NCBI GenBank assembly: GCA_023269085.1 | Contig: JAHFML010000002.1 | Location: 65,266 to 129,265 of the forward strand | Reading direction: 5' to 3' | DNA length: 64,000 nucleotides | From: a bacterium | GTDB taxonomy: Bacteria > Patescibacteriota > Minisyncoccia > Phycocordibacterales > Phycocordibacteraceae | Shown here: positions 1 to 64,000 of the stretch, piece by piece | How the letters are laid out: each line of letters begins with the position of its first letter | Numbering within the stretch: position 1 is the first letter of the stretch | Translations under genes and position numbers: made by a program | Notes under the pieces: generated by a model | Database searches by the model: none | What the model was told of the DNA's origin: nothing | Seen by the model: the letters and a program-made list of their open reading frames with translations, nothing else

Positions 1-396
1 GCGCACCACGGGCTCTTCGCGGTAGAGGTCGCGGGTGAGCGCGACGAGCGCGCGGATGACGACCGCGTCGGCGATAGCACGGTCGCTCCCCATCGCGTGG
101 AATTGTATCGTCGCCTTCTTCTGCGCTGGCCGTCCGGGAGCGATGTTGGTGTGCCAGACAAAGAGCGGTTGGCGCGGCGAGGGTAACTGCTCGAAGTCGC
201 GGCACTGCCGGAGGAAGCTCGCGACCGAGAGCGCCGCCGGGTCGAGCACGAGCCCTTCAGGTAGATCAGGGCGGGCGACCTTCGCGCCGCCGCGCCGCCG
301 CGCCGTGAGCTCGGTAAGCGGGGTGAAGCCGTAATATTGGCCGATGGCGCGTGCCTTGGTGAGAAGCTCTTCGGCTGGGATCGTGTCGCGCGTCAT
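1..396 (-). CDS. hisS: Histidyl-tRNA synthetase-like class II aaRS, N-terminal part (partial; continues past left edge)
   Basis: Manual minus-strand translation: MTRDTIPAEELL...AIGQYYGFTPL...LVLDPAAL...PLFVWHTNIAPGRPAQKKATIQFHAMG, resembling the HisRS N-terminus and motif 2 region (E. coli ...YGY...RYRQFHQLG). ATG at 396-394 overlaps the lepB TGA (ATGA). Not in ORF track because it runs off the edge. Confidence 0.5.
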   Translation of the reverse strand, partial: MTRDTIPAEELLTKARAIGQYYGFTPLTELTARRRGGAKVARPDLPEGLVLDPAALSVASFLRQCRDFEQLPSPRQPLFVWHTNIAPGRPAQKKATIQFHAMGSDRAIADAVVIRALVALTRDLYREEPVVR

Positions 397-989
397 GAGG
401 CGGGTGAGGTGGTCGCCGTTGTTGTCGCTTCTCGTGCCATTGAATAAGTTGCCGCACCAGGGAAGAAGCCCATGAGCGAGACCGGCAAGAGGCGCAGGTC
501 GACGCGGCCGACGATGTCCCCGCGCGGCAAGACGCCCCAGATGCGGCTGTCAGAGCTGTTCGGCCTATTGTCGCCCATGACGAAATATTCGTCCGCGTTC
601 AGCGAGACGCTCTTCGTATACGTTGCGTCTTCGTTCACGATATACGGCTCGGCGAGCGTGAGGCTCTTGCCCGCGACGGTGGTGATAGTCACGAGGCCAT
701 GATTGATAGCGACCGTCTCGCCCGGGAGGCCGATGATGCGCTTGATGTAGAAGATAGAAGGGTTGCCGGGGTAACGGAAGACGATGACTTCGCCGCGTGC
801 GGGTGCCGCGAAGTTGTAGCGGAGCTCGTCGACGATGAGATAGTCGAGATTTTCGAAGGTTGGATGCATCGATTCGCCATCAACGACGAAGGGCGACACG
901 ACGAACAAGCGAATCGGTATAACGACGATGACAATGAGGAAGGCGAGGGTGAAAAGATCCTTCAGTAGACCCTTTCCAGTATCTTGCAT
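393..989 (-). CDS. lepB: Signal peptidase I
   Basis: N-terminal TM, catalytic Ser box GESMHPT, GDNRPNSSDSR box; 198 aa. Confidence 0.8.
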   Translation of the reverse strand: MQDTGKGLLKDLFTLAFLIVIVVIPIRLFVVSPFVVDGESMHPTFENLDYLIVDELRYNFAAPARGEVIVFRYPGNPSIFYIKRIIGLPGETVAINHGLVTITTVAGKSLTLAEPYIVNEDATYTKSVSLNADEYFVMGDNRPNSSDSRIWGVLPRGDIVGRVDLRLLPVSLMGFFPGAATYSMAREATTTATTSPAS

Positions 990-1054
990 GCGTGCATTGT
1001 ACGCGTGTTAAAAATTGCACGCAAGTTTTTCAGCAAATGTGCTACCATGCGCGC

Positions 1055-1651
1055 ATGGCACTCGTCATTGTTGGGCTCGGGAATCCGGGGAAAGAGTACG
1101 AGAAGACGCGGCACAACGCGGGGCGAAGCGTCGTCGAGCTCGTCGCGAAGGCAGAAGCATTTGATGATTTCGTTTTTAATAAAATGAGCAATGCGCTCGT
1201 CGCGAAGGGCGCGGTCGCGGGGGAGAAGGCGACGCTCGTTTTGCCAGAGACGATGATGAATTTGTCGGGCAAGGCGGTGCTGGCGTTCGTGAAGACGCCG
1301 AAGGCCGCAGAGAAGCTGCTCGTCGTCCACGACGACCTCGATTTGCCGCTCGGCACGATCAAGATGGTTTTCGGGCGCGGGAGCGGCGGGCACAAGGGCG
1401 TCGAGAGCATTATGCGCGCGGTGAAGACCAAAGAGTTTGCACGCCTGCGTGTCGGCGTCGCACCAGCGGGGAAGAAGAATCAAGCGAAAAAATTAAAGGA
1501 TGAAGAAAAAGTCATCAAGTTCGTGATAGGGAAGTGGAAGCCCGCTGAAGAAGCCGAGGTGAAAAAAGTTTTGAAAAAAGCGGCCGAAGCCGTGCGCCTC
1601 TTCGCCGCCGACGGCATCGAGGCGGCGATGCTGTTTGCGAATACGAGGTAA
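1055..1651 (+). CDS. pth: Peptidyl-tRNA hydrolase with Lys-rich C-terminal tail
   Basis: MALVIVGLGNPGKEYEKTRHNAG matches the Pth N-terminal signature; start moved to internal ATG 1055 (ORF track starts at 992). Confidence 0.85.
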   Translation: MALVIVGLGNPGKEYEKTRHNAGRSVVELVAKAEAFDDFVFNKMSNALVAKGAVAGEKATLVLPETMMNLSGKAVLAFVKTPKAAEKLLVVHDDLDLPLGTIKMVFGRGSGGHKGVESIMRAVKTKEFARLRVGVAPAGKKNQAKKLKDEEKVIKFVIGKWKPAEEAEVKKVLKKAAEAVRLFAADGIEAAMLFANTR

Positions 1652-1674
1652 GTATCGAAGTCTGACTTCGATAC
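1652..1674. repeat. REP family D palindrome GTATCGAAGTCTGACTTCGATAC (copy 1)
   Basis: 23-nt palindrome immediately 3' of RAYT gene 1681..2391; near-identical copies at 2412-2434 and 3054-3076. Confidence 0.8.
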
Positions 1675-1680
1675 TTCGTG

Positions 1681-2391
1681 TCACCAAGGTTCGAGGGCTA
1701 CAGATGTTAATGACTCGTCATCGGCGTGATATTCGAGATGGCTGGCAAGCAGATCGCGCGCCTCATCCTTGAATGTTTGTACGTCTGGATAAAGCGCACG
1801 TAAGGGCTCGTGTTCGATAATCGGCGATTCTACAATCGAGAGAAACGCGGGGAGGCTGGAGAATTCATACGTGGTCGCCCAATTCCACGCATCATCAAAT
1901 TGTTCGGACGACCGCTTTAATCCGCCCGGGTATAATTCAAGCACGTTCTTGACCTGAATATAGAACGCGAGGTATCTAAGATGCGCATCTTCGGATACGG
2001 TACGACTTCGGTACGCGCCTTGGAACAGACTCCCACGCTCATCATATTTCGCGTTGAAGTGCGCAGTCATGCTTCCGAACACACGCTGCAGAAATTTCGT
2101 CGTTCCGTCTTCACGTATTTCTTCGATAAGGAGATGCACATGGTTGGGCATGAGTGTCCAAGCAAGAATATGAACAAGCGGTTCAGGTTCCGGCCACCAT
2201 TCCGGCCGGAAGAAATCATCGTGTCCCTCGACACTTTTCTTCCAGTTATCGTCATGAAAAGTGTCGTTCATGTAGAACAACAACTTTTGGAAGCGGCGTT
2301 GATCGGAGGCATCACGCGTGATATCCATACCGCGCACCCCACGCTTGGTCACATGCATAATCGAACCGATCCCATACGGCTCTACTCTCAT
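1681..2391 (-). CDS. IS200/IS605-family Y1 (HuH) transposase, REP-associated tyrosine transposase (RAYT)-like
   Basis: LMPNHVHLLIEE (HuH motif), GSLFQGAYRSR, LRYLAFYI tyrosine helix; flanked on both sides by REP-D palindromes. Confidence 0.75.
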   Translation of the reverse strand: MRVEPYGIGSIMHVTKRGVRGMDITRDASDQRRFQKLLFYMNDTFHDDNWKKSVEGHDDFFRPEWWPEPEPLVHILAWTLMPNHVHLLIEEIREDGTTKFLQRVFGSMTAHFNAKYDERGSLFQGAYRSRTVSEDAHLRYLAFYIQVKNVLELYPGGLKRSSEQFDDAWNWATTYEFSSLPAFLSIVESPIIEHEPLRALYPDVQTFKDEARDLLASHLEYHADDESLTSVALEPW

Positions 2392-2407
2392 ACAGTCAAT
2401 TGTAGCA

Positions 2408-2438
2408 CGTAGTATCGAAGTCAGACTTCGATACTACG
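2408..2438. repeat. REP family D palindrome (copy 2, extended 31-nt palindrome cgtaGTATCGAAGTCAGACTTCGATACtacg)
   Basis: Seen directly; lies between the RAYT start and the 3' end of hydrolase gene 2421..3023. Confidence 0.8.
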
Positions 2439-3023
2439 GATATCGGCGATAAGCTCGGGAAAGGTCTCTTGGTTGAAGTGTTGGCGATCTTCGAATACGC
2501 GAGCGGTCGCGTTCGGCAGGGCGGCTTGATATTTTTGTAGTTCAGAAAATGGCACGACAGGATCATCTTTGCTGTGGTAGAGGAATACATGTCCGCTTTG
2601 TTGTTCGAAGAGTGCGAGCGAAGAAGGGGCAGCGAATTCACTCGTCATGTCTTCCATATCAGTCGAGTACGCGCCGGCGACGATGAAGGTCGCTCTGATG
2701 CGTTTCGATACCTGTTCCTCCGAGAGATAGCGAACAAGGAAGCTGGCGCCGAGCGAATGACCGACGAGAATAAGATTGTCGTCGAGAAGCGGGAGAATCT
2801 TCTTGAAGAGGAGCGCCCATTCGGCATACTGCGCGTCTGAAGCATTCGGCATACGCGGAGCGAGCACATCGTATTCTGTGCCAAGCGTTTCTTGGAGTCG
2901 AGCCTTCCAGTCTGAGTGGAATCGATAACGATCAAGATCAATCTTTCGATTCTGTAAATCAGAGAGATATGCTTCGTGGGTCAGGAATGTGTTTCCGCCA
3001 TGAATGACTACGATTTGTTGCAT
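2421..3023 (-). CDS. Alpha/beta-hydrolase fold serine hydrolase (RBBP9/YdeN-like)
   Basis: GHSLG nucleophile elbow; 200 aa; MQQIVVIHGG N-terminus typical of this small esterase family. Confidence 0.65.
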   Translation of the reverse strand: MQQIVVIHGGNTFLTHEAYLSDLQNRKIDLDRYRFHSDWKARLQETLGTEYDVLAPRMPNASDAQYAEWALLFKKILPLLDDNLILVGHSLGASFLVRYLSEEQVSKRIRATFIVAGAYSTDMEDMTSEFAAPSSLALFEQQSGHVFLYHSKDDPVVPFSELQKYQAALPNATARVFEDRQHFNQETFPELIADIRSIEV

Positions 3024-3053
3024 GAGGTGAGTATAGCAGATTATTTCTTACAA

Positions 3054-3076
3054 GTATCGAAGTCAGACTTCGTTAC
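3054..3076. repeat. REP family D palindrome (copy 3, one mismatch)
   Basis: GTATCGAAGTCAGACTTCGTTAC between the hydrolase start and rpsA stop. Confidence 0.75.
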
Positions 3077-4197
3077 TTCTTCTTCCCCGCGAAGGTGAGC
3101 GTCATGCGCTGATCCTTCGGCTCGAAGAGCGTGATGGTGAAGGGATACGTCCGGCCGAGCTCAAGCGTCTCGCGGAGCTCGACAGGCGAGGCGAATTCGC
3201 TCACGTGCACGAGACCTGCGACGCCCTCTTCTATCGAGGCGAGCGCGCCGTGCTTGTTGTACTTGATCACGACGCCCGGCACCTCCTTGCCCTTGCTGTA
3301 GCGGGCGGCGGCAGTGTGCCACGGATTCTCCTTGAGTGCTTTGACCGAGAGCGAGACCTTGCCCTCCTTGATCTCGATAATCTTTACGCGCAACTTGTCG
3401 CCAACCTTGACGAGCGCATGCGGATCTTCGACGAGACCCCAGTCGAGCTCGCTGATGTGTACGAGGCCTTCGAGCCCGGGCTCGAGCTTCACGAAGACGC
3501 CGAAGTCGACGATACCCGTCACCTCACCGGTCGCTGCATCGCCGATCTGATACTTGTCGATGAGCGACGCCTTTTCGCCCGTGTCGTCGCCCATACGCTC
3601 GGAGAAGATGAGCTTACTCTCCTTTGCGTCGGCAGTGATGATGCGCACCGAGAGCGGATGGCCGATGAGTTGCATGAGCTCGCCCAAAATCTTGTCCTTA
3701 TCGCCCTCGGGCACGCGCGGGTAATGTTCGCTCGCGAGCTGGGAGGCAGGGAGGAAGCCCTGTATGCCTTGCCAAGAGAGGATGAGGCCGCCCTTGTTGG
3801 CCTCTTCGACCATGAGCGAATACGGCGTCTGCGCGACGATAGCCTGCTCGGCCTCGCCCCAGAGTGCCGCTTGGCGCGCCTCCTTGAGCGAGAGCTCGAT
3901 ATAGCCGTCGCGACCCGCGGGGTCGACGACTTTCGCGCTTATCGTGTCGCCCGGGTTCGCCTTGCGGAGCACATCGGCGGCGTTCAGATATTCGCGGCCA
4001 TAGATGAGCCCAGAGCCAAAGGGTGGCAGGTCGACATACACGCGCCCGCGGCTGATAGCGATGATAGTACCCTCGACGAGATCGCCCTCCTTGGGCGGCA
4101 TCGGGATGGCGTCGAGCAGGTCGGCCATAGGGTGACCTTCTGCCAAGTGGATAGTGACGACTGGAGCCGCAACCTTCTTTTCCTTCTCTTCTGACAT
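3073..4197 (-). CDS. rpsA: 30S ribosomal protein S1 (short, 4 S1 domains)
   Basis: Repeated S1 domain signatures (GxV..I...GxFV.L..g..GLxHISE); 374 aa. Confidence 0.85.
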   Translation of the reverse strand: MSEEKEKKVAAPVVTIHLAEGHPMADLLDAIPMPPKEGDLVEGTIIAISRGRVYVDLPPFGSGLIYGREYLNAADVLRKANPGDTISAKVVDPAGRDGYIELSLKEARQAALWGEAEQAIVAQTPYSLMVEEANKGGLILSWQGIQGFLPASQLASEHYPRVPEGDKDKILGELMQLIGHPLSVRIITADAKESKLIFSERMGDDTGEKASLIDKYQIGDAATGEVTGIVDFGVFVKLEPGLEGLVHISELDWGLVEDPHALVKVGDKLRVKIIEIKEGKVSLSVKALKENPWHTAAARYSKGKEVPGVVIKYNKHGALASIEEGVAGLVHVSEFASPVELRETLELGRTYPFTITLFEPKDQRMTLTFAGKKK

Positions 4198-4234
4198 ATA
4201 TATAAGCGGCGCGGATTTTCCGAGGCGGTTCTGT

Positions 4235-4251
4235 CCAAGGTCGAACCTTGG
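4235..4251. repeat. REP family A palindrome CCAAGGTCGAACCTTGG (singlet)
   Basis: Seen directly in the intergenic region upstream of rpsA; same core as copies at 8059, 8473, 8979, 9175, 31258, 32574, 37918, 58067, 62193. Confidence 0.85.
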
Positions 4252-4550
4252 AATGCAGGGTTAGCCGACTCCTACTTCTTCGCACGCGATGAGGGGAGTG
4301 TAGCACAGAGCGTATAAAAGCTAAAGGACCTTCTTGACGAAGGTCCAGTCCTATAGAGCCGGTTGTTGGTCAGGTCGCCGCCGCGCCCAGGGTGGTCAGG
4401 CTGGCCATAGTCGGAGGCCCCGTGAGGCCGAAGCTAGAAGTGCGCATGTCGTTCTCCTTGAACGATTGAGGGCGGGTTTGCAGACGCGCCTACCAAACAA
4501 AAACAATCGGAAAGAGCGTCTGCAGGGACTATAGCAGAACGGGTGAGAAA

Positions 4551-5210
4551 ATGGTAGACTATTCCCATATGGTCATCACGCATCACGGCGGGCAGTGCTT
4601 CAAGGTGACGCTCGGCGACCTCACGCTCGTCTTCGATCCCATCGCGAAGGGCGGCACGCTCCCGCCCGTGCGCTTCGGCGCGGACATCGCACTCGTCTCG
4701 CGCGATCACCCTGACATGAACGGCGTCGCTGAAGTCGCGTATGGCGACAAAGTGCCCTTCGCCATAACCGGCCCCGGCGAATACGAGAAGCAAGGCGTCG
4801 TTATCCAAGGCTTCTTGTCGCACAGCAAATACGGGCTCGCGAAGGGGCAGGAGCAGGCCGTCAACACCATATATAGTGTCGAGCTCGAGGACATGACGCT
4901 CGTGCATCTCGGCGCGCTCGCAGAGCCGGAGCTCTCGAAGGAGGCGCGCGAAGGGCTCGGCGAGATCGATGTACTCTTCGTGCCAGTCGGCGGTGATGGT
5001 GTCCTCACACCGGCGCAGGCGCACGAGCTCGCCGTCTCGCTCGAGCCGAAGATAATCATCCCGATGCATTGGGACGGTCTTGGCGCGCCGCAGTCGCTCG
5101 ACATGTTCTTGAAAGAAGCGGGGAACGGGAGCGAGCGCGTCGATAAGTTGACCCTGAAGAAAAAGGATCTTATCGGCCGCGATGGGAGTATACTGGTGGT
5201 AACCCAATAA
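4551..5210 (+). CDS. Metallo-beta-lactamase-fold metal-dependent hydrolase (UPF0173-like)
   Basis: MBL-fold motifs HxHxDH-like (ITHHGGQCF), 219 aa, typical small MBL hydrolase architecture. Confidence 0.6.
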   Translation: MVDYSHMVITHHGGQCFKVTLGDLTLVFDPIAKGGTLPPVRFGADIALVSRDHPDMNGVAEVAYGDKVPFAITGPGEYEKQGVVIQGFLSHSKYGLAKGQEQAVNTIYSVELEDMTLVHLGALAEPELSKEAREGLGEIDVLFVPVGGDGVLTPAQAHELAVSLEPKIIIPMHWDGLGAPQSLDMFLKEAGNGSERVDKLTLKKKDLIGRDGSILVVTQ

Positions 5211-5214
5211 TTTT

Positions 5215-5556
5215 ATGAAAACAATCTTCCAACACATTGATACAGTCCGCGAGAAGCCGCATCACGTACGCAAGCAGATTGCCTTCGGTCTTGCCGGCGG
5301 TATCACCACTATCATCGCGCTCGTGTGGCTCACCGCGAGTGCGGCGACCGGCACCTTCGCTATCAAGACACCGACATTCCCCGGTGCAGAGGCGCAGCCA
5401 GCTGTCATAACGACGACGCCTGAGGGTAACCCGAATCTCGCTGGCGCCGCCGCCGCGACCGACAAGAAATCCCCGATACACATCGAGATCGTCAATACCG
5501 CGACAACAACGCCCGTTGACCCGAGGGGCGCCGAGCAGACCGTTCTCCCATTCTAG
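5215..5556 (+). CDS. Hypothetical membrane-anchored protein (N-terminal TM, Thr/Pro-rich tail)
   Basis: ORF with one hydrophobic helix LAGGITTIIALVWL; no recognizable domain. Confidence 0.4.
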   Translation: MKTIFQHIDTVREKPHHVRKQIAFGLAGGITTIIALVWLTASAATGTFAIKTPTFPGAEAQPAVITTTPEGNPNLAGAAAATDKKSPIHIEIVNTATTTPVDPRGAEQTVLPF

Positions 5557-5574
5557 TTTCGAGAGATATTCATC

Positions 5575-8052
5575 ATGGCACGTGGGAAGGAAGATATGAA
5601 TAAAGACGCACCGACGCCAGTCGTGGTGAACATCATCGACCAGCCGATTGTTGCCGAGATGCGCACCTCGTATATCGACTATGCCATGTCGGTCATCACG
5701 AACCGCGCCCTGCCCGACGTGCGCGATGGATTGAAGCCGGTGCATCGCCGCATCCTCTACGCGATGAAGGAGCTCGGCCTCATGCCAGGAGCGAAGTTTA
5801 GGAAGAGCGCGCTCGTGGTCGGCGACGTGCTCGGTAAGTATCACCCGCACGGCGACATCGCCGTCTACGACTCGATGACGAAGATGGCGCAGGAGTTCTC
5901 GCATCGTTACCCGCTCGTTCTCGGTCAAGGCAACTTCGGATCTATCGACGGCGACTCACCGGCCGCGATGCGCTACACCGAGGCCAAACTCTCGCGCGTT
6001 GCCGAGGCCTTGCTCGCCGACCTCGACAAAGAGACTGTCGCCTGGAACCCGAACTATGACGCGACGCGCGACGAGCCCTCGGTGCTCCCCTCGGCGCTCC
6101 CGAACTTGCTCTTGAACGGGACACTCGGCATTGCGGTCGGCATGGCGACCAATATCCCGCCGCACAACCTGCGCGAGGTCGTCGCCGCGACGGTGCATCT
6201 CATCGAGAATCCAGACGCGACGACCGAGGATCTGCTCCAATTCGTCAAGGGCCCCGACTTCCCGCTCGGGGGTGTCGCCTTCAATCAGGCCGACATCCGC
6301 CATGCATATAGCTCGGGCAAGGGGCCGGTGGTCGTGCGCGGCGAGGCCGAGATAGTCGATGACGGCAAGAAGGACACGAAGATCATCATCACCTCGATCC
6401 CGTACCGCGTGAACAAGAGCGACATGATAGCGCGCATCGCCGATCTCGTACAGGAGAAGAAGATCGAGGGCATCCGCGACTTGCGCGACGAGTCGACAAG
6501 CGACATCCGCGTCGTCGTCGAGCTGAAGGGCACGGCGCATCCGCAGGCCGTTTTGAATGCGCTCTACAAGCACACCGAGCTTGAGAGCACCTTCCACTAC
6601 AACATGCTCGCGCTTGTCGAGGGCGTCCCCGAGATGCTCTCGCTCCAAGGGATGCTCACGCATTTCGTCGCGCATCGGCAGGAGGTGGTGAAGCGCCGCA
6701 CCGAGTTCGACTTGCGCCAAGCCGAGGCGCGCGAGCACATCCTCCTCGGCCTCTGCAAGGCGCTCGATCATATCGACGAAGTCATCGCGATAATCAAGAA
6801 GTCGGCTGATGTCCCGACGGCGAGCCAAGCGCTCCAGAAGAAATTCGGTTTTTCAATACTCCAAGCCGCCGCTATCCTCGAGATGCGTCTCTCCAAGCTC
6901 GCTGGCCTCGAACGCAAGAAGCTTGAGGACGAGCTCACCGAAGTGCAGGCTTTGATAAAGAAACTGAAAGAGATTCTCTCATCGGCGAAGAATATTCTCG
7001 CGGTGGTGAAGAGCGAGCTCGAGGAGTTGGCGCAGAAGTATGGCGACGATCGGCGCACGCGCATCGTGAAGGGCGGCGTGCAGAATATCTCGGTCGAGGA
7101 TCTCGTCCCCGACGAAGACTCGATGCTCCTTCTCACCCAAGGCGGCTATGTGAAGCGCACCAACCCTGACGAATACAAGAGCCAGAAGCGCGGTGGCGTG
7201 GGCGTCGTCGACATTGCGACCAAGGAGGAGGACGCGGTCACGCACTTCCTCGTTACGTCGGCGCACAGCGACCTACTCTTCTTCACCGACTTCGGCAAGG
7301 CGTATCAGATAAAAATGTATGAATTGCCCGAGGGGCGCCGTGCGACCAAGGGCAAGAGCATCATGAACTTCCTCTCGCTCGCGGGTGAAGAGAAGGTGAC
7401 CTCTATTCTGCCGGTTCCCAAAGGAGCCGCACTCGATGCGACGACGGTCGTCTTCGTGACCGAGCAGGGTGTGGTCAAGCGCGTCGCGGCCAAGGCCTTC
7501 GCGGATGTCCGCCGCTCGGGCATCATCGCAATAAATCTGAAGGACGGCGACAAGCTTGTGTCGGCCCATCGCGCGAATGAGGGCGACACGGTCTCGATAG
7601 TCACGGCGAAAGGGCAGTCGATCCGCTTCGACGTCGAGGAGACGCGCGAGATGGGTCGCACCGCGGGCGGGGTCAAGGGCATGAGCGTCAAGAAGGGCGA
7701 CCGCGTCGTCTCGGCCGAGGTTGTCCCTGCCGAGAAGGCGAAGGGCGCGTCACTCCTTGTCATTATGAGTAAGGGTTACGGCAAGCGCACGAAGATGAGC
7801 GAATATAAGGTACAAGGCCGCGGCGGCTCCGGTATCAAGACCGCCGATGTCACGCCGAAGACAGGCGAGATCATCGGCGCGAAGGTGGTCACGACAGACC
7901 TCGACGACGAAGAGATCGTCGTCATCTCGAAGAAGGGGCAGGTTATCCGCACGGGCGTCGCGACCATTTCGCTCCTCTCGCGCGCGACGCAGGGCGTCCG
8001 CATCATGCGCCTCTATGAGGGCGACAGTATCGCCTCCCTCGCCGCGCTGTAA
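5575..8052 (+). CDS. gyrA: DNA gyrase subunit A
   Basis: [20 protein letters not shown], active-site MRYTEAKL, C-terminal beta-pinwheel repeats; 825 aa. Confidence 0.95.
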
Positions 8053-8058
8053 TTTTGT

Positions 8059-8075
8059 CCAAGGTTCGACCTTGG
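8059..8075. repeat. REP family A palindrome CCAAGGTTCGACCTTGG (with conserved 5' flank TTTTGTCCAAGG)
   Basis: Seen directly, just after the gyrA stop. Confidence 0.85.
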
Positions 8076-8088
8076 AGTCGGGCGCATT

Positions 8089-8409
8089 GTGTGGTATCGT
8101 GCTCCTCGTTCTAACAACCCGAGGAGTTCTTTCATGAGACTTGGATATTTAATCATTTCCCCGAACGGATGTTCTTGTAACGTTCTTACGGAAGCGCCAG
8201 AAGGTGTCACGGTTGATTTGGAAGGTGGGAAGTGGAGATACGAATACGCTCACCACAAACAGGACGAGTTAATCGGCCATGGGTGCTATTTCGACAGGAC
8301 ATGGTCAGGCATGCTCATTGGTGTTTATGACCTCGACAATACTAAGCAGATCAACTCGATGGTTCGTGATGCCGTTGAGGCGCACAATGACCGTTCGGAT
8401 GCCGATTGA
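8089..8409 (+). CDS. Hypothetical small protein between two REP-A copies
   Basis: ORF only; Cys/His containing; no recognizable domain; may start at internal Met. Confidence 0.3.
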   Translation: MWYRAPRSNNPRSSFMRLGYLIISPNGCSCNVLTEAPEGVTVDLEGGKWRYEYAHHKQDELIGHGCYFDRTWSGMLIGVYDLDNTKQINSMVRDAVEAHNDRSDAD

Positions 8410-8472
8410 TGTTGGTTTGACACCCGTTTTTATTCTGCGCGCACCTCTGGTGCGCGCGGTTTTCGTTTTTGT

Positions 8473-8489
8473 CCAAGGTTCGACCTTGG
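8473..8489. repeat. REP family A palindrome (same 24-nt TTTTGTCCAAGGTTCGACCTTGGA as copy at 8054)
   Basis: Seen directly, adjacent to RAYT gene end at 8491. Confidence 0.85.
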
Positions 8490-8490
8490 A

Positions 8491-9150
8491 TTAATCAGGG
8501 GCGTAGGTAAGCCACTCGGTGACGAGCTCTTTAAACTCCATGCCAGAATCGAAATATCCAGGCAAGGCATTGGCGGTGAGGATGATATTCTCGGCACGCG
8601 TCTCGCCGAGATAATCGCGATAGCTTGATGGCGCGTATTGCGCGAGATATCGTTCTGCGGCCGCGCGGTCTCTGATCCCCGTCTCTTTCCATTTCTGTTC
8701 GATAATCTTCACTGGGTTGAGATGAATATACGAAACGAGATAGCGCAAATAACGGTCATCCGCGACATGAGTTGCCTTGAACTTCCCTTGGAAGAGGGAG
8801 CCGTTCCGGTCGTTCTTCTTATTGAAATACATCGTATAACCGGTAGTGAGCTTCTGCATGAACTTGCTGATGCCGCCTTCTTGAAGCTCGCGCACGAGGA
8901 GATGGAAATGGTTTGGCATAAGGCAGTACGCAGCAATCTCGACGAGCGGTTCTCCTTCTCGTTTTCCCACCAACTCGTCCAAGGTTCGACCTTGGAGTTT
9001 TAGAACGACAGGAGTGCTTTGGTTCGCAAAATAGAGAAGAGCAAGGAAGCGACGGTAGTCACTTTTGTCTAAGAAGACTTTCCGTTTCTCGGTGCCGCGA
9101 TTGTAAATGTGGTAGTACTCTTCTGGCGCGAATGCGAATGTTCGTTGCAT
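8491..9150 (-). CDS. IS200/IS605-family Y1 transposase, RAYT-like (second paralog), carrying an in-frame REP-A copy
   Basis: YCLMPNHFHLLVRE HuH motif, GSLFQGKFKAT, LRYLVSYI; REP-A at 8979-8995 lies inside the ORF and encodes ...KLQGRTLDEL... Confidence 0.8.
   Translation of the reverse strand: MQRTFAFAPEEYYHIYNRGTEKRKVFLDKSDYRRFLALLYFANQSTPVVLKLQGRTLDELVGKREGEPLVEIAAYCLMPNHFHLLVRELQEGGISKFMQKLTTGYTMYFNKKNDRNGSLFQGKFKATHVADDRYLRYLVSYIHLNPVKIIEQKWKETGIRDRAAAERYLAQYAPSSYRDYLGETRAENIILTANALPGYFDSGMEFKELVTEWLTYAPD
8979..8995. repeat. REP family A palindrome inside RAYT coding sequence
   Basis: CCAAGGTTCGACCTTGG within ORF 8491..9150, frame preserved. Confidence 0.8.
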
Positions 9151-9174
9151 AACACTCGAAGTGTAGCATTATTT

Positions 9175-9191
9175 CCAAGGTCGAACCTTGG
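9175..9191. repeat. REP family A palindrome (opposite orientation, CCAAGGTCGAACCTTGG)
   Basis: Seen directly just upstream of the RAYT start. Confidence 0.85.
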
Positions 9192-9253
9192 AAAACTTGC
9201 GAGAGGTGTTGATTGCGCGCGACCGAAGGTCGCGCGCATGGTATTTTATACCC

Positions 9254-9790
9254 ATGAGCGTCTCATTCAGTATCCCGCACGAGAATGTCCTGCGGCTCGG
9301 TCTCCACGAGGGCATGAAGGTCGGCGACTTCGGCGCGGGCTCTGGGCATTATGCCCGCGCCGCGGCCGCCATCGTTGGCTCGAGCGGGAAGGTCTATGCG
9401 ATTGATGTGCAAGAGGACATTCTCAAACACCTGAAGCTCAACACGCACGAGCACCACCAACGCACAATCGAAACAGTCTGGGGCGATATCGAGAAGCCGG
9501 GCGGCACTAACCTCCGCCCAGTGCTCCTCGACGCGGCTATCCTCGCGAACACCTTTTTCCAAGTCGAGAATCGGTTTGGCCTCCTCGCGGAGCTGAAGCG
9601 CGTCCTAAAGCCGGGTGGCAAGCTCATGCTCATCGACTGGGCGGGGAGCTATGGCGGCATGGGCCCCGCGCCCGAGCAGGTCGTGAGCGAGCATGAAGCA
9701 GAAAGTTTTTTTATCAGCGGTGGCTTCTATAAGGCCAGCTCCTTCCGCGCCGGACCGCATCATTACGGCATTATCTTCACCGCGCCATAG
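9254..9790 (+). CDS. Class I SAM-dependent methyltransferase
   Basis: Motif I VGDFGAGSGHYA, motif post-I VYAIDV; start moved to ATG 9254 because the upstream ORF part overlaps the REP. Confidence 0.7.
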   Translation: MSVSFSIPHENVLRLGLHEGMKVGDFGAGSGHYARAAAAIVGSSGKVYAIDVQEDILKHLKLNTHEHHQRTIETVWGDIEKPGGTNLRPVLLDAAILANTFFQVENRFGLLAELKRVLKPGGKLMLIDWAGSYGGMGPAPEQVVSEHEAESFFISGGFYKASSFRAGPHHYGIIFTAP

Positions 9791-9791
9791 T

Positions 9792-11099
9792 ATGAAAATC
9801 TCTCTCTTCCAAGGCATCTTGCTCGCGGTCTTCAGCTTCGCGGCGCTTATCGGTATCTTCGTCTTCGCGACGCACACGAGCAATTCTTCAAACACTTCTA
9901 CGGCTGTCGGCACTGTTGTCATCTGGGGCACGCTCCCGAAGGCAGGTCTGCAACAGGCGCTCACGATGCTCGCGCAGACAGACACCACGCTCAGCGGGAT
10001 CTCGTATGTGCAGAAGGATCAAAACGAATTCGCGACGGACCTTGCCGGGGCGATAGCGACTGGCGCCGCACCAGACTTAGTGCTCGCTTCGCAAGAAGAG
10101 TTGCAGTCGCTCACGAAACTTCTCACGCCGATACCTTCAGCGACGCTCTCGGCGGCAACCTTCACCTCGGCATTCATCGGCGAGAGCCGGCTCCTCCAGG
10201 TGCCCGACGGGTCAGGCTACTGGGGCCTCCCGTTCTTGGTTGATCCGCTCGTCCTCTTCTCGAACAGCTCAATCCTCGCGAGCAATGGCATCGCCGCACC
10301 TCCTGCGACATGGGAATCTCTCACGGGGCTCGTGCCAGTCGTAGCGAATCTCACGCCAACCAAGCAGATTACACGCGGTCTCATCGCGCTCGGCACCTAT
10401 GACAATGTCCGCGACGCGCGCGGCATCCTCTCGTCGCTCTTTATGCAAGTCGGTGTGCCGATCTCTACCTATCGCAATGGTGTCTTGGGAGTCGACTTGA
10501 GCGGGAGCCATTCGTCTGGCGTTGGCGCCGGACAGGCCGCGCTCGACTTCTATGCACAATTCGCCGATCCGTCGAAGCTCTCCTACACCTGGAACGCCTC
10601 GTTGCCCGATTCCCAGAAAGCATTTATCGCCGGCAATCTCGCGCTGTATCTCGGCTACGCTTCTGAAGCGCGTTTCCTGCGCGCCGCGAACCCGAACCTC
10701 GACTTCCGCGTGACTGCTCTGCCACAGCCCGCCACTGCCGCCGACAAGAGCACCTACGGGCTCCTCTACGCGCTCATGATCCCGCGCGGCGCGAAGAATG
10801 CATCGGGCGCCTTCGCCGCCGCGTCGCTCTTCACCAATAACGCCGGGCAAGCCGCCTTCGCGAATGCTACCGGCCTCGCGCCCGTCACGATCTCCAGACT
10901 CGCGACGACACCCGACGACCCTGTCGCGGCAGTCGCTGCCGCTGAGGCGTTGTACGCGAAGGGTTGGTTGTCCCCAGCGCCCGCCGATACGGACGCCATC
11001 TTTTCGAGTATGATTACCAGCGTGATCAGCGGCCGTCTCAACACTCTGACCGCGCTTACCACCGGGGCGAGCGCCCTCTCTATCCTCTTACAAAAATAA
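9792..11099 (+). CDS. Membrane-anchored extracellular solute-binding-protein-like protein (SBP family 1-like fold suspected)
   Basis: N-terminal TM ISLFQGILLAVFSFAALIGIFVF followed by ~400 aa Ala/Ser/Thr-rich periplasmic-like domain with MalE-like spacing; start moved to ATG 9792 (ORF track 9693 overlaps MTase). Confidence 0.45.
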   Translation: MKISLFQGILLAVFSFAALIGIFVFATHTSNSSNTSTAVGTVVIWGTLPKAGLQQALTMLAQTDTTLSGISYVQKDQNEFATDLAGAIATGAAPDLVLASQEELQSLTKLLTPIPSATLSAATFTSAFIGESRLLQVPDGSGYWGLPFLVDPLVLFSNSSILASNGIAAPPATWESLTGLVPVVANLTPTKQITRGLIALGTYDNVRDARGILSSLFMQVGVPISTYRNGVLGVDLSGSHSSGVGAGQAALDFYAQFADPSKLSYTWNASLPDSQKAFIAGNLALYLGYASEARFLRAANPNLDFRVTALPQPATAADKSTYGLLYALMIPRGAKNASGAFAAASLFTNNAGQAAFANATGLAPVTISRLATTPDDPVAAVAAAEALYAKGWLSPAPADTDAIFSSMITSVISGRLNTLTALTTGASALSILLQK

Positions 11100-11100
11100 T

Positions 11101-11526
11101 ATGCGTACTTTCATCATCGCTTCGCTCGCCGTTCTACTTTTAGAAGTTGCTATCCCTATGGGAGTCTTCGCCGCGACTGCGGGTGTAAATGATCCGACTT
11201 CTAGTGGTGGAAGTGGAAGTGCGGGAACAAATGTTGCCCCAACCAGCAACTCCGCCGTCCAGCTCGTGAATCCGCTCAAGGGCGGCGCAACGCTCTCATC
11301 GTTCTTGAGCGATATCTTAAAGTTCGTCATCCAGATCGGCACCATCGCTATCATCCTCATGCTCGTCTTCGTCGGGTATACGTTCGTCGCCGCACAGGGC
11401 GCTCCCGCGAAGATCGAAGAGGCGAAGAAGATGCTTCTCTGGACCATCATTGGCGCGCTCGTCCTTCTCGGCGCACAGGCTATCTCCGCGGCTATACAAG
11501 CAACGGTGGGCGCACTTGGCGGCTGA
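11101..11526 (+). CDS. VirB2/TrbC-type pilin-like protein (T4SS pilin family, paralog 1)
   Basis: Signal peptide ...GVFA/A, then TM1 IGTIAIILMLVFVGYTFVAAQGAP, charged loop AKIEEAKKM, TM2 LLWTIIGALVLLGAQAI; architecture of VirB2/TrbC-like pilins. Confidence 0.6.
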   Translation: MRTFIIASLAVLLLEVAIPMGVFAATAGVNDPTSSGGSGSAGTNVAPTSNSAVQLVNPLKGGATLSSFLSDILKFVIQIGTIAIILMLVFVGYTFVAAQGAPAKIEEAKKMLLWTIIGALVLLGAQAISAAIQATVGALGG

Positions 11527-11527
11527 T

Positions 11528-11797
11528 ATGACTTTCGCCCAATTCGTCGGAGATGGTTCGACCGGTGTTATAGGCATCTTCAATACGGTCGTCATCCCGC
11601 TCCTCTTCTCGCTCGTATTCCTCGTCTTCGTATGGGGCGTCGTGTCCTACTTCTTCATCCATGGCGACGAAGAGACGAAGCGCGGCGAAGGGCGCAAGTT
11701 CATGCTCTGGGGCGTTATCGGCGTCGCGGTGCTCCTCTCGACATGGGGCTTCGTCAATCTTATCCTGGCTACTCTCGGTCTCGCGCCTGGCGCGTAA
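11528..11797 (+). CDS. VirB2/TrbC-type pilin-like protein (paralog 2)
   Basis: VIPLLFSLVFLVFVWGVVSYFFIHGDEETKRGEGRKFMLWGVIGVAVLLSTWGFVNL; TGAtATG coupling to upstream gene; start at ATG 11528. Confidence 0.6.
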   Translation: MTFAQFVGDGSTGVIGIFNTVVIPLLFSLVFLVFVWGVVSYFFIHGDEETKRGEGRKFMLWGVIGVAVLLSTWGFVNLILATLGLAPGA

Positions 11798-11815
11798 TGC
11801 TATACTGAAAGTTAT

Positions 11816-12247
11816 ATGACACCTACTCTTCTCGCTCAAGCAACCAATGTCCCCGGACCGTATGTCCAGTCGGTTAATAGTCAAGTGAATTACGGCATTA
11901 GTAACGGCGTTGGGAGCTATGGAAGCGGTATCGGTTATATTCCAAATATAGGCTCCTACGGGAGCGGCATCACCGGTATCGCAGGGACTATCCTCTATCT
12001 CATCAACTCAGTGCTCGTACCGCTCATCTTCGCGGTCTCATTTATCGTATTCCTCTATGGCGTGGCGAGCACCTACATCTTCTCTCACGGCGAGCCGGCA
12101 GAGGTAGAGAAGGGGCATAAGGTTATCCTCTGGGGTCTCATCGGCTTCGTCGCGATGGTCTCGCTCTGGGGCTTGGTCAATGTCGTGGCGAATACCTTCG
12201 GCTTGAACGGCATGATCTCCCCCGGGCGTTTGCCGACATCTTATTAG
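11816..12247 (+). CDS. VirB2/TrbC-type pilin-like protein (paralog 3, Gly/Ser/Tyr-rich N-terminal region)
   Basis: LVPLIFAVSFIVFLYGVASTYIFSHGEPAEVEKGHKVILWGLIGFVAMVSLWGLVNVV. Confidence 0.6.
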   Translation: MTPTLLAQATNVPGPYVQSVNSQVNYGISNGVGSYGSGIGYIPNIGSYGSGITGIAGTILYLINSVLVPLIFAVSFIVFLYGVASTYIFSHGEPAEVEKGHKVILWGLIGFVAMVSLWGLVNVVANTFGLNGMISPGRLPTSY

Positions 12248-12264
12248 CATAATCAATTCTCCCT

Positions 12265-12567
12265 ATGCCCGGCTCCGTCAATGTCTCACTCGTCCAAGGA
12301 TACTCGAACAGCATCCTCACGGTCATCAATCAGAGTCTCGTGCCGGTGCTCTTCGCCATCGCCTTCATCATGTTCCTCTGGGGCGTGTACAAATATTTCA
12401 TCATCGGCGCGACTGAAGATAAGAAGCGCGAAGAAGGGAGACATTTCGTCCTTTGGAGCATCATCGGCTTCGCGGTTATTCTCTCGGTATGGGGACTCGT
12501 CGCCGTCGTGACGAGCACATTCAACTTGCCTGCCGGCGCTACGCCTCCTAGTTACCCGAAGCTCTAA
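12265..12567 (+). CDS. VirB2/TrbC-type pilin-like protein (paralog 4)
   Basis: LVPVLFAIAFIMFLWGVYKYFIIGATEDKKREEGRHFVLWSIIGFAVILSVWGLVAVV. Confidence 0.6.
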   Translation: MPGSVNVSLVQGYSNSILTVINQSLVPVLFAIAFIMFLWGVYKYFIIGATEDKKREEGRHFVLWSIIGFAVILSVWGLVAVVTSTFNLPAGATPPSYPKL

Positions 12568-12655
12568 CTATCCACCTATCCACACCCCTTCGCGAAGTGC
12601 GTTGACCCGGTGCTATGAAAAGGTACAATAACCTCATTACTCGTTCATCTATCTT

Positions 12656-13036
12656 ATGAAAAAAGCTCTTGCCATCACATCCGTCTCGCTTGCCACTCTC
12701 GCTCTACCGATTGTCTCTTCTGCCGCCACAACGATCACCGACCTGAACGGTGTCGGTAACTTCATCATCAATACTATCAATGGTCTTATCGTTCCTGTCC
12801 TCTTCGCGATTGCCTTCATCGTCTTCGTCTATGGCGCCTTCGAGACCTTCATCATCGGCGCGAACAAGGAGGAGGTGAAGGATAAAGGGAAAAACCTCAT
12901 GCTCTGGGGCCTCATCGGCTTCTTCGTCATGGTCTCGGTCTGGGGCCTCGTGAACATCCTCACGAGCACGGTCAGCTTCGGCAACAACGGCGGTATCAGC
13001 AATCCGCCCAAGGCCGGCGTGAATATCGGCAACTAA
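12656..13036 (+). CDS. VirB2/TrbC-type pilin-like protein (paralog 5, with cleavable signal peptide)
   Basis: Signal peptide MKKALAITSVSLATLALPIVSSAA; IVPVLFAIAFIVFVYGAFETFIIGANKEEVKDKGKNLMLWGLIGFFVMVSVWGLVNIL. Confidence 0.6.
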   Translation: MKKALAITSVSLATLALPIVSSAATTITDLNGVGNFIINTINGLIVPVLFAIAFIVFVYGAFETFIIGANKEEVKDKGKNLMLWGLIGFFVMVSVWGLVNILTSTVSFGNNGGISNPPKAGVNIGN

Positions 13037-13043
13037 CACAAGG

Positions 13044-13316
13044 ATGGCCGCTCTTAGCAAGTTCCTCGGCCTAGTCGTCGTGCAGATAATCAATCCGATT
13101 ATCCTCTTGCTCGCGGGCGCGGCGTTCGTCCTCTTCGTCTGGGGCGGCTTCCAATTCGTCCTCCATGCGGGCGACGACACGAAGCGGGCAGAGGGACGGC
13201 AAGCTATCCTCTGGGGCCTCGTCGGGCTCGTGATTATCTTCGGCGCCTATAGCATCATCAATCTCGCTCTGGGCGCGTTCAACATAGCGCCAATTCATAA
13301 GATATCGGGTTCATAA
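13044..13316 (+). CDS. VirB2/TrbC-type pilin-like protein (paralog 6, shortest)
   Basis: ILLLAGAAFVLFVWGGFQFVLHAGDDTKRAEGRQAILWGLVGLVIIFGAYSIINL. Confidence 0.55.
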   Translation: MAALSKFLGLVVVQIINPIILLLAGAAFVLFVWGGFQFVLHAGDDTKRAEGRQAILWGLVGLVIIFGAYSIINLALGAFNIAPIHKISGS

Positions 13317-13334
13317 AGCAAGAATAGAAAAAAG

Positions 13335-13360
13335 CCGCGACTTGCGTCGCGGCCTTTGTG
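13335..13360. terminator. Bidirectional rho-independent terminator (GCCGCGAC-ttgc-GTCGCGGC flanked by A-run on one side, T-run on the other)
   Basis: aaaaaaGCCGCGACttgcGTCGCGGCctttgt; closes the pilin array (+) and gene 13371..14036 (-). Confidence 0.75.
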
Positions 13361-13370
13361 CCGAATGATG

Positions 13371-14036
13371 CTACTCCGGTAAGATGCCTGTTGTCGGACA
13401 TGAGCTCATAAAGCGATAGCTCAATCTAGCAATGTCTTTTTTTGCTTTGAACTGCCAGAAAGTGCCACTGCCATTGGACCAGCGCTTGAACTCAACCCCC
13501 TCATCGGGGGTGAAGCACAGTTGTTTGCCGTAGGAGCTGGGTCCGGCCGTTGCGCCAGAGAGTGCGCGTGTCCATGTGGTGTTGATAAGACAATGTTTCG
13601 TCTCATCACCACGCGGATCAGCACAGGTCACGTCAGGGGCTGAACCGTTGACAACCAGAGTCGATACCGGTCCGGCTACCCAGATCGCGATCACGAGGAT
13701 CGCCACCCAGGAGAACGCGGTCTCTGTCTTGGCCTTCGCGAAGTGCACGAGGGCCCAGATGATGAGACCAGCCGAGACGATCACGACAGCCCAATTTTCC
13801 CGGGCCAACGTGCTCGTCTGAGTTACGGTCGGGTTGGTGCTGTAGAGCCACCAGAGGATTGCGACACCGGCGATGACACCAACCCATGTCCAGAACACCT
13901 TCTTCTTATCCGAAGGCCCCTGTATCTGGGTTGCCATACCGCCGACCGCGACGGCAATCTTCTTAGCGTGCTCCCAATACACGATGAGCAGAAGGCCGGC
14001 CATGACAAGCAATGCGCCGATTATTTTTCCGGTCAT
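13371..14036 (-). CDS. Hypothetical polytopic membrane protein (4 TM) with Cys-containing C-terminal extracytoplasmic domain
   Basis: Four hydrophobic helices then ...DVTCADPRGDETKHCLINTTW...QLCFTPDEG...; ATGA overlap with upstream SPFH gene. Confidence 0.5.
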   Translation of the reverse strand: MTGKIIGALLVMAGLLLIVYWEHAKKIAVAVGGMATQIQGPSDKKKVFWTWVGVIAGVAILWWLYSTNPTVTQTSTLARENWAVVIVSAGLIIWALVHFAKAKTETAFSWVAILVIAIWVAGPVSTLVVNGSAPDVTCADPRGDETKHCLINTTWTRALSGATAGPSSYGKQLCFTPDEGVEFKRWSNGSGTFWQFKAKKDIARLSYRFMSSCPTTGILPE

Positions 14037-15124
14037 GATTTATCTCCTTTGGGTTGCAATACGGTTTGAGCGGCTTTCACCACCCCCATGAGGTCTGTCA
14101 TACCACCTCCAGCACCGACAACGACCGTGTTGGCGTTGATGAGCGATTTGGCAGTCTCAGAAGCGAGAACGGCCTCACCGCTAACGCCGAGAGCGTCGAG
14201 CATCTTCTTGCGTCCCTCGGCTTCAGCCATAAGCTTAGCCCGGGTTGCCGAAGCGACACCTTCGCCAGCCTTGATAGCCTTGGTCTTGTCTGCTTCGGCG
14301 GTGATCACCTCTTGTTCTGCGGTTGCCCGCGCGACAGGGATACCAGCAAGGGCATTACTGACCGCAAGAGAAACATCAGGAGAAATAAGACGAACCGACT
14401 CGATCGTGATGCCAAGATGGTTAAGACGATCTCGCATTTTCTTACGAAGAGCATCGTTAGTCTCGGGGAGTTTCTTGATGAAGCCTGCCGGAGTAGTGCC
14501 GGACGCAACCTCGGCGATAATAATCTCGCCGATGTCGCGGACCTGCTTCTCGACCTGCTTTTCGTCCCCGAAGTTCGCCACGAAGTTGAATATGTCGGTG
14601 ATGGCATATTGAACGACGAAGCTCACGATGAGGGTCATCTGTGCATCAAGAATGCCAGTCTCTCCCTTTGTAGGGTCGGGGTCGGGTGCGCGTGTTACGA
14701 CACGAATCGGCCGCACCATGTCCTTGTCGGTGAGCGGTTCGTTGTCGTGTCCGCGGAAGACCTTTTCAGGTTCGCCCGGGCACTGGAACTCCTGTACCAG
14801 TCGTGATTTCGATTTGATTTGCATCAGACCGAACGGCAGGAAGTGAGGACCAGAACCGAGCTTGCTGAGAGCTCTGCCATAACAATACGCACCAGCAATT
14901 GCATCTGCCGAAGCGGTCTTGAATGACAGGATGCTGTAGAAGAGCGCGAGCTCAAAGAAGGTCAAACCACCGTTGAACTCGATCTCGCCGAACTTGAGCG
15001 ACCGGTTTTGGGTAATCCACGCGAGGATAAGCAACGCGCCGATAATCGCAATCCCGGCAAACAACAACTTCTTGTACAACTCATGATCTCCCAACACAGG
15101 TGCTGGACCTTGGTTTTCAGCCAT
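14033..15124 (-). CDS. SPFH/band-7 (flotillin/YqiK-like) membrane protein
   Basis: N-terminal TM, SPFH core with Ala/Glu-rich coiled region ...AEADKTKAIKAGEGVASATRAKLMAEAEGRKKML... Confidence 0.7.
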   Translation of the reverse strand: MAENQGPAPVLGDHELYKKLLFAGIAIIGALLILAWITQNRSLKFGEIEFNGGLTFFELALFYSILSFKTASADAIAGAYCYGRALSKLGSGPHFLPFGLMQIKSKSRLVQEFQCPGEPEKVFRGHDNEPLTDKDMVRPIRVVTRAPDPDPTKGETGILDAQMTLIVSFVVQYAITDIFNFVANFGDEKQVEKQVRDIGEIIIAEVASGTTPAGFIKKLPETNDALRKKMRDRLNHLGITIESVRLISPDVSLAVSNALAGIPVARATAEQEVITAEADKTKAIKAGEGVASATRAKLMAEAEGRKKMLDALGVSGEAVLASETAKSLINANTVVVGAGGGMTDLMGVVKAAQTVLQPKGDKS

Positions 15125-15217
15125 GATGTTCTCCTAGAACAATTGAATTTCGGAGTAGCGGAAAGAGCTACTTTCTGATGTGGATAATACACGAAACGGA
15201 TATAAAGTCAAGTGCGG

Positions 15218-15299
15218 TGCTGGGGAGAGGACTTGAACCTCCATGGGTTGCCCCGCGAGCTCCTAAGGCTCGTGCGTCTACCAATTTCGCCACCCCAGC
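15218..15299 (-). tRNA. tRNA-Leu (anticodon TAG), class II with long variable arm
   Basis: Manual fold: acceptor GCTGGGG/CCCCAGC, D-arm GGCGAAATTGGTAGACGC, anticodon loop CUUAGGA, variable arm CGGGGCAACCCATG, T-arm GAGGTTCAAGTCCTC. Confidence 0.85.
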
Positions 15300-15363
15300 A
15301 GGTGTGCATCAAGGCACTTCCACAGAATACTATGTTCTGCTATATTTTGCTTACGCGCCAGAT

Positions 15364-15436
15364 GCGCCCATAGCTCAGTTGGTAGAGCAGCTCCCTCTTA
15401 AGGAGACGGTCCAAGGTTCGAATCCTTGTGGGCGCA
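15364..15436 (+). tRNA. tRNA-Lys (anticodon CTT)
   Basis: Acceptor GCGCCCA/TGGGCGC, D-arm GCTCAGTTGGTAGAGC, anticodon loop CUCUUAA, T-arm CAAGGTTCGAATCCTTG. Confidence 0.85.
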
Positions 15437-15448
15437 CAAAAGTTTTAG

Positions 15449-15536
15449 TGCCGAGGGCGGGAATCGAACCCGCACGAGCCTATTAGAGCTCACGACATTT
15501 TAAGTGTCGAGTGTCTACCAATTTCACCACCTCGGC
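15449..15536 (-). tRNA. tRNA-Leu (anticodon TAA), class II
   Basis: Acceptor GCCGAGG/CCTCGGC, anticodon stem-loop CGACA-CUUAAAA-UGUCG, long variable arm, T-arm GGGTTCGATTCCCGC. Confidence 0.85.
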
Positions 15537-16026
15537 GCACACCCTTATTTCTACCACGATGTGTAGGCTTCAGGCTATGGCAATTTGGGCAGAGAATGCG
15601 AAGATTCTCGAGTCGGTTATCTGAATGATCCCCATTGATATGATCGATCTCTATGGGAACACGTCCATCCTCACTCTGTTCTGCCCAGCCACACTCCTCA
15701 CATTTTGGTTTTTTCAGACCAGCCTTGAATAGCCGCTTCTTTAGTTGATGAATTGAGAAGTGACTATTTGAAATGAGGATTTCTTCAAGCGTGAGAGAAG
15801 GTTTCTTCAGAACGTTCTTGCCCTTACTCCAGCCTTTCCCCAAGAAATGATTAGTGTCGATGCCGTATTCTTCGGCGTATTTTTCGAAGTAACGATAATT
15901 TCCTCCTGCACCGCGCAAATTCATTTTTCCCAGAGCCTCTCGCACACTTTGAGATGAAGCAATTGTCTTTCGCAAGGAGGCTTCTTCCCAGTGGTTCTTG
16001 ATGGCTCTCATGCACACAGTATACAC
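15490..16026 (-). CDS. HNH endonuclease (homing-endonuclease-like); 3' end overlaps tRNA-Leu(TAA)
   Basis: HNH motif EIDHINGDHSDNRLENLRILCPNCH; C-terminal ~15 codons run into the tRNA gene on the same strand, so the true C-terminus is uncertain. Confidence 0.55.
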   Translation of the reverse strand: MYTVCMRAIKNHWEEASLRKTIASSQSVREALGKMNLRGAGGNYRYFEKYAEEYGIDTNHFLGKGWSKGKNVLKKPSLTLEEILISNSHFSIHQLKKRLFKAGLKKPKCEECGWAEQSEDGRVPIEIDHINGDHSDNRLENLRILCPNCHSLKPTHRGRNKGVRRGGEIGRHSTLKMS

Positions 16027-16058
16027 CCTGTGCGTCTACCATTCCGCCATCTCGGCAA

Positions 16059-16418
16059 TCAGTCTGGAAGCGCGACACCTGTCGCGCGGGCGAGTGTCGC
16101 TATCTGTCGGTCGTGCCGGACTAAGTGCGCGCTACCCGCGCCGTTCTCCGTCCACAAGTCATGCATCCCGCCGACAATGCCGTCGAGCTTATTTTCCATC
16201 CGGCCGATGACCATCGCCATCGCGCCTATTTCTTCATGCACTTCGCCTAGCTCGACCTTTACATCGGCAATCGCTTCTTTGAGATCAACTTTTGTAGCGT
16301 ACTTCTTAAATTCCCTTTTTATGTAATCTTTTGTAGGGTACTTCTTCAATTCGTTCCTCAAGTCATCCTTCGTCGCAAAGGTGTCTTTGAGCTTTTCGAT
16401 ATCCGCATTGGTAATCAT
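16059..16418 (-). CDS. Hypothetical small protein with tandem KKYPTKDYIKREFKKYATKVDLKE-type repeats
   Basis: ORF plus ~39-bp DNA tandem repeat at ~16288-16353; no recognizable domain. Confidence 0.3.
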   Translation of the reverse strand: MITNADIEKLKDTFATKDDLRNELKKYPTKDYIKREFKKYATKVDLKEAIADVKVELGEVHEEIGAMAMVIGRMENKLDGIVGGMHDLWTENGAGSAHLVRHDRQIATLARATGVALPD

Positions 16419-16445
16419 GGTGATGGTATATTACCATGGAGCGAT

Positions 16446-16517
16446 GGCCAGGTGGTGAAGTGGTAACACAGCGGTCTGCAAAACCGCGATGCGCGGGTTC
16501 GATTCCCGCCCTGGCCT
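16446..16517 (+). tRNA. tRNA-Cys (anticodon GCA)
   Basis: Acceptor GGCCAGG/CCTGGCC, anticodon stem-loop GCGGT-CUGCAAA-ACCGC, T-arm GCGGGTTCGATTCCCGC, discriminator T. Confidence 0.85.
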
Positions 16518-16519
16518 CA
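16500..16519. repeat. Direct repeat copy 1 (3' end of tRNA-Cys, CGATTCCCGCCCTGGCCTCA)
   Basis: Identical 20-mer recurs at 16640-16659. Confidence 0.85.
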
Positions 16520-16639
16520 AGAGCAATGCGCTAGCATTACTCGGCGGGAATCGAATGCCGGAGCGATGTTCAGTCAGCAGACTGAACCGCGAGGCGGGGT
16601 CGCGACCGAGCCGAGTGACGACGAGGCGAGAGTTGTGAC

Positions 16640-16659
16640 CGATTCCCGCCCTGGCCTCA
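16640..16659. repeat. Direct repeat copy 2 (displaced duplicate of tRNA-Cys 3' end; att-like)
   Basis: CGATTCCCGCCCTGGCCTCA 120 bp downstream of the intact tRNA; an inverted partial copy CGGCGGGAATCGAA lies in between (16545-16558). Confidence 0.8.
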
Positions 16660-16971
16660 CTATTCAGGCGCGCCGGTGTGCTCGCGGTTGTCGAGAAGGA
16701 AGTTGATGCGCGGAAGCGGGTGAAGCCGCGCGTGCGCCTTCAGGTGGTCAGAGAACGCTTCGCGCTGACGGTTGAGGAATGAGAGCGCCGAGTGCGCCAT
16801 CTCTTCGGGGAAGATGCTGACGAAGACGCGCACCTGTGCGCCGTGCTCTGCCGCCTCGGCGCGGACGACGGTAATGAGCGAGCCTGGGCCTGCCTCGCGC
16901 GCGATGAATTGCGCCGCCTCTTGAGCGATGACGCCGAGCACGCGGCCGGTACGTTCGCGCTTCGTTATCAT
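16660..16971 (-). CDS. rbfA: Ribosome-binding factor A
   Basis: 103 aa, RbfA-like KH fold sequence (RV..I..E....I...); immediately downstream of infB with 4-nt overlap, the conserved infB-rbfA arrangement. Confidence 0.75.
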   Translation of the reverse strand: MITKRERTGRVLGVIAQEAAQFIAREAGPGSLITVVRAEAAEHGAQVRVFVSIFPEEMAHSALSFLNRQREAFSDHLKAHARLHPLPRINFLLDNREHTGAPE

Positions 16972-18437
16972 ACGGTGGCAAGCGCGAAGGCGACGATCTC
17001 GTCAGCGTAGACGAGCGGCTCGCGGGTCTCGACCTCGATGCCGAAGTCGCCCTCGACCTTTATTTCGCTCACGTCGGCGCGCGCCTGCTGGAGATTGCCG
17101 ATGCTCCCGCGCGCGACCTCGGTGTCGCCGCGCATAATCTTGACGCGGGCGCCTCTCGCGAGCACGCCCGAGATATGGCGCGCGCCGACGACCTGCTTCT
17201 TTGCGGCCGAAGAGAATGGCTTCAAGACCTTCGCTCGCCCTTGCTCCTGCTCGACTTCGATAGAAGGTACGCGCGCTTTGAGTAGTTTCGTCACCTGCTC
17301 GGAGAGTTCATAGATAATCGAGAAGGAGAGGACAGTCACCGCATCGCGCTCGGAGAGCTCGCGGGCTATCGCGTCGGTGCCGGTGTTGAAGGCGATAATC
17401 GTCGCGCCCGAGGCATGGGCAATCTTCACATCATTTTCTGAGACACTCCCGACGCTCGAGGCGACGATGCGGATCGCGGCGCGGTCGACATGGATCTTCG
17501 CAATCTCGTGAACAATCGCGTCGATCGAGCCGGCGACATCGGTCTTCACGACGAGAGGGAGCTCGGTTATTCCCTCGGCGGCCCGTTCGTGTTCAGGAGT
17601 GACGGCTGTTGCGGTTGCGTTGGCTGCGGCTCGCGCTTCAGCCTCTTTTTTATTCTTCGCGATAGTGAAGAGGGAACCGGCGGTCGGCAATTTATTAAAG
17701 CCTGAGATGCGCGCGGGCTCTGAAGGGCCGACGGTCTCGACCCGGGCGCCCGTGAAGTCCTCAATGAAGCGGATCGGCGCGAAGGCGTCGCCCGCGACCA
17801 CGAAGCCGTCTTTGGTCAGGGTGCCGTCCTTGACGATGAGGGTGGCCGAGGCACCGCGCTTCGGGTCTTGCGTCGCTTCGAGGACGAACCCTTCGGCTGA
17901 AGCATCAGGATCAGCGGTGAGCTCGGCGAGATCGGCCGAGAGCAAGACGAGGTCGAGCAAGTCGGGGATGCCCGCGCCGCTCTTCGATGAGATAGGCGAG
18001 TAGGCGATATCGCCGCCGAGCCCTTCGAGGTAGATCTCGTGCTCGACGAGCGAGAGCTTGGTGCGTTCGATATCGGCGTTGTTCTTGTCGATCTTGGTAA
18101 TCGCGACCACGAAGGGGATGCCCGCTTCGCGAATGGCGGCGAGCGCGTCGAGGGTCTGCGGCATGACGCCCTCATCGGCTGCGACGACGAGGATGGCGAT
18201 ATCGGCCGCCGCCGCACCGCGCGCGCGGAGCGCCTTGAAGGCTTCGTGCCCGGGCGTATCGAGGAAGGTGACCGGCCTATCGGCATGATGCGCGATATAG
18301 GCGGCGACATGCTGGGTGATGCCGCCCGCTTCGCCTGCGACGATATTGGCCTTCCGGATGTAGTCCAGGAGGGAGGATTTACCGTGATCGATGTGGCCCA
18401 TCACCGCGATGACGGGCGGTCGTGCTACTCGTGCCAT
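16968..18437 (-). CDS. infB: Translation initiation factor IF-2 (short form beginning at the G domain)
   Basis: G1 [15 protein letters not shown]3 [13 protein letters not shown]-terminal beta-barrel domains; only 489 aa. Confidence 0.9.
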
Positions 18438-18516
18438 AATGCTCCCATTTCATCACAAAAATTGGAAAATTACAATCGGCACGCTCGATGAGCGATGAGT
18501 CGTGTAGAATAGGGAG

Positions 18517-19680
18517 ATGCCATGGCACAAGAAGCGCGTGTATCTCGATGTCGCCGCTGGGGTGGTGGGGAATTCGTCGTCGCCGCACGAGGAGGGCCGA
18601 GCCACGAAGGCAGTGCTTGAAGAGGCGCGACGTGATATCGCACGTCTCGTCGAGGTGCAGGCCGATGATGTCATCTTCACGAGTGGCGCGACGGAGAGTA
18701 ATGCAATCGCTATTCTCGGGATCCCGCGCGCGCTTCGCGCGCGCGGGGCGAGCAACATACACGCGCTCTACCTCTCGACCGCGCACGCCTCGATTGTCGA
18801 GAATATGAAAGTGCTCGAGAGTGAGGGTGTCGCTATTGAGGCGTTGCCTATTCGCGAGTCTCGCGTCGACACCGAGGCGCTTCGTGCGATGCTACGACCC
18901 GAGACGGTGCTGGTCGCGATGGAAGCCGTCTGCGGCGAGACGGGCGTGGTATGGAATACGCGTGCGGTTGCCGAGGTTCTTCAAAAGTACAAAATTGGAC
19001 ATGATATGTCCGATTTGGGTGGACACCTAGTGTCCACCCGTCTGCGGGTGTTTTTGCATGTCGACGCGAGTCAGGCGTCATTGACCGAGAAGATTTCGCG
19101 CGAGCACTTCGGCGCGGACACGCTCACGCTCGACGGCGCGAAGGTCGGGCCGCGTGGTATCGGCCTACTCGTCGCGCATCGGACGATACCGATGGCGCCA
19201 CTCTACGCGGGTGGCGGGCAGGAGCGGGGAGTGCGGCCGGGGAGCGAGGCGCCGGAGCTCGCGCGGGAGTTCGCGGCGGCGCTTCACGCCGCCACAGATG
19301 GTGCTCCTGCATTTCGCGCCGCCGCAGAGCGGCGGCGCGTCGAGCTTGTGACGAATCTCACCGCTATTCCAGGTTTGGTTATCAATGAGGGCCGTACGCA
19401 AGCGCCGAACATCCTCAACCTCTCGCTCCTCGGCCGCGATACGGATTATCTCGTCGCGCTTCTCGACGAGGCCGGCTTCGCGCTCGCGACGCGGAGCGCC
19501 TGTGAGACCGACAGCATGACCGGCTCGCGCGCGGTTGAGGCGCTCATGGGCGACGCCGCGCGCGCTCGCGCGACCCTACGCGTCTCGTGGGGGAGCGCGA
19601 CGCGTCCGCGCGACCTCACGGATTTTGCAAAGGCACTTTCGCGTGCGGTCGCATTCATTGACAGCGCCAACAAGAGGTAG
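18517..19680 (+). CDS. Cysteine desulfurase / class V aminotransferase (IscS/NifS-like) with in-frame palindrome insertions
   Basis: PLP fold-type I signatures (SGATESNAIA..., HVDASQA); two palindromes at 18997-19039 encode ...KIGHDMSDLGGHLVSTRL... in frame. Confidence 0.7.
   Translation: MPWHKKRVYLDVAAGVVGNSSSPHEEGRATKAVLEEARRDIARLVEVQADDVIFTSGATESNAIAILGIPRALRARGASNIHALYLSTAHASIVENMKVLESEGVAIEALPIRESRVDTEALRAMLRPETVLVAMEAVCGETGVVWNTRAVAEVLQKYKIGHDMSDLGGHLVSTRLRVFLHVDASQASLTEKISREHFGADTLTLDGAKVGPRGIGLLVAHRTIPMAPLYAGGGQERGVRPGSEAPELAREFAAALHAATDGAPAFRAAAERRRVELVTNLTAIPGLVINEGRTQAPNILNLSLLGRDTDYLVALLDEAGFALATRSACETDSMTGSRAVEALMGDAARARATLRVSWGSATRPRDLTDFAKALSRAVAFIDSANKR
18997..19011. repeat. 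Palindrome family C unit GGACATGATATGTCC
   Basis: Identical 15-mer at 61014-61028 (inside tgt). Confidence 0.8.
19017..19039. repeat. Palindrome family B unit GGGTGGACACCTAGTGTCCACCC
   Basis: Same core at 60303-60335 (tgt) and twice at 62541-62597 (uvrB). Confidence 0.85.
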
Positions 19681-19693
19681 CATTATACTAGAT

Positions 19694-20464
19694 ATGAATA
19701 TCGAAGAACTCTCAAAATCTCAGCTCATACTTCTCACCATCCTCGTGAACTTCGTCACGAGTGTTGCGACGGGTATCCTCACGGTCTCGCTCCTCGACCA
19801 TGCGCCGGCTCTGGTGACGCAGACGGTGAATAGAGTCGTTGAGCACACGATAGAGACCGTCTCACAGGTCGCACCGACGATCATCTCGTCGCCGGCACCA
19901 TCCAACCAAGATCTTGTGACCGCCGCGCTTGGTGTCGACGCGACACGGGTGGTCGCTATCTATTCTGCGACGGCGGGCACATCGACTCCGGCGATTGCCG
20001 TGGGCACCTTCATCCCGAAGTCGCGCATCGTCGTGACGGCCGCACAAGACGATCTCCCGAAGGAGGCGCATATCAAGTTCACGAGCGGCGTCACGCTCGC
20101 TGCCTCACTCTCGCGTCTCGGCAAAGGCATCGCCATCTACGGATTCTCGAATAATGCCAACCTGCCCAAAATGACCTCACCAGCTTTGGTCGCGTCAAGC
20201 GACTTGAAGCTCGGTCAGACTGCGCTCGCCATTGGCGCTGATGGTTCGGCCTCGACCGGCATCGTCTCGCGCACGAGCGAGAAGAGCGTCTCCACGACAC
20301 TTCCGAATGTCGGCGCGGGGAGCGCCGCCGTCGACCTCTCCGGTAATCTGATCGGCATCGCCGCCGGAGGCGAGACATCGGGACTCCTCATCAGCACCAA
20401 CATCATCACGGCGCTACTCACCGCGACTTCGACCGCGACCTCGACCGCCGCGAAGGCACCATAA
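19694..20464 (+). CDS. Hypothetical membrane-anchored Ala/Ser/Thr-rich protein (weak trypsin-like serine protease resemblance)
   Basis: N-terminal [23 protein letters not shown]; ...[18 protein letters not shown]... weakly resembles the S1 protease substrate-binding region; start moved to ATG 19694. Confidence 0.35.
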
Positions 20465-20468
20465 CGCT

Positions 20469-23168
20469 ATGCCTCCCTTCAACCACTTCACGACGAAAGC
20501 GAAGGAGGCGGTGCGCCGCGCGCACGAGCTCGCTATCGAGCGCGGACAGAACCATGTTTCGCCGCTCCACATGCTCGCCGCGCTCGTCTTGCAGGAGGAG
20601 TCGCTCGTCTTCTCGATGCTCGATCGCATGGAGATTGACACGACCTTGCTCGCCGATGCGGTCATCGAGCACCTCGAGACGCCCGAGAACTCCTCGGTGC
20701 TCTCGCCCTCCTACCAGATCTACCTCACGCCCGAGCTGACCCAAGCGCTCGAAGCGTCGGGTAAGATCGCCGCGCGCTTGAATGACACCTTCGTCGGGAC
20801 AGAGCACCTCTTCCTCGCGGTGCTCGAACATCCGGGACCGACGAGCGACATCTTCACGCAGTTCGCTATTCGCGAGGACACGGCGCTCGCGGTCTTGAAG
20901 GAGCTCAAGAATTCTAAAGACGGCGGGCGCGACGCCGAGCCGAAACGTTTCCGCGCGCTCGCGAAGTATGCGCGTAATCTCACCAAGCAGGCGGCCGAGA
21001 ACAAGCTCGATCCCGTCATCGGTCGTGATACGGAGATCAATCGCATTATTCAGATCCTCTCGCGCCGCACCAAGAACAACCCGATCCTCATCGGCGAAGC
21101 GGGCGTGGGCAAGACTGCCATTGCCGAAGGTCTCGCGCTCCGCATGGCGCAGGGCGACATGCCCGAGTCCTTGCGCGGCAAGGAGCTCCTCTCGCTCGAT
21201 CTCGGCCTCATGATCGCGGGGACGAAGTATCGCGGCGAGTTCGAAGAGCGCATGAAGAACGTGATGAAGGAAGTCGAGCGATCCGAGGGCAAGGTTATTC
21301 TCTTCGTCGACGAGCTCCACACGCTCGTGGGCGCTGGGAGCGCCGAGGGCTCGCTTGATGCGTCGAATATGCTGAAGCCCGCGCTCTCTCGCGGCGAGAT
21401 CCGCGTCATCGGCGCAACGACGACGAAGGAGTATCAGAAATATATCGAGAAGGACGCCGCACTCACGCGCCGCTTCCAGTCTGTTTTCGTACAAGAGCCG
21501 TCGATTGAAGATGGTATCGCTATCTTGCGCGGCCTGCGCGACAAGTATGAGCTCTTCCACGGGGTGCGGGTGACCGACGACGCTATTGTTGCGGCGGTTG
21601 AGCTATCATCGCGCTACATCAGCGATCGTTTCTTGCCCGACAAAGCGATCGATCTCATCGACGAAGCGGCGTCGGGCCTGCGTATCGCACTCGAGAACAA
21701 GCCGCCCTTGCTCGAAGAGACTGATCGGAAGGTTCGTCGGCTTGAGATCGAGCGCCAAGCATTGCAAAAAGACTTGGAAGGTGATCATGCCAAAGAGATT
21801 AAAGAACGCATCGCGATCATCGAGGCGAGCATCGCCGATTTGAAGGAGAAGACGCGCGAGCTCGAGCTCAAGTGGACGAACGAGAAGGAAGTCTTGCAGG
21901 GCATCCGCGCCGCGAAGACCGAGCTTGAGAAATTGAAGATCCAAGCTGACGCCGCTGAAGCCGCCGCTGACCTCGGCACCGTCGCCGAGATCCGCTATGG
22001 CAAGATCCCGCATATACAGAAGGATCTTGAGATAAAGCTCAAGCGCTTGAAGACGCTTCAGAAGTCGCGCCGCGTCTTGAACGAGGAGGTCACCGAGCAG
22101 GACATTGCGGCAGTCGTCTCGCGCTGGACCGGCATACCAGTCGCCCGGATGCTTGAAGAGGAGGCGGCGAAGCTCACCCGCATGGAGGAGGCTTTGAAGG
22201 GGAGCATCATCGGCCAAGACGTCGCGGTGAAGAAGGTGACCGATGCCGTGAAGCGATCGCGCGTTGGCATCAGCGACCCGAACCGCCCTATCGGCTCGTT
22301 CCTCTTCCTCGGGCCCACCGGCGTCGGCAAGACCGAACTCAGCAAGAAGCTCGCGGAGTTTATGTTCAACGATACTGAAGCGCTCGTCCGCATCGACATG
22401 AGCGAATTTATGGAGAAGCACTCGGTCGCGAAGCTTATCGGTGCGCCGCCGGGCTATGTCGGCTATGAGGAGGCGGGTACCTTGACCGAGCGCATCCGTC
22501 ATCGCCCGTATGCGGTGGTGCTCTTCGACGAGATAGAGAAGGCGCATCCGGAAGTCTTCAACATTCTGCTCCAAGTGCTCGACTCAGGGCACCTGACCGA
22601 CGGCAAAGGGCGCAAGGTCAACTTCAAGAACACTATTGTGGTGCTCACGAGCAACATCGGCGGCGAATTCATCGATAAGCTCGCGCATATCGGCTTCGGC
22701 ACCGCTCTCGCGACCGAGACGACTCGCTTTGAAGACACGAAGGAGAAGGTGATGGACGCGCTCCGCGAACACTTCCGGCCCGAGTTCCTCAATCGTCTCG
22801 ATGACATCATCATCTTCGACCCGCTCGCGAAGGAGGCGCTCGCGCGCATCGTCGACACGCAGGTCGCTGAGGTGGTCGCGCGTCTCGCGCACAAGCGGCT
22901 CGCGCTCACGATAGCGCCCGAGGTCCACGCGTGGCTCGCCGAGAAGGGCTACAATCCCGAGTACGGCGCACGGCCGCTCCGCCGCGCTATCCAAGACACT
23001 ATCCTCACGCCGCTCGCGACCTTGATGCTCGCACAGGGCATGCTCGAAGACGGCACCGTCTCGATCTCGATTAAAAATAATCAGCCGCACTTCGAGGTGA
23101 AGAAGAGCGCGCCGCGCACGCGCCGCGTAAGTGCGGTTCGCTCCGACCGAAGCGTCGGAGTTGCTTGA
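20469..23168 (+). CDS. clpB: ATP-dependent chaperone ClpB
   Basis: Clp N-domain repeats, Walker [11 protein letters not shown] and [10 protein letters not shown], long middle coiled coil ([18 protein letters not shown]...) diagnostic of ClpB vs ClpA. Confidence 0.9.
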
Positions 23169-23195
23169 GTACCGCGGGTCTGCTATATTTCTCGC

Positions 23196-23351
23196 ATGTC
23201 CCAAATTCGCCTTATCAAGCTCAAGTCGACGAAGTCGCCGCATGTCATCTGGACGCGCAAGAACAAGAAGACTGTCGAGCGCAAGATCGAGCTCACGAAG
23301 TTCGACCCGACGCTCCGCAAGCGCGTCACCTTCAAAGAGGCGAAGAAATAA
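23196..23351 (+). CDS. rpmG: 50S ribosomal protein L33
   Basis: Manual translation MSQIRLIKLKSTKSPHVIWTRKNKKTVERKIELTKFDPTLRKRVTFKEAKK, matching L33 (...[21 protein letters not shown]); too short for the ORF track. Confidence 0.8.
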   Translation: MSQIRLIKLKSTKSPHVIWTRKNKKTVERKIELTKFDPTLRKRVTFKEAKK

Positions 23352-23457
23352 TTTTTTGTGCTATTCTCAGCACAAGGGCCTATATCGAAACGCCGATATA
23401 TGCCCTCATTCGGCGAACAAGAATAATTGCAGACAATCATTCTTGTTGCCTCATTTC

Positions 23458-23528
23458 GGGCCTATAGTTTAGGGGTAGAACGGCGGTCTCCAAAACCGCT
23501 AGCCCAGGTTCGATTCCTGGTGGGCCCG
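23458..23528 (+). tRNA. tRNA-Trp (anticodon CCA)
   Basis: Acceptor GGGCCTA/TGGGCCC, anticodon loop CUCCAAA, T-arm CCAGGTTCGATTCCTGG; canonical position after rpmG. Confidence 0.9.
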
Positions 23529-23598
23529 CTAAAAAATTTGGGAAAAGAAGATTGGGGAAAAGCACGCGGCGCAGAGCGGCGCACGGTATACTGTTGCT

Positions 23599-24630
23599 AT
23601 GCATCGTCGTCTAGCTCTTCTCGCGCTCCTGCTTCTTGTGGGCTCTTTTGCTTTGCCGCACCTCGTGTACGCGGAAACGATACCGTTCTTCGGGCCAATT
23701 ATTCCCGATGCAAACAACCAATGCGCCGCCGGCTGGGGTATGCTTATCGTCGTCATAAACAACATTATCGAATTTGGGCTCACGATATTCATTATCTTCG
23801 TCATGCCGATTATGATTGCGTATTCCGGTTTTCTTTTCGTATGGAATCCGGTCAACTCGGGCGGGATCGCACAGGCGAAGAGCATCCTCACGAACTCTAT
23901 CGTCGGCCTCGTCATCGCGCTCGCGGCGTGGATGGTCGTCGACGCAGTCATGGCGGCACTCTACAACCCGAACGCGACGAGTACGACCAAAAATTGGGTC
24001 GACCTCATCACGCTCGGCGGCGCGCCGGACTGCATTATCCAGACTAGTGCACTCAATTCACTCGATCAGTCGAATCTGCAAGGAGGATCTGAAGTGACGG
24101 GCGTGAGTGCCGATGGCGGGAAGTTCCTCACCCTCCCGACGAACGGCGCGTGCACGGCTGATAATCTCAAGACTGCGGCACAGCAGGCGAACGTCTCTCT
24201 GACCCAAGCGCAGGCCGAAACGCTCTCCTGTCTCGCCGTGGCCGAGAGCACGTGCGGCACCAACACGAGTGTCGCAAGGCAGGCTAACGGCAAGCCAACA
24301 ACGGCAAATGGCATGTTCCAGATTATTCTCGGTCTTAATGACACCTGTCATAATCTAAACATTCCCGCATGCACGGCCGCGGCGCAAGCGGCGGGATACA
24401 AAAGCATAACCGGCAATCTCAACTGCTCGACAGCGTTCAGCGATGGTCTACCAAAAGCGAACATGCCGAATCTCGCCGCGGCATGCAAAGTGGCAGCAGC
24501 AGATCTCCCCTGCAATACTGCCGCCGCCGCATGTCTCATAAAAACAGGCGGTGGCAGTTATGGTGCGTGGACAGCCGATCCGCGAAGTGCAACACAGAAA
24601 AACTGCGTCACACGATATGCCGGAAAATAA
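23599..24630 (+). CDS. Fusion protein: VirB2/TrbC-type pilin-like N-terminus + C-terminal lytic transglycosylase (SLT/VirB1-like) domain, Cys-rich
   Basis: Signal peptide, two hydrophobic segments (GMLIVVINNIIEFGLTIFIIFVMPIMIAY; ILTNSIVGLVIALAAWMVVDAV), then SLT signature ...AVAESTCGTN...GKPTTANGMFQI... (E-S...G[LM][MF]Q) and ~14 Cys. Confidence 0.55.
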   Translation: MHRRLALLALLLLVGSFALPHLVYAETIPFFGPIIPDANNQCAAGWGMLIVVINNIIEFGLTIFIIFVMPIMIAYSGFLFVWNPVNSGGIAQAKSILTNSIVGLVIALAAWMVVDAVMAALYNPNATSTTKNWVDLITLGGAPDCIIQTSALNSLDQSNLQGGSEVTGVSADGGKFLTLPTNGACTADNLKTAAQQANVSLTQAQAETLSCLAVAESTCGTNTSVARQANGKPTTANGMFQIILGLNDTCHNLNIPACTAAAQAAGYKSITGNLNCSTAFSDGLPKANMPNLAAACKVAAADLPCNTAAAACLIKTGGGSYGAWTADPRSATQKNCVTRYAGK

Positions 24631-25261
24631 ACGACTCAATCTGAAGGGCTATCTCGTCATCAGTGCGGTGATTGTTCTCACGGTTGGTGTTGGTGTCCTT
24701 GTCTTCGTTGGCGCGACGAGCAATACCTCAACGACAGTTCCCACCGCGACCGGATTGCCGGTGGCAGGGCAGACACAACCGACGACTTCAGGATCACATG
24801 CTCAATCGGTGGCTCAAGGCTCGTTCGCCCCTGCGGCGGGAGGACAGACACAATCGGTATTGACGCTCGTTTCGCGCGCTGGCGGCACGATTGTAACTAA
24901 AGATTTCTTGCACAATGGCGAGACGGTTGCGGACGTGGTAAATCCAGGAACGTATGTGCTCGCGGGGAGTCTCGGCTATTGCACCGCGAGCGGTGTGTGC
25001 GGCGCGAATGCGTCAACGACTGATTTTTCGATTTCCTATGCGACGAGTACGCAATTCTTCAACATTATCCTTCTCGCCGAGCCGGTCGGCCTTGTGCGTT
25101 CCGCCGCCGAACGTTTTTTCCTTGCGCGTCTCGGCATTGGCGAACAAGCCGCTTGTGCGCTGAACTATTTTGTCGGTACACCCTACTGGGTCAACGAGTC
25201 GTACGATAACAAAAACCTCGGCTTCAGCTTCTGCCACGGTGCGACGGCTCTGCCGAAATAA
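24617..25261 (+). CDS. Hypothetical membrane-anchored secreted protein
   Basis: TM LVISAVIVLTVGVGVLVFV then Thr/Gly-rich and Cys-containing domain; start moved to ATG 24617. Confidence 0.4.
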   Translation: MPENKRLNLKGYLVISAVIVLTVGVGVLVFVGATSNTSTTVPTATGLPVAGQTQPTTSGSHAQSVAQGSFAPAAGGQTQSVLTLVSRAGGTIVTKDFLHNGETVADVVNPGTYVLAGSLGYCTASGVCGANASTTDFSISYATSTQFFNIILLAEPVGLVRSAAERFFLARLGIGEQAACALNYFVGTPYWVNESYDNKNLGFSFCHGATALPK

Positions 25262-26186
25262 ACTTGGACATCGGATGTCCAAGTTTGCGCAACCACGCCT
25301 TCTGGCGGCGAGCGTAGTGCCAGAGTCGGGCCGAGAGAATTGGGAGAAGGGAAGCTTCGTCGCGCTCATTGCGGAGGTACCCGCCAATGATGCGATACTC
25401 GAGCCCGAGCTCGGCGAGCCGCGCGTCGCCGACCTGCTCGCGGACGCGAGCGACCTCGTCGATAAGGCCGCGATCGAGCGCGCTCGCGAGCCGTGCGTCG
25501 ATGCGCGCGCGGAGCTCTTCTCGCGGCGGATCAATCACGATCCACTTCGAGCGATAGCGAGATCCCGAGTCTGTCGAGGGACGATTGCGGCGCGGGACAG
25601 AGCCAAGCGCGTCGATTATCTCGAGAGCGCGGATGAGTCGACGACGGTTGAGCGGGTCGAGCTCGGCGGCGCGACGTGCGTCGGCACGCTGCACCCGCGC
25701 ATACAGCTCTTCGGTCGGGAGCTGTTCGAGCTCGGCGCGAAGGCTCGGATTCGCGTCGACGCTGGCGGGGAGCCCGTGCAGAAGCGCATCAAAATAAAAA
25801 TGCGTCCCGCCCGCGAGGATCGGCAATTTGCCGCGGCTCGTTATCTCTTTGATAAGTCGCGTCGCGTCCTGCACGAAGTCGCCCGCAGAATAGGCATCGC
25901 TCGCGTCACGAATGTCGATAAGGTGGTGTTGCACCCCCTGCATCTCTTCGAGCGTAATCTTCTCGGTGCCGATATCGAGGCCGCGATATACCTGCCGCGA
26001 GTCGACCGAGATTATCTCGCCACCTCGCGCGAGCGCCTCCTGCACCGCGCGCGATGACTTGCCTGAAGCGGTCGGGCCCGCTATGCAGAGGATCCGTTCG
26101 CCAGCAGACTGGCTCAGGACGTCGCTTCGCTCCGTTTGTGCTGTCATTGGGGGCGATGGTATCATATATTGCATACGATTACTCAT
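25224..26186 (-). CDS. miaA: tRNA dimethylallyltransferase
   Basis: P-loop GPTASGKS, DSRQVYRGLDIGT, GGTHFYF; C-terminal tail carries a palindrome. Confidence 0.85.
   Translation of the reverse strand: MSNRMQYMIPSPPMTAQTERSDVLSQSAGERILCIAGPTASGKSSRAVQEALARGGEIISVDSRQVYRGLDIGTEKITLEEMQGVQHHLIDIRDASDAYSAGDFVQDATRLIKEITSRGKLPILAGGTHFYFDALLHGLPASVDANPSLRAELEQLPTEELYARVQRADARRAAELDPLNRRRLIRALEIIDALGSVPRRNRPSTDSGSRYRSKWIVIDPPREELRARIDARLASALDRGLIDEVARVREQVGDARLAELGLEYRIIGGYLRNERDEASLLPILSARLWHYARRQKAWLRKLGHPMSKFISAEPSHRGRS
25260..25286. repeat. Palindrome family C-related 27-nt perfect palindrome AAACTTGGACATCGGATGTCCAAGTTT
   Basis: Sits exactly at convergent gene ends: overlaps TAA of 24617..25261 and the last codons of miaA (encodes ...LGHPMSKF...). 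Confidence 0.8.
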
Positions 26187-26200
26187 CTAACCCTATAACT

Positions 26201-26860
26201 ATGAAAGAAACAAAAAGCAACTACTGTGAATACTGCGGCGAATTCCACGACGCGGTGCACGACCACTTCTCGCTCGTGAAGGTCGGCGAGCCGGTGCCCG
26301 ACTTCGAGTTCGAAGTCTTCCATAACGACGCAGTCAAGACGATGAGCCTCTCACAGCTCCGCGGCAAGTGGGCGATACTCGTCTTCTATCCGGCGGACTT
26401 CACCTTCGTTTGCCCGACGGAGCTCGAGGAGCTCGCACGGCTCTATCCGAAGTTCCAGTCGCTAAACGCCGAGATTATCTCGGTCTCTTCAGACACCGTC
26501 TTCACGCACAAGGCGTGGCACGACACCTCGGTAGGTATCAAAGAGATTCAGTATCCGATGGCGGCTGACCCGTCGGGCAAAATGGCTGACGCCTTCGGCG
26601 TGCTTATCGAGGGCGACGGGCCCGAGCTCACGCCGAACGAAGGGCTCGCCCAGCGCGGCACCTTCATTATCGACCCGGCCGGCACGCTTCGCTCGATGGA
26701 GATTACTGACGGCTCGATAGGGCGCAAGGGCGCCGAGACGCTTCGCAAGCTCCAAGCCGCGCAGTTCGTCGATACACACAAAGGCCTCGTCTGTCCTGCT
26801 TCATGGGAGCCGGGCGACGACACTCTCGAGCCCGGCCTCGATCTGGTAGGGAAGTTGTAA
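26201..26860 (+). CDS. Peroxiredoxin (AhpC/TSA family, 2-Cys type) with N-terminal Cys/His-rich extension
   Basis: FTFVCPTE peroxidatic Cys motif, resolving Cys near the C-terminus (GLVCPASW); start moved to ATG 26201. Confidence 0.85.
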   Translation: MKETKSNYCEYCGEFHDAVHDHFSLVKVGEPVPDFEFEVFHNDAVKTMSLSQLRGKWAILVFYPADFTFVCPTELEELARLYPKFQSLNAEIISVSSDTVFTHKAWHDTSVGIKEIQYPMAADPSGKMADAFGVLIEGDGPELTPNEGLAQRGTFIIDPAGTLRSMEITDGSIGRKGAETLRKLQAAQFVDTHKGLVCPASWEPGDDTLEPGLDLVGKL

Positions 26861-26883
26861 TTGAGAGGTAAATAAAAAGATTG

Positions 26884-26912
26884 AACGGCGCGACTGGGAA
26901 GTCGCGCCGTTG
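26884..26912. terminator. Bidirectional terminator hairpin AACGGCGCGAC-tgggaa-GTCGCGCCGTT
   Basis: Between convergent peroxiredoxin (+) and ORF 26916..27230 (-); T-rich run on the minus-strand side. Confidence 0.65.
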
Positions 26913-26915
26913 TCT

Positions 26916-27230
26916 TCAGTCGCAGGAGTATCCCTCTGGGGCATACACTTGCTCGCGGTCTGTTTCGCCGTTCGGGCCGCAAATCCATCCCCATGCAATG
27001 AACGAATGTTTGTCGGGATCTCTCCCATACCATCCTGCGGTGTGTCCAGTGGAACATCCGCACTCCATGTAGCTTAAATATCCACGGGGGTAGAATGTGA
27101 TATCGGTCCAGTTATTTCTCCAGGCAACAGTAACCGTTTGGGGCGCAGTTCGTAGGAAATGGGAAATTCGCTGAGTCAATTCCCATTTTTCATCAGTTTT
27201 CCTTTCGATAAGTTTCCATTTGTCGCACAT
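26916..27230 (-). CDS. Hypothetical small Cys/Trp-rich protein
   Basis: ORF only; 104 aa; no recognizable domain. Confidence 0.35.
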   Translation of the reverse strand: MCDKWKLIERKTDEKWELTQRISHFLRTAPQTVTVAWRNNWTDITFYPRGYLSYMECGCSTGHTAGWYGRDPDKHSFIAWGWICGPNGETDREQVYAPEGYSCD

Positions 27231-27313
27231 GTCAATTCCTTCTGCCGGTTGTTATTCCAGAGATAACCTTACCTATGTTTAGACAGATTTGCAAATGACT
27301 TTTAAATTTCGAG

Positions 27314-27394
27314 TGCCGGGAGAGAGACTCGAACTCTCACGCCTTGCGACAATGGGTTTTGAATCCATCGCGTCTACCATTCCGCCATCCCGGC
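27314..27394 (-). tRNA. tRNA-Leu (anticodon CAA), class II
   Basis: Acceptor GCCGGGA/TCCCGGC, D-arm GCGGAATGGTAGACGC, anticodon loop UUCAAAA (as in E. coli tRNA-Leu CAA), long variable arm, T-arm GAGTTCGAGTCTCTC. Confidence 0.8.
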
Positions 27395-27452
27395 AAGTTG
27401 CGCACACGCCTCCGCACTGGTATGCACGATACCATATGCTACACTATTTTTC

Positions 27453-28490
27453 ATGAACGATGATGCGCGCTATATACCGACCAAATATGATTCGGTCTTC
27501 TGGATCGATGTTGACCGCATCGTGCCGAACCCGTATCAGCCGCGCCGCGCCTTCAGCGAAGAGGGGTTGAAGTCGCTCGCCGAGAGCATCCGGCAGTATG
27601 GCATCCTCCAGCCGCTCGTCGTCTCGCGCATCGACGTCGAGAAGGCCGACGGCGGCCTCGAGAGTCAGTATGAGCTCGTCGCAGGCGAGCGCCGCCTCCG
27701 CGCCTCCAAGCTCGCAGGGCTAAAGCAGGTGCCGGTGGTTATCCGCCAGGGCGACAGCAACTTGACCAAGCTTGAGCTCGCTATCATCGAGAACCTCCAG
27801 CGCGAAGACCTAAACGCTATCGATCGCGCGAAGGCGCTCCAGAAGCTTATCGACGAATTCGGCCTCACGCACAGCGAGACGGCGGCCAAGATCGGCAAGA
27901 GCCGCGAATATGTATCCAATTCGCTCCGCCTGCTCGGCCTCCCCGAGCACATGCAGGACGCTATCGTCGCGAAGGAGATCACCGAGGGCCACGCGCGCCC
28001 GCTCATGGCGCTCAACGAGCGGCCCGAGGAGCGCGAGACCTTGTTCAGAGAGATCGTCCTCAAGCGCATGTCGGTGCGCGCCGCAGAGCGCATCGCGCGT
28101 TCGATCGCGCAGGAGCGGGTGCGCACCTATCACCGGAAGACGCCCGAGATGGTCGAGCTCGAGAAGTCGCTCACCGAGACCTTGGGCACGCGCGTCATCA
28201 TCGAGACCAACGCCGAGGGCGGCCGCCTGCTCATCGACTTCTTCTCTCCCGACGACCTGCAGGTGCTCGTCGACACACTCGCCGCCAAGCAGGCCGAAGC
28301 GGCACAGGCCGCGCTCATCGAAACGGCGCCGAAGCCTCTGATGGTCTCGTATCTGACCTTCCCGAACACGACGCCGATTGAGGACGCGCTCACGCTCACT
28401 GTCGCCATGCCCGACCCTATCATCCCCGCCGCGCCCGAAGAGCCGAACGAAGAGGACGACCTCTACTCGATTAGCGGCTTCTCGGTGTAA
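27453..28490 (+). CDS. parB: ParB/Spo0J-family partition protein with long C-terminal extension
   Basis: ParB box GERRLRA, LAIIENLQREDL, HTH region; 345 aa. Confidence 0.8.
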   Translation: MNDDARYIPTKYDSVFWIDVDRIVPNPYQPRRAFSEEGLKSLAESIRQYGILQPLVVSRIDVEKADGGLESQYELVAGERRLRASKLAGLKQVPVVIRQGDSNLTKLELAIIENLQREDLNAIDRAKALQKLIDEFGLTHSETAAKIGKSREYVSNSLRLLGLPEHMQDAIVAKEITEGHARPLMALNERPEERETLFREIVLKRMSVRAAERIARSIAQERVRTYHRKTPEMVELEKSLTETLGTRVIIETNAEGGRLLIDFFSPDDLQVLVDTLAAKQAEAAQAALIETAPKPLMVSYLTFPNTTPIEDALTLTVAMPDPIIPAAPEEPNEEDDLYSISGFSV

Positions 28491-28570
28491 GTCAAGTTTT
28501 GTTTGTCAAAAAGAAAGTGGTAGTCTAGCGACAGAGTAGTACCTTTCAACTTTCCTAAAGAGGTGCGCAC

Positions 28571-29125
28571 ATGAGCAAGAAATACGCGAGCCTCGAAGAG
28601 AGGCTAGATGCATGGAGTGTAGAAAGGGACAACGGTTTTTGTTCTCCATGCAGAATCTGGATGGGATACGCTCAAAATGGCGCTCCGATGCCGAGAGGGA
28701 AAGAGGGCGGGTATCCAAGAATCAACATGCGGTACAGGGCTTCTGGAGAGGAAAAAGCGAAGTCACGCAAGTATCCCGCATATTGGGTCAGACGAGTTCT
28801 TTATGAAATATCAAAAATTGTTCCAGATTTTGATTCCAATAACCCGCAACATATGGAATCGTTCTGGGATCTCCTGTACGCTTATCGGTCGCTCGGCTTG
28901 ACCATCGAGCATGTTTGCAAGCACACTCTCTGTATAAACCCATTGCATTTAGATTGGGTGCCAATGGCTGAAAATAATGGCAGGAAGAGATGGTCAGAGG
29001 TGCGCAGGAGGAGCAGGATAGAGTCGAATCATAATGGCGTTGGTAGACACGCCGCTCTTATTCGAAACTCCGCGGGAGTGAAGGAATTTATCGAAAAAAT
29101 AAAGAAGAGCCGGCATTTAAAATAA
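28571..29125 (+). CDS. HNH endonuclease (HNH_3-type, homing-endonuclease-like) in a low-GC islet
   Basis: LTIEHVCKHTLCINPLHLDWVPMAEN; strong SD AAAGAGGTG 8 nt upstream; local GC clearly below genome average. Confidence 0.6.
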   Translation: MSKKYASLEERLDAWSVERDNGFCSPCRIWMGYAQNGAPMPRGKEGGYPRINMRYRASGEEKAKSRKYPAYWVRRVLYEISKIVPDFDSNNPQHMESFWDLLYAYRSLGLTIEHVCKHTLCINPLHLDWVPMAENNGRKRWSEVRRRSRIESNHNGVGRHAALIRNSAGVKEFIEKIKKSRHLK

Positions 29126-29152
29126 AGTCTGGTCCTCTGCAAATCTTCTAAC

Positions 29153-29183
29153 CCCGCGCCGAAGGCGCGGGTGTTTTTGTTTA
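29153..29183 (+). terminator. Rho-independent terminator CCCGCGCC-gaag-GCGCGGG + TGTTTTTGTTT
   Basis: Seen directly after the HNH gene stop. Confidence 0.75.
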
Positions 29184-30776
29184 CTCTCGTGCGTGCTTGC
29201 GCGCGCGGTGCGGGCGCGTGGCTTGCGGCTCGGTGAGGCCGAGCGCGCTTCGGATATGCCGCCGTGCGAGGGAGGTCTTCACAATCTCGAGCCATTTCGC
29301 CGAGGGGTGCGCCGAATCGCGACGGATGATCTCGACAATATCGCCGTTGTTGAGCGGCGTGTCGAATGAGACGAGCTTGCCGTTCACCTTCGCGCCTTGC
29401 AGATGGTCGCCTAGGTCGCTGTGGATAGCGTAGGCGAAGTCGATCGGCGTCGAGGTGGCGGGGAGGTCGATGACGTCGCCTTGCGGCGTGAAGACGAACA
29501 CGCGATACGAGAAGAAGTCTCCCTTGAGCCCGTCGACGAACTCTCCGGACTCGGCATCGGCATGCGCCGAAGCGAGCTCCGCGAGCCAGGGCGGGATCTT
29601 CGCGTCTGTCTTTTTCGCTGCGGCATCATTCGAGATGCGCGTCAGCGAGGGGACGAGCGAACGCCAAGAAAACGAGAGCGAGGAGAAACGGCTCTTCTGC
29701 GCGCCCTCCGAGAGCTTCTCTATTTCTTTACCCAATTCCTTATACGAAATATGCGACGCGATGCCGAACATCGCGTGCCGATGCATCTCATCAGTGCGGA
29801 TCTGAATCTCAACAATGCCGGCCTCGGGCGTGACGACGGTCGTGTGGAGTGACTGATAGCCGTTCGGCTTCGGGAAAGCGATATAGTCTTTGAAGCGGCC
29901 CGGCAGAGGCTTATAGAGCGCGTGCACAAGACCGAGCGTGGTGTAGCAGTCCTCGATAGTCGGCACGACGATGCGGAGTGCGGCGATGTCGTGGATGCTG
30001 TTGATGTCATCACTCTTGCGGACTAGCTTCTGATGCAGGCTCCAGAGCCCTTTCATGCGAATGTCGGTGTGGAATCCTTTCACGCCCTTCTGTGCGAGCT
30101 CTGACGCGAGCTTCTTCCGCACCTTGGCGAGCCCCTCCTCGGTCTCGAGGTTCTTCAACTTGAGCATCTCGGCGACATGCTGGGCCGCGTCGGGGTCGAC
30201 GAAAGGGAAGGCGAGATCCTCAAGCGCGCTCCGCATCTTGCCCATGCCGAGGCGATCGGCGATCGGCGCGTAGATTTCCAAAGTCTCGAGCGCAATGCGA
30301 CGCTGCTTGTGCGGCGGCACATGCGCGAGGGTCTGCATATTGTGGTAGCGATCGGCGAGCTTCACGATGAGGACACGGATGTCGCTCGAAGTCGCGACGA
30401 GGAGCCGGCGCAGGCTCTCGGCGTGGCGCTCGGCGCCGCGATATTTGTGCGTGCCGAGCTTCGTCACGCCATCGACGATGAAGAGAAGCTCATCGCCGAA
30501 TTCTTTTTCTATCTCTTCGCGTGAGACCATCGCATCTTCGACGACATCGTGCAAGAGACCGGCGGCGATAGTGATCGCGTCCATGCCGTACTCAGCGAGG
30601 ATCTTCGCGGTCGCAGCCGGATGGATGAAGTAGGGCTCGCCCGAGTAGCGCACTTGGCCGGCGTGCGCCTTCTCCGAGAGCGCGTAGGCCTTCTCGACGA
30701 GCGCGATATCATCGCTCGTCGGATTCGTCATCGTCGCGACAATCTCCTTGGCGGTATGCATAAGGACACTATACAC
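29181..30776 (-). CDS. rel: Bifunctional (p)ppGpp synthetase/hydrolase RelA/SpoT family
   Basis: HD hydrolase motif HDVVED, RelA/SpoT synthetase domain, TGS domain (GDVIDLPATSTPIDFAYAIHSDLG). Confidence 0.9.
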   Translation of the reverse strand: MYSVLMHTAKEIVATMTNPTSDDIALVEKAYALSEKAHAGQVRYSGEPYFIHPAATAKILAEYGMDAITIAAGLLHDVVEDAMVSREEIEKEFGDELLFIVDGVTKLGTHKYRGAERHAESLRRLLVATSSDIRVLIVKLADRYHNMQTLAHVPPHKQRRIALETLEIYAPIADRLGMGKMRSALEDLAFPFVDPDAAQHVAEMLKLKNLETEEGLAKVRKKLASELAQKGVKGFHTDIRMKGLWSLHQKLVRKSDDINSIHDIAALRIVVPTIEDCYTTLGLVHALYKPLPGRFKDYIAFPKPNGYQSLHTTVVTPEAGIVEIQIRTDEMHRHAMFGIASHISYKELGKEIEKLSEGAQKSRFSSLSFSWRSLVPSLTRISNDAAAKKTDAKIPPWLAELASAHADAESGEFVDGLKGDFFSYRVFVFTPQGDVIDLPATSTPIDFAYAIHSDLGDHLQGAKVNGKLVSFDTPLNNGDIVEIIRRDSAHPSAKWLEIVKTSLARRHIRSALGLTEPQATRPHRARKHARE

Positions 30777-30779
30777 CGA

Positions 30780-33206
30780 TTATTTCAAATATTCAGCCGC
30801 TTCAGCGGGAGTGAACGAAGTGGGCGAGACAGACTCGGGGAGATAGATGCGACGGAGACCTTTCTTCAAAAAGAGACCCTGCTTTGATTTGTAGAGCACG
30901 ATAGTCTTGCCGGTCTTGGGGTGCTTACCGATCTCTTGTACGATCTCGACGCCGCGCGGCGGCTGCTTCGGCGCGGCAAGGAGCGCGAGCGCCGTGTCGA
31001 GCGTGACCGTGTAGGGGTCGCCGATCGCGGGCTTGAGCGAGCGGAATTCGCCATCGCTCCCGACGTAGGGGCCGAAGCGGCCGGTCGAAGCGAAAACGGT
31101 TTTGCCGGTGCTTGGGTGCATCCCGAGCTCGCGCGGGAGCGAGAGATAGTGGAGCGCGTCGGCGAGGGTCACCTGCGAGAGGTCGGTGCCGGCGGGGATG
31201 CTCGCGCGCTTGGCGGCAACCTTCGGGCGACCCTTTGCGCGCTTCTTCGGTTTCTTCGATTCAAGGTTCGACCTTGAATCCGAATCCTTAAGGTCGGACC
31301 TTGGTTCGGGTTCGGGCAACGCCATCTCGACATATGGCCCGAAGCGACCCGTCTTGATATAAATAGGCGCGCCAGTCGTCGGGTCATTGCCAATGGGCTC
31401 GTCACCTTTGAGCTCGACGCCCTCTTCGGTGCGCGCACCGAGACAGTCGGGATACTTCTTACAGCTCATGAAGATGCCGCCGCGACCGAGCTTCAGCTCC
31501 ATCGGGCTCCCGCAGAGAGGGCAAGTGAATTCGGGCGACACTTCGCCGAGCGAGGTCGCCTTCGGGAGCTTATCTTTTTCCTTCACCTGTCTCTCAAAGG
31601 GGCCGTAAAATTCGGAGAGCGTCTCCTTGTAGCCGCGCTCGCCGCGCGCGATCTCGTCGAGCTCGTCCTCCATCGTTGCGGTGAAGGAGTCGCTGATGTA
31701 GGTCGCGAAGTTTTCTTCGAGCCAGCCCGAGACGACCATACCGGTCGCCGTCGGCTTCAAGGTGCGGCCGGTCTTCTCGACGTATTCGCGGTCCGAGAGC
31801 GTCTTCATCGTTGAGGCATAGGTCGAGGGGCGGCCGATGCCGCGCTTCTCGAGCTCCTTGATGAGGCCGGCCTCGGTGTAGCGGTTCGGCGGTTCGGTCT
31901 GCTTCTCCTCCTCGCCGAGCGAGAGGAGCGTGAGCGGGTCGCCCTTCGCCACGCGGGGTAATTCGACATCCTCACCCTTCGCTTTCGTGTCGAGTGCGAG
32001 CCAGCCCGGGAAGAGTGTCCGCGAGCCGGTCGCCGCGAAGAGCGGAATGTCGGCATCGGCCTTCGCCGAAATATTCGTTCGCATGATTTTCGCGCTTGCC
32101 ATCTGCGAGGCGAGCGTGCGAACACGGATGAGCTCGTAGAGCGCGTGTTCGTCGGGCGTCGCGCCGGCATGTCCGCATGCGGCATCGGTGGGGCGGATTG
32201 CTTCGTGCGCCTCCTGCGCGTTCTTGCTCGTCGTCTTGTAGGCGCGCGTCTGGGCATACTCTTTACCGAATTCTTGCTCGATGACCGTTATCATTTTCGC
32301 GACGGCTTCGGCACCGAGATTGACCGAGTCGGTGCGCATGTAGGTGATGTGGCCGGCTTCATAGAGCTTCTGTGCGGCCCGCATCGCGCGCGAGGGCGCG
32401 AAGCCGAGACGCGTCGACGCGACCTGTTGGAGCGTCGAGGTGGTGAAGGGCGGACGCGGGGATCGCTCCTCCGCCTTTTCTATAATGTCAGCGACCTGCC
32501 AAGCGGCGGCGCGACCGAGCCTCACGATGCGCCCTGCTTCTTCGCGCGTCGCGGGCTCCTCGACGCAGGTAGTCATCAAGGTCGAACCTTGAACTTCAAG
32601 GTTCGACCTTGATGACGAGAAGGAGGCACGGAGGACGAAATAGGTGACGGGCACGAACGCTTTGATCTCGCGCTCGCGTTCGGCGAGGATCCGGAGCGCG
32701 GGCGATTGCACGCGGCCGGCCGAGAGCCCGTAACGAACTTTCTTCCAGATGAGTCCCGAGAGATCATAGCCGACGATGCGGTCGAGCACGCGCCGCGCCT
32801 CTTGCGCCTGCCGCAAATCTTCGTCGATAGTGCGCGGGTGGGCAAGCGCCTCTTCGATAGCGGCCTTGGTAATCTCGTGGAAGGCGACGCGCTTGGGCTT
32901 CTTCAGCTTCGCCACCTCCTTGATATGCCAGGCGATAGCTTCGCCCTCGCGGTCGGGGTCGGTCGCGAGATACACCTCGTCGGCCTTGGCGGCTGCGGCC
33001 CGTATCTTCTCGATGATCTCCTGCTTCTCGGGCGGGATGATGTAGTGCGGCACGAAGCCGCCCTCGATATCGACCGCATCGATATTGCTCTTGGGCAAAT
33101 CGCGCACATGCCCGACCGAGGCCAAGACCGTGTAGCCTTTCCCGAGGTAGGTGCCGATAGTGCGCGCCTTGGTGGGCGACTCAACGATGAGAAGACGGTT
33201 CGTCAT
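30780..33206 (-). CDS. topA: DNA topoisomerase I, carrying two in-frame REP-A doublet insertions
   Basis: Toprim N-terminus MTNRLLIVESPTKARTI, catalytic domain, C-terminal zinc ribbons (CPLCGSPM...); insertions encode ...SSSRSNLEVQGSTLMTT... and ...RSDLKDSDSRSNLES... Confidence 0.9.
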   Translation of the reverse strand: MTNRLLIVESPTKARTIGTYLGKGYTVLASVGHVRDLPKSNIDAVDIEGGFVPHYIIPPEKQEIIEKIRAAAAKADEVYLATDPDREGEAIAWHIKEVAKLKKPKRVAFHEITKAAIEEALAHPRTIDEDLRQAQEARRVLDRIVGYDLSGLIWKKVRYGLSAGRVQSPALRILAEREREIKAFVPVTYFVLRASFSSSRSNLEVQGSTLMTTCVEEPATREEAGRIVRLGRAAAWQVADIIEKAEERSPRPPFTTSTLQQVASTRLGFAPSRAMRAAQKLYEAGHITYMRTDSVNLGAEAVAKMITVIEQEFGKEYAQTRAYKTTSKNAQEAHEAIRPTDAACGHAGATPDEHALYELIRVRTLASQMASAKIMRTNISAKADADIPLFAATGSRTLFPGWLALDTKAKGEDVELPRVAKGDPLTLLSLGEEEKQTEPPNRYTEAGLIKELEKRGIGRPSTYASTMKTLSDREYVEKTGRTLKPTATGMVVSGWLEENFATYISDSFTATMEDELDEIARGERGYKETLSEFYGPFERQVKEKDKLPKATSLGEVSPEFTCPLCGSPMELKLGRGGIFMSCKKYPDCLGARTEEGVELKGDEPIGNDPTTGAPIYIKTGRFGPYVEMALPEPEPRSDLKDSDSRSNLESKKPKKRAKGRPKVAAKRASIPAGTDLSQVTLADALHYLSLPRELGMHPSTGKTVFASTGRFGPYVGSDGEFRSLKPAIGDPYTVTLDTALALLAAPKQPPRGVEIVQEIGKHPKTGKTIVLYKSKQGLFLKKGLRRIYLPESVSPTSFTPAEAAEYLK
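31258..31304. repeat. REP family A doublet inside topA (GATTCAAGGTTCGACCTTGAATC ... AAGGTCGGACCTTGG)
   Basis: Two inverted REP units ~10 bp apart; reading frame of topA preserved. Confidence 0.85.
32574..32614. repeat. REP family A doublet inside topA: 41-nt perfect palindrome CATCAAGGTCGAACCTTGAAcTTCAAGGTTCGACCTTGATG
   Basis: Seen directly; frame preserved. Confidence 0.9.
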
Positions 33207-33267
33207 TTATTCACTCATAACGCGCTTACCTATATATGGTCAAGTGCGGCTGTGCAAAAATAGCGAA

Positions 33268-34125
33268 TCACGCCCGGTGCCACGCACCGAATTCTTCACG
33301 GATGAGGCCGCGGATCTCGAGCGAGACGAGGGCGGTGAGAATGTCGCCCGCGCCGGCGGAGCCGGCGCGGAGTATCTCGTCCCGCGTCTTCGGCTCGTCA
33401 AGCGCTTGCCAGATAGAGAGCTCGGTCTCTTCGAGATCAGCTGGCGATACGCTGTGCGAAGAAGTCTCGCGAGGGGCGATCTTGAGCGCTTCGAGAATGT
33501 GAAGCGGCTCGGTCACGAGTGTCGCGCCGAGGCGGATGAAAAGATGCGGGCCGAAGGCGTGGCTGTCACCGATGCGATGCGGGATGCAGAGGAGCTCGCG
33601 ATTGTAGTCGGCCGCGAGGCGTGCGGTGATAAGCGTGCCCGACTTCTCTCCCGCCTCGATGACCAGCACCGCGTCCGCGAGGCCGACCATGAGGCGATTC
33701 CGCTCGGGGAAGAAGTGAATACGCGAGGCGGTATCGGGCGGATACTCAGAGAGAAGGCCACCACCTTTTTCTAAAATTTCTTTAGCAAAGGCGCGATTAC
33801 TCCTCGGATACAAGACGCTCTCACCGAGACCCGAACCCGGGACCGCGAGGGTGTGGAGGCCGACCGCGAGCGCGGCTTTGTGCGCACAGGTATCGACACC
33901 GAGCGCGAGGCCCGAGACGATAGAGACAGGATAGCCAGCGAGCCCACTCACGAGCCTCTGACACGCCTCTTCGCCGTAGCGCGTCATCGCGCGGCTCCCG
34001 ACAACGGTGAGAAAGCGCGTACCCGCGGGCGGGAGCGTGCCCTCGAGCCAGAGCTTTTTCGGCTGCTGCGGTATCTCGCGCAACTGGGAGGGCCACTCTT
34101 CGCTCGCGAGCTCGCGGATAGTCAT
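33268..34125 (-). CDS. dprA: DNA-processing protein DprA (Smf)
   Basis: Rossmann-like DprA core LTVVGSRAMTRYGEEA...SGLALGVDTCAHKAAL... Confidence 0.8.
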   Translation of the reverse strand: MTIRELASEEWPSQLREIPQQPKKLWLEGTLPPAGTRFLTVVGSRAMTRYGEEACQRLVSGLAGYPVSIVSGLALGVDTCAHKAALAVGLHTLAVPGSGLGESVLYPRSNRAFAKEILEKGGGLLSEYPPDTASRIHFFPERNRLMVGLADAVLVIEAGEKSGTLITARLAADYNRELLCIPHRIGDSHAFGPHLFIRLGATLVTEPLHILEALKIAPRETSSHSVSPADLEETELSIWQALDEPKTRDEILRAGSAGAGDILTALVSLEIRGLIREEFGAWHRA

Positions 34126-34180
34126 CTTGCCAGTATACCCGACGATTTCCCGAAGTCGCGGTTATGGTGTATAGTCGCGG

Positions 34181-34588
34181 GTGGAAGTTTCCCAGTCACT
34201 CGAGGAGATAAAGATGCCCCCCACCGTGTATCTGTTTCTGATTGACAAGAATTACAACGAGCTGCTCGGCATCGAACAGCACCTCATCTTCGGCATGTCG
34301 GTTTCGGCATTCATGGCAGTAGATGTTGATGCCGCCCGTGGGTCGATCTGTCGATATCATGGCGAGAAGCCGAGCGTCATCGCGCTTGGTCCGTCGCTTC
34401 GGTTTGACGCCGAGGGTCACTATGTCAGCGAAAATCAAGTCAACGACTTTCGCGCCGAACTCGACCAGATGGGTATCTCGCACAATCATCTGGTTTTGCT
34501 GGATCCTGGGGTCTCGGTCGAGCGGCTTCGCGCCGCTATCGAGCCGGTCATCAACAAGATGTCGGTTGAGGTCGCATCTTGTCTATGA
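34181..34588 (+). CDS. Hypothetical protein
   Basis: ORF followed by a strong terminator; no recognizable domain. Confidence 0.4.
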   Translation: MEVSQSLEEIKMPPTVYLFLIDKNYNELLGIEQHLIFGMSVSAFMAVDVDAARGSICRYHGEKPSVIALGPSLRFDAEGHYVSENQVNDFRAELDQMGISHNHLVLLDPGVSVERLRAAIEPVINKMSVEVASCL

Positions 34589-34590
34589 CC

Positions 34591-34622
34591 CAACGCCGCC
34601 CAAAGGCGGCGTTGCTTTTGTC
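34591..34622 (+). terminator. Rho-independent terminator CAACGCCGCC-caaa-GGCGGCGTTG + CTTTTGTCC
   Basis: Seen directly 3 nt after the stop of 34181..34588. Confidence 0.8.
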
Positions 34623-34691
34623 CGGGTCTATGGTATCTTTCAATGCGGGAATGTTCCCACTTTTTGTTTGGAGAAAAAAGTGCATCATAAA

Positions 34692-35012
34692 ATGCTCGAA
34701 AAAAAGGTGGTGGTTATGGACGATGCTCGTCCGGGACTCGAACACGAGTTGCTTCGTTGCATGAGTGGGTTCTCGATTGTGCAACTCGGTACTCCTCGGG
34801 CCGGTTGCCGCGCTATCCAGAACGCCAATGGTTCGATCGGGAACATGATCGTCGCCGTCGGTGACATGAGTGGTGTGGGAGAGGCTGATAAAGCGGCGCT
34901 CTTGCAAAACTTGTGGCTCAAGTTGGGCGTCGAGCCGACGAAGGTCATCGACTTCAACTCAAAAATTTCGCCGATGCATCTTGCTGCGCTCATTGAGCTT
35001 TGCGCCGCGTGA
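34692..35012 (+). CDS. Hypothetical small protein (possibly receiver-like; weak)
   Basis: MLEKKVVVMDDARPG... start reminiscent of response-regulator receivers, but conserved Asp/Thr/Lys positions not verifiable by eye; start moved to ATG 34692. Confidence 0.35.
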   Translation: MLEKKVVVMDDARPGLEHELLRCMSGFSIVQLGTPRAGCRAIQNANGSIGNMIVAVGDMSGVGEADKAALLQNLWLKLGVEPTKVIDFNSKISPMHLAALIELCAA

Positions 35013-35024
35013 TCCACCATAACC

Positions 35025-35055
35025 CGCCGCCCTTCCGAGGGCGGCGAATCTTTTA
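35025..35055 (+). terminator. Terminator-like hairpin CGCCGCCC-ttccga-GGGCGGCG + AATCTTTTA
   Basis: Seen directly after stop of 34692..35012. Confidence 0.6.
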
Positions 35056-35063
35056 TGCTATAA
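35055..35063 (+). promoter_or_regulatory. Extended -10 promoter element TGcTATAAT upstream of serS
   Basis: TATAAT at 35058-35063 with TG at -15/-14, 12 nt upstream of serS ATG 35075. Confidence 0.5.
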
Positions 35064-35074
35064 TCTCTCGCATC

Positions 35075-36340
35075 ATGCTGGACATAAAATTCATTCGCGA
35101 AAACGCCGATATTATCAAAGCCGGTGCCGCCAAGAAGCGCATCCTGGTCGACCTCGACGCGCTCATTCGGGTCGATGACGAACGCAAGCGCCTCCGCGCC
35201 GAGCTCGACAGCAAGCGCGCCGAACAGAACCGCCGCAGCAACGAGATTCAGCGCGCGGTGGGCGACGAGCGCACTCAGCTCATCGAGGCGATGCAACAGC
35301 TGAAGAGCGGCATGACCGAGCAGGAGGAGACGTTGAAGACGGTGATGGTCGAATGGCAGAAGCTCATGCTCACCGTGCCGAACATCCCCGACATGTCGGT
35401 GCCCGAGGGGGAGAGTGATGCCGATAATCTCGAAGTCAAGAAGTGGGGCACGCCGACCACCTTCGACTTCACACCGAAGGGGCACGTCGAGCTCATGACC
35501 GCGCTTGGCATGGCAGACTTCGAGCGTGGCGCTAAGGTCGCAGGCTTCCGCGGCTATTTCCTCAAGGGCGATGGCGTCTTGCTCGCGAACGCTATCTGGC
35601 AATTGGCTATCAAACATTTCGGCGCGAAGGGCATGGAGCTTATGAGTGTCCCGTCCTTGGTGCGGCGCGAAGCATTCCTCGGTACGGGCTACTTGCCGCA
35701 AGGCGAAGATGATCTCTACAAGACGCAGGACGGCGACTTCCTCGCCGGCACTGCCGAAGTCGCGACGATGGCCTATCACATGGACGAGGTGCTCAATCTC
35801 GAGAAGCTACCGATACGGTATCTCTCCTTCTCGCCCTGCTTCCGCCGCGAGGCGGGCGCGCATGGCAAAGATGTCCGCGGCCTCATCCGCGTGCACGAAT
35901 TTTTCAAATGGGAGCAGGTTGTCCTCTGTAAGGCGGAGCATGGCGAGTCGGTGCGCCTGCATGAGTGGTTGAATCGCAATACCGAGGAGTTCATCGAGCT
36001 CTTGAACATCCCGTATCACACCGTCGCTAACTGTGGCGGCGATCTAGGGTTAGGCCAGGTCAAGAAGTATGACGTCGAGCTCTGGGTCCCAGGTGAAGAG
36101 ACGTATCGTGAGATCAGCTCCGCTTCTTACTTCCACGACTTCCAGACGCGTCGTCTCAACATCCGCTATCGTGATGACGAGGGGATTCTCCGCTTCCCGC
36201 ACTCGCTCAACTCGACGGCGATCCCGACGCCGCGCATCCTTGTCTCTATCATAGAGAATTATCAGCAGGCCGACGGCACGATCAAGGTCCCGGACGCGCT
36301 CGTTCCGTATGTCGGGAAGAACATTCTCGGCGCGAAGTAG
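35075..36340 (+). CDS. serS: Seryl-tRNA synthetase
   Basis: N-terminal coiled-coil arm, class II motifs (FRREAGAHGKDVRGLIRVHEF, GGDLGLGQVKKYDVELW); start moved to ATG 35075. Confidence 0.9.
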   Translation: MLDIKFIRENADIIKAGAAKKRILVDLDALIRVDDERKRLRAELDSKRAEQNRRSNEIQRAVGDERTQLIEAMQQLKSGMTEQEETLKTVMVEWQKLMLTVPNIPDMSVPEGESDADNLEVKKWGTPTTFDFTPKGHVELMTALGMADFERGAKVAGFRGYFLKGDGVLLANAIWQLAIKHFGAKGMELMSVPSLVRREAFLGTGYLPQGEDDLYKTQDGDFLAGTAEVATMAYHMDEVLNLEKLPIRYLSFSPCFRREAGAHGKDVRGLIRVHEFFKWEQVVLCKAEHGESVRLHEWLNRNTEEFIELLNIPYHTVANCGGDLGLGQVKKYDVELWVPGEETYREISSASYFHDFQTRRLNIRYRDDEGILRFPHSLNSTAIPTPRILVSIIENYQQADGTIKVPDALVPYVGKNILGAK

Positions 36341-37148
36341 CGATCGCCTCGCCGAACGGCGACGTCACGGGCGCCAACGTGCGCTCGTCGCGCTTGGTAT
36401 CCTACTCGGCATCTTGGCAGTGGCGGTGGTGTACGGTCTCTGGCAGAAGCCGGTGCGCATCTCGCACGTGACGATCTATGGCGCCGACCCCGTGCCTGCC
36501 GGCAGGCAGGAATCGCTCGCATCAGTCGCAAGCGCGGCGATGCAGGGCGCGTATCTCGGCATCATTCCGCGCGACTCGACCTTCTTCTATCCCGCGAGTG
36601 CCATCCGTGCCGACATACTCGCCACGGACTCTGATATCGCGGCAGTGTCACTCTTCCGCGAGGGGTTCACGGGCCTCTCAGTCAAGGTGAGCGGCCGGGT
36701 GCCGATTGCGCGATGGTGCGGCAGGATATTTGCGACTTCAACTCCCGTAGAAGAGTCGAATTGTTATTTCTTCGATGCGAACAGCCTCTTGTACGCGACT
36801 TCGAGTGACGCAGTGCCGGTGAATTCTTTTGCCGTGTACACACCCATCGCGACCGCGACGCAGCCGCTCGGTGCGACACTTCCGCACAACGACGCACTCC
36901 CCGCGGCCTTTGACTTCGCCCGGCAACTCACGGCACTTGGCTCGCCCGTCAAGCAAATCATCTTTCGTGATACCGAGGTTGACGACTATCTTGCGAGCGG
37001 CACGCGCGTCACCTATCTCCTTGGAGATGAACGAGATACGTATACGGCGCTCGTCTCGGCACGCGCGAGCCTCAATCTCGTCGATGGCTCGCTCGACTAT
37101 GTCGACCTGCGCTTCAGCGGCAAGGTGTATTTGAAAAAGAAAGAGTGA
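36309..37148 (+). CDS. ftsQ: FtsQ/DivIB-like cell division protein (TM + POTRA-like domain)
   Basis: Arg-rich N-terminus, TM LVALGILLGILAVAVVYGL, then VRISHVTIYGADPV POTRA-like start; overlaps serS 3' end so true start may be downstream. Confidence 0.45.
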   Translation: MSGRTFSARSSDRLAERRRHGRQRALVALGILLGILAVAVVYGLWQKPVRISHVTIYGADPVPAGRQESLASVASAAMQGAYLGIIPRDSTFFYPASAIRADILATDSDIAAVSLFREGFTGLSVKVSGRVPIARWCGRIFATSTPVEESNCYFFDANSLLYATSSDAVPVNSFAVYTPIATATQPLGATLPHNDALPAAFDFARQLTALGSPVKQIIFRDTEVDDYLASGTRVTYLLGDERDTYTALVSARASLNLVDGSLDYVDLRFSGKVYLKKKE

Positions 37149-37160
37149 TAGGGTGAACGC

Positions 37161-38186
37161 ATGTCATTCTGGCAGAAACTCCCGAAACCTTTTTTCGTCA
37201 TGGCGCCGATGGCAGATGTCACCGATGCCGCCTTCCGCGCGCTTATCGCGAGCCGCGCTGCGCCCGACGTTTTCTGGACCGAGTTCGTCTCGGCCGACGG
37301 GCTCTATCACACCCGCGAGATCGCACGGATGCCGGACAATGAGAACCCACTCATGCGCGACCTTTTGAAGAGCAGTGCGGAGCGGCCGATAGTCGCGCAG
37401 ATATTTTCAAACAAGCCGGAGATGATCGCGTATGCGACGCGCGTGGTTGCTGACCTTGGCTTCGACGGCGTCGATCTCAACATGGGCTGCCCTGATAGAG
37501 CGATAGAGCGGCAGGGGAGCGGTGCCGCGATGCTGAAGTCGCCGGAGGTAGCCCGCGCGGTAATCCGCGCGGCGAAGGGTGCGAGTAGCTTGCCCGTCAC
37601 GGTCAAGACGCGTGTCGGGTATAATCGCGAATCGCTCGATGAGTGGCTGCCCGTCTTGCTCGAAGAAGCGCCGGCCGCTATCACGCTGCACCTGCGCACA
37701 CGCAAAGAGTTGTCGCTCGTACCCGCGCAGTGGGAGCTCATGAAGAGGGCGGTCGCTCTTCGCGATAGCCTCAATCCTGACGTACTCCTTATCGGTAACG
37801 GCGATGTGACGAGTGTTGAGCAGGGTAAGCGGCTTGTCGATGAGACCGGTTGCGATGGCGTCATGATCGGCCGCGGCATGTTCGGCAATCCGTGGGTCTT
37901 TGAGGGATTGACGCGCACACCAAGGTCGGACCTTCGGTCCGAATTCTCAAGGTCCGACCTTGGTGTGCGCGAACATGGGCTCTCCGAAAAGCTCGAAGCT
38001 TTAGTTGAGCTCGCGCATAACTTCGAGAAGCTCTTGCCGCCCAAAAATTTCTCCATACTCAAGAAGCACATCAAAGCCTTTGCCACGGGCTTCGACGGCG
38101 CTGCCGATCTCCGCGCGCGCCTTATGCTCGCCGACTCTGCTACTGAGCTCGAAGGGATTGTTGCAGAATACGTAGATGGAGCGTAA
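37161..38186 (+). CDS. tRNA-dihydrouridine synthase (DusB-like) with an in-frame REP-A doublet insertion
   Basis: FFVMAPMADVTDAAFR, LNMGCP, TIM-barrel FMN motifs; insertion encodes ...LTRTPRSDLRSEFSRSDLGVRE... Confidence 0.85.
   Translation: MSFWQKLPKPFFVMAPMADVTDAAFRALIASRAAPDVFWTEFVSADGLYHTREIARMPDNENPLMRDLLKSSAERPIVAQIFSNKPEMIAYATRVVADLGFDGVDLNMGCPDRAIERQGSGAAMLKSPEVARAVIRAAKGASSLPVTVKTRVGYNRESLDEWLPVLLEEAPAAITLHLRTRKELSLVPAQWELMKRAVALRDSLNPDVLLIGNGDVTSVEQGKRLVDETGCDGVMIGRGMFGNPWVFEGLTRTPRSDLRSEFSRSDLGVREHGLSEKLEALVELAHNFEKLLPPKNFSILKKHIKAFATGFDGAADLRARLMLADSATELEGIVAEYVDGA
37918..37965. repeat. REP family A doublet inside dus gene: 48-nt hairpin CACCAAGGTCGGACCTT-cggtccgaattctc-AAGGTCCGACCTTGGTG
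   Basis: Seen directly; loop contains GAATTC as in the uvrB copy. Confidence 0.9.
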
Positions 38187-38207
38187 GCTCGGCGCAGGTA
38201 GTTCTTA

Positions 38208-38495
38208 ATGGAGGCGATCATGGGAGAATTCTTTTTTGTTCCCAAAATGCAATTCGAGCCGCTTGATGGAGTTTTTGTCGACAAACAAAACAAGATAGTC
38301 AAGAGATGTGAGCAAATGCTGGTTGCACTTGAGACGCAAGTGATGTGGCTCCAAAGATGTCTCGACGAAGACTGCGAGCATATCGTTGTCGATGAAGAAG
38401 ACATGCCGCAGTATCGCATGTTGCTTCGGCAAATCGAGGAGGTCAAGAAGGAGCTGTATGCCGCGCGGATGATGAAGCGCCGCGTGAGTAGCTAG
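38208..38495 (+). CDS. Hypothetical small acidic protein (low-GC)
   Basis: ORF only, 95 aa, lower GC than surroundings. Confidence 0.35.
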   Translation: MEAIMGEFFFVPKMQFEPLDGVFVDKQNKIVKRCEQMLVALETQVMWLQRCLDEDCEHIVVDEEDMPQYRMLLRQIEEVKKELYAARMMKRRVSS

Positions 38496-38544
38496 GCCGG
38501 TTGGTGATACCAACCGGCCGCTCTTTTGCTATACTCTACCTATC

Positions 38545-39576
38545 ATGGCTCACCAGTCGCTCTATCGCACGCATCGCCCAGCAACCTTTGCCGAGGTCGT
38601 GGGTCAAGAGCAGGTGACGCATCCGCTCGAGGAGGCGGTGAAGGCCGGGAAGATCGGCCACGCGTATCTCTTCGCCGGCAGTCGCGGTTTGGGCAAGACC
38701 AGCGTGGCGCGCATCTTCGCCGCCGCTATCGGCTGTGGCGAGCGCGATCTCTACGAGGTCGATGCCGCGAGCAACAACAGCGTCGAGGACATCCGTGCGC
38801 TCAGCGAGGGCGTCTACACTTTGCCTTTCGCGTCGCCGTATAAGGTCTACCTGCTCGATGAGGTGCACATGCTGAGCAAGGGCGCGTGGAATGCTTTTTT
38901 AAAAACGCTTGAGGAGCCGCCCGCGCATGCGGTCTTTATCCTCGCGACGACCGAGCTCGAGAAGGTTCCCGAGACCGTGCAGTCGCGCTGCCAGATTTTC
39001 GAATTCAAGAAGCCGACGCGCAAGGTGCTCGCCGAGATGACGGCGAAGGTCGCAAAGAAGGAGGGCTACACGCTCGAGAGCGACGCCGCCGAGCTCGTCG
39101 CGCTCTTGGCCGATGGCTCGTACCGCGATGCGCTCTCTATCTTGCAAAAGGTCGTTACGGGAACAGAAGAAAAAACCGTTTCGCGCCCGAGGGTCGAAGA
39201 GGTGACTGGCGCACCGCGGCAGAGCCAGGTGCAGGCGCTTGTCGCCGCGCTCGCCTCTGGCTCGCGCGCCACCGCACTTGTCGCTATCGAAGAAACCGCG
39301 CGCTCGGGCACCGACATGAAGCTCTACCTTGAGCTCGTGCTCTCGGCGTTGCGCTCAATACTGCTCATTCGCTATGCGCCCGACCTGCGCGCATCAATCA
39401 TGGCCGAGCTCGGTGCGGACGAATTCTCCGCCCTCGAAGAGATTGTAGGACTTACGAAGTCCCACATAACGCATGCGACACTTCTCGCCTTCCTCACCGC
39501 CGCCGATCGCATCCGCTATGCGCCCATCCCTGCGCTCCCGCTCGAGCTCGCGGTCTTGGAGCTCTTCCCCGAATGA
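38545..39576 (+). CDS. dnaX: DNA polymerase III subunit gamma/tau (short form)
   Basis: Walker A GSRGLGKTS, DEVHMLS, SKGAWNAFLKTLEEPP, sensor SRCQ; 343 aa. Confidence 0.85.
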   Translation: MAHQSLYRTHRPATFAEVVGQEQVTHPLEEAVKAGKIGHAYLFAGSRGLGKTSVARIFAAAIGCGERDLYEVDAASNNSVEDIRALSEGVYTLPFASPYKVYLLDEVHMLSKGAWNAFLKTLEEPPAHAVFILATTELEKVPETVQSRCQIFEFKKPTRKVLAEMTAKVAKKEGYTLESDAAELVALLADGSYRDALSILQKVVTGTEEKTVSRPRVEEVTGAPRQSQVQALVAALASGSRATALVAIEETARSGTDMKLYLELVLSALRSILLIRYAPDLRASIMAELGADEFSALEEIVGLTKSHITHATLLAFLTAADRIRYAPIPALPLELAVLELFPE

Positions 39577-40271
39577 ACGGCGACTCATTCCGTATCGCGC
39601 TCGCGGGAGTCGCGCTCGTCGTCGCGGCGGGCGGCGTGTATCTCAAATATGAAGACATGAAGCCCTGCGTGCATCCGCTGCCCTACGCTATCGGGGCGGT
39701 CGATGCGCGCTTTGACACGACCGCGGCGACAGTCGAGCGAGAAGCCCTCGCTGCCGCGACAATCTGGAACACGGCAGAGGGGAAGCCACTCCTCGCCTAT
39801 GACACTCACGCCGCGCTCAAGATCAATCTCATCTACGACGAACGCGAGGCGAGCGCCAAGCAGGGAGAAGACATCGCGCGCGCTCAAGCCGCGCTCGAGA
39901 GCGAGCGAGCGATGATAGAGGCAGAGCGCACAGCAGGCAATGTGTCCCCGAACACCTTCAACGCGCAGGTCGCGAGCTATAACGCGAGCATCGCCTCGCT
40001 GAACGCGCGCGTGAGCGACTACAACAAGAGCGCCGGTCACGACTTCAAAGAAGGCGAGTATATCCAAGACGCGTCGGGCAAGCGCATCAACGTCTACGAA
40101 TTCATCGGCACCAATCAGCTCGAACGCGTCCTCGCGCACGAGCTCGGTCACGCCCTCGGCCTCGATCACAACAGCGACCCCGCCTCGATCATGTACGCCG
40201 AGAACGAGAGCGGCAACCTCGTCCCCACTACTGCCGACCTCGCCGCGCTCCGCGCCCTCTGCGGGTCGTAA
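39573..40271 (+). CDS. Membrane-anchored zinc metalloprotease, matrixin (M10)-like
   Basis: HELGHALGLDHNSDPASIMY = HExxHxxGxxH + Met-turn; N-terminal TM; ATGA overlap with dnaX. Confidence 0.7.
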   Translation: MNGDSFRIALAGVALVVAAGGVYLKYEDMKPCVHPLPYAIGAVDARFDTTAATVEREALAAATIWNTAEGKPLLAYDTHAALKINLIYDEREASAKQGEDIARAQAALESERAMIEAERTAGNVSPNTFNAQVASYNASIASLNARVSDYNKSAGHDFKEGEYIQDASGKRINVYEFIGTNQLERVLAHELGHALGLDHNSDPASIMYAENESGNLVPTTADLAALRALCGS

Positions 40272-40339
40272 TCTGGAGATATCAACATACGAACAAATAG
40301 ATGTAGGCTATAGATTTCATGTCGTGCTAGTATAGTTTT

Positions 40340-41041
40340 GTGTTAGCTTTACCGAAAGAAAAAGCGCGTGCCGTACAGCTTCGCAAACAAGGTAAAACCT
40401 ATGGAGAAATTGCAAAGCAAATTCTGGTTTCTAAATCAACGCTTTCTCTTTGGTTGCGAGATGTTGAAGTGTCAGCAGAGTTTCTCTCTCGTATCCGACA
40501 AAAGAAATTAGATGCGGTCAAGAAGGGTTGGGAGGCGCGCAGGAAGGAGCGTATCGATCGAACGAAGCAGATTACTGATGCGGCACGAGAAGAAGTCTCG
40601 AAATTTTATAAACAGCCACTCTGGCTCGTTGGCGTAACTCTTTACTGGGCTGAAGGACATAAAGAAAAATCTTGGCGTCCGGGGGCACTCGTGACTTTCA
40701 CCAACATGGACGAAAATACGATAATTATCTTCAGAAATTGGTGTCGTAAATATATGGATGTCTCGGACGGTGATTTTGTTTACAGCCTCTATGTTCATGC
40801 TACTCACGAAATGCGGACGTTAGAAATAAAACAATGGTGGGCACGCAAACTCTCAATAAACCCTGATAGCATCGCCGTTTATTACAAGAAACATACAACA
40901 AAACACGTGCGTCATAATGACGACGATAACTATCATGGGGTTTGTCGTGTTCGTGTGAGGAAGAGTGTGGATATGAATCGGAGAATTGCTAGTTGGACAT
41001 CCGAAATGGTACGTTCACTGGAGGACAAAAATAAGCTATGA
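40340..41041 (+). CDS. Hypothetical HTH-domain protein (low-GC islet; possible homing-endonuclease-like)
   Basis: N-terminal HTH (TYGEIAKQILVSKSTLSLWLRD); ...LWLVGVTLYWAEGHK... faintly LAGLIDADG-like; clearly lower GC. Confidence 0.4.
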   Translation: MLALPKEKARAVQLRKQGKTYGEIAKQILVSKSTLSLWLRDVEVSAEFLSRIRQKKLDAVKKGWEARRKERIDRTKQITDAAREEVSKFYKQPLWLVGVTLYWAEGHKEKSWRPGALVTFTNMDENTIIIFRNWCRKYMDVSDGDFVYSLYVHATHEMRTLEIKQWWARKLSINPDSIAVYYKKHTTKHVRHNDDDNYHGVCRVRVRKSVDMNRRIASWTSEMVRSLEDKNKL

Positions 41042-41063
41042 TAGAGCCACTCGTGCTCACCGC

Positions 41064-41134
41064 TGGGGGATCGTCTAATGGTAGGACGACGGGTTTTGGT
41101 CCCGTTAATTTAGGTCCGAGTCCTAATCCCCCAG
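41064..41134 (+). tRNA. tRNA-Gln-like (anticodon TTG), atypical
   Basis: Manual fold: acceptor TGGGGGA/TCCCCCA with G73 (U1:A72/G73 as in E. coli tRNA-Gln), 3-bp D-stem, anticodon loop UUUUGGU, T-arm TTAGG-TCCGAGT-CCTAA; an alternative 8-9 bp acceptor register exists. Confidence 0.55.
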
Positions 41135-41260
41135 CAGTGTGCAGGAGACTCTAGGATCGTTCCCTAGCTCCCCAGCAAAGTCGTGCGAGGTTATCTCGCA
41201 CAAGACGCGTCAAATGGATGAGTTACTCAGAATATTGATATATGAGTTAGAATAAGCCCA

Positions 41261-42229
41261 ATGGAACAATTTTCTCATGCGCAAAAAGAATCTGGAATAA
41301 ACCGAGTTGTCGGATTCGATGCAGGACAGGAGAAAAAATTCTTACAGTATTTCAAAGATAAGTTTGAAACCAGATCTCCTGATTCAGGAGATAAAGAAAA
41401 AACATCCGAACAAGTGGCGCTGATTGACCGCACCAATAAGGAGATGCGAGATTTCTTGGCACGGTACAATATCAATGCCGTTGAGATCCCGGCGGATAAT
41501 GTTCATATACTCGATCGGTCGAAACTTACGCAAGAAGAACTTCGAGAGATTCAAAAAAGATTTGGCACTGAGAGTGGATTCTACTCAGCCTTTAAGCAAG
41601 GCGTCGCGATTATGAAAGATTACGATGTAAGCAAATTGTCGTTTCTGCAAACTCTTGTCCACGAGTCGCTCCATCTTCAGGGATTTTATTCGTATCAAAA
41701 GAGTTCTCGAGAGACTGCCGATTTTAGCGTGAAAAACGAAGATAACTCGGCAAGTTTGAACATCCGACGATCAGGATTCTCTATCGGCACAAAAGATGGT
41801 AAAAGACGGCTCTTCCATGAGATTAATGAATCTATTATCACGGAGCTACAAATTCGATTCGAGAACGCATACCTCGCGCAGTGGCCAGAGCTGAAAGAAG
41901 AATTAAAAGCTCGCGATGCCTGTATCGAACGAGTCGCAAAACGAGACAACGCACCAATAGAAGAAATACGGAAGGTTGTAGCGAGTTTCTCTGGATACGC
42001 ATGGGTAACCTATCCCTATAACGACGAGCGCCAGGAGTTTAATTCTCTGGTCGATGAGTTGTATACGAGAAACCAATCAGATTTTGAATCGCGAGAAGAT
42101 GTCTTTAATTTATTTGTTGAAGCAACAATGAATGGTCGTCTTCTCCCTGTCGCACGACTCATTGAGAAGACATTCGGTAAGGGAACATTTAGGACAATTG
42201 GTGTGAACAGTGCGAATAAGCACGACTAG
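41261..42229 (+). CDS. Hypothetical protein (low-GC islet; contains HESLH motif)
   Basis: ORF 322 aa; LVHESLHLQG could be an HExxH zinc site but no further support. Confidence 0.4.
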   Translation: MEQFSHAQKESGINRVVGFDAGQEKKFLQYFKDKFETRSPDSGDKEKTSEQVALIDRTNKEMRDFLARYNINAVEIPADNVHILDRSKLTQEELREIQKRFGTESGFYSAFKQGVAIMKDYDVSKLSFLQTLVHESLHLQGFYSYQKSSRETADFSVKNEDNSASLNIRRSGFSIGTKDGKRRLFHEINESIITELQIRFENAYLAQWPELKEELKARDACIERVAKRDNAPIEEIRKVVASFSGYAWVTYPYNDERQEFNSLVDELYTRNQSDFESREDVFNLFVEATMNGRLLPVARLIEKTFGKGTFRTIGVNSANKHD

Positions 42230-42327
42230 ACAATTCGATCGAACCTGAAGATAAGACCGTTTTCCACAGGTGGGAGGAAAAATGCGTACGGTACACTATG
42301 TTTATTGTTAGCTAGTAATTTTAACCT

Positions 42328-42963
42328 ATGACCAATAGTATTGACGCGCTCGAGTGGCGCTATGCGACGAAGGCGTATGATACGGAGAAGAAGCTCTCGG
42401 CAGAGCAGATTGACACGATGCTCGAGGCCGCGCGCCTTGCTCCTTCTTCGTATGGCCTCCAGCCGTGGAAGTTTATCGTCGTGAATAATCCGGAGATGCG
42501 CGCGAAGCTGCGCGAGGCTGGCTACGGACAGTCGCCCATCACGGATGCGTCGCACTTCATCGTCATCGCGGTACCTTCGGTCATCGACGATACGCTCATC
42601 GACGCGTATCTGCAGTCGGTCGCTCACACACGCGGCGTCTCGCTTGAGAGCCTCGCGGGCTATCGCGCGATGAACAAGGGCGCGCTCGAGAATAAGACAC
42701 CGGCAGAGCGCATCGAGTGGGCTGCGCGACAAGCGTATCTCGCGCTCGGCGTCCTGCTCACGACCGCCGCAGTCGAGAGGATCGACGCGACGCCGATGGA
42801 AGGCTTTGATCCGAAGAAGTTCGATGAGATTCTCGGCTTGGTCGCGCTCGGTCTCGAGTCGAAAGTCGCGCTCGCGCTCGGCTTCCGCTCGAGCGAGGAC
42901 GCGATGGCAGGCGCGATAAAAGTCCGCTTCCCGAAGAGCGAGGTCGTGGTAGAGGTAAACTAG
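42328..42963 (+). CDS. NAD(P)H nitroreductase family protein
   Basis: WRYATKAYD...LEAARLAPSSYGLQPWKFIVV nitroreductase signature. Confidence 0.85.
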   Translation: MTNSIDALEWRYATKAYDTEKKLSAEQIDTMLEAARLAPSSYGLQPWKFIVVNNPEMRAKLREAGYGQSPITDASHFIVIAVPSVIDDTLIDAYLQSVAHTRGVSLESLAGYRAMNKGALENKTPAERIEWAARQAYLALGVLLTTAAVERIDATPMEGFDPKKFDEILGLVALGLESKVALALGFRSSEDAMAGAIKVRFPKSEVVVEVN

Positions 42964-42966
42964 TCA

Positions 42967-43224
42967 GTGTACTTTGTCTATATTCTCGAGTGTGCCGACG
43001 GGTCGCTCTATACCGGCGTGACCACCGATGTCGCGCGTCGCTTTGCCGAGCACGCGGCGGGCACGGGCGCACGCTACACTCGCGCACACGGGGCAGAGCG
43101 CATCGTCTACACCGAAGCCTGCGCCGATCGCGGCGCGGCACAGAAGCGCGAAGCCGCGATCAAACGCCTCTCGCGAGGAGAGAAGCTCGAGCTGATGAGG
43201 TTAGACCGCACGCACGCACATTAA
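42967..43224 (+). CDS. GIY-YIG nuclease family protein (UPF0213-like); GTG start
   Basis: YFVYILECADGSLYTGVTTDVARRFAEH GIY-YIG core. Confidence 0.75.
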   Translation: MYFVYILECADGSLYTGVTTDVARRFAEHAAGTGARYTRAHGAERIVYTEACADRGAAQKREAAIKRLSRGEKLELMRLDRTHAH

Positions 43225-43328
43225 TAATTGTATCCACAACGCACACATTGCTTTTTCTTAGGTGTCAGCGTACAATAAAAACACATTCGGGATTTTCCCG
43301 CGGCCCCGCCAGCAATGGAGGGGAATAT

Positions 43329-43718
43329 TTATTTCAGATAGAGAGAATGGAAACCGTCCTTGACGCGAGAAAAATCAGTATCATCTAGCGTGCCGAGTTT
43401 TGAGGACAAACGACGATAATCAATCGCTCGCGCTTGATGTAAACAAGCGGCCATGTCGCGTTCGTGCTGTCGGAATTTCACATACCAACTGCCTTCTCGC
43501 ACTTGAGTTGTCGTCGGGATGACAAAATAGAAACCGTGCGACAGCTTTTTCAAAATGATAACAGGGCGAGAAAATAACTTACTTTTCCCATTGACCTCAG
43601 AGCCGACATTTTCACCGAGACTTGCCCACCAAATATCTCCTTGCGATACTAGTGGCGGCTTGTGCTCGATAGCATGCAATCGTCCTTTGAGCCCTATCCA
43701 CTCGAGGAATTTTTTCAT
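43329..43718 (-). CDS. PemK/MazF-family toxin-like protein (no adjacent antitoxin ORF seen)
   Basis: QGDIWWASLGENVGSEVNGKSKLFSRPVIIL resembles the MazF/PemK N-terminal core; 3' region AT-rich. Confidence 0.55.
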   Translation of the reverse strand: MKKFLEWIGLKGRLHAIEHKPPLVSQGDIWWASLGENVGSEVNGKSKLFSRPVIILKKLSHGFYFVIPTTTQVREGSWYVKFRQHERDMAACLHQARAIDYRRLSSKLGTLDDTDFSRVKDGFHSLYLK

Positions 43719-43820
43719 AGCGTATGTAGTGTAGCACCAACTATGCTTGCGATTCGCAAGAGCCTCGACAAGGTCGTCACCCGCGACAAAGATCGGTTTA
43801 CGAAAGCGTAGCTTCTAGAA

Positions 43821-45065
43821 CTATTTGATGCCACGCGCCGCGAGTGCAGTTGTGATGCGTTCAACGCCGAGCACGAAGGCCGCTTCGCGCAAAGAAGTTC
43901 GTTTCTCTTTTGCGGTAGTCCAGATGGCATGGAATGCGTTTGCCATGAGCGGGTGAAGTCGTTCGAAGACCTCTTCTTTTGTCCAGTAGAATTGTTGACG
44001 ATTTTGCACCCACTCGAAGTAAGAGGTTGCGACGCCGCCGGCGTTCGCGAGCACATCGGGGATGACGGTTATACCGCGCTCTTCAAAAATCGCGTCTCCT
44101 TCGGGGGAGGTTGGTCCGTTTGCGAGCTCGAGAATAATAGAAGCCTTAACCTTCGGCGCGGTCGTCGCGGTCAATTGATTGTCGAGTGCCGCGGGAATGA
44201 GAATGTCGCAATCAGCGGCGAGAAGCTCTTCGTTGGTCACGGTGCGGGCACCAGGTGAGGCGAGCGTGCCATGCTCCTGCTTTGAGCGATGTATCGCGAT
44301 CGGGTCGAGGCCGTTAGGGTCGAGGAGGGCGTTTTTACTGTCAGAGAGTCCGACGATGCGGTAGCCGAGTTCGTGGAGGATGCTTGCCGCATGGTAGCCC
44401 GCGTTCCCGAATCCTTGCACGACGACGCGGAGTTTCTCTCGATCAAGCCCGCGCATCGTTACGAGTTCTTCGAGGACGTACACGCCGCCCTGTGCAGTGG
44501 ATGTATCGCGCCCGAGGCTTCCGCCAAGCGCAATTGGTTTGCCGGTAATCATGCCAGGCTCGCTCTCGCCGACCATCTTTTCATGTTCGTCGAGCATATA
44601 GCCCATGATCTGCGGCGTCGTATAGACATCAGGTGCCGGAATATCTTTATTAATGCCGAAGGTGCCGTTCATTTCACGAATAAAGGTACGCGAAATGCGC
44701 TCAATTTCTGCCGTACTGTATTGTTTCGGGTCAAATTGGATACCGCCCTTGCCACCGCCGAAGGGTACATTGACGACTGCGCACTTGATAGCCATGGCGG
44801 CAGCGAGTGCCTTCACCTCGTCGAGATCAGCGCCAGGATGAAAACGAATGCCGCCTTTGTAAGGTCCGCGAGCATTATTGAATTGAACGCGATAAGCGCG
44901 GAGCGTCTCCTTACGCCCGTCGTCTCGCACGATGGATAATTCTTTTTCGATGACGGCATTTGGCGTCTCGAGCGCGGTGCGTTGCTCCGGCGTGAGGTCG
45001 AGCGACTCCGCAGTACGAGCGAGACGTTCCAGATAAAAAGCGAACGGTTTATTTTCTTGGTGCAT
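43821..45065 (-). CDS. gdhA: Glutamate dehydrogenase
   Basis: PFGGGKGG, Lys-containing catalytic region, Rossmann NAD(P) domain GFGNAG. Confidence 0.9.
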   Translation of the reverse strand: MHQENKPFAFYLERLARTAESLDLTPEQRTALETPNAVIEKELSIVRDDGRKETLRAYRVQFNNARGPYKGGIRFHPGADLDEVKALAAAMAIKCAVVNVPFGGGKGGIQFDPKQYSTAEIERISRTFIREMNGTFGINKDIPAPDVYTTPQIMGYMLDEHEKMVGESEPGMITGKPIALGGSLGRDTSTAQGGVYVLEELVTMRGLDREKLRVVVQGFGNAGYHAASILHELGYRIVGLSDSKNALLDPNGLDPIAIHRSKQEHGTLASPGARTVTNEELLAADCDILIPAALDNQLTATTAPKVKASIILELANGPTSPEGDAIFEERGITVIPDVLANAGGVATSYFEWVQNRQQFYWTKEEVFERLHPLMANAFHAIWTTAKEKRTSLREAAFVLGVERITTALAARGIK

Positions 45066-45101
45066 ATGTGAGTAGTATACGGCACAAGTTGCAAGCTTGT
45101 T

Positions 45102-46523
45102 TCAGAGCGTCTGCACCATCATCGTGTTGGTGCCGCCCACCTTCCCGAATGGGATGCCGGCCGCGATCACGACGTGATCGCCCTTGGTCGCGAGCTTCTG
45201 GCGGAGCATCGCGCGCTTGCTCTCGGCGACGACGTCGAGCAGGTCGGCAAAGGGTTTCGCGATGAGCGGGTGGCAGGCGAAGGAGAGCGCGAGCTTGCGT
45301 GCGGTCGCCGCGTGCGGCGTGAAGACGATGATCGGCCGCGTCGGGCGACAGCGCGAGATCATCCGTGCGGTGAAGCCGCTCTCAGAGAGAGCGACGATAG
45401 CCTTCGCGCTCGTCGCGTGCATCGCGTCGACCACGGCGCGGCCGACGGCGTTGACCATCTCGGTCTCGTCGTTCGCGCGCGTTCTGAAAATATCATGATA
45501 CGAGCTGTGGTTCTCGGTCTTGTGCGCGATGCGCGTCATCATCGCGACGGCTTCGACGGGGTAGTCGCCCATCGCGCTCTCTTGCGAGAGCATAATAGCG
45601 TCGGTGCCGTCGAGGATAGCGTTCGCGACATCAGCTACCTCGGCGCGCGTCGGCACCGGGCTCGTAATCATACTCTCGAGCATTTGGGTCGCGGTGATGA
45701 CCGGCTTGCCCGCATCGGTGCACTTCCGGATGATCTGCTTCTGGATAAGCGGCACATTCTCGGGTGAGACTTCGACCGCCATGTCGCCGCGTGCGACCAT
45801 CACGCCATCGGCGGCCGCGACGATAGCGTCGATGTCGCTGACCGCCTCGACCGTCTCGATCTTCGCGATGATAGCGGGCATAACCTTCGGCGCGTGCTTC
45901 AGGATAAGCGCGCGGAGCTTCTTCACGTCAGCCGCCGAACGGACGAAGGAGAGCGCGACGAAGTCGACGCCCTGCGCGAGCCCGAAGGCGAGATCGGTCT
46001 TGTCCTTCGCGGTTATGGCGCTCACTTTATGAAAGGCACCCGGGATGTTCACGCCGCGGCGGCCCTTAATAGTGCCGCCGATGACGACGCGCGTGATGAC
46101 GTCGCGGCCGGTGATAGCGACGACCTCGAGCTGGCGGCGGCCGTCGTCGAGGAGGATGGTGTCGCCTTTCTTCACCTCGTTCGCGAGATAGGGGTAATTG
46201 ATATATACGCGTCCGACCGAGCCAGCGATTTTCTCTGGCGTGAGACAGAATCGCGCGCCCGGTACGAGCGTGATGCTCCCCTCGGCGAAGTCGCCGATGC
46301 GTATCTTCGGTCCCGAAAGGTCCTGCAGAATGGCAATCGGCTCACCAACCTTCAGAGCCGCCGCTCGGATGTTCGCGATCGCGCTCGCGTGGTCGGCGTG
46401 CGCGCCGTGCGAGAAGTTGAGTCGCGCGACATTCATGCCGGCGTGGATAAGCTCGACGAGCCGCTTCTCTTCGCATGAGGAGGGGCCGATGGTCGCGACG
46501 ATCTTGGTTCGTTTGAATTTCAT
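45102..46523 (-). CDS. pyk: Pyruvate kinase
   Basis: RTKIVATIGPSS, NFSHG, MVARGDMAVE. Confidence 0.9.
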   Translation of the reverse strand: MKFKRTKIVATIGPSSCEEKRLVELIHAGMNVARLNFSHGAHADHASAIANIRAAALKVGEPIAILQDLSGPKIRIGDFAEGSITLVPGARFCLTPEKIAGSVGRVYINYPYLANEVKKGDTILLDDGRRQLEVVAITGRDVITRVVIGGTIKGRRGVNIPGAFHKVSAITAKDKTDLAFGLAQGVDFVALSFVRSAADVKKLRALILKHAPKVMPAIIAKIETVEAVSDIDAIVAAADGVMVARGDMAVEVSPENVPLIQKQIIRKCTDAGKPVITATQMLESMITSPVPTRAEVADVANAILDGTDAIMLSQESAMGDYPVEAVAMMTRIAHKTENHSSYHDIFRTRANDETEMVNAVGRAVVDAMHATSAKAIVALSESGFTARMISRCRPTRPIIVFTPHAATARKLALSFACHPLIAKPFADLLDVVAESKRAMLRQKLATKGDHVVIAAGIPFGKVGGTNTMMVQTL

Positions 46524-46593
46524 ACGGAATATGTTGGATTAGGTACTGCGCCAGTATAGTGCTTCTGGCTTACTTCGGCTAGAATGTCGGGTA

Positions 46594-47664
46594 ATGGTAG
46601 CGAAGAAACATATCGCCCTCGCCTCGATCGCGTCCTTGGCGATCTTCTGCGCCGTGAGCGCGCTCGATCTCGCGGTGGTCGAGTATCGTTCGGCCGCTGC
46701 CGATGCGCCCGAGCGCTTCATCCCGCTCCCGACACTGAACAAAGCCGACTATGACACGCGCCTGCTCGCGCTCGCGCATCTGCCGCCGCTCGCAACCACA
46801 ACCGCGACCTCAACGACTTCGACCAGCTCACCGCAAGCTCCAAGACTTTGGCCGGTCAAAGCCGTCTACCCGAATGCCGACGCCATTCTGCCCTTCAAGC
46901 GCATCGTCGCTTACTACGGCAACTTCTACTCCAAGCAGATGGGCGTGCTCGGCGAATATCCTGACACTCAGGTGCTCGCGATGCTCGCGAGCACGACAGC
47001 GCTCTGGGCTGCTGCCGACCCCGCGACGCCCACGCTTCCGGCCATTCAATACATCGCCACGGTCGCACAGGGGACAGCGGGTAAAGAAGGGAAGTATATC
47101 TTGCGCATGCCCGATAGTCAGATCGACCACGCGCTTGCGCTCGCCGAGGCCGCGCACGGCGTCCTCATTCTCGATGTGCAGGTGGCGCAGAGTACCTTGC
47201 AACATGAGTTGCCACAGCTCGAGAAGTATCTCGCCTTGCCGCAAGTGCATCTTGCCATCGACCCGGAGTTCTCGATGAAGCGGGGCGACGCGCCGGGCAG
47301 GGTCATCGGCACCTTCGATGCGGCCGACATCAATTATGCGGCCGAGTATCTCGCAAGCCTCGTGACGAAGCACCATCTGCCGCCGAAGATGCTCATCGTG
47401 CATCGCTTCACGCACGACATGGTGACGAATTATAAGAAGATAGCGCCCTTGCCAGAAGTCGAAATAGTGATGGACATGGACGGCTGGGGCTCGCAGGCGA
47501 AAAAGAAGGGAACCTACAATCACGTCATCGCGCCGGAGCCGGTGCAATTCACCGGCATCAAGCTCTTCTATAAGGCCGACTTGAAGCCGCCCTCAACCGG
47601 GCTTCTCACCACGACCGAAGTCTTGAATCTCACCCCCGCACCGATTTATATTCAGTATCAATAA
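46594..47664 (+). CDS. Hypothetical membrane-anchored protein (possible glycoside-hydrolase-like TIM barrel)
   Basis: N-terminal TM; no firm motif; guess from secondary-structure-like alternation only. Confidence 0.4.
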   Translation: MVAKKHIALASIASLAIFCAVSALDLAVVEYRSAAADAPERFIPLPTLNKADYDTRLLALAHLPPLATTTATSTTSTSSPQAPRLWPVKAVYPNADAILPFKRIVAYYGNFYSKQMGVLGEYPDTQVLAMLASTTALWAAADPATPTLPAIQYIATVAQGTAGKEGKYILRMPDSQIDHALALAEAAHGVLILDVQVAQSTLQHELPQLEKYLALPQVHLAIDPEFSMKRGDAPGRVIGTFDAADINYAAEYLASLVTKHHLPPKMLIVHRFTHDMVTNYKKIAPLPEVEIVMDMDGWGSQAKKKGTYNHVIAPEPVQFTGIKLFYKADLKPPSTGLLTTTEVLNLTPAPIYIQYQ

Positions 47665-47731
47665 CCAAAAACTTGCTTTCTCGGCGGGTGATGCTAGAAT
47701 AGCAAAGGAACAACTTGATAGGAGCGTTCTT

Positions 47732-48202
47732 TTGAGAAAATTCATAGCCAGCATTTCGTTGATAAGTACTGCTGCTTTTACGCTCGCCATCATCTTGCAA
47801 ATCGTATTGAACGACAGCAAGGTGGGACAGAGTACGGAAGCAAGAACAGCAATACATTTCAATGAACTCGCGTCGGTTCCGGTGACCGATATTCTTTTGC
47901 CGAAGCCGACATCATCGCGGGTCGTTGTTGCCTCGTGGTATGGCGAAGCCTTCCAAGGTAAGCCGATGGCGAATGGCGAGCCGTTCGACATGGACGAGCT
48001 CACCATCGCACATAAGACCTTGCCACTTGGAACACGGGTTCGTATCGAGAATCCGGAGAACGGGAGGGAAGTCATCGCGATTGTCACCGACCGCGGGCCG
48101 TATATCGACGGGCGGGAGATCGACTTGTCGAGACGATGCGCGAAGATGCTCGGCCTCTTGCGGCGGGGAACAGGCCTCGTCGAATTTGAGGTTTTGGCGT
48201 AA
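47732..48202 (+). CDS. RlpA-like double-psi beta-barrel (DPBB) lytic transglycosylase-like lipoprotein
   Basis: ASWYGEAFQGKPMANGEPFDMDELTIAHKTLPLGTRVRIEN...IVTDRGPY RlpA signature. Confidence 0.75.
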   Translation: MRKFIASISLISTAAFTLAIILQIVLNDSKVGQSTEARTAIHFNELASVPVTDILLPKPTSSRVVVASWYGEAFQGKPMANGEPFDMDELTIAHKTLPLGTRVRIENPENGREVIAIVTDRGPYIDGREIDLSRRCAKMLGLLRRGTGLVEFEVLA

Positions 48203-48237
48203 CAACAACGGTGCAACACCTGGTGTTGCACAAAACC

Positions 48238-48266
48238 ACGGGCGGCCTCACGGCCGCCCGTTTTCC
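48238..48266 (+). terminator. Rho-independent terminator CGGGCGGCC-tcac-GGCCGCCCG + TTTTCC
   Basis: Seen directly after the rlpA-like gene. Confidence 0.85.
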
Positions 48267-48313
48267 ATATTCGATACTTGTGCGCTTCGCGAGTGTGCTA
48301 TCATACGGCGCAT

Positions 48314-49042
48314 ATGGAAAATAATAATGAAATGAGCAACAAGTTCTTCTTGCCGGGTGCGGTCGTGGTCGCGGGGCTCCTTATCGCCGGAGCGGTGGTC
48401 TGGAGCAACGCGCATCCGACGGCGGCGACTTCTGGCGGTCAGCCCGCCGCGCCGAAGGTGAATATCAAAGATATCAAGATGGACGGCGACCCATTCATCG
48501 GCAAGGCTGATGCGCCGGTCACCATCGCCTTCTGGAGCGACTTCCAGTGTCCGTACTGCAAGGCGGCAGAGGTTGGCGGCGTCCCGCAGATCAATCTCGC
48601 GGCCGCATTCCCCGATGTCGTGAAGAATTATGTCGACACTGGCAAGGCGAAGGTCGTCTTCATGGACTTCATCTTCCTCGGTAACGACTCCATCGCGGCA
48701 GGCCTCTACAATCGCGCCGTGTGGAAGCTCTATCCGGATCAGTACTTCGCATGGCGCACCGCGATGTACACCGCACAAGACGAGGAGGGCGATAAGGGCT
48801 TCGGTAATGCCGCCTCGATCGACAAGCTCGACGCTACGATCGCTGGTCTTGATGCCGCGAAGATCGCAGAGGACGTGAAGGCGAACACGACCGTCTACCA
48901 GGCCATGCTCGACGCCGACAAGGCCGAAGCCTCGAAGCTCGGCATCAATGCGACGCCATCGTTCGTCATCGGCACCAAGCTTCTCCAAGGCGCATATCCC
49001 TTTGACGCTTTCAAGGCGGCGATTGATCCGCTCCTGAAGTAG
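48314..49042 (+). CDS. DsbA-family thiol:disulfide oxidoreductase (membrane-anchored)
   Basis: Thioredoxin-fold active site FQCPYCK; N-terminal TM; start moved to ATG 48314 (ORF track TTG 48278). Confidence 0.75.
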   Translation: MENNNEMSNKFFLPGAVVVAGLLIAGAVVWSNAHPTAATSGGQPAAPKVNIKDIKMDGDPFIGKADAPVTIAFWSDFQCPYCKAAEVGGVPQINLAAAFPDVVKNYVDTGKAKVVFMDFIFLGNDSIAAGLYNRAVWKLYPDQYFAWRTAMYTAQDEEGDKGFGNAASIDKLDATIAGLDAAKIAEDVKANTTVYQAMLDADKAEASKLGINATPSFVIGTKLLQGAYPFDAFKAAIDPLLK

Positions 49043-49044
49043 CT

Positions 49045-49755
49045 GTGGCCGTCATCTTCTTCTCGCTTGCGGCTTTCGTCGCCACCTTCGTCGGCGGCTC
49101 GACCGCGCTTCATTTCCGCGACAAGCTTCACCTTATCCTCGGCTTCTCGGCGGGCGCAGTCGCAGGCGTCGCACTCTTCGACCTGCTCCCCGAGGCGATA
49201 ACCCTCGGGACGAGCTATCACAGCGCAGAGACCGTCGCGCTTTTCGTAGCGTTCGGTCTCTTCGGGTATCTCGTCCTCGACCGACTGGTCCTCCTCCATA
49301 CGCACGAAGAAGATGATCCGTCTGCACGCAAAGGTGCGTTCGGCGCGCTCACGCTCGCGGCGCACAGCTTCGTCGACGGCGTGGCGATCGGCATCGGCTT
49401 TCAAGCGTCGAGCGCTATCGGTCTCGTGGTCGCGGTGGCGGTCCTGACTCACGATTTCTCCGACGGCATCAACACGGTAAATTTCGTCTTGCGCAACAAT
49501 GGTCGCCCGGGTCAGGCTCTGCGCTGGCTCATCATCGACGCGAGCGCGCCCGTGCTCGGCGCCGCATCGACGCTCCTCTTTGTCATCCCGCCATCAGCCA
49601 TCGGCCTCGTGCTCGCCGTCTTCGTCGGGACATTCCTCTATCTCTCAGCGAGCGACCTTATCCCCGAGAGCCATCACCGGCATCCGCGCGCCTTGACGAC
49701 GGTTATGACGATCCTTGGTGCGCTCGTGCTCTATGCCATCACCAGGGTGGTATAA
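49045..49755 (+). CDS. ZIP-family divalent metal transporter
   Basis: HSFVDGVAIGIGF and HDFSDGINT metal-binding TM motifs typical of ZupT/ZIP. Confidence 0.75.
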   Translation: MAVIFFSLAAFVATFVGGSTALHFRDKLHLILGFSAGAVAGVALFDLLPEAITLGTSYHSAETVALFVAFGLFGYLVLDRLVLLHTHEEDDPSARKGAFGALTLAAHSFVDGVAIGIGFQASSAIGLVVAVAVLTHDFSDGINTVNFVLRNNGRPGQALRWLIIDASAPVLGAASTLLFVIPPSAIGLVLAVFVGTFLYLSASDLIPESHHRHPRALTTVMTILGALVLYAITRVV

Positions 49756-49756
49756 T
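49748..49756 (+). promoter_or_regulatory. Extended -10 promoter element TGgTATAAT upstream of holin-like gene
   Basis: TATAAT at 49751-49756, TG at -15/-14; 9 nt upstream of ATG 49766. Confidence 0.5.
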
Positions 49757-49765
49757 TTCAATCGT

Positions 49766-50101
49766 ATGAAATTACTTTTCAAATGGTTCATCGCGACGGT
49801 CGCTATCGGCATCGCCGCCCACATCGTCCCGGGCGTCAGCGTTACGCCGACCAGCGCTCTGATCGCGGCCGTCGTCCTTGGCGCGCTCAATCTCTTCATC
49901 CGACCGATTCTCCTCATTCTCACGCTTCCGATTACCATCATCACGCTCGGACTCTTTTCGCTTGTCGTGAACGCGCTTCTTGTCCTCCTTGTCGCGCTCG
50001 TCGTGCCGGGCTTCTCGGTCGCGGGGTTCTGGCCTGCGCTCCTCTTCGCGTTCGTCCTCGCTCTCGTCAATTGGGTCTTCCACTTCTGGACGCATAGTTA
50101 G
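49766..50101 (+). CDS. Phage-holin-family-4-like (DUF360) small membrane protein
   Basis: FIATVAIGIAAHIVPGVSV...LGALNLFIRPILLILTLPITIITLGLFSLVVNALLVLLVALVVPGF matches the 4-TM holin/DUF360 pattern; start ATG 49766. Confidence 0.6.
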   Translation: MKLLFKWFIATVAIGIAAHIVPGVSVTPTSALIAAVVLGALNLFIRPILLILTLPITIITLGLFSLVVNALLVLLVALVVPGFSVAGFWPALLFAFVLALVNWVFHFWTHS

Positions 50102-50118
50102 GACATCCAGTGTCCTAA
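50098..50118. repeat. Palindrome TTAGGACA-tccag-TGTCCTAA (family C-related GGACA/TGTCC core)
   Basis: Seen directly, overlapping the holin-like stop codon. Confidence 0.7.
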
Positions 50119-50130
50119 TTTTTCTAACAT

Positions 50131-50340
50131 ATGATTGACCAAGAACTCGCCGCAAAGCTTGATGAGATAGGCGCAAAAGCCGAGAAGGCGTATCAGGCCG
50201 CCGAGAAGGTGCGCAAGTATCTCTTCTGGACCGGCGTCGTCACCGCCGCGCTTGTCGTCATACCCGCTATCGGCCTCGCCTTCGCCGTCCCCCAATTCAT
50301 CGACACCTACACGACAACCTTAGGGGGTCTTGGGTATTAG
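50131..50340 (+). CDS. Hypothetical small membrane protein
   Basis: 69 aa, amphipathic N-terminus then TM LFWTGVVTAALVVIPAIGLAFAV. Confidence 0.45.
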   Translation: MIDQELAAKLDEIGAKAEKAYQAAEKVRKYLFWTGVVTAALVVIPAIGLAFAVPQFIDTYTTTLGGLGY

Positions 50341-50414
50341 CGCTCCTGTGTATAACGTCGTGGATATTTCTGACGTGAGATATACTGTAAATATTAATTA
50401 AGCTATTTGAACCT

Positions 50415-50771
50415 ATGCCCCCAACATACACAGAAGAGCAGGTGTTCCCCGTTGATCAGTCAGAGCAGAAGCACCATCATCTGAAATGGCTTCTTGTTGT
50501 CCTTGCTCTTGTCATCGTAGGTTCTGTTTGTTGGTACTTCTTTGTCTATATTCGCTCAACGCCACCAACCGCAACACCCACCGCGGTCTCGACAAAGCCG
50601 ACAGAGGCAGAGATCCAGGCCGCTCTCACCAAGCTCGCTGGTACCTCAACACCGAAAGTGTCGCCGGTCGCGATCCGCAAACAGCTCGACGCACTCGCGA
50701 AGAAGGGTTCTGACACGAAACAGCCTACCGAGGCAGAGATTCAGGCCGCACTCTCGGCGCAGACCAAATAA
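50415..50771 (+). CDS. Hypothetical membrane-anchored protein with PTEAEIQAAL repeat
   Basis: TM LKWLLVVLALVIVGSVCWYFFVYI; duplicated KPTEAEIQAALTK / QPTEAEIQAALSA motif. Confidence 0.45.
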   Translation: MPPTYTEEQVFPVDQSEQKHHHLKWLLVVLALVIVGSVCWYFFVYIRSTPPTATPTAVSTKPTEAEIQAALTKLAGTSTPKVSPVAIRKQLDALAKKGSDTKQPTEAEIQAALSAQTK

Positions 50772-50784
50772 CTAGTTATTTTCT

Positions 50785-51267
50785 ATGACCTACAAAACAA
50801 CACTCCTAGGAATAGCTCTCGCGGTCTTTATCATTGTTGGTTTCAACCATCCGTCTGTTAAGGCCGCTCAGACCGGCTGGCTCTGGGGCGGCACGCCCTC
50901 TGCAGACGGAGCGTACCAAGGCATCGGCTGGATTGATGCGAGCGGTGTCACCGTCCCCACAACCGACGCTGATCTCTCCGGCTACGCCTGGACCCCCTAC
51001 TACGGCTGGCTCTCCTTCACCGCCTCCGACCTCGCTGGCTGTCCTGATGGCAACTGCCACGCCTATCGTCAAGGCTCTGCTATCAAAGGCTGGGCCAAGT
51101 TCCTCGCTCTCGGCACCAACGGTACTGCGACCAACGGCTGGGTCTCCCTCTCGGGTACTGGTTACGGTATCGGCTCTGCCGCTCCCTATGCCTGGTCAGA
51201 CGATCTTGGGTGGATCGATATCGCGGGGCTCATGAATGTGCCGACGGTGAATATTCAGTTCCAGTAA
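50785..51267 (+). CDS. Hypothetical secreted protein with six GW[ILF] repeats
   Basis: Signal peptide; GWLWGG, GIGWIDASG, YYGWLSF, KGWAKFL, NGWVSLSG, LGWIDIAG recurring. Confidence 0.5.
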   Translation: MTYKTTLLGIALAVFIIVGFNHPSVKAAQTGWLWGGTPSADGAYQGIGWIDASGVTVPTTDADLSGYAWTPYYGWLSFTASDLAGCPDGNCHAYRQGSAIKGWAKFLALGTNGTATNGWVSLSGTGYGIGSAAPYAWSDDLGWIDIAGLMNVPTVNIQFQ

Positions 51268-51302
51268 CATTAACATTCGTCGCCAATAAATAACCCATAC
51301 CC

Positions 51303-52166
51303 ATGAAAGAACTAACTCGTTCAACGCTCGTCACCATCGTCGCCTCATCGCTCTCCCTCCTCGCCTTCTACGCGATCAACGCTTCTGCACAATCAGCCTG
51401 GACTCCAGCTCCAGCTAACGCTCCCTCAGGCAACGTGGCAGGCCCCCTCACCACGGGCGCAACCGGTCAGAGCAAAGCCGGCAACCTTATGCTCAACACC
51501 GACGGCACCCTCGCCAACGGCCTCATCGTCGCGAATGGGAATGTGGGGATTGGGACAATAACTCCCACAGCAAAGGTGCATATCGATGCGAGTGCTGCCA
51601 ATACCACTGCATTGGAACTCGATACCTACGGAAGCAGCTCGTCCTCCGCGAACAGCATCCTGTTTAAAAATACGAACCAACCCGGTTTCTCGTGGCAAAT
51701 GGAGAATGCCTGGGATGGATCCTTCCGTATCGGAAGATCGGGAGATTCAGCTGCGGGTACATACCCGTTTTTTGTCCAGAAAAACGGAAACATCGCTGTC
51801 GGGGCAGCCAGTGCGAATAATTCCAAAGGAACCGGTGGCTACCTTGACGCCAAAGACGTCTACCTCCGTGACGCCGGGAAGTGGGCGAGTCAGCTTGGGG
51901 GTACTGGGAGTGCCAAAATACTACTGAAAAGTGAGTATATCGCTATATTTAGCGGGCATAGTACAGAACAGACACCGAATGGTTTTAAGCTCTGGATTGA
52001 CGCTAGCGGTAATGTGTTTATGCGGAACCCGAGTAAGGGTAATGTCATAAATCTGGGGGGACTTGGTACTTTTCAGGATCTTTCAAAGCCCTATATGCTG
52101 AGTAGTGTATATGTCAATATATATGGAGCAGGTTGGGGTGGCGAATATGCTGCTTGGGTCAACTGA
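51303..52166 (+). CDS. Hypothetical secreted beta-rich protein (tail-fibre/adhesin-like Gly/Asn-rich)
   Basis: Signal peptide ...AINASA/QSA; NGNVGIGTITPTAKVHI-type motif common in fibre-like proteins; 3' part lower GC. Confidence 0.45.
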   Translation: MKELTRSTLVTIVASSLSLLAFYAINASAQSAWTPAPANAPSGNVAGPLTTGATGQSKAGNLMLNTDGTLANGLIVANGNVGIGTITPTAKVHIDASAANTTALELDTYGSSSSSANSILFKNTNQPGFSWQMENAWDGSFRIGRSGDSAAGTYPFFVQKNGNIAVGAASANNSKGTGGYLDAKDVYLRDAGKWASQLGGTGSAKILLKSEYIAIFSGHSTEQTPNGFKLWIDASGNVFMRNPSKGNVINLGGLGTFQDLSKPYMLSSVYVNIYGAGWGGEYAAWVN

Positions 52167-52236
52167 TTTTTCAGCTCTACCTGGTTTGCACAACGCAGAT
52201 GACTTCTGCAGAAGTGCATCATGCTACAATGCGCGT

Positions 52237-52569
52237 ATGAAAGAGGTGAAAAAATCAACAGGAAACGAACCGACCATCACTGATGTGATGGCATCTTTAC
52301 AAGATCTAACGGAAGCAGTGCAGTCTGGCTTTGCAAAGCATGAAGCAAGGTTTGATCGTCACGAAAAGATTCTTGCGGCTTTGCACGAAGGGCAAAATAA
52401 TCTCACCGAGCGCGTCGGGGACATGGATCGACGACTCATCGCTACGCAGAGTCGCGTTGAAGATATCGCGGATATGTTCGAGAGCACGACCGATGTCGTC
52501 GATGAGAGCCGCGACCAGATTTTCGATCACGAGATTCGCCTCAAGCGGCTTGAGGAAGTAGCTGTGTAG
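52237..52569 (+). CDS. Hypothetical coiled-coil protein
   Basis: 110 aa, heptad-like Glu/Arg/Leu pattern; start moved to ATG 52237. Confidence 0.4.
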   Translation: MKEVKKSTGNEPTITDVMASLQDLTEAVQSGFAKHEARFDRHEKILAALHEGQNNLTERVGDMDRRLIATQSRVEDIADMFESTTDVVDESRDQIFDHEIRLKRLEEVAV

Positions 52570-52571
52570 CT

Positions 52572-55328
52572 ATGGAGAATCTGCCGCGGCTATCGACGCC
52601 TGAAGATGAACTCGCGTATCTGCGAGCGAAGGTCGCCGAGCAGGAGGCGGCGCTCACGCAAGCGGGGGGCGCGCCCGAGCGCGCGCAGATTATTAGCGAG
52701 CACGTGAGCGCGCATCACGCCGCGCCGCGCGAGATACTCGCGCCCGAATATCAGATGAGCGCGGCGACCGCGACGAGCGAAGCCGAGGCAATCCTAGCCG
52801 AGCTCGATCTCGGCGGGAGCGAGGCGGCGGTGCGGAGCCTCGAGAAGACGATGGACGAAAAGGGCATCAAGAACGCACTCGCTATCCTCGAGCGAACCGG
52901 CGATCCGCATCTCGCCGACGACTTTCATCGCTTCCTGGTGCGCTATATCGCCGCCGGCCTGCCAGTCTTGGGTGCTGACGAGAAGGCGCCGCGCTGGCGC
53001 GCACTCCACATGACGCTTTATGAAATCGCGCTCCAGGGGCCAAAGGCGGGCGAGGACGCACGCAAGCCCTTGAAGGAGCTTATCTCGAGCATGGAACAGC
53101 TCTATGCCGGCATGCTCTCGGTCGAGACGGCGACGTCGGGCGAGCCGCAGTACATCGCGCTCGAGCTCGCGGTGCCGGCTGATAGCCCTGAGCTCCAGTT
53201 CTATGCCGCCGTGCCGAACAGTAAGCGCAATCTCTTTGAGAAGCAGCTCCTCGCCATCTTCCCCGATGCGCACCTTGTCCCGCAGATGGCCGACTATAAC
53301 ATCTTCGCCGAGGGCGGGACGGCGCTTGTCTCAGTTGCGAAGCAGGCCGAGCGCCCTGCACTCCCGCTGAAGGACTACAGCGACTTCGACTATGACCCGA
53401 TAAATACGGTGATGAACGCTTTTGCGAAGATTGAGCATAAAGGCGAAGGCGCGGCGCTCCAGATTATCATCGAGCCAAGGGGCGAGCAGTATGTGAAGCA
53501 CTATCGCAAGATCTTGCAGGCCTTGCGCAAGGGTGTGCGCAAGGGTGAAGCATTCGGCATTGCAGAGACCGCCGTCGGCGAAGTCTTCCAAGACCTCGGT
53601 AAAAAACTCTTCTCGGATAGTTCAAAAGATAAAGAGAAGGAGAAGGAGGCCGAGGCGCGCGGTGCCGAAGCGAACAAGTCGACTATCGAACAAGTCGAGA
53701 AGAAGATCGCCGCTCCTGTCGTCGCGGCGACCATCCGCCTCGCCGCCTCCTCGCGCAATGCAAATGTCGCGAGTCAAGTGCTCGGCGATCTCGAGGCGTC
53801 GTTCAACCAATTTTCAAATACGCAGGGGAATCGCCTTGAGTTCACCCGCACTGATGCAAAGCATAGCGCGCGCGAGCTTGAAGATTTCTCCTTTCGTTTG
53901 CCCGCAGACAAAACGCTCCCGCTCTCGCTTCGTGAGCTCACGACGCTCTACCACTTCCCGCCGTCCGGCATTATGAGCTCGCCCCATTTGAAGCAGTCGC
54001 GCTTCACCCACGCACCCGCGCCGCTCGCGCTCCCCGCGGCGGGGAATCTTCTCGGTATCAATTCGTATCGCGGCGCGACTACCGAGATCCGCCTCGCGCC
54101 TGAAGACCGTCTCCGCCATCTCTACATCATCGGCCAGACCGGCACCGGTAAGACCGGTCTCATGAAGAGCATGATTATTCAAGATATTAAGAATGGCGAG
54201 GGTTGCTGCTATATCGACCCGCACGGCTCCGACATCCTTGATGTGCTCGCGGCCGTCCCGCCCGAGCGGTATAAGGATGTGATTTATTTCGACCCGGCCG
54301 ATCTCTCGCGCCCCTTCGGGCTCAACTTCCTCGAGTACGACTTCTCGCGCCCCGAGCAGAAGACCTTCATCGTGAACGAGCTCCTCATGATATTCCGTCG
54401 GCTCTATGGCGACGTGCCCGAGAGCATGGGCCCCGCATTCGAACAATACTTCCGCAATGCGACGCAGCTCGTGATGGAGGATCCCTCGAGCGGCTCGACG
54501 ATGATGGATATCGCGCGCGTCTTCACCGATAGCGAGTTCCGCAAGCAGAAGCTCGCCAAGAGCATGAACCCTATCATCAACCAGTTCTGGCAGGAGATAG
54601 CGACCAAGGCCGGTGGCGACGCGTCGCTCGAGAACATCGTCCCCTATATCACCAACAAGTTCGACGACTTCACTGCGAACGACTTCATCCGCCCGATCGT
54701 CGGCCAGCAAGAATCCTCCTTCAAGTTCCGCGAGGTGATGGACTCGAAGAAGATACTGCTCGTCAATCTCTCGAAGGGGCGTTTGGGCGAGCGGAACGCG
54801 AACCTGCTCGGTCTTGTCATCGTAGGCAAGCTCTTCATGGCGGCCTTGTCGCGCGCCGATAACCCTCGCGCCGCCTTCGCGCCCTTCTATCTCTACATCG
54901 ACGAATTCCAAAATGTCACCACCGACTCTATCCCCGGCATTCTCTCGGAGGCGCGCAAGTATAAGCTCTCCCTCGCGATGGCGCACCAATTTTTGAATCA
55001 GATAGAAGAGAAGACGCGCAGCGCGGTCTTCGGCAACGTCGGCAACATGGCGATATTCCGCGTCGGCGAGGAGGACGCGGAGTTCTTCGCGAAGCAATTC
55101 GCGCCGGTCTTCGAGCCGCTCGACTTCGTAAATATCGAGAATAGAAATGCCTATGTGAAGATTCTCACGGGCGGCGTGCCGCAGAAGCCCTTCGACATGA
55201 AGACGCCCGACCTGCCGCAGGGGAGCCCCGAGCAGGTTGATGATCTCATCCACCTCTCCAGCCTGACCTATGGCCGCGACCGTGCTACTATTGAGACCAT
55301 GATTCGCGAACGATATTTATCTCACTAA
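52572..55328 (+). CDS. Large P-loop NTPase of the FtsK/HerA/VirD4-TrwB (T4SS coupling/VirB4-like) type
   Basis: Walker A HLYIIGQTGTGKTGLM (cf. TrwB GATGTGKS), Walker B FYLYIDEFQN, LAMAHQ; ~470-aa soluble N-terminal domain without TM; 918 aa. Confidence 0.65.
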   Translation: MENLPRLSTPEDELAYLRAKVAEQEAALTQAGGAPERAQIISEHVSAHHAAPREILAPEYQMSAATATSEAEAILAELDLGGSEAAVRSLEKTMDEKGIKNALAILERTGDPHLADDFHRFLVRYIAAGLPVLGADEKAPRWRALHMTLYEIALQGPKAGEDARKPLKELISSMEQLYAGMLSVETATSGEPQYIALELAVPADSPELQFYAAVPNSKRNLFEKQLLAIFPDAHLVPQMADYNIFAEGGTALVSVAKQAERPALPLKDYSDFDYDPINTVMNAFAKIEHKGEGAALQIIIEPRGEQYVKHYRKILQALRKGVRKGEAFGIAETAVGEVFQDLGKKLFSDSSKDKEKEKEAEARGAEANKSTIEQVEKKIAAPVVAATIRLAASSRNANVASQVLGDLEASFNQFSNTQGNRLEFTRTDAKHSARELEDFSFRLPADKTLPLSLRELTTLYHFPPSGIMSSPHLKQSRFTHAPAPLALPAAGNLLGINSYRGATTEIRLAPEDRLRHLYIIGQTGTGKTGLMKSMIIQDIKNGEGCCYIDPHGSDILDVLAAVPPERYKDVIYFDPADLSRPFGLNFLEYDFSRPEQKTFIVNELLMIFRRLYGDVPESMGPAFEQYFRNATQLVMEDPSSGSTMMDIARVFTDSEFRKQKLAKSMNPIINQFWQEIATKAGGDASLENIVPYITNKFDDFTANDFIRPIVGQQESSFKFREVMDSKKILLVNLSKGRLGERNANLLGLVIVGKLFMAALSRADNPRAAFAPFYLYIDEFQNVTTDSIPGILSEARKYKLSLAMAHQFLNQIEEKTRSAVFGNVGNMAIFRVGEEDAEFFAKQFAPVFEPLDFVNIENRNAYVKILTGGVPQKPFDMKTPDLPQGSPEQVDDLIHLSSLTYGRDRATIETMIRERYLSH

Positions 55329-55331
55329 AAT

Positions 55332-57209
55332 ATGCCTGAAAAACCGCCAAGAACAAAGACGCCAATCGAAGAAACGATTGCACAAGTTGAAGAAGAGAAC
55401 GAAGTTATGTTTCCTCCGGCAGAAGGCGTACCGACACGGGCAGAGAGTCAAGCGGCGCTTATCGAAGCTGTGAATAAATTCCCGAAGGCAGAAGTGTCGA
55501 CGGAAACGGCCACACCGAAAGTGGAGAAGCCAGAGAGCGTGTTCGACACCGAGCGCATGAAGGAGTACATGAGTCAGCGCAATGGCGCACTGGATCAGAA
55601 AGCAGAGAAGCTCGGGATCGGAGGATTCGTGCGCTCGATCGGAGAGAAATACAATAAAATAAATTGGAAATATAAGCTCCTCGCGGGTATCGGTCTTGGC
55701 GTTACAACCGCGGTAACGGCATTCCCTGCGGCTATTACCGCGTGTGCCGTCGGACTTATAGCCGCGCAACGCGCTCTTGGTGCGACGGGCATGTTCGTAA
55801 AGTTTGAGAAGAATCTTAAGGATATCGACAAAGGGGAAGCAGAAGGATTCTTCAAAGGCCGTCTGCTCGGAAAAGAAGGTTGGTATCAAAAGGCGATTAA
55901 AAATATGGAGTTGTCAGAAGAAGGGCAGCGCAACATGGCTATTGGCATGACGCTTGCCTATACTGTTGGCATGAGTGCTGCGATTGGCGGGGCGGTCGAG
56001 TACGCACGAGATCACGGTTGGGTAGAGTGGATCAGCAATCATTTGCCGTCAATGGATGCTCACGCTGCCGGAACGTCTGCGGCTCCGGCTACCGCACCAG
56101 CACCAGAGGCCGCCACACCGGCACCAGAAGCGGCAGTATCAGCACCAGAAGTGAAAGTCGAGATGCCGAGTGTCGCGGCGTCGGCAAGACACGGATATGA
56201 GTACATGATGAAGCGGATGTGGGAGGACTTGCATGACCCCGCGAAGCACTTTGTCGCGCCGAAGGACATCAATCCTGACAGTGATCTCGCCAAGCTTCTC
56301 GCCGCGAAGCCAGAAGAGATAGACGGCCTCGTGCACCGAATTGCGGCAGACTCGCACCATCACTTCTTCCACGCGAACGGCGAGAATGTCCTCATTGATC
56401 CGAAGGCGCATATGACGTTCGGTGATCATGGAGAGTTGCATCTCGCGACCGAGAAGTATGACTACACCTTCGCGCCTGACCATGCACCGACGACGCCCGC
56501 GTATCATCCTCATGTTGCCGCCGCACCGGCACCAGAGAATGTACAGTCGGTCGTCTTCACTCACGAGACGCCGCCACCGACGACCTATGAAGAGGCGTAT
56601 AACAACGCAATCGATAATGCACCGCATCTACCCCACGTGTCAGCCGAGCAGGTGCAAGGGTCGGCGTCTGCCTACGACCCCAAAGCTCCCGATGCGTGGA
56701 TGCACATCAATGATCCCGGCAAAGGCATGGACCCGTTCCGGGTAGAAGACTATCCAGCGAATCATGTGCCCGGAGCCGGCGCGCATCCGGTCGAGGTTGC
56801 GCATGCACCCACGCCGCATCTCTCAGAACATATTGCTGTGAACGGCTCGGGCGTCGAGATCAATATCAGTGAGCCGCATATCTACGCGAGCCACGCGGCT
56901 GGAAGTGTTGCTCCTGTTCCGGGTCAAGGCATTGATGTGATGAACATGCCGACAGCACAACCAGAGCGTCTCTTCGTCTACGGCGGTGATCCGGCAGGGC
57001 GCGCCGAGACGATTGCTCAATATCTCTCACAGCATCACGACAAGATTGTATACGCGGCAGACTCTAATAACGAGCACCGCATTCCTTGGCATTGGGCCGA
57101 TGGAAAAGTCGTGCCAGGGACGCCGGTGCGCACGAGCGGCTTCCTCGGTTTCTTCGCATCCTTTATGAAGGCACCAACTCCTGACGAACTCGGGAAACTT
57201 ATAAAATAA
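55332..57209 (+). CDS. Hypothetical large membrane protein (2-3 TM, long Ala/Pro/His-rich C-terminal domain)
   Basis: TM helices around ...LLAGIGLGVTTAVTAFPAAITACAVGLIAA... and ...MAIGMTLAYTVGMSAAIGGAV...; no known domain. Confidence 0.5.
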   Translation: MPEKPPRTKTPIEETIAQVEEENEVMFPPAEGVPTRAESQAALIEAVNKFPKAEVSTETATPKVEKPESVFDTERMKEYMSQRNGALDQKAEKLGIGGFVRSIGEKYNKINWKYKLLAGIGLGVTTAVTAFPAAITACAVGLIAAQRALGATGMFVKFEKNLKDIDKGEAEGFFKGRLLGKEGWYQKAIKNMELSEEGQRNMAIGMTLAYTVGMSAAIGGAVEYARDHGWVEWISNHLPSMDAHAAGTSAAPATAPAPEAATPAPEAAVSAPEVKVEMPSVAASARHGYEYMMKRMWEDLHDPAKHFVAPKDINPDSDLAKLLAAKPEEIDGLVHRIAADSHHHFFHANGENVLIDPKAHMTFGDHGELHLATEKYDYTFAPDHAPTTPAYHPHVAAAPAPENVQSVVFTHETPPPTTYEEAYNNAIDNAPHLPHVSAEQVQGSASAYDPKAPDAWMHINDPGKGMDPFRVEDYPANHVPGAGAHPVEVAHAPTPHLSEHIAVNGSGVEINISEPHIYASHAAGSVAPVPGQGIDVMNMPTAQPERLFVYGGDPAGRAETIAQYLSQHHDKIVYAADSNNEHRIPWHWADGKVVPGTPVRTSGFLGFFASFMKAPTPDELGKLIK

Positions 57210-57214
57210 ATGCT

Positions 57215-57529
57215 ATGATAAACCCTATGCAAGACGAAATAACCGCGCGCATTGCCGCCGATCTCGGCATTAGCTCGCTCCCGATAGAAGATCAGAAGTC
57301 GCTTATCACGCAGTTCGGCGAGGTGGCGCTCAAGTCAGCGACCATTGCCGTCGCCGAGAAGCTTGGGGAGGAGAAGCGCGACGAGTTCATCAAGCTTGCC
57401 GAGGCGGGCGACGCCGCCGCGCTCAAGACCTTCCTCGATGCTGAGGTGCCCGAGCATGAGGAGCTCGTCAAGGCGGCTATCGCCGACGAGATTAAGCGCT
57501 TCAAAGATTTTCAATCTGCTAACGCCTAA
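57215..57529 (+). CDS. Hypothetical small acidic helical protein
   Basis: 104 aa, Ala/Glu/Lys-rich. Confidence 0.4.
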   Translation: MINPMQDEITARIAADLGISSLPIEDQKSLITQFGEVALKSATIAVAEKLGEEKRDEFIKLAEAGDAAALKTFLDAEVPEHEELVKAAIADEIKRFKDFQSANA

Positions 57530-57554
57530 CGCCTAATTCCTAACCACCTAGCTT

Positions 57555-58070
57555 ATGAATCCGATCCAGACTGGTATCGCTACCGCCCTCGCGCTCGTCG
57601 TTGTCGCCGTTTTCTTCTTCTTCCCGAGCTTGCTCCCCTTTGGCCAATCGGCACCGACAGAGCCAGCACAGGTGAGCGTCGCCGCTACCACTAATCAACA
57701 ACTAGCTTCAACCACTATGCCAACAGAAAATGTTACCGATCTCCAGATAACCGACGAGACCATCGGCACTGGCGCCGTCGCCGCCGCGGGCGACACCGTT
57801 ACGGTCAACTATGTCGGTGCGCTCACGAACGGTACCGTCTTTGACGCTTCGGCGAATCACGGCTCGACCGGCTTCACCTTCCCGCTTGGGGCAGGGCAGG
57901 TTATCAAGGGTTGGGACATGGGCGTCGCAGGGATGAAGGAGGGTGGCAAGCGCAAGCTCGTCATCCCGGCCTCGCTTGCCTATGGCGACCGCGCGGTAGG
58001 GAATGTCATCCCGGCAAGTGCGACGCTCATCTTCGAGGTCGAGCTCGTGAAGGTGCAGAAAGGGAAGTAA
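57555..58070 (+). CDS. FKBP-type peptidyl-prolyl cis-trans isomerase (membrane-anchored/secreted)
   Basis: GDTVTVNYVGALTNGTVFDAS...FTFPLGAGQVIKGWDMGVAGMKEGGKRKLVIPASLAYG FKBP signature. Confidence 0.9.
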   Translation: MNPIQTGIATALALVVVAVFFFFPSLLPFGQSAPTEPAQVSVAATTNQQLASTTMPTENVTDLQITDETIGTGAVAAAGDTVTVNYVGALTNGTVFDASANHGSTGFTFPLGAGQVIKGWDMGVAGMKEGGKRKLVIPASLAYGDRAVGNVIPASATLIFEVELVKVQKGK

Positions 58071-58119
58071 CCAAGGTTCGACCTTAAGAAATTTGGGCCA
58101 AAGGTCGAACCTTGGTTAC
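58067..58119. repeat. REP family A doublet forming a 19-bp-stem hairpin GTAACCAAGGTTCGACCTT-loop-AAGGTCGAACCTTGGTTAC
   Basis: Starts inside the FKBP stop codon; a second GC hairpin terminator follows. Confidence 0.9.
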
Positions 58120-58132
58120 GGGATGAAAAGTT

Positions 58133-58164
58133 AATGGGCGCGAACCTTGCGGTTCGCGCCCATT
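58133..58164. terminator. Terminator hairpin AATGGGCGCGAACC-ttgc-GGTTCGCGCCCATT between convergent genes
   Basis: Seen directly between FKBP (+) and lipoprotein gene (-). Confidence 0.6.
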
Positions 58165-58170
58165 TGTCGA

Positions 58171-58701
58171 TCAGTATGGGCTCTTGTTGAGCACACGTAC
58201 TGTGTAGACGGGGAAGAGATCCATGATCTCCCGCCCGCAATTCTCGAAGGTGTACGTCTGCCCTCCGAGGGTAATAATGCCGTTCGCGATACCGGCGGTA
58301 CCGGTTGCCCGACCACCGTAAAGCGCGTACTGGTTCGAGTCGACACCACGGAAAGCGTGTGATGCCCACCCCATACCAGCGTAGCCTGCGGCAAAGTACA
58401 GCGCACCATTAGACAAGACGGCCACCAAGTTGTGCGGCCGCGCGGTCTTGGTGTAGATGCGACACGCCCTTTCGGCCTCGGCGACGGCGGTGAGCTGTTT
58501 ATCGCTCACCTCACCCTTGACGATGTAGTTCATCGCCAAATGGTCGCGGTCGAGCAGCCAGTCAGGTGCTTGCTGGTTGTGGGCGACAATCGTCGCCTTT
58601 TCACCCCCAGGCATGGTGACCGGGATCCGGACCACATCGCCCGGGCCCGCGCAGGCTGCGAGCAAGATTGCCGCAATCGCGGCGAGAAGCAGTTTGAGCA
58701 T
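58171..58701 (-). CDS. Hypothetical lipoprotein
   Basis: Lipobox-type signal MLKLLLAAIAAILLAAC/AGPGD; start moved to internal ATG (58701); no domain. Confidence 0.5.
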   Translation of the reverse strand: MLKLLLAAIAAILLAACAGPGDVVRIPVTMPGGEKATIVAHNQQAPDWLLDRDHLAMNYIVKGEVSDKQLTAVAEAERACRIYTKTARPHNLVAVLSNGALYFAAGYAGMGWASHAFRGVDSNQYALYGGRATGTAGIANGIITLGGQTYTFENCGREIMDLFPVYTVRVLNKSPY

Positions 58702-58837
58702 GGTTGCTCTCCTCTTGAAGAAACTACGGGAACAGCTCGACGAGCCGTTTACCCTCTGATGAGCAGAATACACGACTATTCATGTTTGTCAACTTTTTCA
58801 CTCCCTTTTTGCGCGCCTATGAATCGTATCATTTCGG

Positions 58838-58846
58838 TGCTATAAT
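58838..58846 (+). promoter_or_regulatory. Extended -10 promoter element TGcTATAAT upstream of Fic-family gene
   Basis: TATAAT 58841-58846 with TG at -15/-14; 24 nt upstream of ATG 58870. Confidence 0.5.
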
Positions 58847-58869
58847 CGGCTCATAGTGATACGAAAGCC

Positions 58870-59922
58870 ATGATGATTTCTGCACGAGAACAAAAAATAC
58901 TCGCCTTGCTTGGTAGCCGCGACTCGGCGCAGTCTTCGGCTATACGCGATGCGCTCGTCGCGCGGGGTGATGACGCGTCGCTTGTTACGGTCAAGCGGGC
59001 GCTCTCTGCCATGGTCGCGCGCGGTCTGCTCGTCGCGACCGGCTCAGGCCGATCCTCGGCGTATCAGATCGCTAGCGTCGGCCGCATCTTCGCCAGTATC
59101 GATGCTCGCGCTTATTGTGCGATTGATCCTGATCGCCGGGCCGGTTTGCAGGGATATAATCGTGCGCTCTTCGCCCTGATGCCCGAGGATCTTTTTTCTG
59201 ACAAGGAGCAAGCGTCGTTCGCGCTCGCGACGACAGAATATGCGCGCCGATCTCTGAATGTGCCGAGAGCGATAGCGAAGAAGGAGCTCGAACGGCTCGT
59301 GGTCGAACTCTCATGGAAGTCGTCAAAGATAGAAGGCAACACCTATACGCTTCTCGACACGGAGCGCCTCATCCTCGAGAACAAAGAAGCGGTCGGACAT
59401 TCTCGGAGCGAGGCCCAGATGATACTCAATCACAAAGACGCTTTCGCTTTCGTGCGGGAGAATGCACCCTCCTTCCTCTCGGTGTCGCGGGCGCGTATCG
59501 AAGATCTGCACGCGATCTTGATACGAGACTTAGGCGTGGGGACTGGCCTGCGCACGCGCGCGGTCGGGATCACGGGGTCGGTCTATCAGCCGCTCGATAA
59601 TCAGCATCAGATCCGCGAAGGGTTTGACGCGCTCATAGCCGCCATCGGTCGCGCGCATACGCCGTATGATAAGGCGCTTCTCGCCATACTGGGCATAAGC
59701 TATCTCCAGCCGTTTGAAGACGGCAACAAGCGCACAGCGCGCCTCCTCGCTGACGCGCTTCTGCTCGCGCACGGGTGCGCGCCGCTCTCGTATAGGAGCG
59801 TCGAAGAAGAAGAGTATCGCGAAGCCCTGCTGGTATTCTACGAGATGAATTCGATTGCCCCGTTCAAGAAGATATTTATCGAGCAGTACGATTTCGCAGC
59901 GCGTAATTATACGGTCGCATGA
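58870..59922 (+). CDS. Fic/Doc-family protein with N-terminal winged-HTH; motif variant QPFEDGNKRTAR
   Basis: Fic core ...YLQPFEDGNKRTARLLADALL...; the canonical catalytic His of HPFx[DE]GN[GK]R is Gln here. Confidence 0.7.
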   Translation: MMISAREQKILALLGSRDSAQSSAIRDALVARGDDASLVTVKRALSAMVARGLLVATGSGRSSAYQIASVGRIFASIDARAYCAIDPDRRAGLQGYNRALFALMPEDLFSDKEQASFALATTEYARRSLNVPRAIAKKELERLVVELSWKSSKIEGNTYTLLDTERLILENKEAVGHSRSEAQMILNHKDAFAFVRENAPSFLSVSRARIEDLHAILIRDLGVGTGLRTRAVGITGSVYQPLDNQHQIREGFDALIAAIGRAHTPYDKALLAILGISYLQPFEDGNKRTARLLADALLLAHGCAPLSYRSVEEEEYREALLVFYEMNSIAPFKKIFIEQYDFAARNYTVA

Positions 59923-61214
59923 GCGCGATGAAATTTGAGATAGAGAAGCGCGCGGCCGGCTCTACCGGCCGCGCGGGGCTCATCACGACGCCGCACGGCG
60001 TCATCCGTACGCCTGCCTTCTCGCCGGTCGGGACCAAGGCGAGTGTGAAGGGCATCTTCCCGAGTCAGCTGAAGGCGCTCGGTGCCGAAGTCGTCCTCGC
60101 GAACACCTATCATCTCTATCTCCAGCCCGGCGAGAAGGTGGTCGAGCAGGCGGGCGGCCTCGCGAAGTTCATGGGCTGGGAGGGCTCGTCCCGCGGATCT
60201 TCAGCGGGATGGGGGCCGACCATCACCGACTCGGGCGGCTTCCAAGTCTTCTCGCTCGGCGCGGCCTTTGGTAAAACTATTTCCAAATTCACTCGCGAGG
60301 ATCCCGTGGGTGGACACCTAGTGTCCACCCACGGGCTGGCGCATTTCGATCCTGATGTGGCGAGTCAGCACGGTCAGCTCGCTATCATCGACGACGAGGG
60401 CGTCACCTTCACCTCACACCTCGACGGCTCCTTGCATCGCTTCACGCCCGAGCGCTCGGTCGAGATCCAGCACGCGCTCGGCGCAGACATCTTCTTCGCT
60501 TTCGACGAGTGTACTTCGCCCTCTGAGCCCTATGAATATCAGCGCGAAGCGATGGAGCGCACGCACCGCTGGGCCGAGCGCAGCTTGCAGGCGCATCGGC
60601 AAAATCTTGCGGCAAGAGAGAAACAAGCGCTCTTCGGCATCGTGCAGGGCGGCCGGCACGAAGACTTGCGGCGCGAGTCGGCGCGCGCTATCGCCGCCAT
60701 GGGCTTCGACGGCATCGGTATCGGCGGGTCATTCAGTAAAGAGGACATGCGCGGCGCCCTTGGCGCCGCGGTGGGCGAGCTCCCCGAAGAGCTCCCGCGT
60801 CACTTCCTCGGTATCGGCGAGCCGGGCGATATTCTCGAGGGCATTGCGGGCGGGATGGACCTCTTCGACTGCGTCGCCGCAACGCGCATCGGCCGCCACG
60901 GCTCGATCTATACCCGTCGCGGCATCATCCACCTGACCGGCGAGCGATACAAAGACGACTTCTCGCTGCTCGATCCCGAAATGTCGGACATATCATGTCC
61001 AACATCTGATGTTGGACATGATATGTCCGACATTTTCACGCGCGCGTATGTCGCGCACCTCATCCGCTCTAAAGAGATGCTCGGCTCGACGATCTGCTCG
61101 ATGCACAATCTCGGCTTCATCCTCAACCTCGTCGCGGGAGCGCGCCAAGCTATCCTCGACGGTCGCTTCGATTCCTACCGCGCCGACTTCGTGCGAGACT
61201 ATTACCATGGCTAA
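59919..61214 (+). CDS. tgt: Queuine tRNA-ribosyltransferase with two in-frame palindrome insertions
   Basis: VLANTYHLYLQPGE, FAFDEC (catalytic Asp), zinc site near FDCVAATRIGRHG; insertions encode ...EDPVGGHLVSTHGLAHF... and ...EMSDISCPTSDVGHDMSDIF... Confidence 0.9.
   Translation: MSAMKFEIEKRAAGSTGRAGLITTPHGVIRTPAFSPVGTKASVKGIFPSQLKALGAEVVLANTYHLYLQPGEKVVEQAGGLAKFMGWEGSSRGSSAGWGPTITDSGGFQVFSLGAAFGKTISKFTREDPVGGHLVSTHGLAHFDPDVASQHGQLAIIDDEGVTFTSHLDGSLHRFTPERSVEIQHALGADIFFAFDECTSPSEPYEYQREAMERTHRWAERSLQAHRQNLAAREKQALFGIVQGGRHEDLRRESARAIAAMGFDGIGIGGSFSKEDMRGALGAAVGELPEELPRHFLGIGEPGDILEGIAGGMDLFDCVAATRIGRHGSIYTRRGIIHLTGERYKDDFSLLDPEMSDISCPTSDVGHDMSDIFTRAYVAHLIRSKEMLGSTICSMHNLGFILNLVAGARQAILDGRFDSYRADFVRDYYHG
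60303..60335. repeat. Palindrome family B: 33-nt CCCGTGGGTGGACACCTAGTGTCCACCCACGGG inside tgt
   Basis: Seen directly; frame preserved. Confidence 0.9.
60979..61035. repeat. Palindrome family C: 57-nt perfect palindrome (AAATGTCGGACATATCATGTCCAACATC t GATGTTGGACATGATATGTCCGACATTT) inside tgt
   Basis: Checked base by base: left arm is the exact reverse complement of the right arm; contains the GGACATGATATGTCC unit shared with 18997-19011. Confidence 0.9.
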
Positions 61215-63321
61215 CTTCAAACTCCACACTCCCTACCAGCCGGCAGGCGACCAGCCGGCGGCTATCGCGGCGCTCGAGAGCGGACTCGAGGCGGGCATGC
61301 GCCATCAGACGCTCTTTGGCGTGACGGGCTCGGGCAAGACCTTCACCATCGCGAACGTCATCGCAGCGCATGACAAGCCGACCCTCGTCCTCGCACACAA
61401 CAAGACCCTCGCGGCCCAGCTCGCGCAAGAGTATCGCGAATTCTTTCCCGAGAACGCCGTCCACTATTTTGTCTCTTACTACGACTACTATCAGCCCGAG
61501 GCCTATATCGCGCACTCCGACACCTACATCGAGAAGGAAGCAATGATAAACGCCGAGATTGATCGCCTCCGCCACGCGGCAACGCAAGCGCTTCTCACGC
61601 GCAAGGACGTCATCATCGTCGCGTCGGTCTCGGCGATCTACGGGCTTGGCTCGCCGGCAGAATATGAGAAGGTGCACGTGAAGATTGAGAAGGGCGCCGC
61701 GGAGGATCGCGCGGCGCTGATCCGCAAGCTCGTGGGTATCCACTTCGAACGCACGCCTGCCGACTTGAACCCTGGTCAGGTGCGCGCTATCGGGAACTCG
61801 CTCGAGCTGATGCCGGTCAACGAGCGCGTTATCTATCGCGTCGCTTTCGAGGGCGACACGATTGTGCGCATTGATCAGCTCGACCCGATCTCGCGCGCAC
61901 TTGTCGCGTCGCCCTCGTCTATTTTCATATTTCCCGCGAAGCACTTCATCACGAGCGAAGCAGAGCGGGTACGCGCGATCGAGGACATCAAGCTCGAACT
62001 CGATGGGCAATTGGCGAAGTTCAAGAGGGAAGCGAAGCCGCTTGAAGCCGAACGCTTGAAACGCCGCACCTTGAGCGACCTCGCGCTCATCCGCGAGATG
62101 GGTTATACCAACGGTATCGAAAATTATTCGCGCCACTTCGACGGTCGCAAGAGCGGCGAGCCGCCCTTCACGCTTCTTTCATACTTCCCACACCGGAATC
62201 AAGGTCGAACCTTACATACGAATTCTCAAGGTTCGACCTTGATTCCGGATTTCCTTACCATCATCGACGAGTCTCACGTGACGGTCCCGCAGCTCGGCGG
62301 CATGTACGCGGGCGATCGCTCACGCAAGGACGTGCTCGTCGAATACGGCTTCAGGCTCCCTTCGGCGCGCGACAATCGGCCGCTCAACTTCGAAGAGTTC
62401 GAAGAGCGTGTTGGGCAGGTTATCTATACGAGCGCAACGCCGGGCCCCTATGAGCGCGCACATGCTGAGCAGGTAGTCGAGCAAGTCATCCGCCCGACGG
62501 GCCTCATCGACCCGGAGCTCGTCATCCGCCCGGTGTCTGGGGAGGCGGGTGGACACCTAGTGTCCACCCATTTAGACACTAGGTGTCCACCCGCCTCCTA
62601 TCGCGGGCAGGTGGCGAACTTTATCAGTGAAGCCGAGGTCGTCATCAAGCGCGGCGGCCGCGCGCTCGCAACCACGCTCACCAAGCAGATGGCCGAAGAC
62701 CTCTCCTCATTCTTGCGCGAGAAAGGTATAAAAGCCGAGTATCTCCACTCTGACGTGAAGACGATCGACCGCATCGACATCCTCACCAAGTTCCGCAAGG
62801 GCGAGTTCGATATTCTCGTCGGCGTCAACCTGCTTCGCGAAGGACTCGACTTGCCCGAGGTCGAGCTCGTCGGCATCCTCGACGCGGACAAAGAAGGCTT
62901 CTTGCGCAGTGAGACCTCGCTCATCCAGACTATCGGCCGTGCCGCGCGCAACGTGCTCGGCCGCGTGATTCTCTATGCCGACGTGATGACCAAGTCGCTC
63001 GAGAAGGCTATTGGCGAGACCAATCGCCGCCGCGCGCTCCAAGTGGCCTACAACGAGAAGCACAGCATCACGCCGAAGACGATTCACAAAGAGATTCGCG
63101 ACATCGCTGCGAGCATGCGGAGCGACCACCAGAAGACGATTGACGAACTTCTGGTGCTCGACACGCTCGCGTACAAGGATGATCCGAAGGCTTTTGTCGC
63201 GCGTAAGCGAGAGGAGATGGCCGAAGCGGTCGAGAAGCTCGACTTCGAAACCGCCGCGCTTATTCGCGACGAGCTCTTCAAGCTTGAGGACGGCGGGTCG
63301 AAAGGGAAGAAGAAACGGTAA
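61207..63321 (+). CDS. uvrB: Excinuclease ABC subunit B with two in-frame palindrome insertions
   Basis: Walker A GVTGSGKTFT, helicase motifs, C-terminal UvrB/UvrC-interaction helix (LIRDELFKLE); start moved to ATG 61207; insertions encode ...HRNQGRTLHTNSQGSTLIPD... and ...GEAGGHLVSTHLDTRCPPASYRG... Confidence 0.9.
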   Translation: MANFKLHTPYQPAGDQPAAIAALESGLEAGMRHQTLFGVTGSGKTFTIANVIAAHDKPTLVLAHNKTLAAQLAQEYREFFPENAVHYFVSYYDYYQPEAYIAHSDTYIEKEAMINAEIDRLRHAATQALLTRKDVIIVASVSAIYGLGSPAEYEKVHVKIEKGAAEDRAALIRKLVGIHFERTPADLNPGQVRAIGNSLELMPVNERVIYRVAFEGDTIVRIDQLDPISRALVASPSSIFIFPAKHFITSEAERVRAIEDIKLELDGQLAKFKREAKPLEAERLKRRTLSDLALIREMGYTNGIENYSRHFDGRKSGEPPFTLLSYFPHRNQGRTLHTNSQGSTLIPDFLTIIDESHVTVPQLGGMYAGDRSRKDVLVEYGFRLPSARDNRPLNFEEFEERVGQVIYTSATPGPYERAHAEQVVEQVIRPTGLIDPELVIRPVSGEAGGHLVSTHLDTRCPPASYRGQVANFISEAEVVIKRGGRALATTLTKQMAEDLSSFLREKGIKAEYLHSDVKTIDRIDILTKFRKGEFDILVGVNLLREGLDLPEVELVGILDADKEGFLRSETSLIQTIGRAARNVLGRVILYADVMTKSLEKAIGETNRRRALQVAYNEKHSITPKTIHKEIRDIAASMRSDHQKTIDELLVLDTLAYKDDPKAFVARKREEMAEAVEKLDFETAALIRDELFKLEDGGSKGKKKR
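62193..62248. repeat. REP family A doublet inside uvrB: 21-bp-stem hairpin CCGGAATCAAGGTCGAACCTT-acatacgaattctc-AAGGTTCGACCTTGATTCCGG
   Basis: Seen directly. Confidence 0.9.
62541..62597. repeat. Palindrome family B composite (two GGTGGACAC/GTGTCCACC units, outer arms GGAGGCGGG/CCCGCCTCC) inside uvrB
   Basis: GGAGGCGGGTGGACACCTAGTGTCCACCCatttaGACACTAGGTGTCCACCCGCCTCC. Confidence 0.85.
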
Positions 63322-63388
63322 TTTCTTATCCACATCGCACCGATTGTGCGAAGCACAGCTGTTATTTTACGGTGATATACTTGCAGAT

Positions 63389-64000
63389 ATGCATACACAA
63401 GTAACAAAGCACATCTCGTTCCTCGCCGTTTTAGTCTTTGTATTTCTTATCCACTCCACAGTCGCTTCAGCGGCGACGATAACCTGCCCTGGTAGGCCGG
63501 ACGTAACACTTACATGGTCGTCGACCAACCCTAGTTTGTGCACGGGTGGTTTTACTGGTGATTGGAGCGGTGTTGCCGCGTGCAGTTTTACCCCAAACGC
63601 AGGTGGTAGTAAATCAATCGCCAATGGGAACTCGTGTGTGGTGACCTACAACTGCATAAAGACTGGCGGCCAGGTGCTCACTTCACAACAAGACACACTC
63701 GTTTATGATCCAACGAAGACGTGGAACGGAACTTCCTGCGTAGCTCCCGCAGTGCCATCGCTCGATGTCCCGTCTGGTGTGATTGTTCCGGCACAGTCGG
63801 TCACTTTTTTCTGGAGCTGTCCGACAGGATCGACGTCGTCAGAAGGAGTCGGATTCTCAACAGGAGGTGCTCTCTCGGGTAATGTAACATTCACAGGCCC
63901 GAATCAAACGTCTAGTTATCAATTGAAGTGTTTGGCAGGCGTAACGGAGACCTTTTCTCCGATTAAGACATTGACAGTGACACAACCGACAGTTTCGATT
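63389..64000 (+). CDS. Secreted Cys-rich protein with repeated Ig-like/fibre-like segments (partial; continues past right edge)
   Basis: Manual translation from ATG 63389: MHTQVTKHISFLAVLVFVFLIHSTVASAATITCPGRPDVTLTWSSTNPSLCTGG...; signal peptide, >10 Cys, open to the window end; lower GC. Confidence 0.5.
   Translation, partial: MHTQVTKHISFLAVLVFVFLIHSTVASAATITCPGRPDVTLTWSSTNPSLCTGGFTGDWSGVAACSFTPNAGGSKSIANGNSCVVTYNCIKTGGQVLTSQQDTLVYDPTKTWNGTSCVAPAVPSLDVPSGVIVPAQSVTFFWSCPTGSTSSEGVGFSTGGALSGNVTFTGPNQTSSYQLKCLAGVTETFSPIKTLTVTQPTVSI

Follow-up and report, generated by a model that had tools for sequence, protein, structure and literature searches.

RAYT-REP pairs are the best-studied case of a domesticated transposase that upholds non-autonomous repeats, and they have been characterised almost wholly in large-genome Proteobacteria. 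In the E. coli TnpA-REP/RayT system (REPtron; PDB 4ER8; class 2 of Quentin et al. 2018, PMC6006769), a single-copy gene encodes a protein with a Y1/HUH fold and a C-terminal extension, and cognate hairpin repeats lie on its flanks and elsewhere in the genome. The canonical REP carries a 5' GT[AG]G at the foot of its hairpin, which is read by residues W94, Q95, E100, H101 and R104 (PMC6006769). Genomes with several RAYTs, and a separate REP family for each, have already been documented (PMC6006769; PMC5581495), and large genomes are reported to show an enrichment of non-IS TnpA-Y1 genes (PMC6006769). The REPINs of Pseudomonas and Enterobacteria, which are associated with Group 2 and 3 RAYTs (Bertels & Rainey; PMC5581495, PMC3116915), likewise involve a single-copy, vertically inherited and housekeeping-like RAYT flanked by short repeats that are over-represented in the genome.

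The locus described here, found in a 64-kb stretch of DNA that is referred to in full as the window, resembles these systems in several respects: it encodes the same fold with the same kind of extension, it is single-copy, and its hairpins are found on both flanks and elsewhere in the genome. Unlike that of E. coli, the host is a Patescibacterium with an ultra-small genome. We consider it probable, at roughly 80%, that the locus is a REPtron, in which a single-copy, vertically inherited RAYT (RAYT_D) is flanked by its cognate palindrome (REP-D) in a Paceibacteria/Parcubacteria-type Patescibacterium. The names carried by homologues point to Paceibacterota/Minisyncoccota, with a Kaiserbacteria-like affinity. 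The kind of system is familiar, but it had not been reported from this host group; a literature search found no paper tying RAYT, REPIN or extragenic palindromes to CPR/Patescibacteria.

A RAYT gene between matching palindromes

The features of the locus, in window coordinates, are:

1651-1675, unstranded: REP-D copy 1, AGTATCGAAGTCTGACTTCGATACT, a palindrome with 12-bp arms and a 1-nt centre
1681-2391, minus strand: RAYT_D, 236 aa, Y1/HUH tyrosine transposase-like (Pfam Y1_Tnp)
2411-2435, unstranded: REP-D copy 2, AGTATCGAAGTCAGACTTCGATACT, 20 nt upstream of the RAYT_D start
2421-3023, minus strand: alpha/beta (serine) hydrolase, 200 aa (Pfam Ser_hydrolase, 47.5 bits; alpha/beta-hydrolase families)
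3053-3077, unstranded: REP-D copy 3, AGTATCGAAGTCAGACTTCGTTACT, one mismatch, between the hydrolase start and the S1 3' end

The reading frame at 1681-2391 had been predicted to encode a RAYT, and profile, motif, alignment and fold evidence all bear this out. RAYT_D matches Pfam PF01797 (Y1_Tnp) with 30.9 bits (E 3.4e-7; cut-off 23), a family also annotated on nearly all of the homologues listed. It contains an HUH motif (N83-H84-V85-H86-L87), a predicted catalytic tyrosine (Y144, in YIQVKN) and a RAYT-type C-terminal extension whose final residues are LEPW; none of H84, H86 and Y144 varies among 107 homologues. Similarity to E. coli RayT at the sequence level is marginal. The score against NCBIfam NF047646 (REP_Tyr_transpos) is 30.7 bits, under the equivalog cut-off of 80, and hhalign gives an E value of 0.0018, in an alignment that superimposes the HUH motifs, places Y144 on the catalytic Y115 and extends over the RAYT-type C-terminal 'FSS' region. 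An AF2 model based on a 107-sequence alignment (pLDDT 89.1, pTM 0.87) had 4ER8_A, the RAYT-REP complex, as its best PDB match in Foldseek (E 1.6e-5), followed by ISDra2 and IS608 TnpA structures, and the top 25 PDB matches were all Y1 transposases. Because phmmer and profile searches of PDB sequences returned only ISDra2 TnpA (E ~0.5), both hhalign and the fold search were needed to link RAYT_D to E. coli RayT. Four of the five E. coli residues that read the GTAG (W94, E100, H101 and R104) are replaced in RAYT_D, and only Q95 is kept, as Q124.

The full REP-D unit is 25 nt long (AGTATCGAAGTC-W-GACTTCGATACT). As predicted, palindromes flank the RAYT gene at 1652 and 2412 and a third lies at 3054, beyond the hydrolase gene; sequence reading and a pattern search recovered GTATCGAAGTCTGACTTCGATAC at 1652-1674, GTATCGAAGTCAGACTTCGATAC at 2412-2434 and, with one mismatch, GTATCGAAGTCAGACTTCGTTAC at 3054-3076. 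At up to three mismatches these were the only REP-D copies in the 64-kb window, as compared to 0.00 expected from 100 dinucleotide-preserving shuffles. All three overlap gene ends. Copy 1 is placed where pth (plus strand) and RAYT_D (minus strand) converge at their 3' ends, and its first A doubles as the final base of the pth TAA stop. Copy 2, which has 15-nt complementary arms spanning 2408-2438, supplies the final four codons (SIEV) and the TGA stop of the hydrolase, and the single mismatch of copy 3 makes the TAA stop of the S1 gene on the minus strand. Folding as single-stranded DNA gave -10.8, -14.5 and -7.2 kcal/mol for copies 1, 2 and 3, with hairpin z-scores of -5.6, -8.1 and -4.4. Since REP-D is a perfect, bulge-free palindrome with a 1-nt centre, both strands form the same hairpin, and orientation is barely definable. 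Its foot is AGTA/TACT, variable in relatives, and the canonical GT[AG]G tetranucleotide is absent from it.

Such positions could also suit palindromes that are chiefly cis-regulatory or structural, acting as bidirectional terminators, mRNA stabilisers or operators of dimeric proteins that insulate RAYT without being mobilised by it. Each of the three copies is located precisely at a gene end and shares bases with a stop codon, and copy 3 is terminator-like in a simple scan. Enterobacterial REPs are known to serve as terminators or stabilisers, and perfect dyad symmetry is also selected by dimeric duplex binders; the full symmetry of REP-D could likewise have been selected by a dimeric duplex-DNA-binding protein or by a terminator role. 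Copies 1 and 2, however, lack a T-tract, and none of the palindromes matches an Rfam family. The sequences found elsewhere, described below, weigh further on this point.

Inheritance of RAYT_D and the neighbouring hydrolase

At least five related lineages have a RAYT_D orthologue of 54-78% identity in the same slot, with rpsA (S1) on one side and pth on the other (78% in L076, 71% in L085/86, 69% in L087 and 54% in L089-94), beside housekeeping genes that are 74-88% identical. The rpsA-RAYT-pth locus is carried by 24 of the 24 contigs read for P0102, and the ~79 kb of the source genome examined contain one D-type RAYT gene. No presence/absence polymorphism was seen among three other contigs carrying the locus, and the proposal that the RAYTs of this genome are independently active systems is not borne out. 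RAYT_D acts as a domesticated single-copy RAYT, vertically inherited, rather than as an insertion sequence.

Two simpler origins, an autonomous IS200/IS605-type insertion sequence with hairpin ends or a purely local palindrome duplication without family status, are barely credible in light of this distribution. Y1_Tnp is the IS200 transposase family, hairpins lie just beyond both gene ends, and within the window REP-D occurs at this locus only. The TnpA proteins of IS608 and ISDra2 have the same catalytic fold and presumably perform the same chemistry on single-stranded hairpin DNA. An insertion sequence is nonetheless contradicted by a locus that has stayed single and in synteny even in lineages where identity falls to 54%, by a protein of 236 aa with a RAYT-type C-terminal extension, ~90 aa longer than the ~130-150 aa IS200/IS608 TnpA chains, by the same symmetric hairpin at both ends in place of distinct left and right ends, and by the lack of a tnpB-like ORF near RAYT_D.

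The hydrolase gene is bracketed by REP-D copies 2 and 3, and the original prediction likened it to a passenger. If so, REP-RAYT-REP-hydrolase-REP (1651-3077) would be a composite mobile unit that transposes with the hydrolase as cargo, moved or acquired together with RAYT. The GC content of the REP-bounded block is 50% (RAYT_D 50.4%, hydrolase 50.6%), as compared to 57-61% for pth, S1 and gyrA, and the island around a second RAYT, described below, shares both the layout and the low GC. The hydrolase is also missing from the rpsA-RAYT interval of L087 and L089-L094, which keep RAYT. Duplicated fragments of neighbouring genes lie beside the RAYT cassette in relatives (in L085 from the 3' end of the hydrolase gene, in L087 from that of pth), indicating a region prone to rearrangement.

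Several observations nevertheless make a composite unit quite unlikely. In L085/L086, a hydrolase orthologue (61% identity) occupies the same slot with a flank-like GC of 60.7%, and what separates it from S1 is a GC-rich terminator-like hairpin and not a REP. In every lineage, although synteny is conserved, RAYT_D orthologues have a lower GC than the genes around them; low GC is thus a property of the gene, and it was rejected as proof of recent horizontal transfer. The exact hydrolase protein was found at this locus only, a homologue in L008 does not adjoin a REP, and the stretches examined contained no REP-hydrolase-REP unit at any other site. We know of no Y1-family transposon with cargo between three identical symmetric hairpins. 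The passenger role is therefore not established, and the hydrolase is most simply a lineage-variable neighbour gene that happens to have REPs at both ends.

Dispersal of REP-D and concerted change of hairpin and RAYT

The source genome has a fourth perfect REP-D copy ~65 kb from the locus, placed in frame within uvrC (L176 16093-16121), bringing the total to four copies in the ~79 kb examined, three of them at the RAYT_D locus. Those ~79 kb comprise the window with about 8 kb to its left (L001) and 7 kb to its right (L176). The exact 21-nt REP-D core occurs in 81 stretches from 44 other species-level assemblies, at no more than 10 copies per assembly; one of them, Chersky_89, combines a D-clade RAYT (50% identity) with seven dispersed exact core copies. 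A purely local duplication, which the original prediction had named as the likelier reading should REP-D be confined to this locus, is excluded by the uvrC copy and by the spread of the core in other genomes. Baseline UvrC homologues lack the uvrC insert, and in the homologue most similar to this UvrC (81% identity) the loop contains another insert. This lineage-specific insertion suggests that REP-D has been mobile in the past. In relatives, in-frame elements of the same kind are found in the essential genes gatB, ligA and tsaD. A terminator within long essential genes such as these and uvrC would be harmful, which argues against a chiefly cis-regulatory role.

The number of copies, from single digits to about ten, is far from the hundreds of E. 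coli REPs, which also differ from REP-D in that the latter is perfect and bulge-free. It is nearer to Bertels' low-copy Groups 1 and 4 (12-14 occurrences) than to Groups 2 and 3. Unlike REPINs, the four copies of the source genome stand singly rather than as inverted doublets; doublets are present in relatives (L009, L039, L046 and L083) and in the palindrome family of the second RAYT. No RAYT was found in the fetched stretches of some multi-REP assemblies, for example E14.bin.348 and nzgw457 (D type). Two copies 761 bp apart in L019, considered as a RAYT-less REPtron, proved to be a tandem duplication of a membrane-protein gene with its downstream hairpin.

The in-frame copies recall the Rickettsia palindromic elements (RPEs), which also occur in a reduced genome as in-frame palindromes within unrelated essential genes, adding short peptides (PMC10969869). 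RPEs are ~150 bp long and a link to RAYT is not mentioned in PMC10969869, whereas the present elements are hairpins or doublets of 21-29 nt that are linked to RAYT genes. RPEs and REP-D are not homologous, and the resemblance is one of behaviour only.

The palindromes that flank D-clade RAYTs have a common apex, AGTC-W-GACT, and differ in the lower stem (for example TATCGAAGTC, TACCGAAGTC, TATAGGAATC and AGTAAAGAGGTT). Across lineages the stem shifts alongside RAYT through compensatory substitutions that are identical on both flanks. In an alignment of 34 hairpins, 94.9% of cells pair, a figure that is partly built in because the hairpins were chosen for being palindromes; changes on both sides are seen in 11 of 12 pairs, and the covariation score is 0.673, as compared to 0.174 when shuffled and at most 0.14 for slid controls. 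Evidence independent of this alignment comes from the enrichment of palindromes at the flanks and from the agreement of one flank with the other. Palindromes are present on both flanks at 34 of 67 evaluable metagenomic RAYT loci, and the two match in 31 of these 34, against a background of 0 of 412 random window pairs. With a hairpin sequence that follows the RAYT lineage and flanks that match one another, the cis-regulatory reading becomes very unlikely.

The centre base is also constrained. It is A or T in all 34 D-clade flanking hairpins, and its class is uniform within each of 13 multi-copy assemblies. Two RAYT clades, ~30% identical to each other, share the stem TATCGAAGTC/GACTTCGATA, and their hairpins differ solely in the centre base, A/T in one and G/C in the other. 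The flanking REP-D copies, with centres T and A, were considered as an inverted pair, and no such rule was found: centres of the upstream and downstream copies were opposite in six of 11 lineages and the same in five.

A second RAYT in the window allows the pairing to be compared within one genome:

8058-8076, 8472-8490, 8978-8996 and 9174-9192, unstranded: REP-A copies of the RAYT_A island (8058-9192)
8491-9150, minus strand: RAYT_A, 219 aa, paralogue of RAYT_D (phmmer E 9.5e-28, 32% identity)
4234, 31260, 32575/32595, 37919/37946 and 58098: further REP-A copies in the window

RAYT_A scores 50.5 bits against NF047646 (cut-off 80). Its flanking palindrome, REP-A (TCCAAGGT[TCG/CGA]ACCTTGGA), differs from REP-D and forms doublets at 32572-32616 and 37919-37964. 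The low-GC island is arranged REP-orf106-REP-RAYT-REP, which matches the REP-gene-REP-RAYT-REP order at RAYT_D. Two RAYT paralogues, each with a distinct REP, are thus present as the original prediction held, and a paralogue of 32% identity with a different palindrome supports the view that each RAYT has its own REP. That model stands in so far as each RAYT has a palindrome that changes with it; it does not hold strictly, as one stem serves two clades of ~30% identity, told apart by the centre base.

The REP-A copy at 8978-8996 lies in frame inside RAYT_A, and many relatives also have a REP copy in frame within the RAYT gene. An in-gene REP is likewise a feature of RAYT subclass 2.4 (Quentin et al. 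2018, 'double-foot' REPs; PMC6006769), whose REPs are symmetric in that both feet carry one short sequence and its complement, AGTA...TACT in the present case. The in-gene copy of subclass 2.4 is located between HUH and Y, whereas that of RAYT_A precedes the HUH motif on the N-terminal side, at about aa 52-60, and the foot here is not GT[AG]G; the likeness is one of feature comparison.

A probable RAYT-REP system in Patescibacteria

On the model of E. coli TnpA-REP and IS608 TnpA, REP-D would fold into an 11-12-bp hairpin in single-stranded DNA, such as at a replication fork. RAYT_D would recognise this hairpin, probably with the apex AGTC-W-GACT as the main determinant of specificity, cut nearby via Y144 with a metal held by H84 and H86, and rejoin the DNA. 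Now and then, cutting and rejoining may seed a new REP-D copy, of which the in-frame uvrC copy is a candidate. Several observations count against a REPtron: the very low REP-D copy number, an NCBIfam score below the equivalog cut-off, the lack of a GT[AG]G guide and of most residues that read it, the failure to see presence/absence polymorphism or any other mark of present-day activity, a full symmetry that other roles could also select, and assemblies with several REPs in whose fetched stretches no RAYT was found. The system departs from canonical REPs in this missing foot, in its fully symmetric hairpins, in its low copy number and in frequent in-frame insertion into housekeeping genes.

A broader reading, which we regard as rather unlikely, is that Patescibacteria harbour a widespread, undescribed RAYT-REP lineage whose short, stop-free symmetric hairpins routinely enter surface loops of essential proteins in frame. 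The RAYTs would then be domesticated 'loop editors', with the apex and centre nucleotides as their specificity code. Candidate examples come from the source genome (UvrC, UvrA, TopA, Tgt and Dus) and from relatives (GatB, LigA and TsaD). The same loops are taken up by different REP families from one lineage to the next, which suggests RAYT-mediated insertion or replacement of cassettes at pre-existing hairpin sites.

What the locus adds to the REPtron picture is a divergent RAYT clade that lineages of Patescibacteria with ultra-small, compact genomes keep at one and the same chromosomal position, with hairpins that do without the GTAG guide. The series of stem variants, together with the A/T versus G/C split of the centre base between two clades that use one stem, amounts to a ready-made specificity table that can be tested with oligonucleotides. 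The in-frame insertions into essential genes represent a second, independent case beside the Rickettsia palindromic elements, one that comes with a candidate enzyme, and in-frame REPs matter for the annotation and protein alignment of CPR (Patescibacteria) genomes.

RAYT_D, its palindromes, and its neighborhood

The family, motifs, and fold of RAYT_D, the 236-residue product of the open reading frame at 1681-2391 (minus strand), are well established. The protein passes the Pfam Y1_Tnp model (30.9 bits, cut-off 23), and a search of 5.8 billion proteins identified 444 relatives at E <= 1e-5; among the 120 listed, nearly all are 229-255 residues long and one is annotated at source as 'REP element-mobilizing transposase RayT'. 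An alignment of 107 sequences shows no variation at H84 and H86 of the HUH motif or at Y144. Profile-profile alignment with E. coli RayT (E 0.0018) matched the HUH motifs and the C-terminal 'FSS' region and paired Y144 with Y115, the catalytic residue. Of the E. coli residues responsible for reading the GTAG guide (listed in PMC6006769), only Q95 is retained. The top PDB match to the AlphaFold model (107 input sequences, pLDDT 89.1) was the E. coli RAYT-REP complex (4ER8_A, E 1.6e-5, longest alignment), followed by ISDra2 TnpA and IS608 TnpA.

Orthologues of RAYT_D in several lineages share the slot between the S1 gene (rpsA) and pth/signal peptidase, where the adjoining housekeeping genes are 74-88% identical, and the locus is present in all 24 contigs read for one protein, P0102.

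RAYT_D orthologues by fetched contig (identity to RAYT_D)
L076: 78%
L085/L086: 71%
L087: 69%
L089-L094: 54%

This pattern agrees with the description of RAYTs as single-copy and vertically inherited (PMC5581495). That RAYT_D is an insertion sequence was rejected because its orthologues hold one syntenic slot down to 54% identity. A second slot, between a methyltransferase gene and gyrA, contains the paralogue RAYT_A in the window (8491-9150, minus strand), a different RAYT in L085 (2351-3046; 44% identity to RAYT_D, 34% to RAYT_A) with another palindrome again, TGATAGACA[YCSGR]TGTCTATCA, and no RAYT in L087 and L089. Since this slot is filled differently or empty across lineages, RAYT occupancy turns over there, whereas the rpsA-pth slot is stable.

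All three palindromes (REP-D) that the original prediction placed around RAYT_D and the adjacent gene were recovered.

REP-D copies at the RAYT_D locus
1652-1674: copy 1, GTATCGAAGTCTGACTTCGATAC
2412-2434: copy 2, GTATCGAAGTCAGACTTCGATAC
3054-3076: copy 3, GTATCGAAGTCAGACTTCGTTAC

They share a conserved 25-nt unit, AGTATCGAAGTC-W-GACTTCGATACT. These are the only matches at <=3 mismatches in the 64 kb searched, with none expected by chance (100 dinucleotide-preserving shuffles). As single-stranded DNA, copies 1, 2, and 3 form hairpins of -10.8, -14.5, and -7.2 kcal/mol (z-scores -5.6, -8.1, and -4.4). All three abut gene ends: copy 1 starts on the final base of the pth stop codon, copy 2 encodes the final residues and TGA stop of the hydrolase (SIEV*; the L085 orthologue ends ...ADIKRLS*), and the single mismatch of copy 3 gives the S1 gene its TAA stop. 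Because two of its three frames are free of stops and the third contains TGA only with a T center, REP-D can be tolerated inside genes and can supply stops at gene ends.

In individual REP copies the palindrome often extends 3-5 copy-specific complementary bases past the family consensus, and several adjoin incomplete direct repeats of a single arm, for example ATCGAAGT (L056 3854-3878, L040 6667-6691, L081 210-234, L083 6238-6272, and window 2408-2438; also the left flanks in L004, L008, L043, and L062). These features may be a clue to how REP copies insert or grow.

The alpha/beta-hydrolase gene (2421-3023, minus strand) has REP-D at both ends and had been proposed to be a passenger. In favor of cargo, it forms with RAYT_D a 50%-GC block between the outer REP-D copies, in surroundings of 57-61% GC, and the island of RAYT_A and its neighbor orf106 is similar. 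However, an orthologous hydrolase occupies the same slot in L085/L086 with flank-like GC and no REP on the S1 side, RAYT_D orthologues are low-GC in all lineages although synteny is conserved, and no second location was found for the hydrolase. Cargo is therefore quite improbable, and on these grounds the gene is treated as a likely variable neighbor of RAYT_D. The core of the original prediction, a RAYT with its own REP as a real feature, stands; its passenger is improbable.

The neighborhood is prone to rearrangement. L085 10752-10900, on the far side of the RAYT cassette, directly duplicates hydrolase residues 157-198 (a 3' fragment) plus 26 nt downstream, and L087 9865-9951, upstream of the cassette, repeats the pth 3' end (residues 170-198) in diverged form. 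These bracketing duplications resemble the scar left by recombination or by Campbell-type integration. Elsewhere in the window, ~1.8 kb at 40200-42000 has 41-46% GC, as compared to a window mean of 57.6%.

Co-evolution of hairpin and RAYT

Every RAYT_D orthologue bears a palindrome of the same design on both flanks, and metagenomic loci L095-L103 add more variants.

Flanking palindromes by contig
Window, L076, L087, L083: AGTATCGAAGTC-W-GACTTCGATACT
L088 (six copies within 1.1 kb): TACCGAAGTC-W-GACTTCGGTA
L085: TATAGGAATC-W-GATTCCTATA
L089: AGTAAAGAGGTT-T-AACCTCTTTACT
L018: AATATCGAAGTC-W-GACTTCGATATT

The hairpin apex, AGTC-W-GACT, is kept while the lower stem varies, its changes always compensatory and the same on both flanks of a RAYT. 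Across 34 flanking hairpins, 11 of 12 pairs have both-side changes, the covariation score is 0.673 (0.174 in shuffles, <=0.14 in slid controls), and 94.9% of cells are base-paired, a figure partly built in because the hairpins were chosen as palindromes. A flank-match test avoids this bias: perfect-arm palindromes were present on both flanks in 34 of 67 evaluable metagenomic loci with RAYT relatives, and the two matched each other in 31 of the 34, as compared to 0 of 412 random window pairs from the same contigs. Together, the data show concerted, compensatory evolution of the hairpins.

If it acts like E. coli TnpA-REP and IS608 TnpA, RAYT_D would bind the REP-D hairpin in single-stranded DNA, cut near it via Y144 while the HUH histidines hold a metal, and then rejoin the DNA, and these steps may occasionally seed new REP-D copies. 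With its matching architecture, the pair probably works like a REPtron, but it differs from the canonical form in having no GT[AG]G foot and in scoring 30.7 bits against the NCBIfam RAYT equivalog model, below the cut-off of 80.

The proposal of two RAYT paralogues with different REPs held up: RAYT_A and RAYT_D share 32% identity, fall in separate clades, and are each flanked by their own palindrome. REP-A, TCCAAGGT[TCG/CGA]ACCTTGGA, also has one in-frame copy inside RAYT_A (8978), and with 11 matches across the window (0.04 expected) it is dispersed there. Genomes with multiple RAYTs, each paired with a separate REP family, are already documented, as are REP copies within RAYT genes (PMC6006769). 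One stem, TATCGAAGTC/GACTTCGATA, is common to D-clade RAYTs and an A-like clade (~30% identity between them), with a center base of A/T in 34/34 D-clade hairpins and G/C in the A-like clade; center class is homogeneous within each of 13/13 multi-copy assemblies. The one-RAYT-one-REP model would thus appear to need nuance, as one stem is common to two RAYT clades and the center base differs.

Dispersal of REP-D

No REP-D lies away from the RAYT_D locus within the 64-kb window. L176, a contig of the same genome reached through the Tgt protein, is collinear with the window from 51316-63816 onward and runs 7 kb past it. This contig contains a fourth, perfect copy (AAAGTATCGAAGTCTGACTTCGATACTTT, 16093-16121), ~65 kb from RAYT_D and in frame within uvrC (15727-17046, a short way past the right end of the window), where it reads ...GKDM-KVSKSDFDT-LPF.... 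Baseline UvrC homologues have no insert at this point; in the nearest UvrC homologue (81% identity), that loop is occupied by another, REP-A-like insert. REP-D is therefore not confined to its RAYT locus; confinement there was the outcome that the original prediction had named as fatal to it.

Among GTDB representatives, which do not include the source genome, 44 species-level assemblies, nearly all of them Patescibacteria, contain exact matches to the 21-nt core TATCGAAGTCNGACTTCGATA. The matches fall in 81 stretches, and a single assembly has as many as 10 copies. A RAYT homologue is present in 11 of the 81, and the palindrome is at or inside the gene in 10 of these 11. Such a host is unexpected given the reported enrichment of non-IS TnpA-Y1 genes in large genomes (PMC6006769); in the searchable library, no paper was found that connects CPR/Patescibacteria with RAYTs, REPINs, or extragenic palindromes, which is absence of evidence only.

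MAGs labeled as other phyla contain the exact core too, in up to 10 copies: JADHYL01 'Omnitrophota' (L013, L038, L039, L050, L055, L058, L074, L080), 'Nitrospirales' (L034, L067, L070), 'Elusimicrobia' (L073), and L053. These could reflect real horizontal RAYT-REP spread, or mis-binned or mislabeled Patescibacteria contigs.

Palindromes in frame within genes

Pfam-confirmed housekeeping genes of the window contain REP-A-like palindromes in frame, both single and doubled, as well as a perfect palindrome of 57 nt; the peptides that these add include SSSRSNLEVQGSTLMT, TPRSDLRSEFSRSDLG, and EMSDISCPTSDVGHDMSDIF.

In-frame palindromes in the window
30783-33206, minus strand: TopA, palindromes 31260-31278 and 32572-32616
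37152-38183, plus strand: Dus, palindrome 37919-37964
59907-61211, plus strand: Tgt, palindrome 60979-61035

In UvrC of the source genome, three palindrome families have each contributed one in-frame insert: REP-D (L176 16093-16121), a REP-A-like doublet (16505/16532), and a GGACTTCGTAAGTCC-type doublet (~16667-16716); uvrA has sites at L176 13490/13517 and 14096. The same three UvrC loops carry different palindrome-derived peptides by lineage and none in baseline homologues, a pattern suggestive of repeated insertion or replacement at these sites.

In other Patescibacteria, the 21-nt core is in frame in gatB (L009 4729-4781), ligA (L046 3732-3790), and tsaD (L060 3248-3268; L061 3970-3990), the last in one loop shared by two species with differing reading frames. 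An EEP-family (endonuclease/exonuclease/phosphatase) nuclease gene has the core at one identical site in four species (L020/L042/L065/L084), and ORFs of at least 120 residues span 40 of 89 exact-core copies. Many RAYT genes contain their own cognate palindrome in frame at a recurrent position, ~residues 52-60, N-terminal to the HUH motif (RAYT_A, window 8978-8996; L032 1248, L021 5779, L102 2611, L104 1508, L124 5144, L128 5152, L143 2176, L154 1202, L158 4276, L160 5161), a position that may be a permissive loop or may serve in autoregulation; the RAYT_D gene has no such copy.

Rickettsia palindromic elements are alike in behavior, with in-frame colonization of essential genes, but are not homologous (PMC10969869). 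The 'extragenic' palindromes of the source genome are often intragenic.

Follow-up and report, generated by a model that had tools for sequence, protein, structure and literature searches.

The segment at positions 8472-9192 of the window (the whole 64-kb stretch of DNA analysed) is probably a REPtron-like unit of a very large family of Patescibacteria class-2 Y1 HUH enzymes of the RAYT/TIRYT type, in which a hairpin lying within the open reading frame of the enzyme would serve as a third cis site for that same enzyme. The gene is accompanied by copies of the hairpin, termed REP-A, downstream of it, inside it and upstream of it (DOWN, INT and UP), and the locus has the following features:

8053-8076, plus strand: REP-A copy with a TTTTG prefix shared with 8467-8490, directly after the gyrA stop; together with 8467-8490 it brackets a small ORF
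8134-8409, plus strand: 91-aa orphan ORF having a Shine-Dalgarno-like GAGGAG, between two direct REP-A copies
8435-8459, plus strand: terminator-like, GC-rich palindrome that lies immediately beyond the unit and has its partner at 9214-9238
8472-8490, minus strand: DOWN hairpin, placed directly against the TAA stop (0 nt apart), loop orientation as in INT, within the 24-nt repeat 8467-8490
8491-9150, minus strand: RAYT-like class-2 Y1 HUH gene, 219 aa, predicted from Pfam Y1_Tnp, motifs and an AF2 model
8978-8996, minus strand: INT hairpin, in frame over codons 52-58 (LQGRTLD), with palindromes at the homologous position in relatives
9174-9192, minus strand: UP hairpin, 23 nt upstream of the ATG, loop inverted with respect to INT
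9214-9238, plus strand: GC-rich palindrome akin to 8435-8459, located upstream of the UP hairpin

REP-A is a 19-nt palindrome, TCCAAGGT-TCG-ACCTTGGA, with exact copies starting at 8058, 8472, 8978, 9174 and 4234, where 0 are expected by chance. Direct reading and pattern search place the 19-nt sequence TCCAAGGTTCGACCTTGGA exactly at 8058-8076, 8472-8490 and 8978-8996 on the plus strand, and its reverse complement, with loop CGA, at 9174-9192 and 4234-4252. These positions bear out the preliminary description of this DNA, which had reported REP-A copies around the Y1 ORF and in frame inside it, as well as an identical 24-nt sequence at two of the copies (TTTTGTCCAAGGTTCGACCTTGGA; 8053-8076 is identical to 8467-8490). 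With up to three mismatches allowed, the REP-A pattern yields 14 strand-matches in the window, against 0.00 expected from 100 shuffles. As ssDNA, every copy folds with a stem of 8 bp and a loop of 3 nt (about -7 to -10 kcal/mol). The 5' flanks of the copies read TTTTG, GTTT and GCAT, and AAAC (gene strand) for the internal copy; the REP-A copies carry no 5' GT[AG]G or CGTC tag at the hairpin foot, and a search for a conserved guide tetranucleotide beside the hairpins revealed none. A 5' tag marks canonical REP types only and is likewise missing from subclasses 2.6 and 3 (PMC6006769).

The ORF at 8491-9150 (minus strand) matches Pfam Y1_Tnp at 41.9 bits (cutoff 23). Its HuH motif is H81-F-H83 (NHFH, bases 8902-8910) and its catalytic residue Tyr141 (YIHLNP, bases 8728-8730); H81-F-H83 and Y141-IHLNP are invariant in homologue alignments and align with PEHMH and YIYINP of the E. 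coli TnpAREP structure 4ER8, which is also the best PDB match of the AF2 model (pLDDT 86.6) in Foldseek, with a target-normalised TM-score of 0.68. The class-2 Y1 motifs and the fold match to 4ER8 support the RAYT-type identity proposed in the preliminary description. The protein is a RAYT-type class-2 Y1 HUH enzyme and not an IS200 TnpA, related to canonical TnpAREP but not its equivalog. It has more than 7900 homologues, mostly named Patescibacteria, Kaiserbacteria or Minisyncoccota. A loop of 26 aa separates alpha-A from beta-2, and the C-terminal part is a helical domain of about 70 aa; no HTH Pfam match was obtained at E<=0.1. When set against the RAYT groups, as had been proposed, the protein fits in part: the motif signature is that of subclass 2.1, but the score against the NCBIfam model NF047646 (REP_Tyr_transpos) is 50.5 bits, under the cutoff of 80, and no GTAG/CGTC tag accompanies the hairpins. 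Subclass 2.1 has the signature NH[YF]H / FQ / Y[IV]HLNP, a median length of 238 aa and a C-terminal extension (PMC6006769); by Table 1 of that work, the protein resembles this TIRYT subclass in its motifs (NHFH / FQ / YIHLNP), length and C-terminal extension. Subclass 2.1/TIRYT genes, however, are reported to have no REPs, are bounded by terminal inverted repeats with GGGGWSAS and encode an HTH-like C-terminal domain (PMC6006769, PMC3733652), whereas the flanks here are AGG-N5-CCT REP-like hairpins rather than GGGGWSAS repeats, and the protein lacks an HTH match.

Within the gene, INT begins at the second base of codon 52 and ends at the same base of codon 58 (L-Q-G-R-T-L-D), ahead of the HuH motif at codons 81-83. 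The centre of the palindrome is the second (middle) base of the R55 codon, so that both orientations are readable in frame, and codon complementarity in the stem sets the peptide pairs Q/L, E/F and G/(T,P,A,S). In the AF2 model, residues 51-60 (pLDDT about 51) are coil between helix 29-41 and strand 70-77, and the INT peptide is modelled, at low confidence, as a loop at the protein surface that joins helix alpha-A to strand beta-2. The 120 close homologues (63-100% identity) are mostly 217-223 aa long, the same length as the 219-aa protein, and family members devoid of the hairpin show no gap at the INT site in the alignment. Among these roughly 120 proteins G54 is invariant, and the conservation of L50, Q53, T56 and L57 is complete or no lower than 90%; at position 55, 57 of them have S and 55 have R. 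The alternation corresponds to a flip of the loop: this window and L002 carry CGA (R55), and L004 has the same stem with TCG (S55).

Perfect palindromes occur at the homologous codon position throughout a broad deep clade, with stems of 6-15 bp, differing sequences and compensatory changes; statements on the clade are approximate because they derive from average-linkage clustering on identity. A perfect 8/8 stem is present at the INT site in 18/156 genes, compared with 0/159 same-phase control windows, and stems of 8 bp or longer show an enrichment of about 24-fold there relative to the remainder of the gene. A covariation test was run on 72 sequences, picked solely by protein-alignment column, with 500 shuffles and slid controls. 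Paired cells amounted to 64.4% at the INT site versus 51.0% in shuffles, none of the 500 shuffles reaching 64.4%; double-sided changes numbered 134 cells versus 70 (0/500), and the covariation score was 0.299, compared with 0.138 in shuffles and 0.11-0.15 in slid controls. Taken together, the lack of an insertion, the homologous codon position in a deep clade and the covariation mark INT as an old, maintained feature. Further hairpin hot spots lie at +107 (YFNKKY), +71, +143 and +182 from the Y of YCLMPNHFH; these were dropped as AT-rich renderings of invariant amino-acid motifs, with no covariation and no flank match.

The hairpins outside the gene change together with the one inside it. In 123/146 family genes a stretch of 12 nt or more is common to the two flanks (118 distinct sequences, 104 with an AGG-N5-CCT core), and the internal hairpin matches a flank of its own gene over at least 16 nt in 37 of the 146 genes having both flanks; as controls for this match, the rest of the gene gives 1 and other-locus pairs give 3/1460. 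In the deep clade the INT copy is in most cases identical to both flanking copies of the same genome, and the three copies therefore evolve in concert. All four extra close relatives, fetched later, possess the UP-INT-DOWN triad, each with its own stem variant (4/4). A search among the genomes for a consistent orientation rule for the UP, INT and DOWN loops found that every combination occurs, and loop orientation that varies so freely between genomes is hard to square with a strictly strand-specific reaction.

TnpAREP and IS608 TnpA bind and cut their hairpins as ssDNA. By analogy with them, the encoded enzyme would bind and cut the REP-A hairpin in the same form, homologues that are just 13-15% identical being the source of this expectation. 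E. coli TnpAREP needs a GTAG guide and a bulge (PMC3479197); the hairpins described here have neither, so that recognition must differ. The enzyme may then have spread singletons and REPIN-like doublets, including in-frame copies in topA, dus and uvrB, and the in-ORF copy would be kept as the third cis site of the same enzyme. Its role would most likely be that of a self-binding or autoregulatory site, or else of a selection-protected master copy re-templating the flanks, re-templating being the least certain step. We advance only tentatively the stronger proposition that the enzyme recognises the in-ORF hairpin as a third, functional site, by which each RAYT gene is physically tied to its hairpin family, whether as master copy for the flanking and dispersed copies alike or as autoregulatory self-target.

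The main competing account, which we consider rather unlikely, holds that INT descends from one REP that long ago entered a tolerant loop of the ancestral gene and that it has no function of its own, its palindromy and flank identity being kept by mutational processes only: correction of quasi-palindromes through template switching, and gene conversion over short tracts with copies 200-500 nt away. Template switching or gene conversion could indeed give concerted change and perfect palindromes without function. The INT peptide falls in a low-confidence coil, as a passenger would, and its loop flips freely, with S and R at position 55 close to 50:50; yet the palindrome persists at one codon position, and always in frame-symmetric phase, in genes just 45-60% identical, which such an account does not readily explain. 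The hairpin has decayed with no change in length in many lineages (e.g. L006, L008 and L012), and mismatches in the stem show no excess of sense-strand G.T over A.C (7 versus 15 in a wobble-tolerance test), both in keeping with a passenger, but stem length at the INT site is bimodal, intact or gone. Also against it is L017, whose internal stem of 14 bp has an outer 9 bp that is missing from its own flanks and shows paired changes relative to its sister L013 (CAG/CTG to AAT/ATT, in the part of the stem that the L017 flanks lack). An intact internal hairpin is found in 33 of 72 clade sequences; about half of the clade has lost it, and the internal hairpin is therefore dispensable, which counts against the third-site reading.

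The position of the copies relative to the transcript bears on a further reading, quite improbable in our judgement, in which INT and the stop-codon hairpin act at the mRNA level, for example in ribosome pausing, mRNA stabilisation or processing. In most relatives a hairpin lies at the stop codon or just past it, and INT and DOWN would both be transcribed. The UP hairpin of relatives, by contrast, lies about 25-45 nt before the ATG, just ahead of a TATAAT/TATACT box located 7-12 nt before the ATG; this box was found by eye only, and a sigma-70 promoter scan of the region found none. The UP copy has the same sequence as the others and, being upstream of the putative -10 box, is probably outside the mRNA. 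An RNA role has been proposed for REPs 3' of ORFs (PMC3733652), but sense-strand G.U is not favoured in the stems (the 7 G.T versus 15 A.C above), no T-run follows INT, which is therefore not a terminator, and an Rfam scan of 7800-9500 matched no family and returned two sub-threshold chance matches only.

The unit occupies the gap between gyrA and MT in this window and in L002-L004, L162, L163 and L165. It is inverted in situ in L006, lies between rpsB and prfA in L164 and is absent from the empty gap of L041/L044, and thus relocates over evolutionary time. IS200/IS605 elements such as IS608 and ISDra2 have subterminal LE/RE hairpins, many near-identical copies and often a tnpB partner. That the unit is a conventional element of this type, with the flanking hairpins as LE and RE and the dispersed copies as PATE-like derivatives, is very improbable. 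It shares with IS200/IS605 TnpA the fold, the compact hairpin-gene-hairpin layout and a presumed ssDNA hairpin substrate, and its occasional inversion, absence or relocation would suit a mobile element; however, the synteny listed above is kept, the catalytic motif is Y-x3-NP (class 2) rather than Y-x3-Q, and the length is 219 aa, as against about 150 aa for TnpA-IS200 (Table 1 of PMC6006769). There is, moreover, one copy of the gene in 64 kb and no tnpB gene beside it, and the alternative of a conventional IS200 TnpA, which the preliminary description had raised against its own reading, does not apply. It had also proposed to look for further RAYT paralogues next to REP-A clusters; within the window there is only one paralogue, at 1681-2391, which has 40% identity and a palindrome of its own, TATCGAAGTCNGACTTCGATA, in its flanks. 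L128 likewise has two divergent genes with different hairpins each. The 91-aa ORF beside the unit is missing from the syntenic loci L002-L004, has no match in Pfam or NCBIfam and no copy by tblastn in L001-L160; its sole homologue, P0122, is bracketed in L161 by that genome's own, different REP beside a Y1 gene.

REP-A-type hairpins are also dispersed over the window, where 10 are found against 1.3 expected, with 5 exact copies against 0 expected and 5 doublets:

4234-4252, minus strand: single exact copy of REP-A, located upstream of the S1 (rpsA-like) gene
31258-31305: second REP-A-like doublet in topA, in frame between the Zn ribbon and the C-terminal repeats
32575-32613: REPIN-like inverted doublet of the variants TCAAGGTCGAACCTTGA / TCAAGGTTCGACCTTGA in topA, in frame (..SSRSNLEVQGSTLM..)
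37920-37963: REP-A-like doublet with loops CGG/CCG, in frame in dus
58070-58116: REP-A-like doublet directly past the FKBP gene stop
62197-62244: REP-A doublet in uvrB that adds 18 aa in frame (HRNQGRTLHTNSQGSTLI) when compared with solved UvrB structures

The gene identities that had been assigned to these sites were correct, with in-frame doublets in topA (two), dus and uvrB and one doublet past FKBP. The doublets lengthen TopA, Dus and UvrB by 13-22 aa in frame. In-frame palindromic elements in housekeeping genes are known as RPE in Rickettsia. Di Nocera et al. 2013 (PMC3733652) also report REPs within genes for replication and repair, and the in-frame doublets of TopA, Dus and UvrB resemble both; unlike such sporadic, length-adding insertions, the copy in the RAYT-like gene adds no length and is phylogenetically old. 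That a mobile REP recently invaded the ORF, as the preliminary description had it in calling the gene invaded by its own REP, is scarcely credible, for although INT is exactly identical to other copies in this genome and other genes here do carry REP doublets inserted in frame, the homologues have the same length with no gap, the palindrome recurs at the same codons in dozens of genomes across a deep clade, and LQG[RS]TL is nearly invariant among 120 homologues. Most relatives have few or no dispersed copies beyond the triad within the approximately 20 kb considered for each.

The unit can be placed beside known systems. RAYT/TnpAREP genes flanked by cognate REPs, or REPtrons, were reportedly described by Nunvar in 2010, by Bertels and Rainey in 2011 and by Ton-Hoang in 2012. 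E. coli yafM (PDB 4ER8) is an example (PMC3479197, PMC5581495, PMC6006769). Like REPtrons, the locus combines a Y1 HUH fold with HuH and Y-x3-NP motifs, a low-copy gene with its own hairpin family per paralogue, hairpins that flank the gene and, within the window, are dispersed, some as inverted doublets (REPINs), and a position that is mostly syntenic between close relatives. It departs from them in its short perfect palindromes with an AGG-N5-CCT core, devoid of bulge and 5' GTAG/CGTC tag, in the 26-aa alpha-A/beta-2 loop, the helical C-terminal domain of about 70 aa and the sub-cutoff NCBIfam equivalog score, in the third copy conserved inside the ORF, and in its Patescibacteria host. Patescibacteria go unmentioned in the classification papers PMC6006769 and PMC5581495, and among the papers listed by a literature search none joined RAYT, REPIN and Patescibacteria, although REP and Candidate Phyla Radiation do co-occur in the full text of one paper.

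The preliminary description regarded the arrangement as unusual, and this holds in part. Quentin et al. 2018 (PMC6006769) describe in-frame REPs, at a different and variable position, within subclass 2.4 tnpAREP genes, and REPs in replication and repair genes are on record too (PMC3733652). As in subclass 2.4, a cognate REP lies in the RAYT's own frame, in a peripheral region of the protein and with no disruption (PMC6006769). The motifs here (NHFH / FQ / YIHLNP) are nevertheless different, and INT lies before the HuH at a fixed position and phase, brings no change in length, covaries over a deep clade and changes in concert with the flanks. In-frame REPs in RAYT genes are thus known already; what differs here is the fixed, covarying third copy before the HuH.

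The lasting match of RAYTs with REP/REPIN populations is a question in the field, for which this family offers a natural data set. The cognate hairpin lies at a fixed codon of the enzyme gene in dozens of genomes (37/146 genes), and potentially in many more of the over 7900 homologues. With the hairpin written in the enzyme gene, the pairing of enzyme and target can be taken from a single short contig, and their co-variation is directly readable. REPtron-type systems are thereby extended to the Candidate Phyla Radiation and to a motif class (2.1-like) reported to be free of REPs. At the INT site, DNA-structure selection or mutational bias fixes amino acids, namely the Q/L, E/F and G/T-P-A-S pairs, and loop inversion produces an R/S switch. 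If the third-site reading is true, each of thousands of Patescibacteria genes would hold a readable record of its own specificity for DNA, and part of a protein would be dictated by a nucleic-acid palindrome through codon complementarity.

Direct reading and pattern search of the window identified exact + strand copies of the 19-nt REP-A palindrome TCCAAGGT-TCG-ACCTTGGA at 8058, 8472 and 8978, and exact copies at 9174 and 4234 in which the loop is complementary, all but the one at 4234 bearing out the preliminary description of a Y1 ORF flanked by REP-A and containing an in-frame copy. Allowing up to 3 mismatches, REP-A has 14 strand-matches in the window, for an expectation of 0.00. The elements of the unit and its surroundings are as follows.

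RAYT-like unit and adjoining elements (window coordinates)
8134-8409: orphan ORF of 91 aa adjoining the RAYT gene, between two direct REP-A copies
8435-8459 and 9214-9238: GC-rich palindromes GCGCGCACC-TCT-GGTGCGCGC and GCGCGCGACC-GAA-GGTCGCGCGC, related to each other
8472-8490, +: downstream REP-A copy (DOWN), directly adjoining the TAA stop codon of the Y1 gene
8491-9150, -: RAYT-like Y1 gene, 219 aa
8978-8996, +: internal REP-A copy (INT), starting and ending on second codon bases (codons 52 and 58), peptide LQGRTLD
9174-9192: upstream REP-A copy (UP), 23 nt from the ATG

Each REP-A copy folds as ssDNA into an 8 bp stem with a 3 nt loop (-7 to -10 kcal/mol), and the 24-mer comprising TTTTG and the REP recurs without change at 8053-8076 and 8467-8490. 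The GC-rich palindromes are terminator-like and lie immediately outside both flanking copies; similar palindromes also adjoin the unit in related loci L006 and L161. A TATAAT/TATACT box is present 7-12 nt 5' of the ATG in L001, L003, L004, L006, L011, L020, L041, L112 and L162-L165, with the UP hairpin at the -35/spacer position of this putative promoter. The proximity of the box to the ATG points to an mRNA with little or no leader.

The 219-aa product matches Pfam Y1_Tnp (41.9 bits, cutoff 23) and scores 50.5 bits with NCBIfam REP_Tyr_transpos, under the cutoff of 80. A database search returned >7900 homologues, the best 120 of which are 63-100% identical and mostly 217-223 aa long, with Patescibacteria, Kaiserbacteria and Minisyncoccota as named sources. 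H81-F-H83 and Y141-IHLNP are invariant in homologue alignments and align to the HuH and catalytic-Tyr motifs of E. coli TnpAREP, whose REP-bound structure (4ER8) is the best PDB match to the AlphaFold model (pLDDT 86.6), a beta-alpha-beta-beta-alpha-beta-alpha core with a helical C-terminal domain. These results establish the enzyme class. By the motif table of PMC6006769, NHFH / FQ / YIHLNP is a class-2 signature, nearest to subclass 2.1, and differs from the Y-x3-Q signature that marks IS200 transposases.

The preliminary description had also proposed that this RAYT was invaded by its own REP. Comparison with related loci (160 fetched first, 5 added later) contradicts this. No gap was seen at the INT site in homologue alignments, L50, Q53, G54, T56 and L57 vary little or not at all among homologues, and loop length is unchanged in clade members lacking the hairpin. 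In many fetched loci a perfect palindrome occupies the equivalent position; its centre precedes the Y of YCLMPNHFH by 59 or 50 nt and in every case falls on a middle codon base. These palindromes differ widely in sequence, including CTCCAGGAAGGC-CGG-GCCTTCCTGGAG in L009 (peptide LQEGRAFLE), TCCAAGGG-CTC-CCCTTGGA in L011 (IQGLPLD), ...GGC-AAG-GCC... in L041 (QGKAL) and stems of 14 and 15 bp in L017 and L086. The INT site has a perfect 8/8 stem in 18/156 genes, compared with 0/159 same-phase control windows. The remaining hairpin hot spots in the gene were dismissed as AT-rich encodings of invariant amino-acid motifs.

Covariation was assessed on 72 sequences chosen solely by protein alignment in the Q53-L57 columns. 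Paired cells at the INT site amount to 64.4% (51.0% shuffled) and double-sided changes to 134 cells (70 shuffled), values reached in 0/500 shuffles, with a covariation score of 0.299 against 0.138 shuffled and 0.11-0.15 with slid partners. Stem length is bimodal, with at least 5 consecutive pairs in 33/72 sequences and mostly 0-2 in the others. Covariation at the site and conservation of the triad of UP, INT and DOWN are firm, and on this sequence evidence we consider the invasion reading superseded by that of a conserved in-ORF cognate hairpin.

Among the 146 family genes with both flanks at hand, upstream and downstream flanks share at least 12 nt in 123 and at least 16 nt in 106; the shared segments comprise 118 distinct sequences, 104 with AGG-N5-CCT, so that hairpins on both flanks characterize the family as a whole. 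A flank matches the 70-nt internal site over at least 16 nt in 37/146 genes, compared with 1 for the other 560 nt of the gene and 3/1460 for other-locus flanks. The triad variant is private to each genome (e.g. TTCAAGG.., ACAAGG..TCA.., CAGCAAGG.., AGCAAGGCGAGA.., CATAGGACTCC..), and the relative loop orientations of the three copies vary freely among loci. Within the sequences compared, UP, INT and DOWN evidently evolve in concert. The outer 9 bp of the L017 internal stem are absent from the L017 flanks, and paired changes (CAG/CTG to AAT/ATT) separate this stem from that of L013, the sister of L017, so INT pairing is maintained in its own right, through either selection or palindrome-correcting template switching. 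The main rival explanation, to which we assign a minor but real likelihood, is a neutral passenger upheld by template switching or gene conversion. Action of the hairpin at the RNA level is very improbable, since the UP copy is kept identical despite probably not being transcribed and G.T mismatches on the sense strand are not favored (7, vs 15 A.C).

The in-phase palindrome sets complementary codons opposite each other and so dictates amino-acid pairs at the INT site: Q/L from CAA/TTG, E/F from GAA/TTC, and G/(T, P, A or S) from GGN/NCC. Loop inversion exchanges CGA (Arg) and TCG (Ser); residue 55 is Arg in the window and L002 and Ser in L004 on an identical stem, and 57 of the best 120 homologues have S there and 55 have R. 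In the AlphaFold model the INT peptide is a coil (pLDDT ~51) between helix 29-41 and strand 70-77, predicted to tolerate any DNA-dictated peptide.

In the window, L002-L004, L162, L163 and L165, the unit has gyrA on one side and a methyltransferase gene on the other. In L006 it is in inverted orientation and has diverged further (9930-10790; RAYT identity 57% vs 85% for GyrA), in L164 it lies between rpsB and prfA, and in L041 and L044 the gyrA-methyltransferase gap is unoccupied. Inheritance at a fixed locus is therefore the rule, although the unit can relocate. Different Y1 paralogues occupy this gap in L016 (3660-4680) and L161, making it a recurrent landing site of Y1 genes. The sole homologue of the 91-aa ORF (L161, 1038-1316) is bracketed by that locus's different REP beside a different Y1 paralogue, and in L162 (9576-9851) a 91-aa ORF likewise adjoins the RAYT. 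The small gene may accompany such units or be carried by them as cargo. Further palindromes are found elsewhere in the window.

Other Y1-associated and palindromic elements (window coordinates)
1681-2391, -: second Y1_Tnp paralogue, 236 aa, 40% identical to the main gene, Y motif YIQVKN
1653-1673 and 2413-2433: 21-nt palindrome TATCGAAGTC[T/A]GACTTCGATA flanking the paralogue
62545-62592, also 19021, 60312 and 50101: third palindrome family, GGACACCTAGTGTCC
32575-32613 and 31258-31305 (topA, twice), 37920-37963 (dus), 62197-62244 (uvrB): in-frame inverted doublets of REP-A variants (REPIN-like)

A third copy of the 21-nt palindrome lies at the S1 gene end (3055-3075), none was found inside the paralogue, and the paralogue's ORF end (..ALEPW, stop) overlies a half REP-A-like TCGAACCTTGG. 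Peptides introduced by the REP-A doublets include SRSNLEVQGSTLM and HRNQGRTLHTNSQGSTLI; the uvrB doublet is a clean 18-aa gap-type insertion relative to solved UvrB, just ahead of the DESH box. An inverted doublet of the GGACACCTAGTGTCC family forms another in-frame insertion in UvrB (22 aa, GEAGGHLVSTHLDTRCPPASYR), and in L161 a REP of this type flanks another Y1 paralogue and the small-ORF homologue.

RAYT genes flanked by cognate REPs (REPtrons) are well known. REPs have been described within repair and replication genes (Di Nocera et al. 2013, PMC3733652) and in frame within tnpAREP genes of subclass 2.4 (Quentin et al. 2018, PMC6006769), whereas the motif class here is 2.1-like and REPs are reported absent from subclass 2.1. 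Neither Parcubacteria nor candidate phyla feature in two classification papers (PMC6006769, PMC5581495). New features relative to these reports are the CPR as host group of a REPtron-like unit, REP-like hairpins with a 2.1-like motif class, perfect hairpins carrying no GTAG tag and, as far as sequence comparison indicates, an internal copy of fixed position and phase, deeply conserved, covarying and evolving in concert with the flanks. By analogy with TnpAREP and IS608 biology (PMC3479197, PMC6006769), the enzyme would recognize the hairpin as ssDNA and cause its spread. More speculatively, the conserved internal hairpin could be a third cis site, serving as an autoregulatory self-target or a protected master copy.

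Follow-up and report, generated by a model that had tools for sequence, protein, structure and literature searches.

A fixed-order array of six divergent T4SS_pilin (PF18895) paralogues next to a solute-binding-protein gene in Patescibacteria

Background

Patescibacteria represent a large share of bacterial diversity and are attached to other microbes, and in the one genetically tractable species a T4SS-like system plus a six-pilin array is essential for the epibiotic lifestyle. Tandem pilin arrays of this kind were described in 2023-2025, and the locus presented here is a further example of that known feature. A survey has catalogued 441 VirB2-like pilin arrays of 2-11 genes in 383 Patescibacteria assemblies, with many Patescibacteria having their PF18895 arrays inside or close to a virB4 cluster, and pilins away from virB4 in about 40% of the assemblies (Quinonero-Coronel et al. 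2025, PMC12102498). In Southlakia epibionticum, the six PF18895 genes SEML1_0014-0019 were essential in Tn-seq (Wang et al. 2023, PMC10633639; review PMC12857230), rows 0014, 0017, 0018 and 0019 of the supplementary excerpt being GD/ES/ES (Tn-seq essentiality inside an operon can stem from polar effects). The same excerpt gives PF04956 matches for two of the Southlakia pilins, and the structure-based annotation "F1F0 ATP synthase subunit C" for one (PMC10633639 supplement). No filament of PF18895 proteins has been observed in any Patescibacterium, and a 2025 review treats it as a possibility (PMC12857230).

A sequence-only reading of a 64-kb stretch of Patescibacterial DNA (hereafter, the window) described an array of six pilin-like paralogues, and considered such multi-copy arrays typical of CPR genomes and largely uncharacterised. 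The first statement agrees with the published arrays (PMC12102498). The second is by now only partly valid, as the arrays have been catalogued and one of them is essential (PMC12102498, PMC10633639).

Results

The six consecutive small ORFs are present and co-oriented on the plus strand at 11101-13316 (Table 1), and each one passes the cut-off of PF18895. Since each has orthologues in at least 50 other species, pil1-pil6 are real genes and not chance ORFs. The pil1 start at 11101 is backed by the conserved "MRTF..." signal peptide of its orthologues, while the automatic gene call for the identical sequence starts at 11158. The TGAtATG coupling that had been attributed to the array was confirmed for pil1/pil2, but the remaining gaps are of 18, 17, 88 and 7 nt. 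At the DNA level, the array copies resemble one another by no more than 78%, and this over short segments, and no inversion or recombination sites were found in the array DNA.

Table 1. Coordinates of the array genes and of adjacent features in the window
Feature	Position	Strand	Description
Hairpin	9214..9238	+	11-bp GC-rich, T-rich tail, just 5' of methyltransferase gene; terminator scan
Class I SAM-dependent methyltransferase	9254..9790	+	178 aa; Pfam Methyltransf_11/25/31; heads tightly spaced gene string
Membrane-anchored extracellular solute-binding-protein (SBP) homologue	9792..11099	+	435 aa; N-terminal TM anchor and SBP_bac_8
pil1	11101-11526	+	141 aa; divergent PF18895 member; Pfam 31.7 bits
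pil2	11528-11797	+	89 aa from ATG; compact PF18895 hairpin without signal peptide; Pfam 31.6 bits
pil3	11816-12247	+	143 aa; PF18895 hairpin with N-terminal extension; Pfam 28.3 bits
pil4	12265-12567	+	100 aa; short form of dimorphic position; Pfam 39.7 bits
Sigma-70-like promoter match	12602..12629	+	TTGACC-16-TACAAT, 10/12; within 88-nt pil4-pil5 gap; consensus scan
pil5	12656-13036	+	126 aa; PF18895 hairpin with conserved signal peptide; Pfam 36.9 bits
pil6	13044-13316	+	90 aa; compact PF18895 hairpin; last array gene; Pfam 40.2 bits
GC-rich hairpin	13330-13357		Between array and convergent minus-strand gene 13371-14036; terminator scan, fold

The array lies within a housekeeping block that includes gyrA, the methyltransferase, the SBP gene, the pilins and, further along, rbfA and infB. 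A mobile-element origin of the array was ruled out by this synteny, and no ICE hallmarks were found around it. Of 80 related loci, 67 show synteny of the methyltransferase gene with the array, and the hairpin that precedes this gene (fold -22.3 kcal/mol, z = -3.3) may represent the upstream operon boundary, being terminator-like or REP-like. A single nucleotide separates the methyltransferase stop (9790) from the SBP start (9792), and again the SBP stop (11099) from the pil1 start (11101). In 71 of the 80 loci the SBP gene (PF13416, E 3e-21) immediately precedes the array, 70 of them with no more than 600 nt to the first pilin core, and in L082 and L083 it overlaps pil1 by ATGA. Pfam also recognised it in the more distant Paceibacteria L084 and L090, and a 431-aa gene with no Pfam match on record occupies its position in L089. 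Among the window ORFs scanned, no ABC permease or ATPase match was obtained. The promoter consensus scan yielded 4 matches in the region (2.3 expected), which is weak evidence, and the one listed in Table 1 may act as an internal promoter for pil5-pil6. Such a putative promoter is consistent with the existence of pil5-pil6 as a separate pair in other genomes. The hairpin downstream of pil6 had been interpreted as a bidirectional terminator: the hairpin is real, with folding energies of -18 and -23 kcal/mol for the two strands, and on the minus strand it qualifies as a canonical intrinsic terminator, but on the array side its U-tract is weak (CUUUGU). As to a secretion apparatus, VirB4, VirB3/PrgI and VirB6/TrbL had no Pfam or NCBIfam match in the 64-kb window, in a scan that covered all ORFs of at least 500 aa and most of the others, so that the array is at least 11 kb and 50 kb, on its two sides, from any T4SS core. 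The sole T4SS-related gene in the window encodes a VirD4/TraD-like ATPase (52572-55328).

With regard to family membership, pil1-pil6 all reached the gathering score of PF18895 (T4SS_pilin; 28.3-40.2 bits against 26.6, E 2e-6 to 4e-10), and the precomputed Pfam results on the same six genes (L001) agree with this assignment. The designation "VirB2/TrbC-type" was not borne out directly, no direct homology to canonical VirB2 being detectable. None of the six reached the gathering threshold of PF04956 (TrbC/VirB2, 27.9 bits), the best being pil6 with 12.1 bits (E 0.24), and hhalign of the six paralogues against four genuine VirB2/TrbC proteins, Agrobacterium VirB2 among them, returned a probability of 0.3%, a value that is absence of evidence only because both profiles are shallow. 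These reference proteins were from Ti-type and related plasmids, and a VirB2 sequence was checked at 99% identity. Fold searches produced generic helical hairpins only, and a profile search of PDB sequences produced chance matches only (MsbA and a designed protein). At position 2 of the related locus L089 there was an unmarked PF04956 TrbC match, and the L090 counterpart displayed a faint one. The NCBIfam profile NF045849, an 80-residue hairpin, aligned end to end with all six pilins, with scores of 42.7 (pil4), 33.2 (pil6), 31.9 (pil5), 29.5 (pil3), 21.4 (pil2) and 15.8 (pil1) for a cut-off of 40. By profile similarity, this match puts PF18895-like proteins among the components of monoderm (MPF-FATA-type) transfer systems.

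The two-TM pilin topology that had been named as a test was found by the hydropathy scan, in which each pilin has two TM segments in a helical hairpin with a short Lys/Arg-rich loop, and by the AlphaFold2 model of pil4 (hairpin H7-47/H52-85, pLDDT 78); the model of a two-domain homologue depicted two such hairpins. By count on the sequences, each loop has 2-4 Lys/Arg residues, and the C-tail and the N-region have 0-1 each, except for the N-region of pil1 with 2. In the structures of F and T pili, both hairpin termini are outside and the basic loop is inside, toward the pilus lumen. We infer that each array hairpin would be inserted in the cytoplasmic membrane such that its two termini face outward and its Lys/Arg-rich loop faces inward. 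Signal peptides, previously noticed on two members, were predicted for pil1 and pil5 from their hydrophobicity and their conservation in orthologues, and that of pil5 (MKKALA...VSSA/A) is kept in orthologues P0103-P0120, as judged by visual inspection of the aligned N-termini. Both would be cut by signal peptidase I, for which there is a gene at 393-989 of the window, and the uncharged N-tails of pil2, pil3, pil4 and pil6 would be translocated. The plan of pil1 consists of the signal peptide, a Gly/Ser/Thr/Pro-rich variable region, the conserved motif "LVNPLKGG..L..FL..IL.F" and the two-TM hairpin. The Gly/Ser/Tyr-rich N-terminus that had been reported for one member is real and belongs to pil3, where the first 55 or so residues include no charged one; pil3 is devoid of a signal peptide, and most position-3 orthologues have one.

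The core motif that had been proposed for the six proteins fits pil2-pil5 well and pil6 partially, but pil1 poorly. The paralogues are 24-47% identical to one another (pil1 and the other five, 24-29%), and only the L, W and G of an "LW..G" motif are invariant in all six besides the start Met. Comparison across species, with orthologues that were all from Patescibacteria MAGs, disclosed a regular pattern. The gene order 1-2-3-4-5-6 was found in 50 of 80 related species, identity at the same position across species was 51-72% versus 25-47% between positions, and the best non-self match of every protein was from the same position (51 genomes). Within a genome, paralogue identity equals the cross-species, cross-position values. 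Neither the identity patterns nor the DNA similarity of the copies gave any sign of gene conversion among the six paralogues, and the identity comparison together with the low DNA similarity ruled out gene conversion or recent duplication. The most conserved member is pil5, with orthologues of 72% overall and 82% core identity; pil6 orthologues are 69% identical, and the core of position-2 orthologues 63%. The size of the array varies, some versions having 5 or 7 domains. The pil5-pil6 pair also occurs in isolation, and in four species such a pair is directly upstream of atpB.

It is the N-terminal regions of positions 1, 3 and 4 that are truly hypervariable, from one species to another, with identities of 13-16% versus 56-69% in their own cores (pil1 orthologues, 13% and 58%; pil3 orthologues, 16% and 69%); orthologue starts were taken as the first ATG in the open frame, and these N-region identities and the length statistics are therefore approximate. 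Position 4 is dimorphic, and other species carry either the short form or a long one that has a signal peptide and an insert rich in Cys. Natural two-domain fused pilins form more than 100 clusters, pil4 is closest to their domain 2, and in sister lineages a fused pilin occupies position 3 of the syntenic array. Owing to fusion, L084 and L089 have 5 genes and 6 pilin domains. The suggestion of antigenic diversification among the paralogues is contradicted by the fixed-order orthology, the lack of gene conversion and the natural two-domain fusions. Fixed order, no gene conversion, fusions and N-region variability favour an orthologous cassette of fixed, non-redundant subunits of one assembly, and not a set of interchangeable or antigenic variants.

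Discussion

We believe that the most plausible explanation for these results is a conserved operon of six non-interchangeable pilin types that would co-assemble into one surface or envelope structure, driven by a VirB4-type T4SS and used in host contact, and we give this reading a probability of roughly 0.55. The locus is a chromosomal operon of a Kaiserbacteria-like Patescibacterium comprising the methyltransferase, the membrane-anchored SBP and the six PF18895 paralogues. The latter would represent ancient subunit types that co-assemble into a pilus-like heteropolymer or a conduit, and the genes of the driving T4SS (monoderm, MPF-FATA-like) would lie in another part of the genome. The pilin structure would be built from the conserved hairpin cores. 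The N-terminal extensions of pil1, pil3 and pil4, which differ from species to species, would lie exposed and contact the host cell that these epibionts need. In Paceibacteria, an array that is stable, position-wise orthologous and sometimes fused points to heteromeric assembly over antigenic variants. It is chromosomally apart from T4SS core genes, and its consistent coupling to the SBP gene provides a concrete lead for the proposed uptake from the host.

We consider it rather unlikely that the six hairpins, with 12 TM helices between them, remain membrane-embedded and form a hetero-oligomeric ring or channel that works with the SBP, for instance in the uptake of host molecules, and that is VirB4-independent or only loosely linked to it. 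The translational coupling of the SBP gene to pil1 and its upstream position in most loci, distant Paceibacteria included, speak for such a channel, as do the lack of an ABC permease or ATPase match among the scanned ORFs, the absence of T4SS core genes from the window and the pil5-pil6 pairs next to atpB. The hairpin fold is also generic and like that of the ATP-synthase c subunit, an annotation that one Southlakia pilin received in the supplementary excerpt (PMC10633639). However, the whole gyrA...infB block is syntenic in the clade, so that adjacency alone is weak, the same family is found inside a T4SS cluster in Saccharimonadia, and long hypervariable N-termini, predicted to be extracellular, are easier to reconcile with an exposed structure than with a buried channel. 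Moreover, we know of no precedent for a transporter made of a hairpin ring and an SBP.

A related idea, which we regard as improbable, is that in Paceibacteria the six hairpins and the co-translated SBP might form a heteromeric apparatus of fixed composition, with twelve TM helices and a binding protein, or a defined heteropolymeric filament that is SBP-tipped or SBP-fed, for the uptake of a host compound. It would be uncoupled from the VirB4 machine in genetic terms and perhaps also in mechanism. If true, conjugative pilins would have given rise to a new type of envelope device, and a second membrane role would be hinted at by the pil5-pil6 pair that some species have directly upstream of their ATP-synthase operon.

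It is equally doubtful that the paralogues are alternative major pilins, differing copies of which would be expressed to yield antigenic or host-range variation, as proposed for the virB2 genes of Bartonella and Anaplasma, an analogy already raised in PMC12102498. The low identity of the paralogues, their different N-terminal regions and the possible internal promoter before pil5 are compatible with this proposal. Nevertheless, each paralogue is an orthologous lineage kept in the same order in at least 50 species, with no turnover or gene conversion and no inversion or recombination sites found, the tight co-directional spacing implies co-transcription, and the fused two-domain versions force 1:1 co-expression. 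Furthermore, the Southlakia array is essential, with rows 0014, 0017, 0018 and 0019 of the supplementary excerpt each scored so (PMC10633639). Finally, small size and two TM helices could also suggest unrelated membrane peptides such as bacteriocin precursors, immunity proteins, holins or prophage remnants, a highly improbable reading that is effectively refuted, since pil1-pil6 had no Pfam match to a bacteriocin or holin family, the PHROG scan of the array proteins was empty (a phage or holin origin being rejected on this account), no double-glycine leader was present, no C39 peptidase/ABC exporter or lysin neighbours appeared among the flanking genes scanned, and about 80 species have the genes within a syntenic block of housekeeping genes.

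The co-assembling set of pilin types that we favour can be compared with several known systems. Its array shares with those of PMC12102498 the Pfam family, the tandem layout and the divergence (mean 25% and maximum 54% there, 24-47% here), but that work makes no mention of the gyrA/SBP context, of orthology by position or of the fused pilins that Paceibacteria display here. These features, together with the fixed order and with the fused forms lying at position 3, are part of what is new here, and they do not define a new category. The array of Southlakia epibionticum ML1 (Saccharimonadia) also has six tandem divergent PF18895 genes of about 125-140 aa, with predicted hairpins and some signal peptides. 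However, it is located inside a T4SS cluster, with VirB6-like, PrgI and VirB4-like genes beside it, and experiment has shown it to be essential, whereas the present one has no T4SS core gene within 64 kb, is beside gyrA and is coupled to an SBP gene. Canonical VirB2, TrbC and TraA (PF04956 and relatives) are likewise small two-helix hairpins with a basic loop and, in some, a signal peptide, but the present array has six paralogues in place of a single major pilin and no virB3/virB4 next to it, and its organism is a monoderm. The "pilin-like conjugal transfer protein" Mbov_0395/MMCAP2_0565 of Mycoplasma ICEs (NF045849) is matched above the cut-off by pil4 and below it by the other five. We take it to be a component of a mobile element (ICE), unlike a chromosomal six-gene array, and the match bears on whether the pilins arrived with a monoderm-type T4SS or were co-opted separately. 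Lastly, the tandem virB2 paralogues of Bartonella and Anaplasma resemble the array in that several divergent pilin genes occur in a host-dependent bacterium, but, while those paralogues are thought to serve antigenic variation, the cross-species orthology and the fusions disclosed here argue for fixed, co-assembling subunits.

Results

The six small ORFs described in the sequence-only reading are present and co-oriented on the forward strand (see table), and their membership in PF18895 (T4SS_pilin) is solid. Each of pil1-pil6 carries two strongly hydrophobic segments with a connecting loop of about 10 charged residues, and pil1 (whose start at 11101 is confirmed by orthologues) and pil5 each bear in addition a signal-peptide-like N-terminal segment. 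The intergenic gaps from pil1 to pil6 are 1, 18, 17, 88 and 7 nt. The core motif proposed for all six holds for pil2-pil5, fits pil6 in part and hardly fits pil1, which shows 24-29% identity to the other five paralogues; across the six, L, W and G are the only invariant residues besides the start Met. The hairpin taken for a bidirectional terminator is real, but a canonical U-tract lies on the minus strand only. An HMM made from the six paralogues gave one weak match elsewhere in the window, at 23.6 kb, and otherwise nothing comparable. The 343-aa protein at that place has a signal peptide, then the weakly matching two-TM hairpin (E 6.5e-4) and a Cys-rich C-terminal part with a sub-threshold match to PF18896 (SLT_3, lysozyme-like; 19.9 bits versus 27), and could represent the fusion of a pilin-like anchor with a VirB1-like cell-wall hydrolase.

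Table. Coordinates of the array, its neighbours and other features of the window
Feature	Coordinates	Strand	Remarks
IS200-like Y1 transposase	1681-2391	-	possibly RAYT-type
IS200-like Y1 transposase (second)	8491-9150	-	possibly RAYT-type
GC hairpin, 11 bp	9214-9238		very stable; close beside second Y1 transposase gene, before methyltransferase gene
Class I methyltransferase	9254-9790		immediately upstream of SBP gene
SBP, membrane-anchored	9792-11099		PF13416, E 3e-21; immediately upstream of pil1
pil1	11101-11526	+	141 aa
pil2	11528-11797	+	89 aa, counted from the ATG after TGAt
pil3	11816-12247	+	143 aa
pil4	12265-12567	+	100 aa
pil5	12656-13036	+	126 aa
pil6	13044-13316	+	90 aa
Hairpin after array	13330-13357		
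Multi-TM protein and Band_7/SPFH protein	13371-15124	-	convergent to array
tRNA-Leu, tRNA-Lys, tRNA-Leu cluster	15216-16026		second tRNA-Leu at 15448-15536
HNH endonuclease ORF	15490-16026	-	overlaps 3' part of second tRNA-Leu
Protein with pilin-like hairpin	23599-24630	+	343 aa
Low-GC patch	40001-42000		46% GC versus ~58% elsewhere
HTH/transposase-like ORF	40340-41041		in low-GC patch
tRNA-Gln	41064-41135		in low-GC patch
DsbA-like thioredoxin	48278-49042		
VirD4/TraD-like ATPase	52572-55328	+	918 aa
ATPase gene and genes following it	52572-57209	+	

The window is chromosomal, since it carries gyrA, infB, clpB, topA, relA/spoT, serS, pyk, gdh, uvrB, parB, dnaX, dprA, tgt, lepB and pth, together with seven tRNAs. 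The nearest relatives of its pilins come from MAGs with the labels Kaiserbacteria, Paceibacterota, Minisyncoccia or Patescibacteria. No VirB4, VirB3/PrgI or VirB6/TrbL domain was found among all window ORFs of at least 500 aa and most smaller ones, the sole T4SS-related protein found being a VirD4/TraD-like ATPase of a type that, according to the literature, is frequent in Patescibacteria and usually unlinked to virB4. This ATPase matches TraG-D_C and DUF87, and weakly NCBIfam TraD/CD1115, with no VirB4 near; ahead of it lie three small proteins, secreted or in the membrane, without family match, and after it come a 625-aa membrane protein, also unmatched, that contains Pro/Ala-rich regions, then DUF5663 and an FKBP isomerase. 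The low-GC patch, which also holds a 322-aa ORF without family match, may be a small island.

In close relatives, the array belongs to a recurrent block of S1, Lactamase_B, gyrA, methyltransferase, SBP (a solute-binding-protein homologue), pil1-6, rbfA and infB, with a small membrane protein and Band_7 on the opposite strand between pil6 and rbfA; the block also occurs in less closely related Paceibacteria, a Nomurabacteria contig among them. In the window, the small membrane protein (221 aa, without family match) overlaps Band_7 by 4 nt, and a pair of this kind lies downstream of the array at the related loci L084, L089 and L090. L090 also has a Y1_Tnp gene at the place of the window's second Y1 transposase gene, and L021 and L083 carry HNH genes in the variable region that follows the array. 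The methyltransferase/SBP and SBP/pil1 spacers are 1 nt each, so that methyltransferase, SBP, pil1 and pil2 form a tightly coupled string, and this spacing, or the ATGA overlap at the SBP/pil1 junction in L082 and L083, argues for SBP and pil1 co-expression.

We scanned one genome per species and obtained 80 loci encoding a pil5 relative. An array was present at all 80 (paralogue HMM against six-frame ORFs), directly preceded by the SBP gene at 71, the other nine being contig-truncated or of a different locus type. With genes assigned to the paralogues of the window by their best BLAST hit, the order 1-2-3-4-5-6 was exact in 50 of the 80, and the remainder were mostly 5- or 7-member variants or cut by contig ends. 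For every one of the 306 proteins from the 51 genomes with full order, the best non-self match was the same position in another species. Median same-position identities were 54, 63, 62, 51, 72 and 69% for positions 1 to 6, against 25-47% between positions; paralogue identities inside one genome equalled the cross-species, cross-position values, and DNA similarity between copies was at most 60-78%, over stretches of no more than 100 nt. These values show that the duplications are older than these species and that turnover and concerted evolution have both been absent.

Orthologues share 56-82% identity in their hairpin cores, whereas at positions 1, 3 and 4 the N-terminal regions, often Gly/Ser/Thr-rich or Cys-rich, show only 13-16% identity and vary greatly in length; the proteins at positions 2, 5 and 6 are compact and conserved. 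Two forms exist at position 4, a short one lacking a signal peptide (that of the window) and a long one that has a signal peptide together with a Cys-rich insert. Most position-3 orthologues have a signal peptide, which is absent from the window's pil3; the 55-residue N-tail of the latter has no charged residue, a composition that would be compatible with tail translocation.

Most top database matches to the paralogue profile were 184-251 aa long and contained two PF18895 domains, and the AlphaFold2 model of one of them shows two hairpins with a disordered linker of some 30 residues between them. L084 and L089 carry a fused protein at position 3 of an otherwise collinear array (five genes, six domains), and the L090 array has six genes and seven domains. 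Domain 2 of the fused pilins is consistently closest to pil4. Fusion keeps the ends-out, loop-in topology in both halves and enforces 1:1 co-expression, and such natural fusions are evidence, of the Rosetta-stone type, for joint action of neighbouring paralogues. The fused pilins (P0001-P0112) have near-invariant cysteines in their N-terminal region and inter-domain linker, suggestive of extracellular disulfides; none of the six pilins of the window contains a cysteine, although a DsbA-like thioredoxin is encoded there.

Four related species (L056:7989-15200, L042, L053 and L054) have an isolated pil5-pil6-like pair immediately ahead of the F-type ATP synthase operon, at the usual atpI site, in the layout holB, fmt (minus strand), pil5, pil6, atpB-atpE-atpF-atpH-atpA-atpG-atpD. 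Neither SBP nor pil1-4 was found within 8 kb of it, and L081 shows the upstream synteny of this locus.

Discussion

We believe, with a probability of roughly 0.55, that the operon encodes six non-redundant hairpin subunits that would insert in the membrane with both ends facing outwards and assemble together into a single surface or envelope structure dependent on a T4SS, the conserved cores building it and the species-specific N-termini touching the host. The main alternative, a membrane-embedded hetero-oligomer acting with SBP and possibly independent of VirB4, appears unlikely; coupling of the SBP gene to the array, the absence of T4SS core genes nearby and the pil5-pil6 pair upstream of atpB in four species speak for it, but adjacency alone is no proof of function because the whole block is syntenic. 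That the paralogues are an antigenic-variation set, as the sequence-only reading proposed with functional diversification as the other option, is improbable, since position-wise orthology without turnover or concerted evolution is the opposite of the pattern of a variation system and the two-domain fusions also speak against it. Bacteriocin, holin and phage readings were rejected by family searches of the array proteins.

The earlier observation is confirmed and its interpretation supported in part. Its VirB2/TrbC-type assignment stands as PF18895 membership with indirect PF04956 links. Since pil4 also scores above the NCBIfam cut-off of the 'pilin-like conjugal transfer protein' from Mycoplasma ICEs, the PF18895-type family is tied to monoderm transfer systems; PF04956 matches were found in the L089 position-2 orthologue and, faintly, in L090, and the supplement of PMC10633639 lists them for two pilins of Candidatus Southlakia epibionticum. 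The array genes are PF18895 members that probably work in the manner of VirB2, and we do not class them as established VirB2 homologues.

This kind of feature is already known. In the supplement of Wang et al. (PMC10633639), genes of the Southlakia run SEML1_0014-0019 are annotated PF18895, and SEML1_0014, 0017, 0018 and 0019 are scored growth-defective, then essential. Using PF18895 and PF04956 on 3,035 genomes, Quinonero-Coronel et al. 2025 (PMC12102498) reported VirB2-like pilins in 1,948 assemblies, of which 1,135 had them near virB4. They counted 441 arrays, each with 2-11 genes, across 383 assemblies, and the paralogues averaged 25% identity. A 2025 review (PMC12857230) termed the six Southlakia pilins remarkable and treated a pilus as still only a possibility. 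The present analysis adds that the paralogues are orthologous position by position, that fused forms occur, and that the array lies in a gyrA/SBP context, apart from T4SS core genes.
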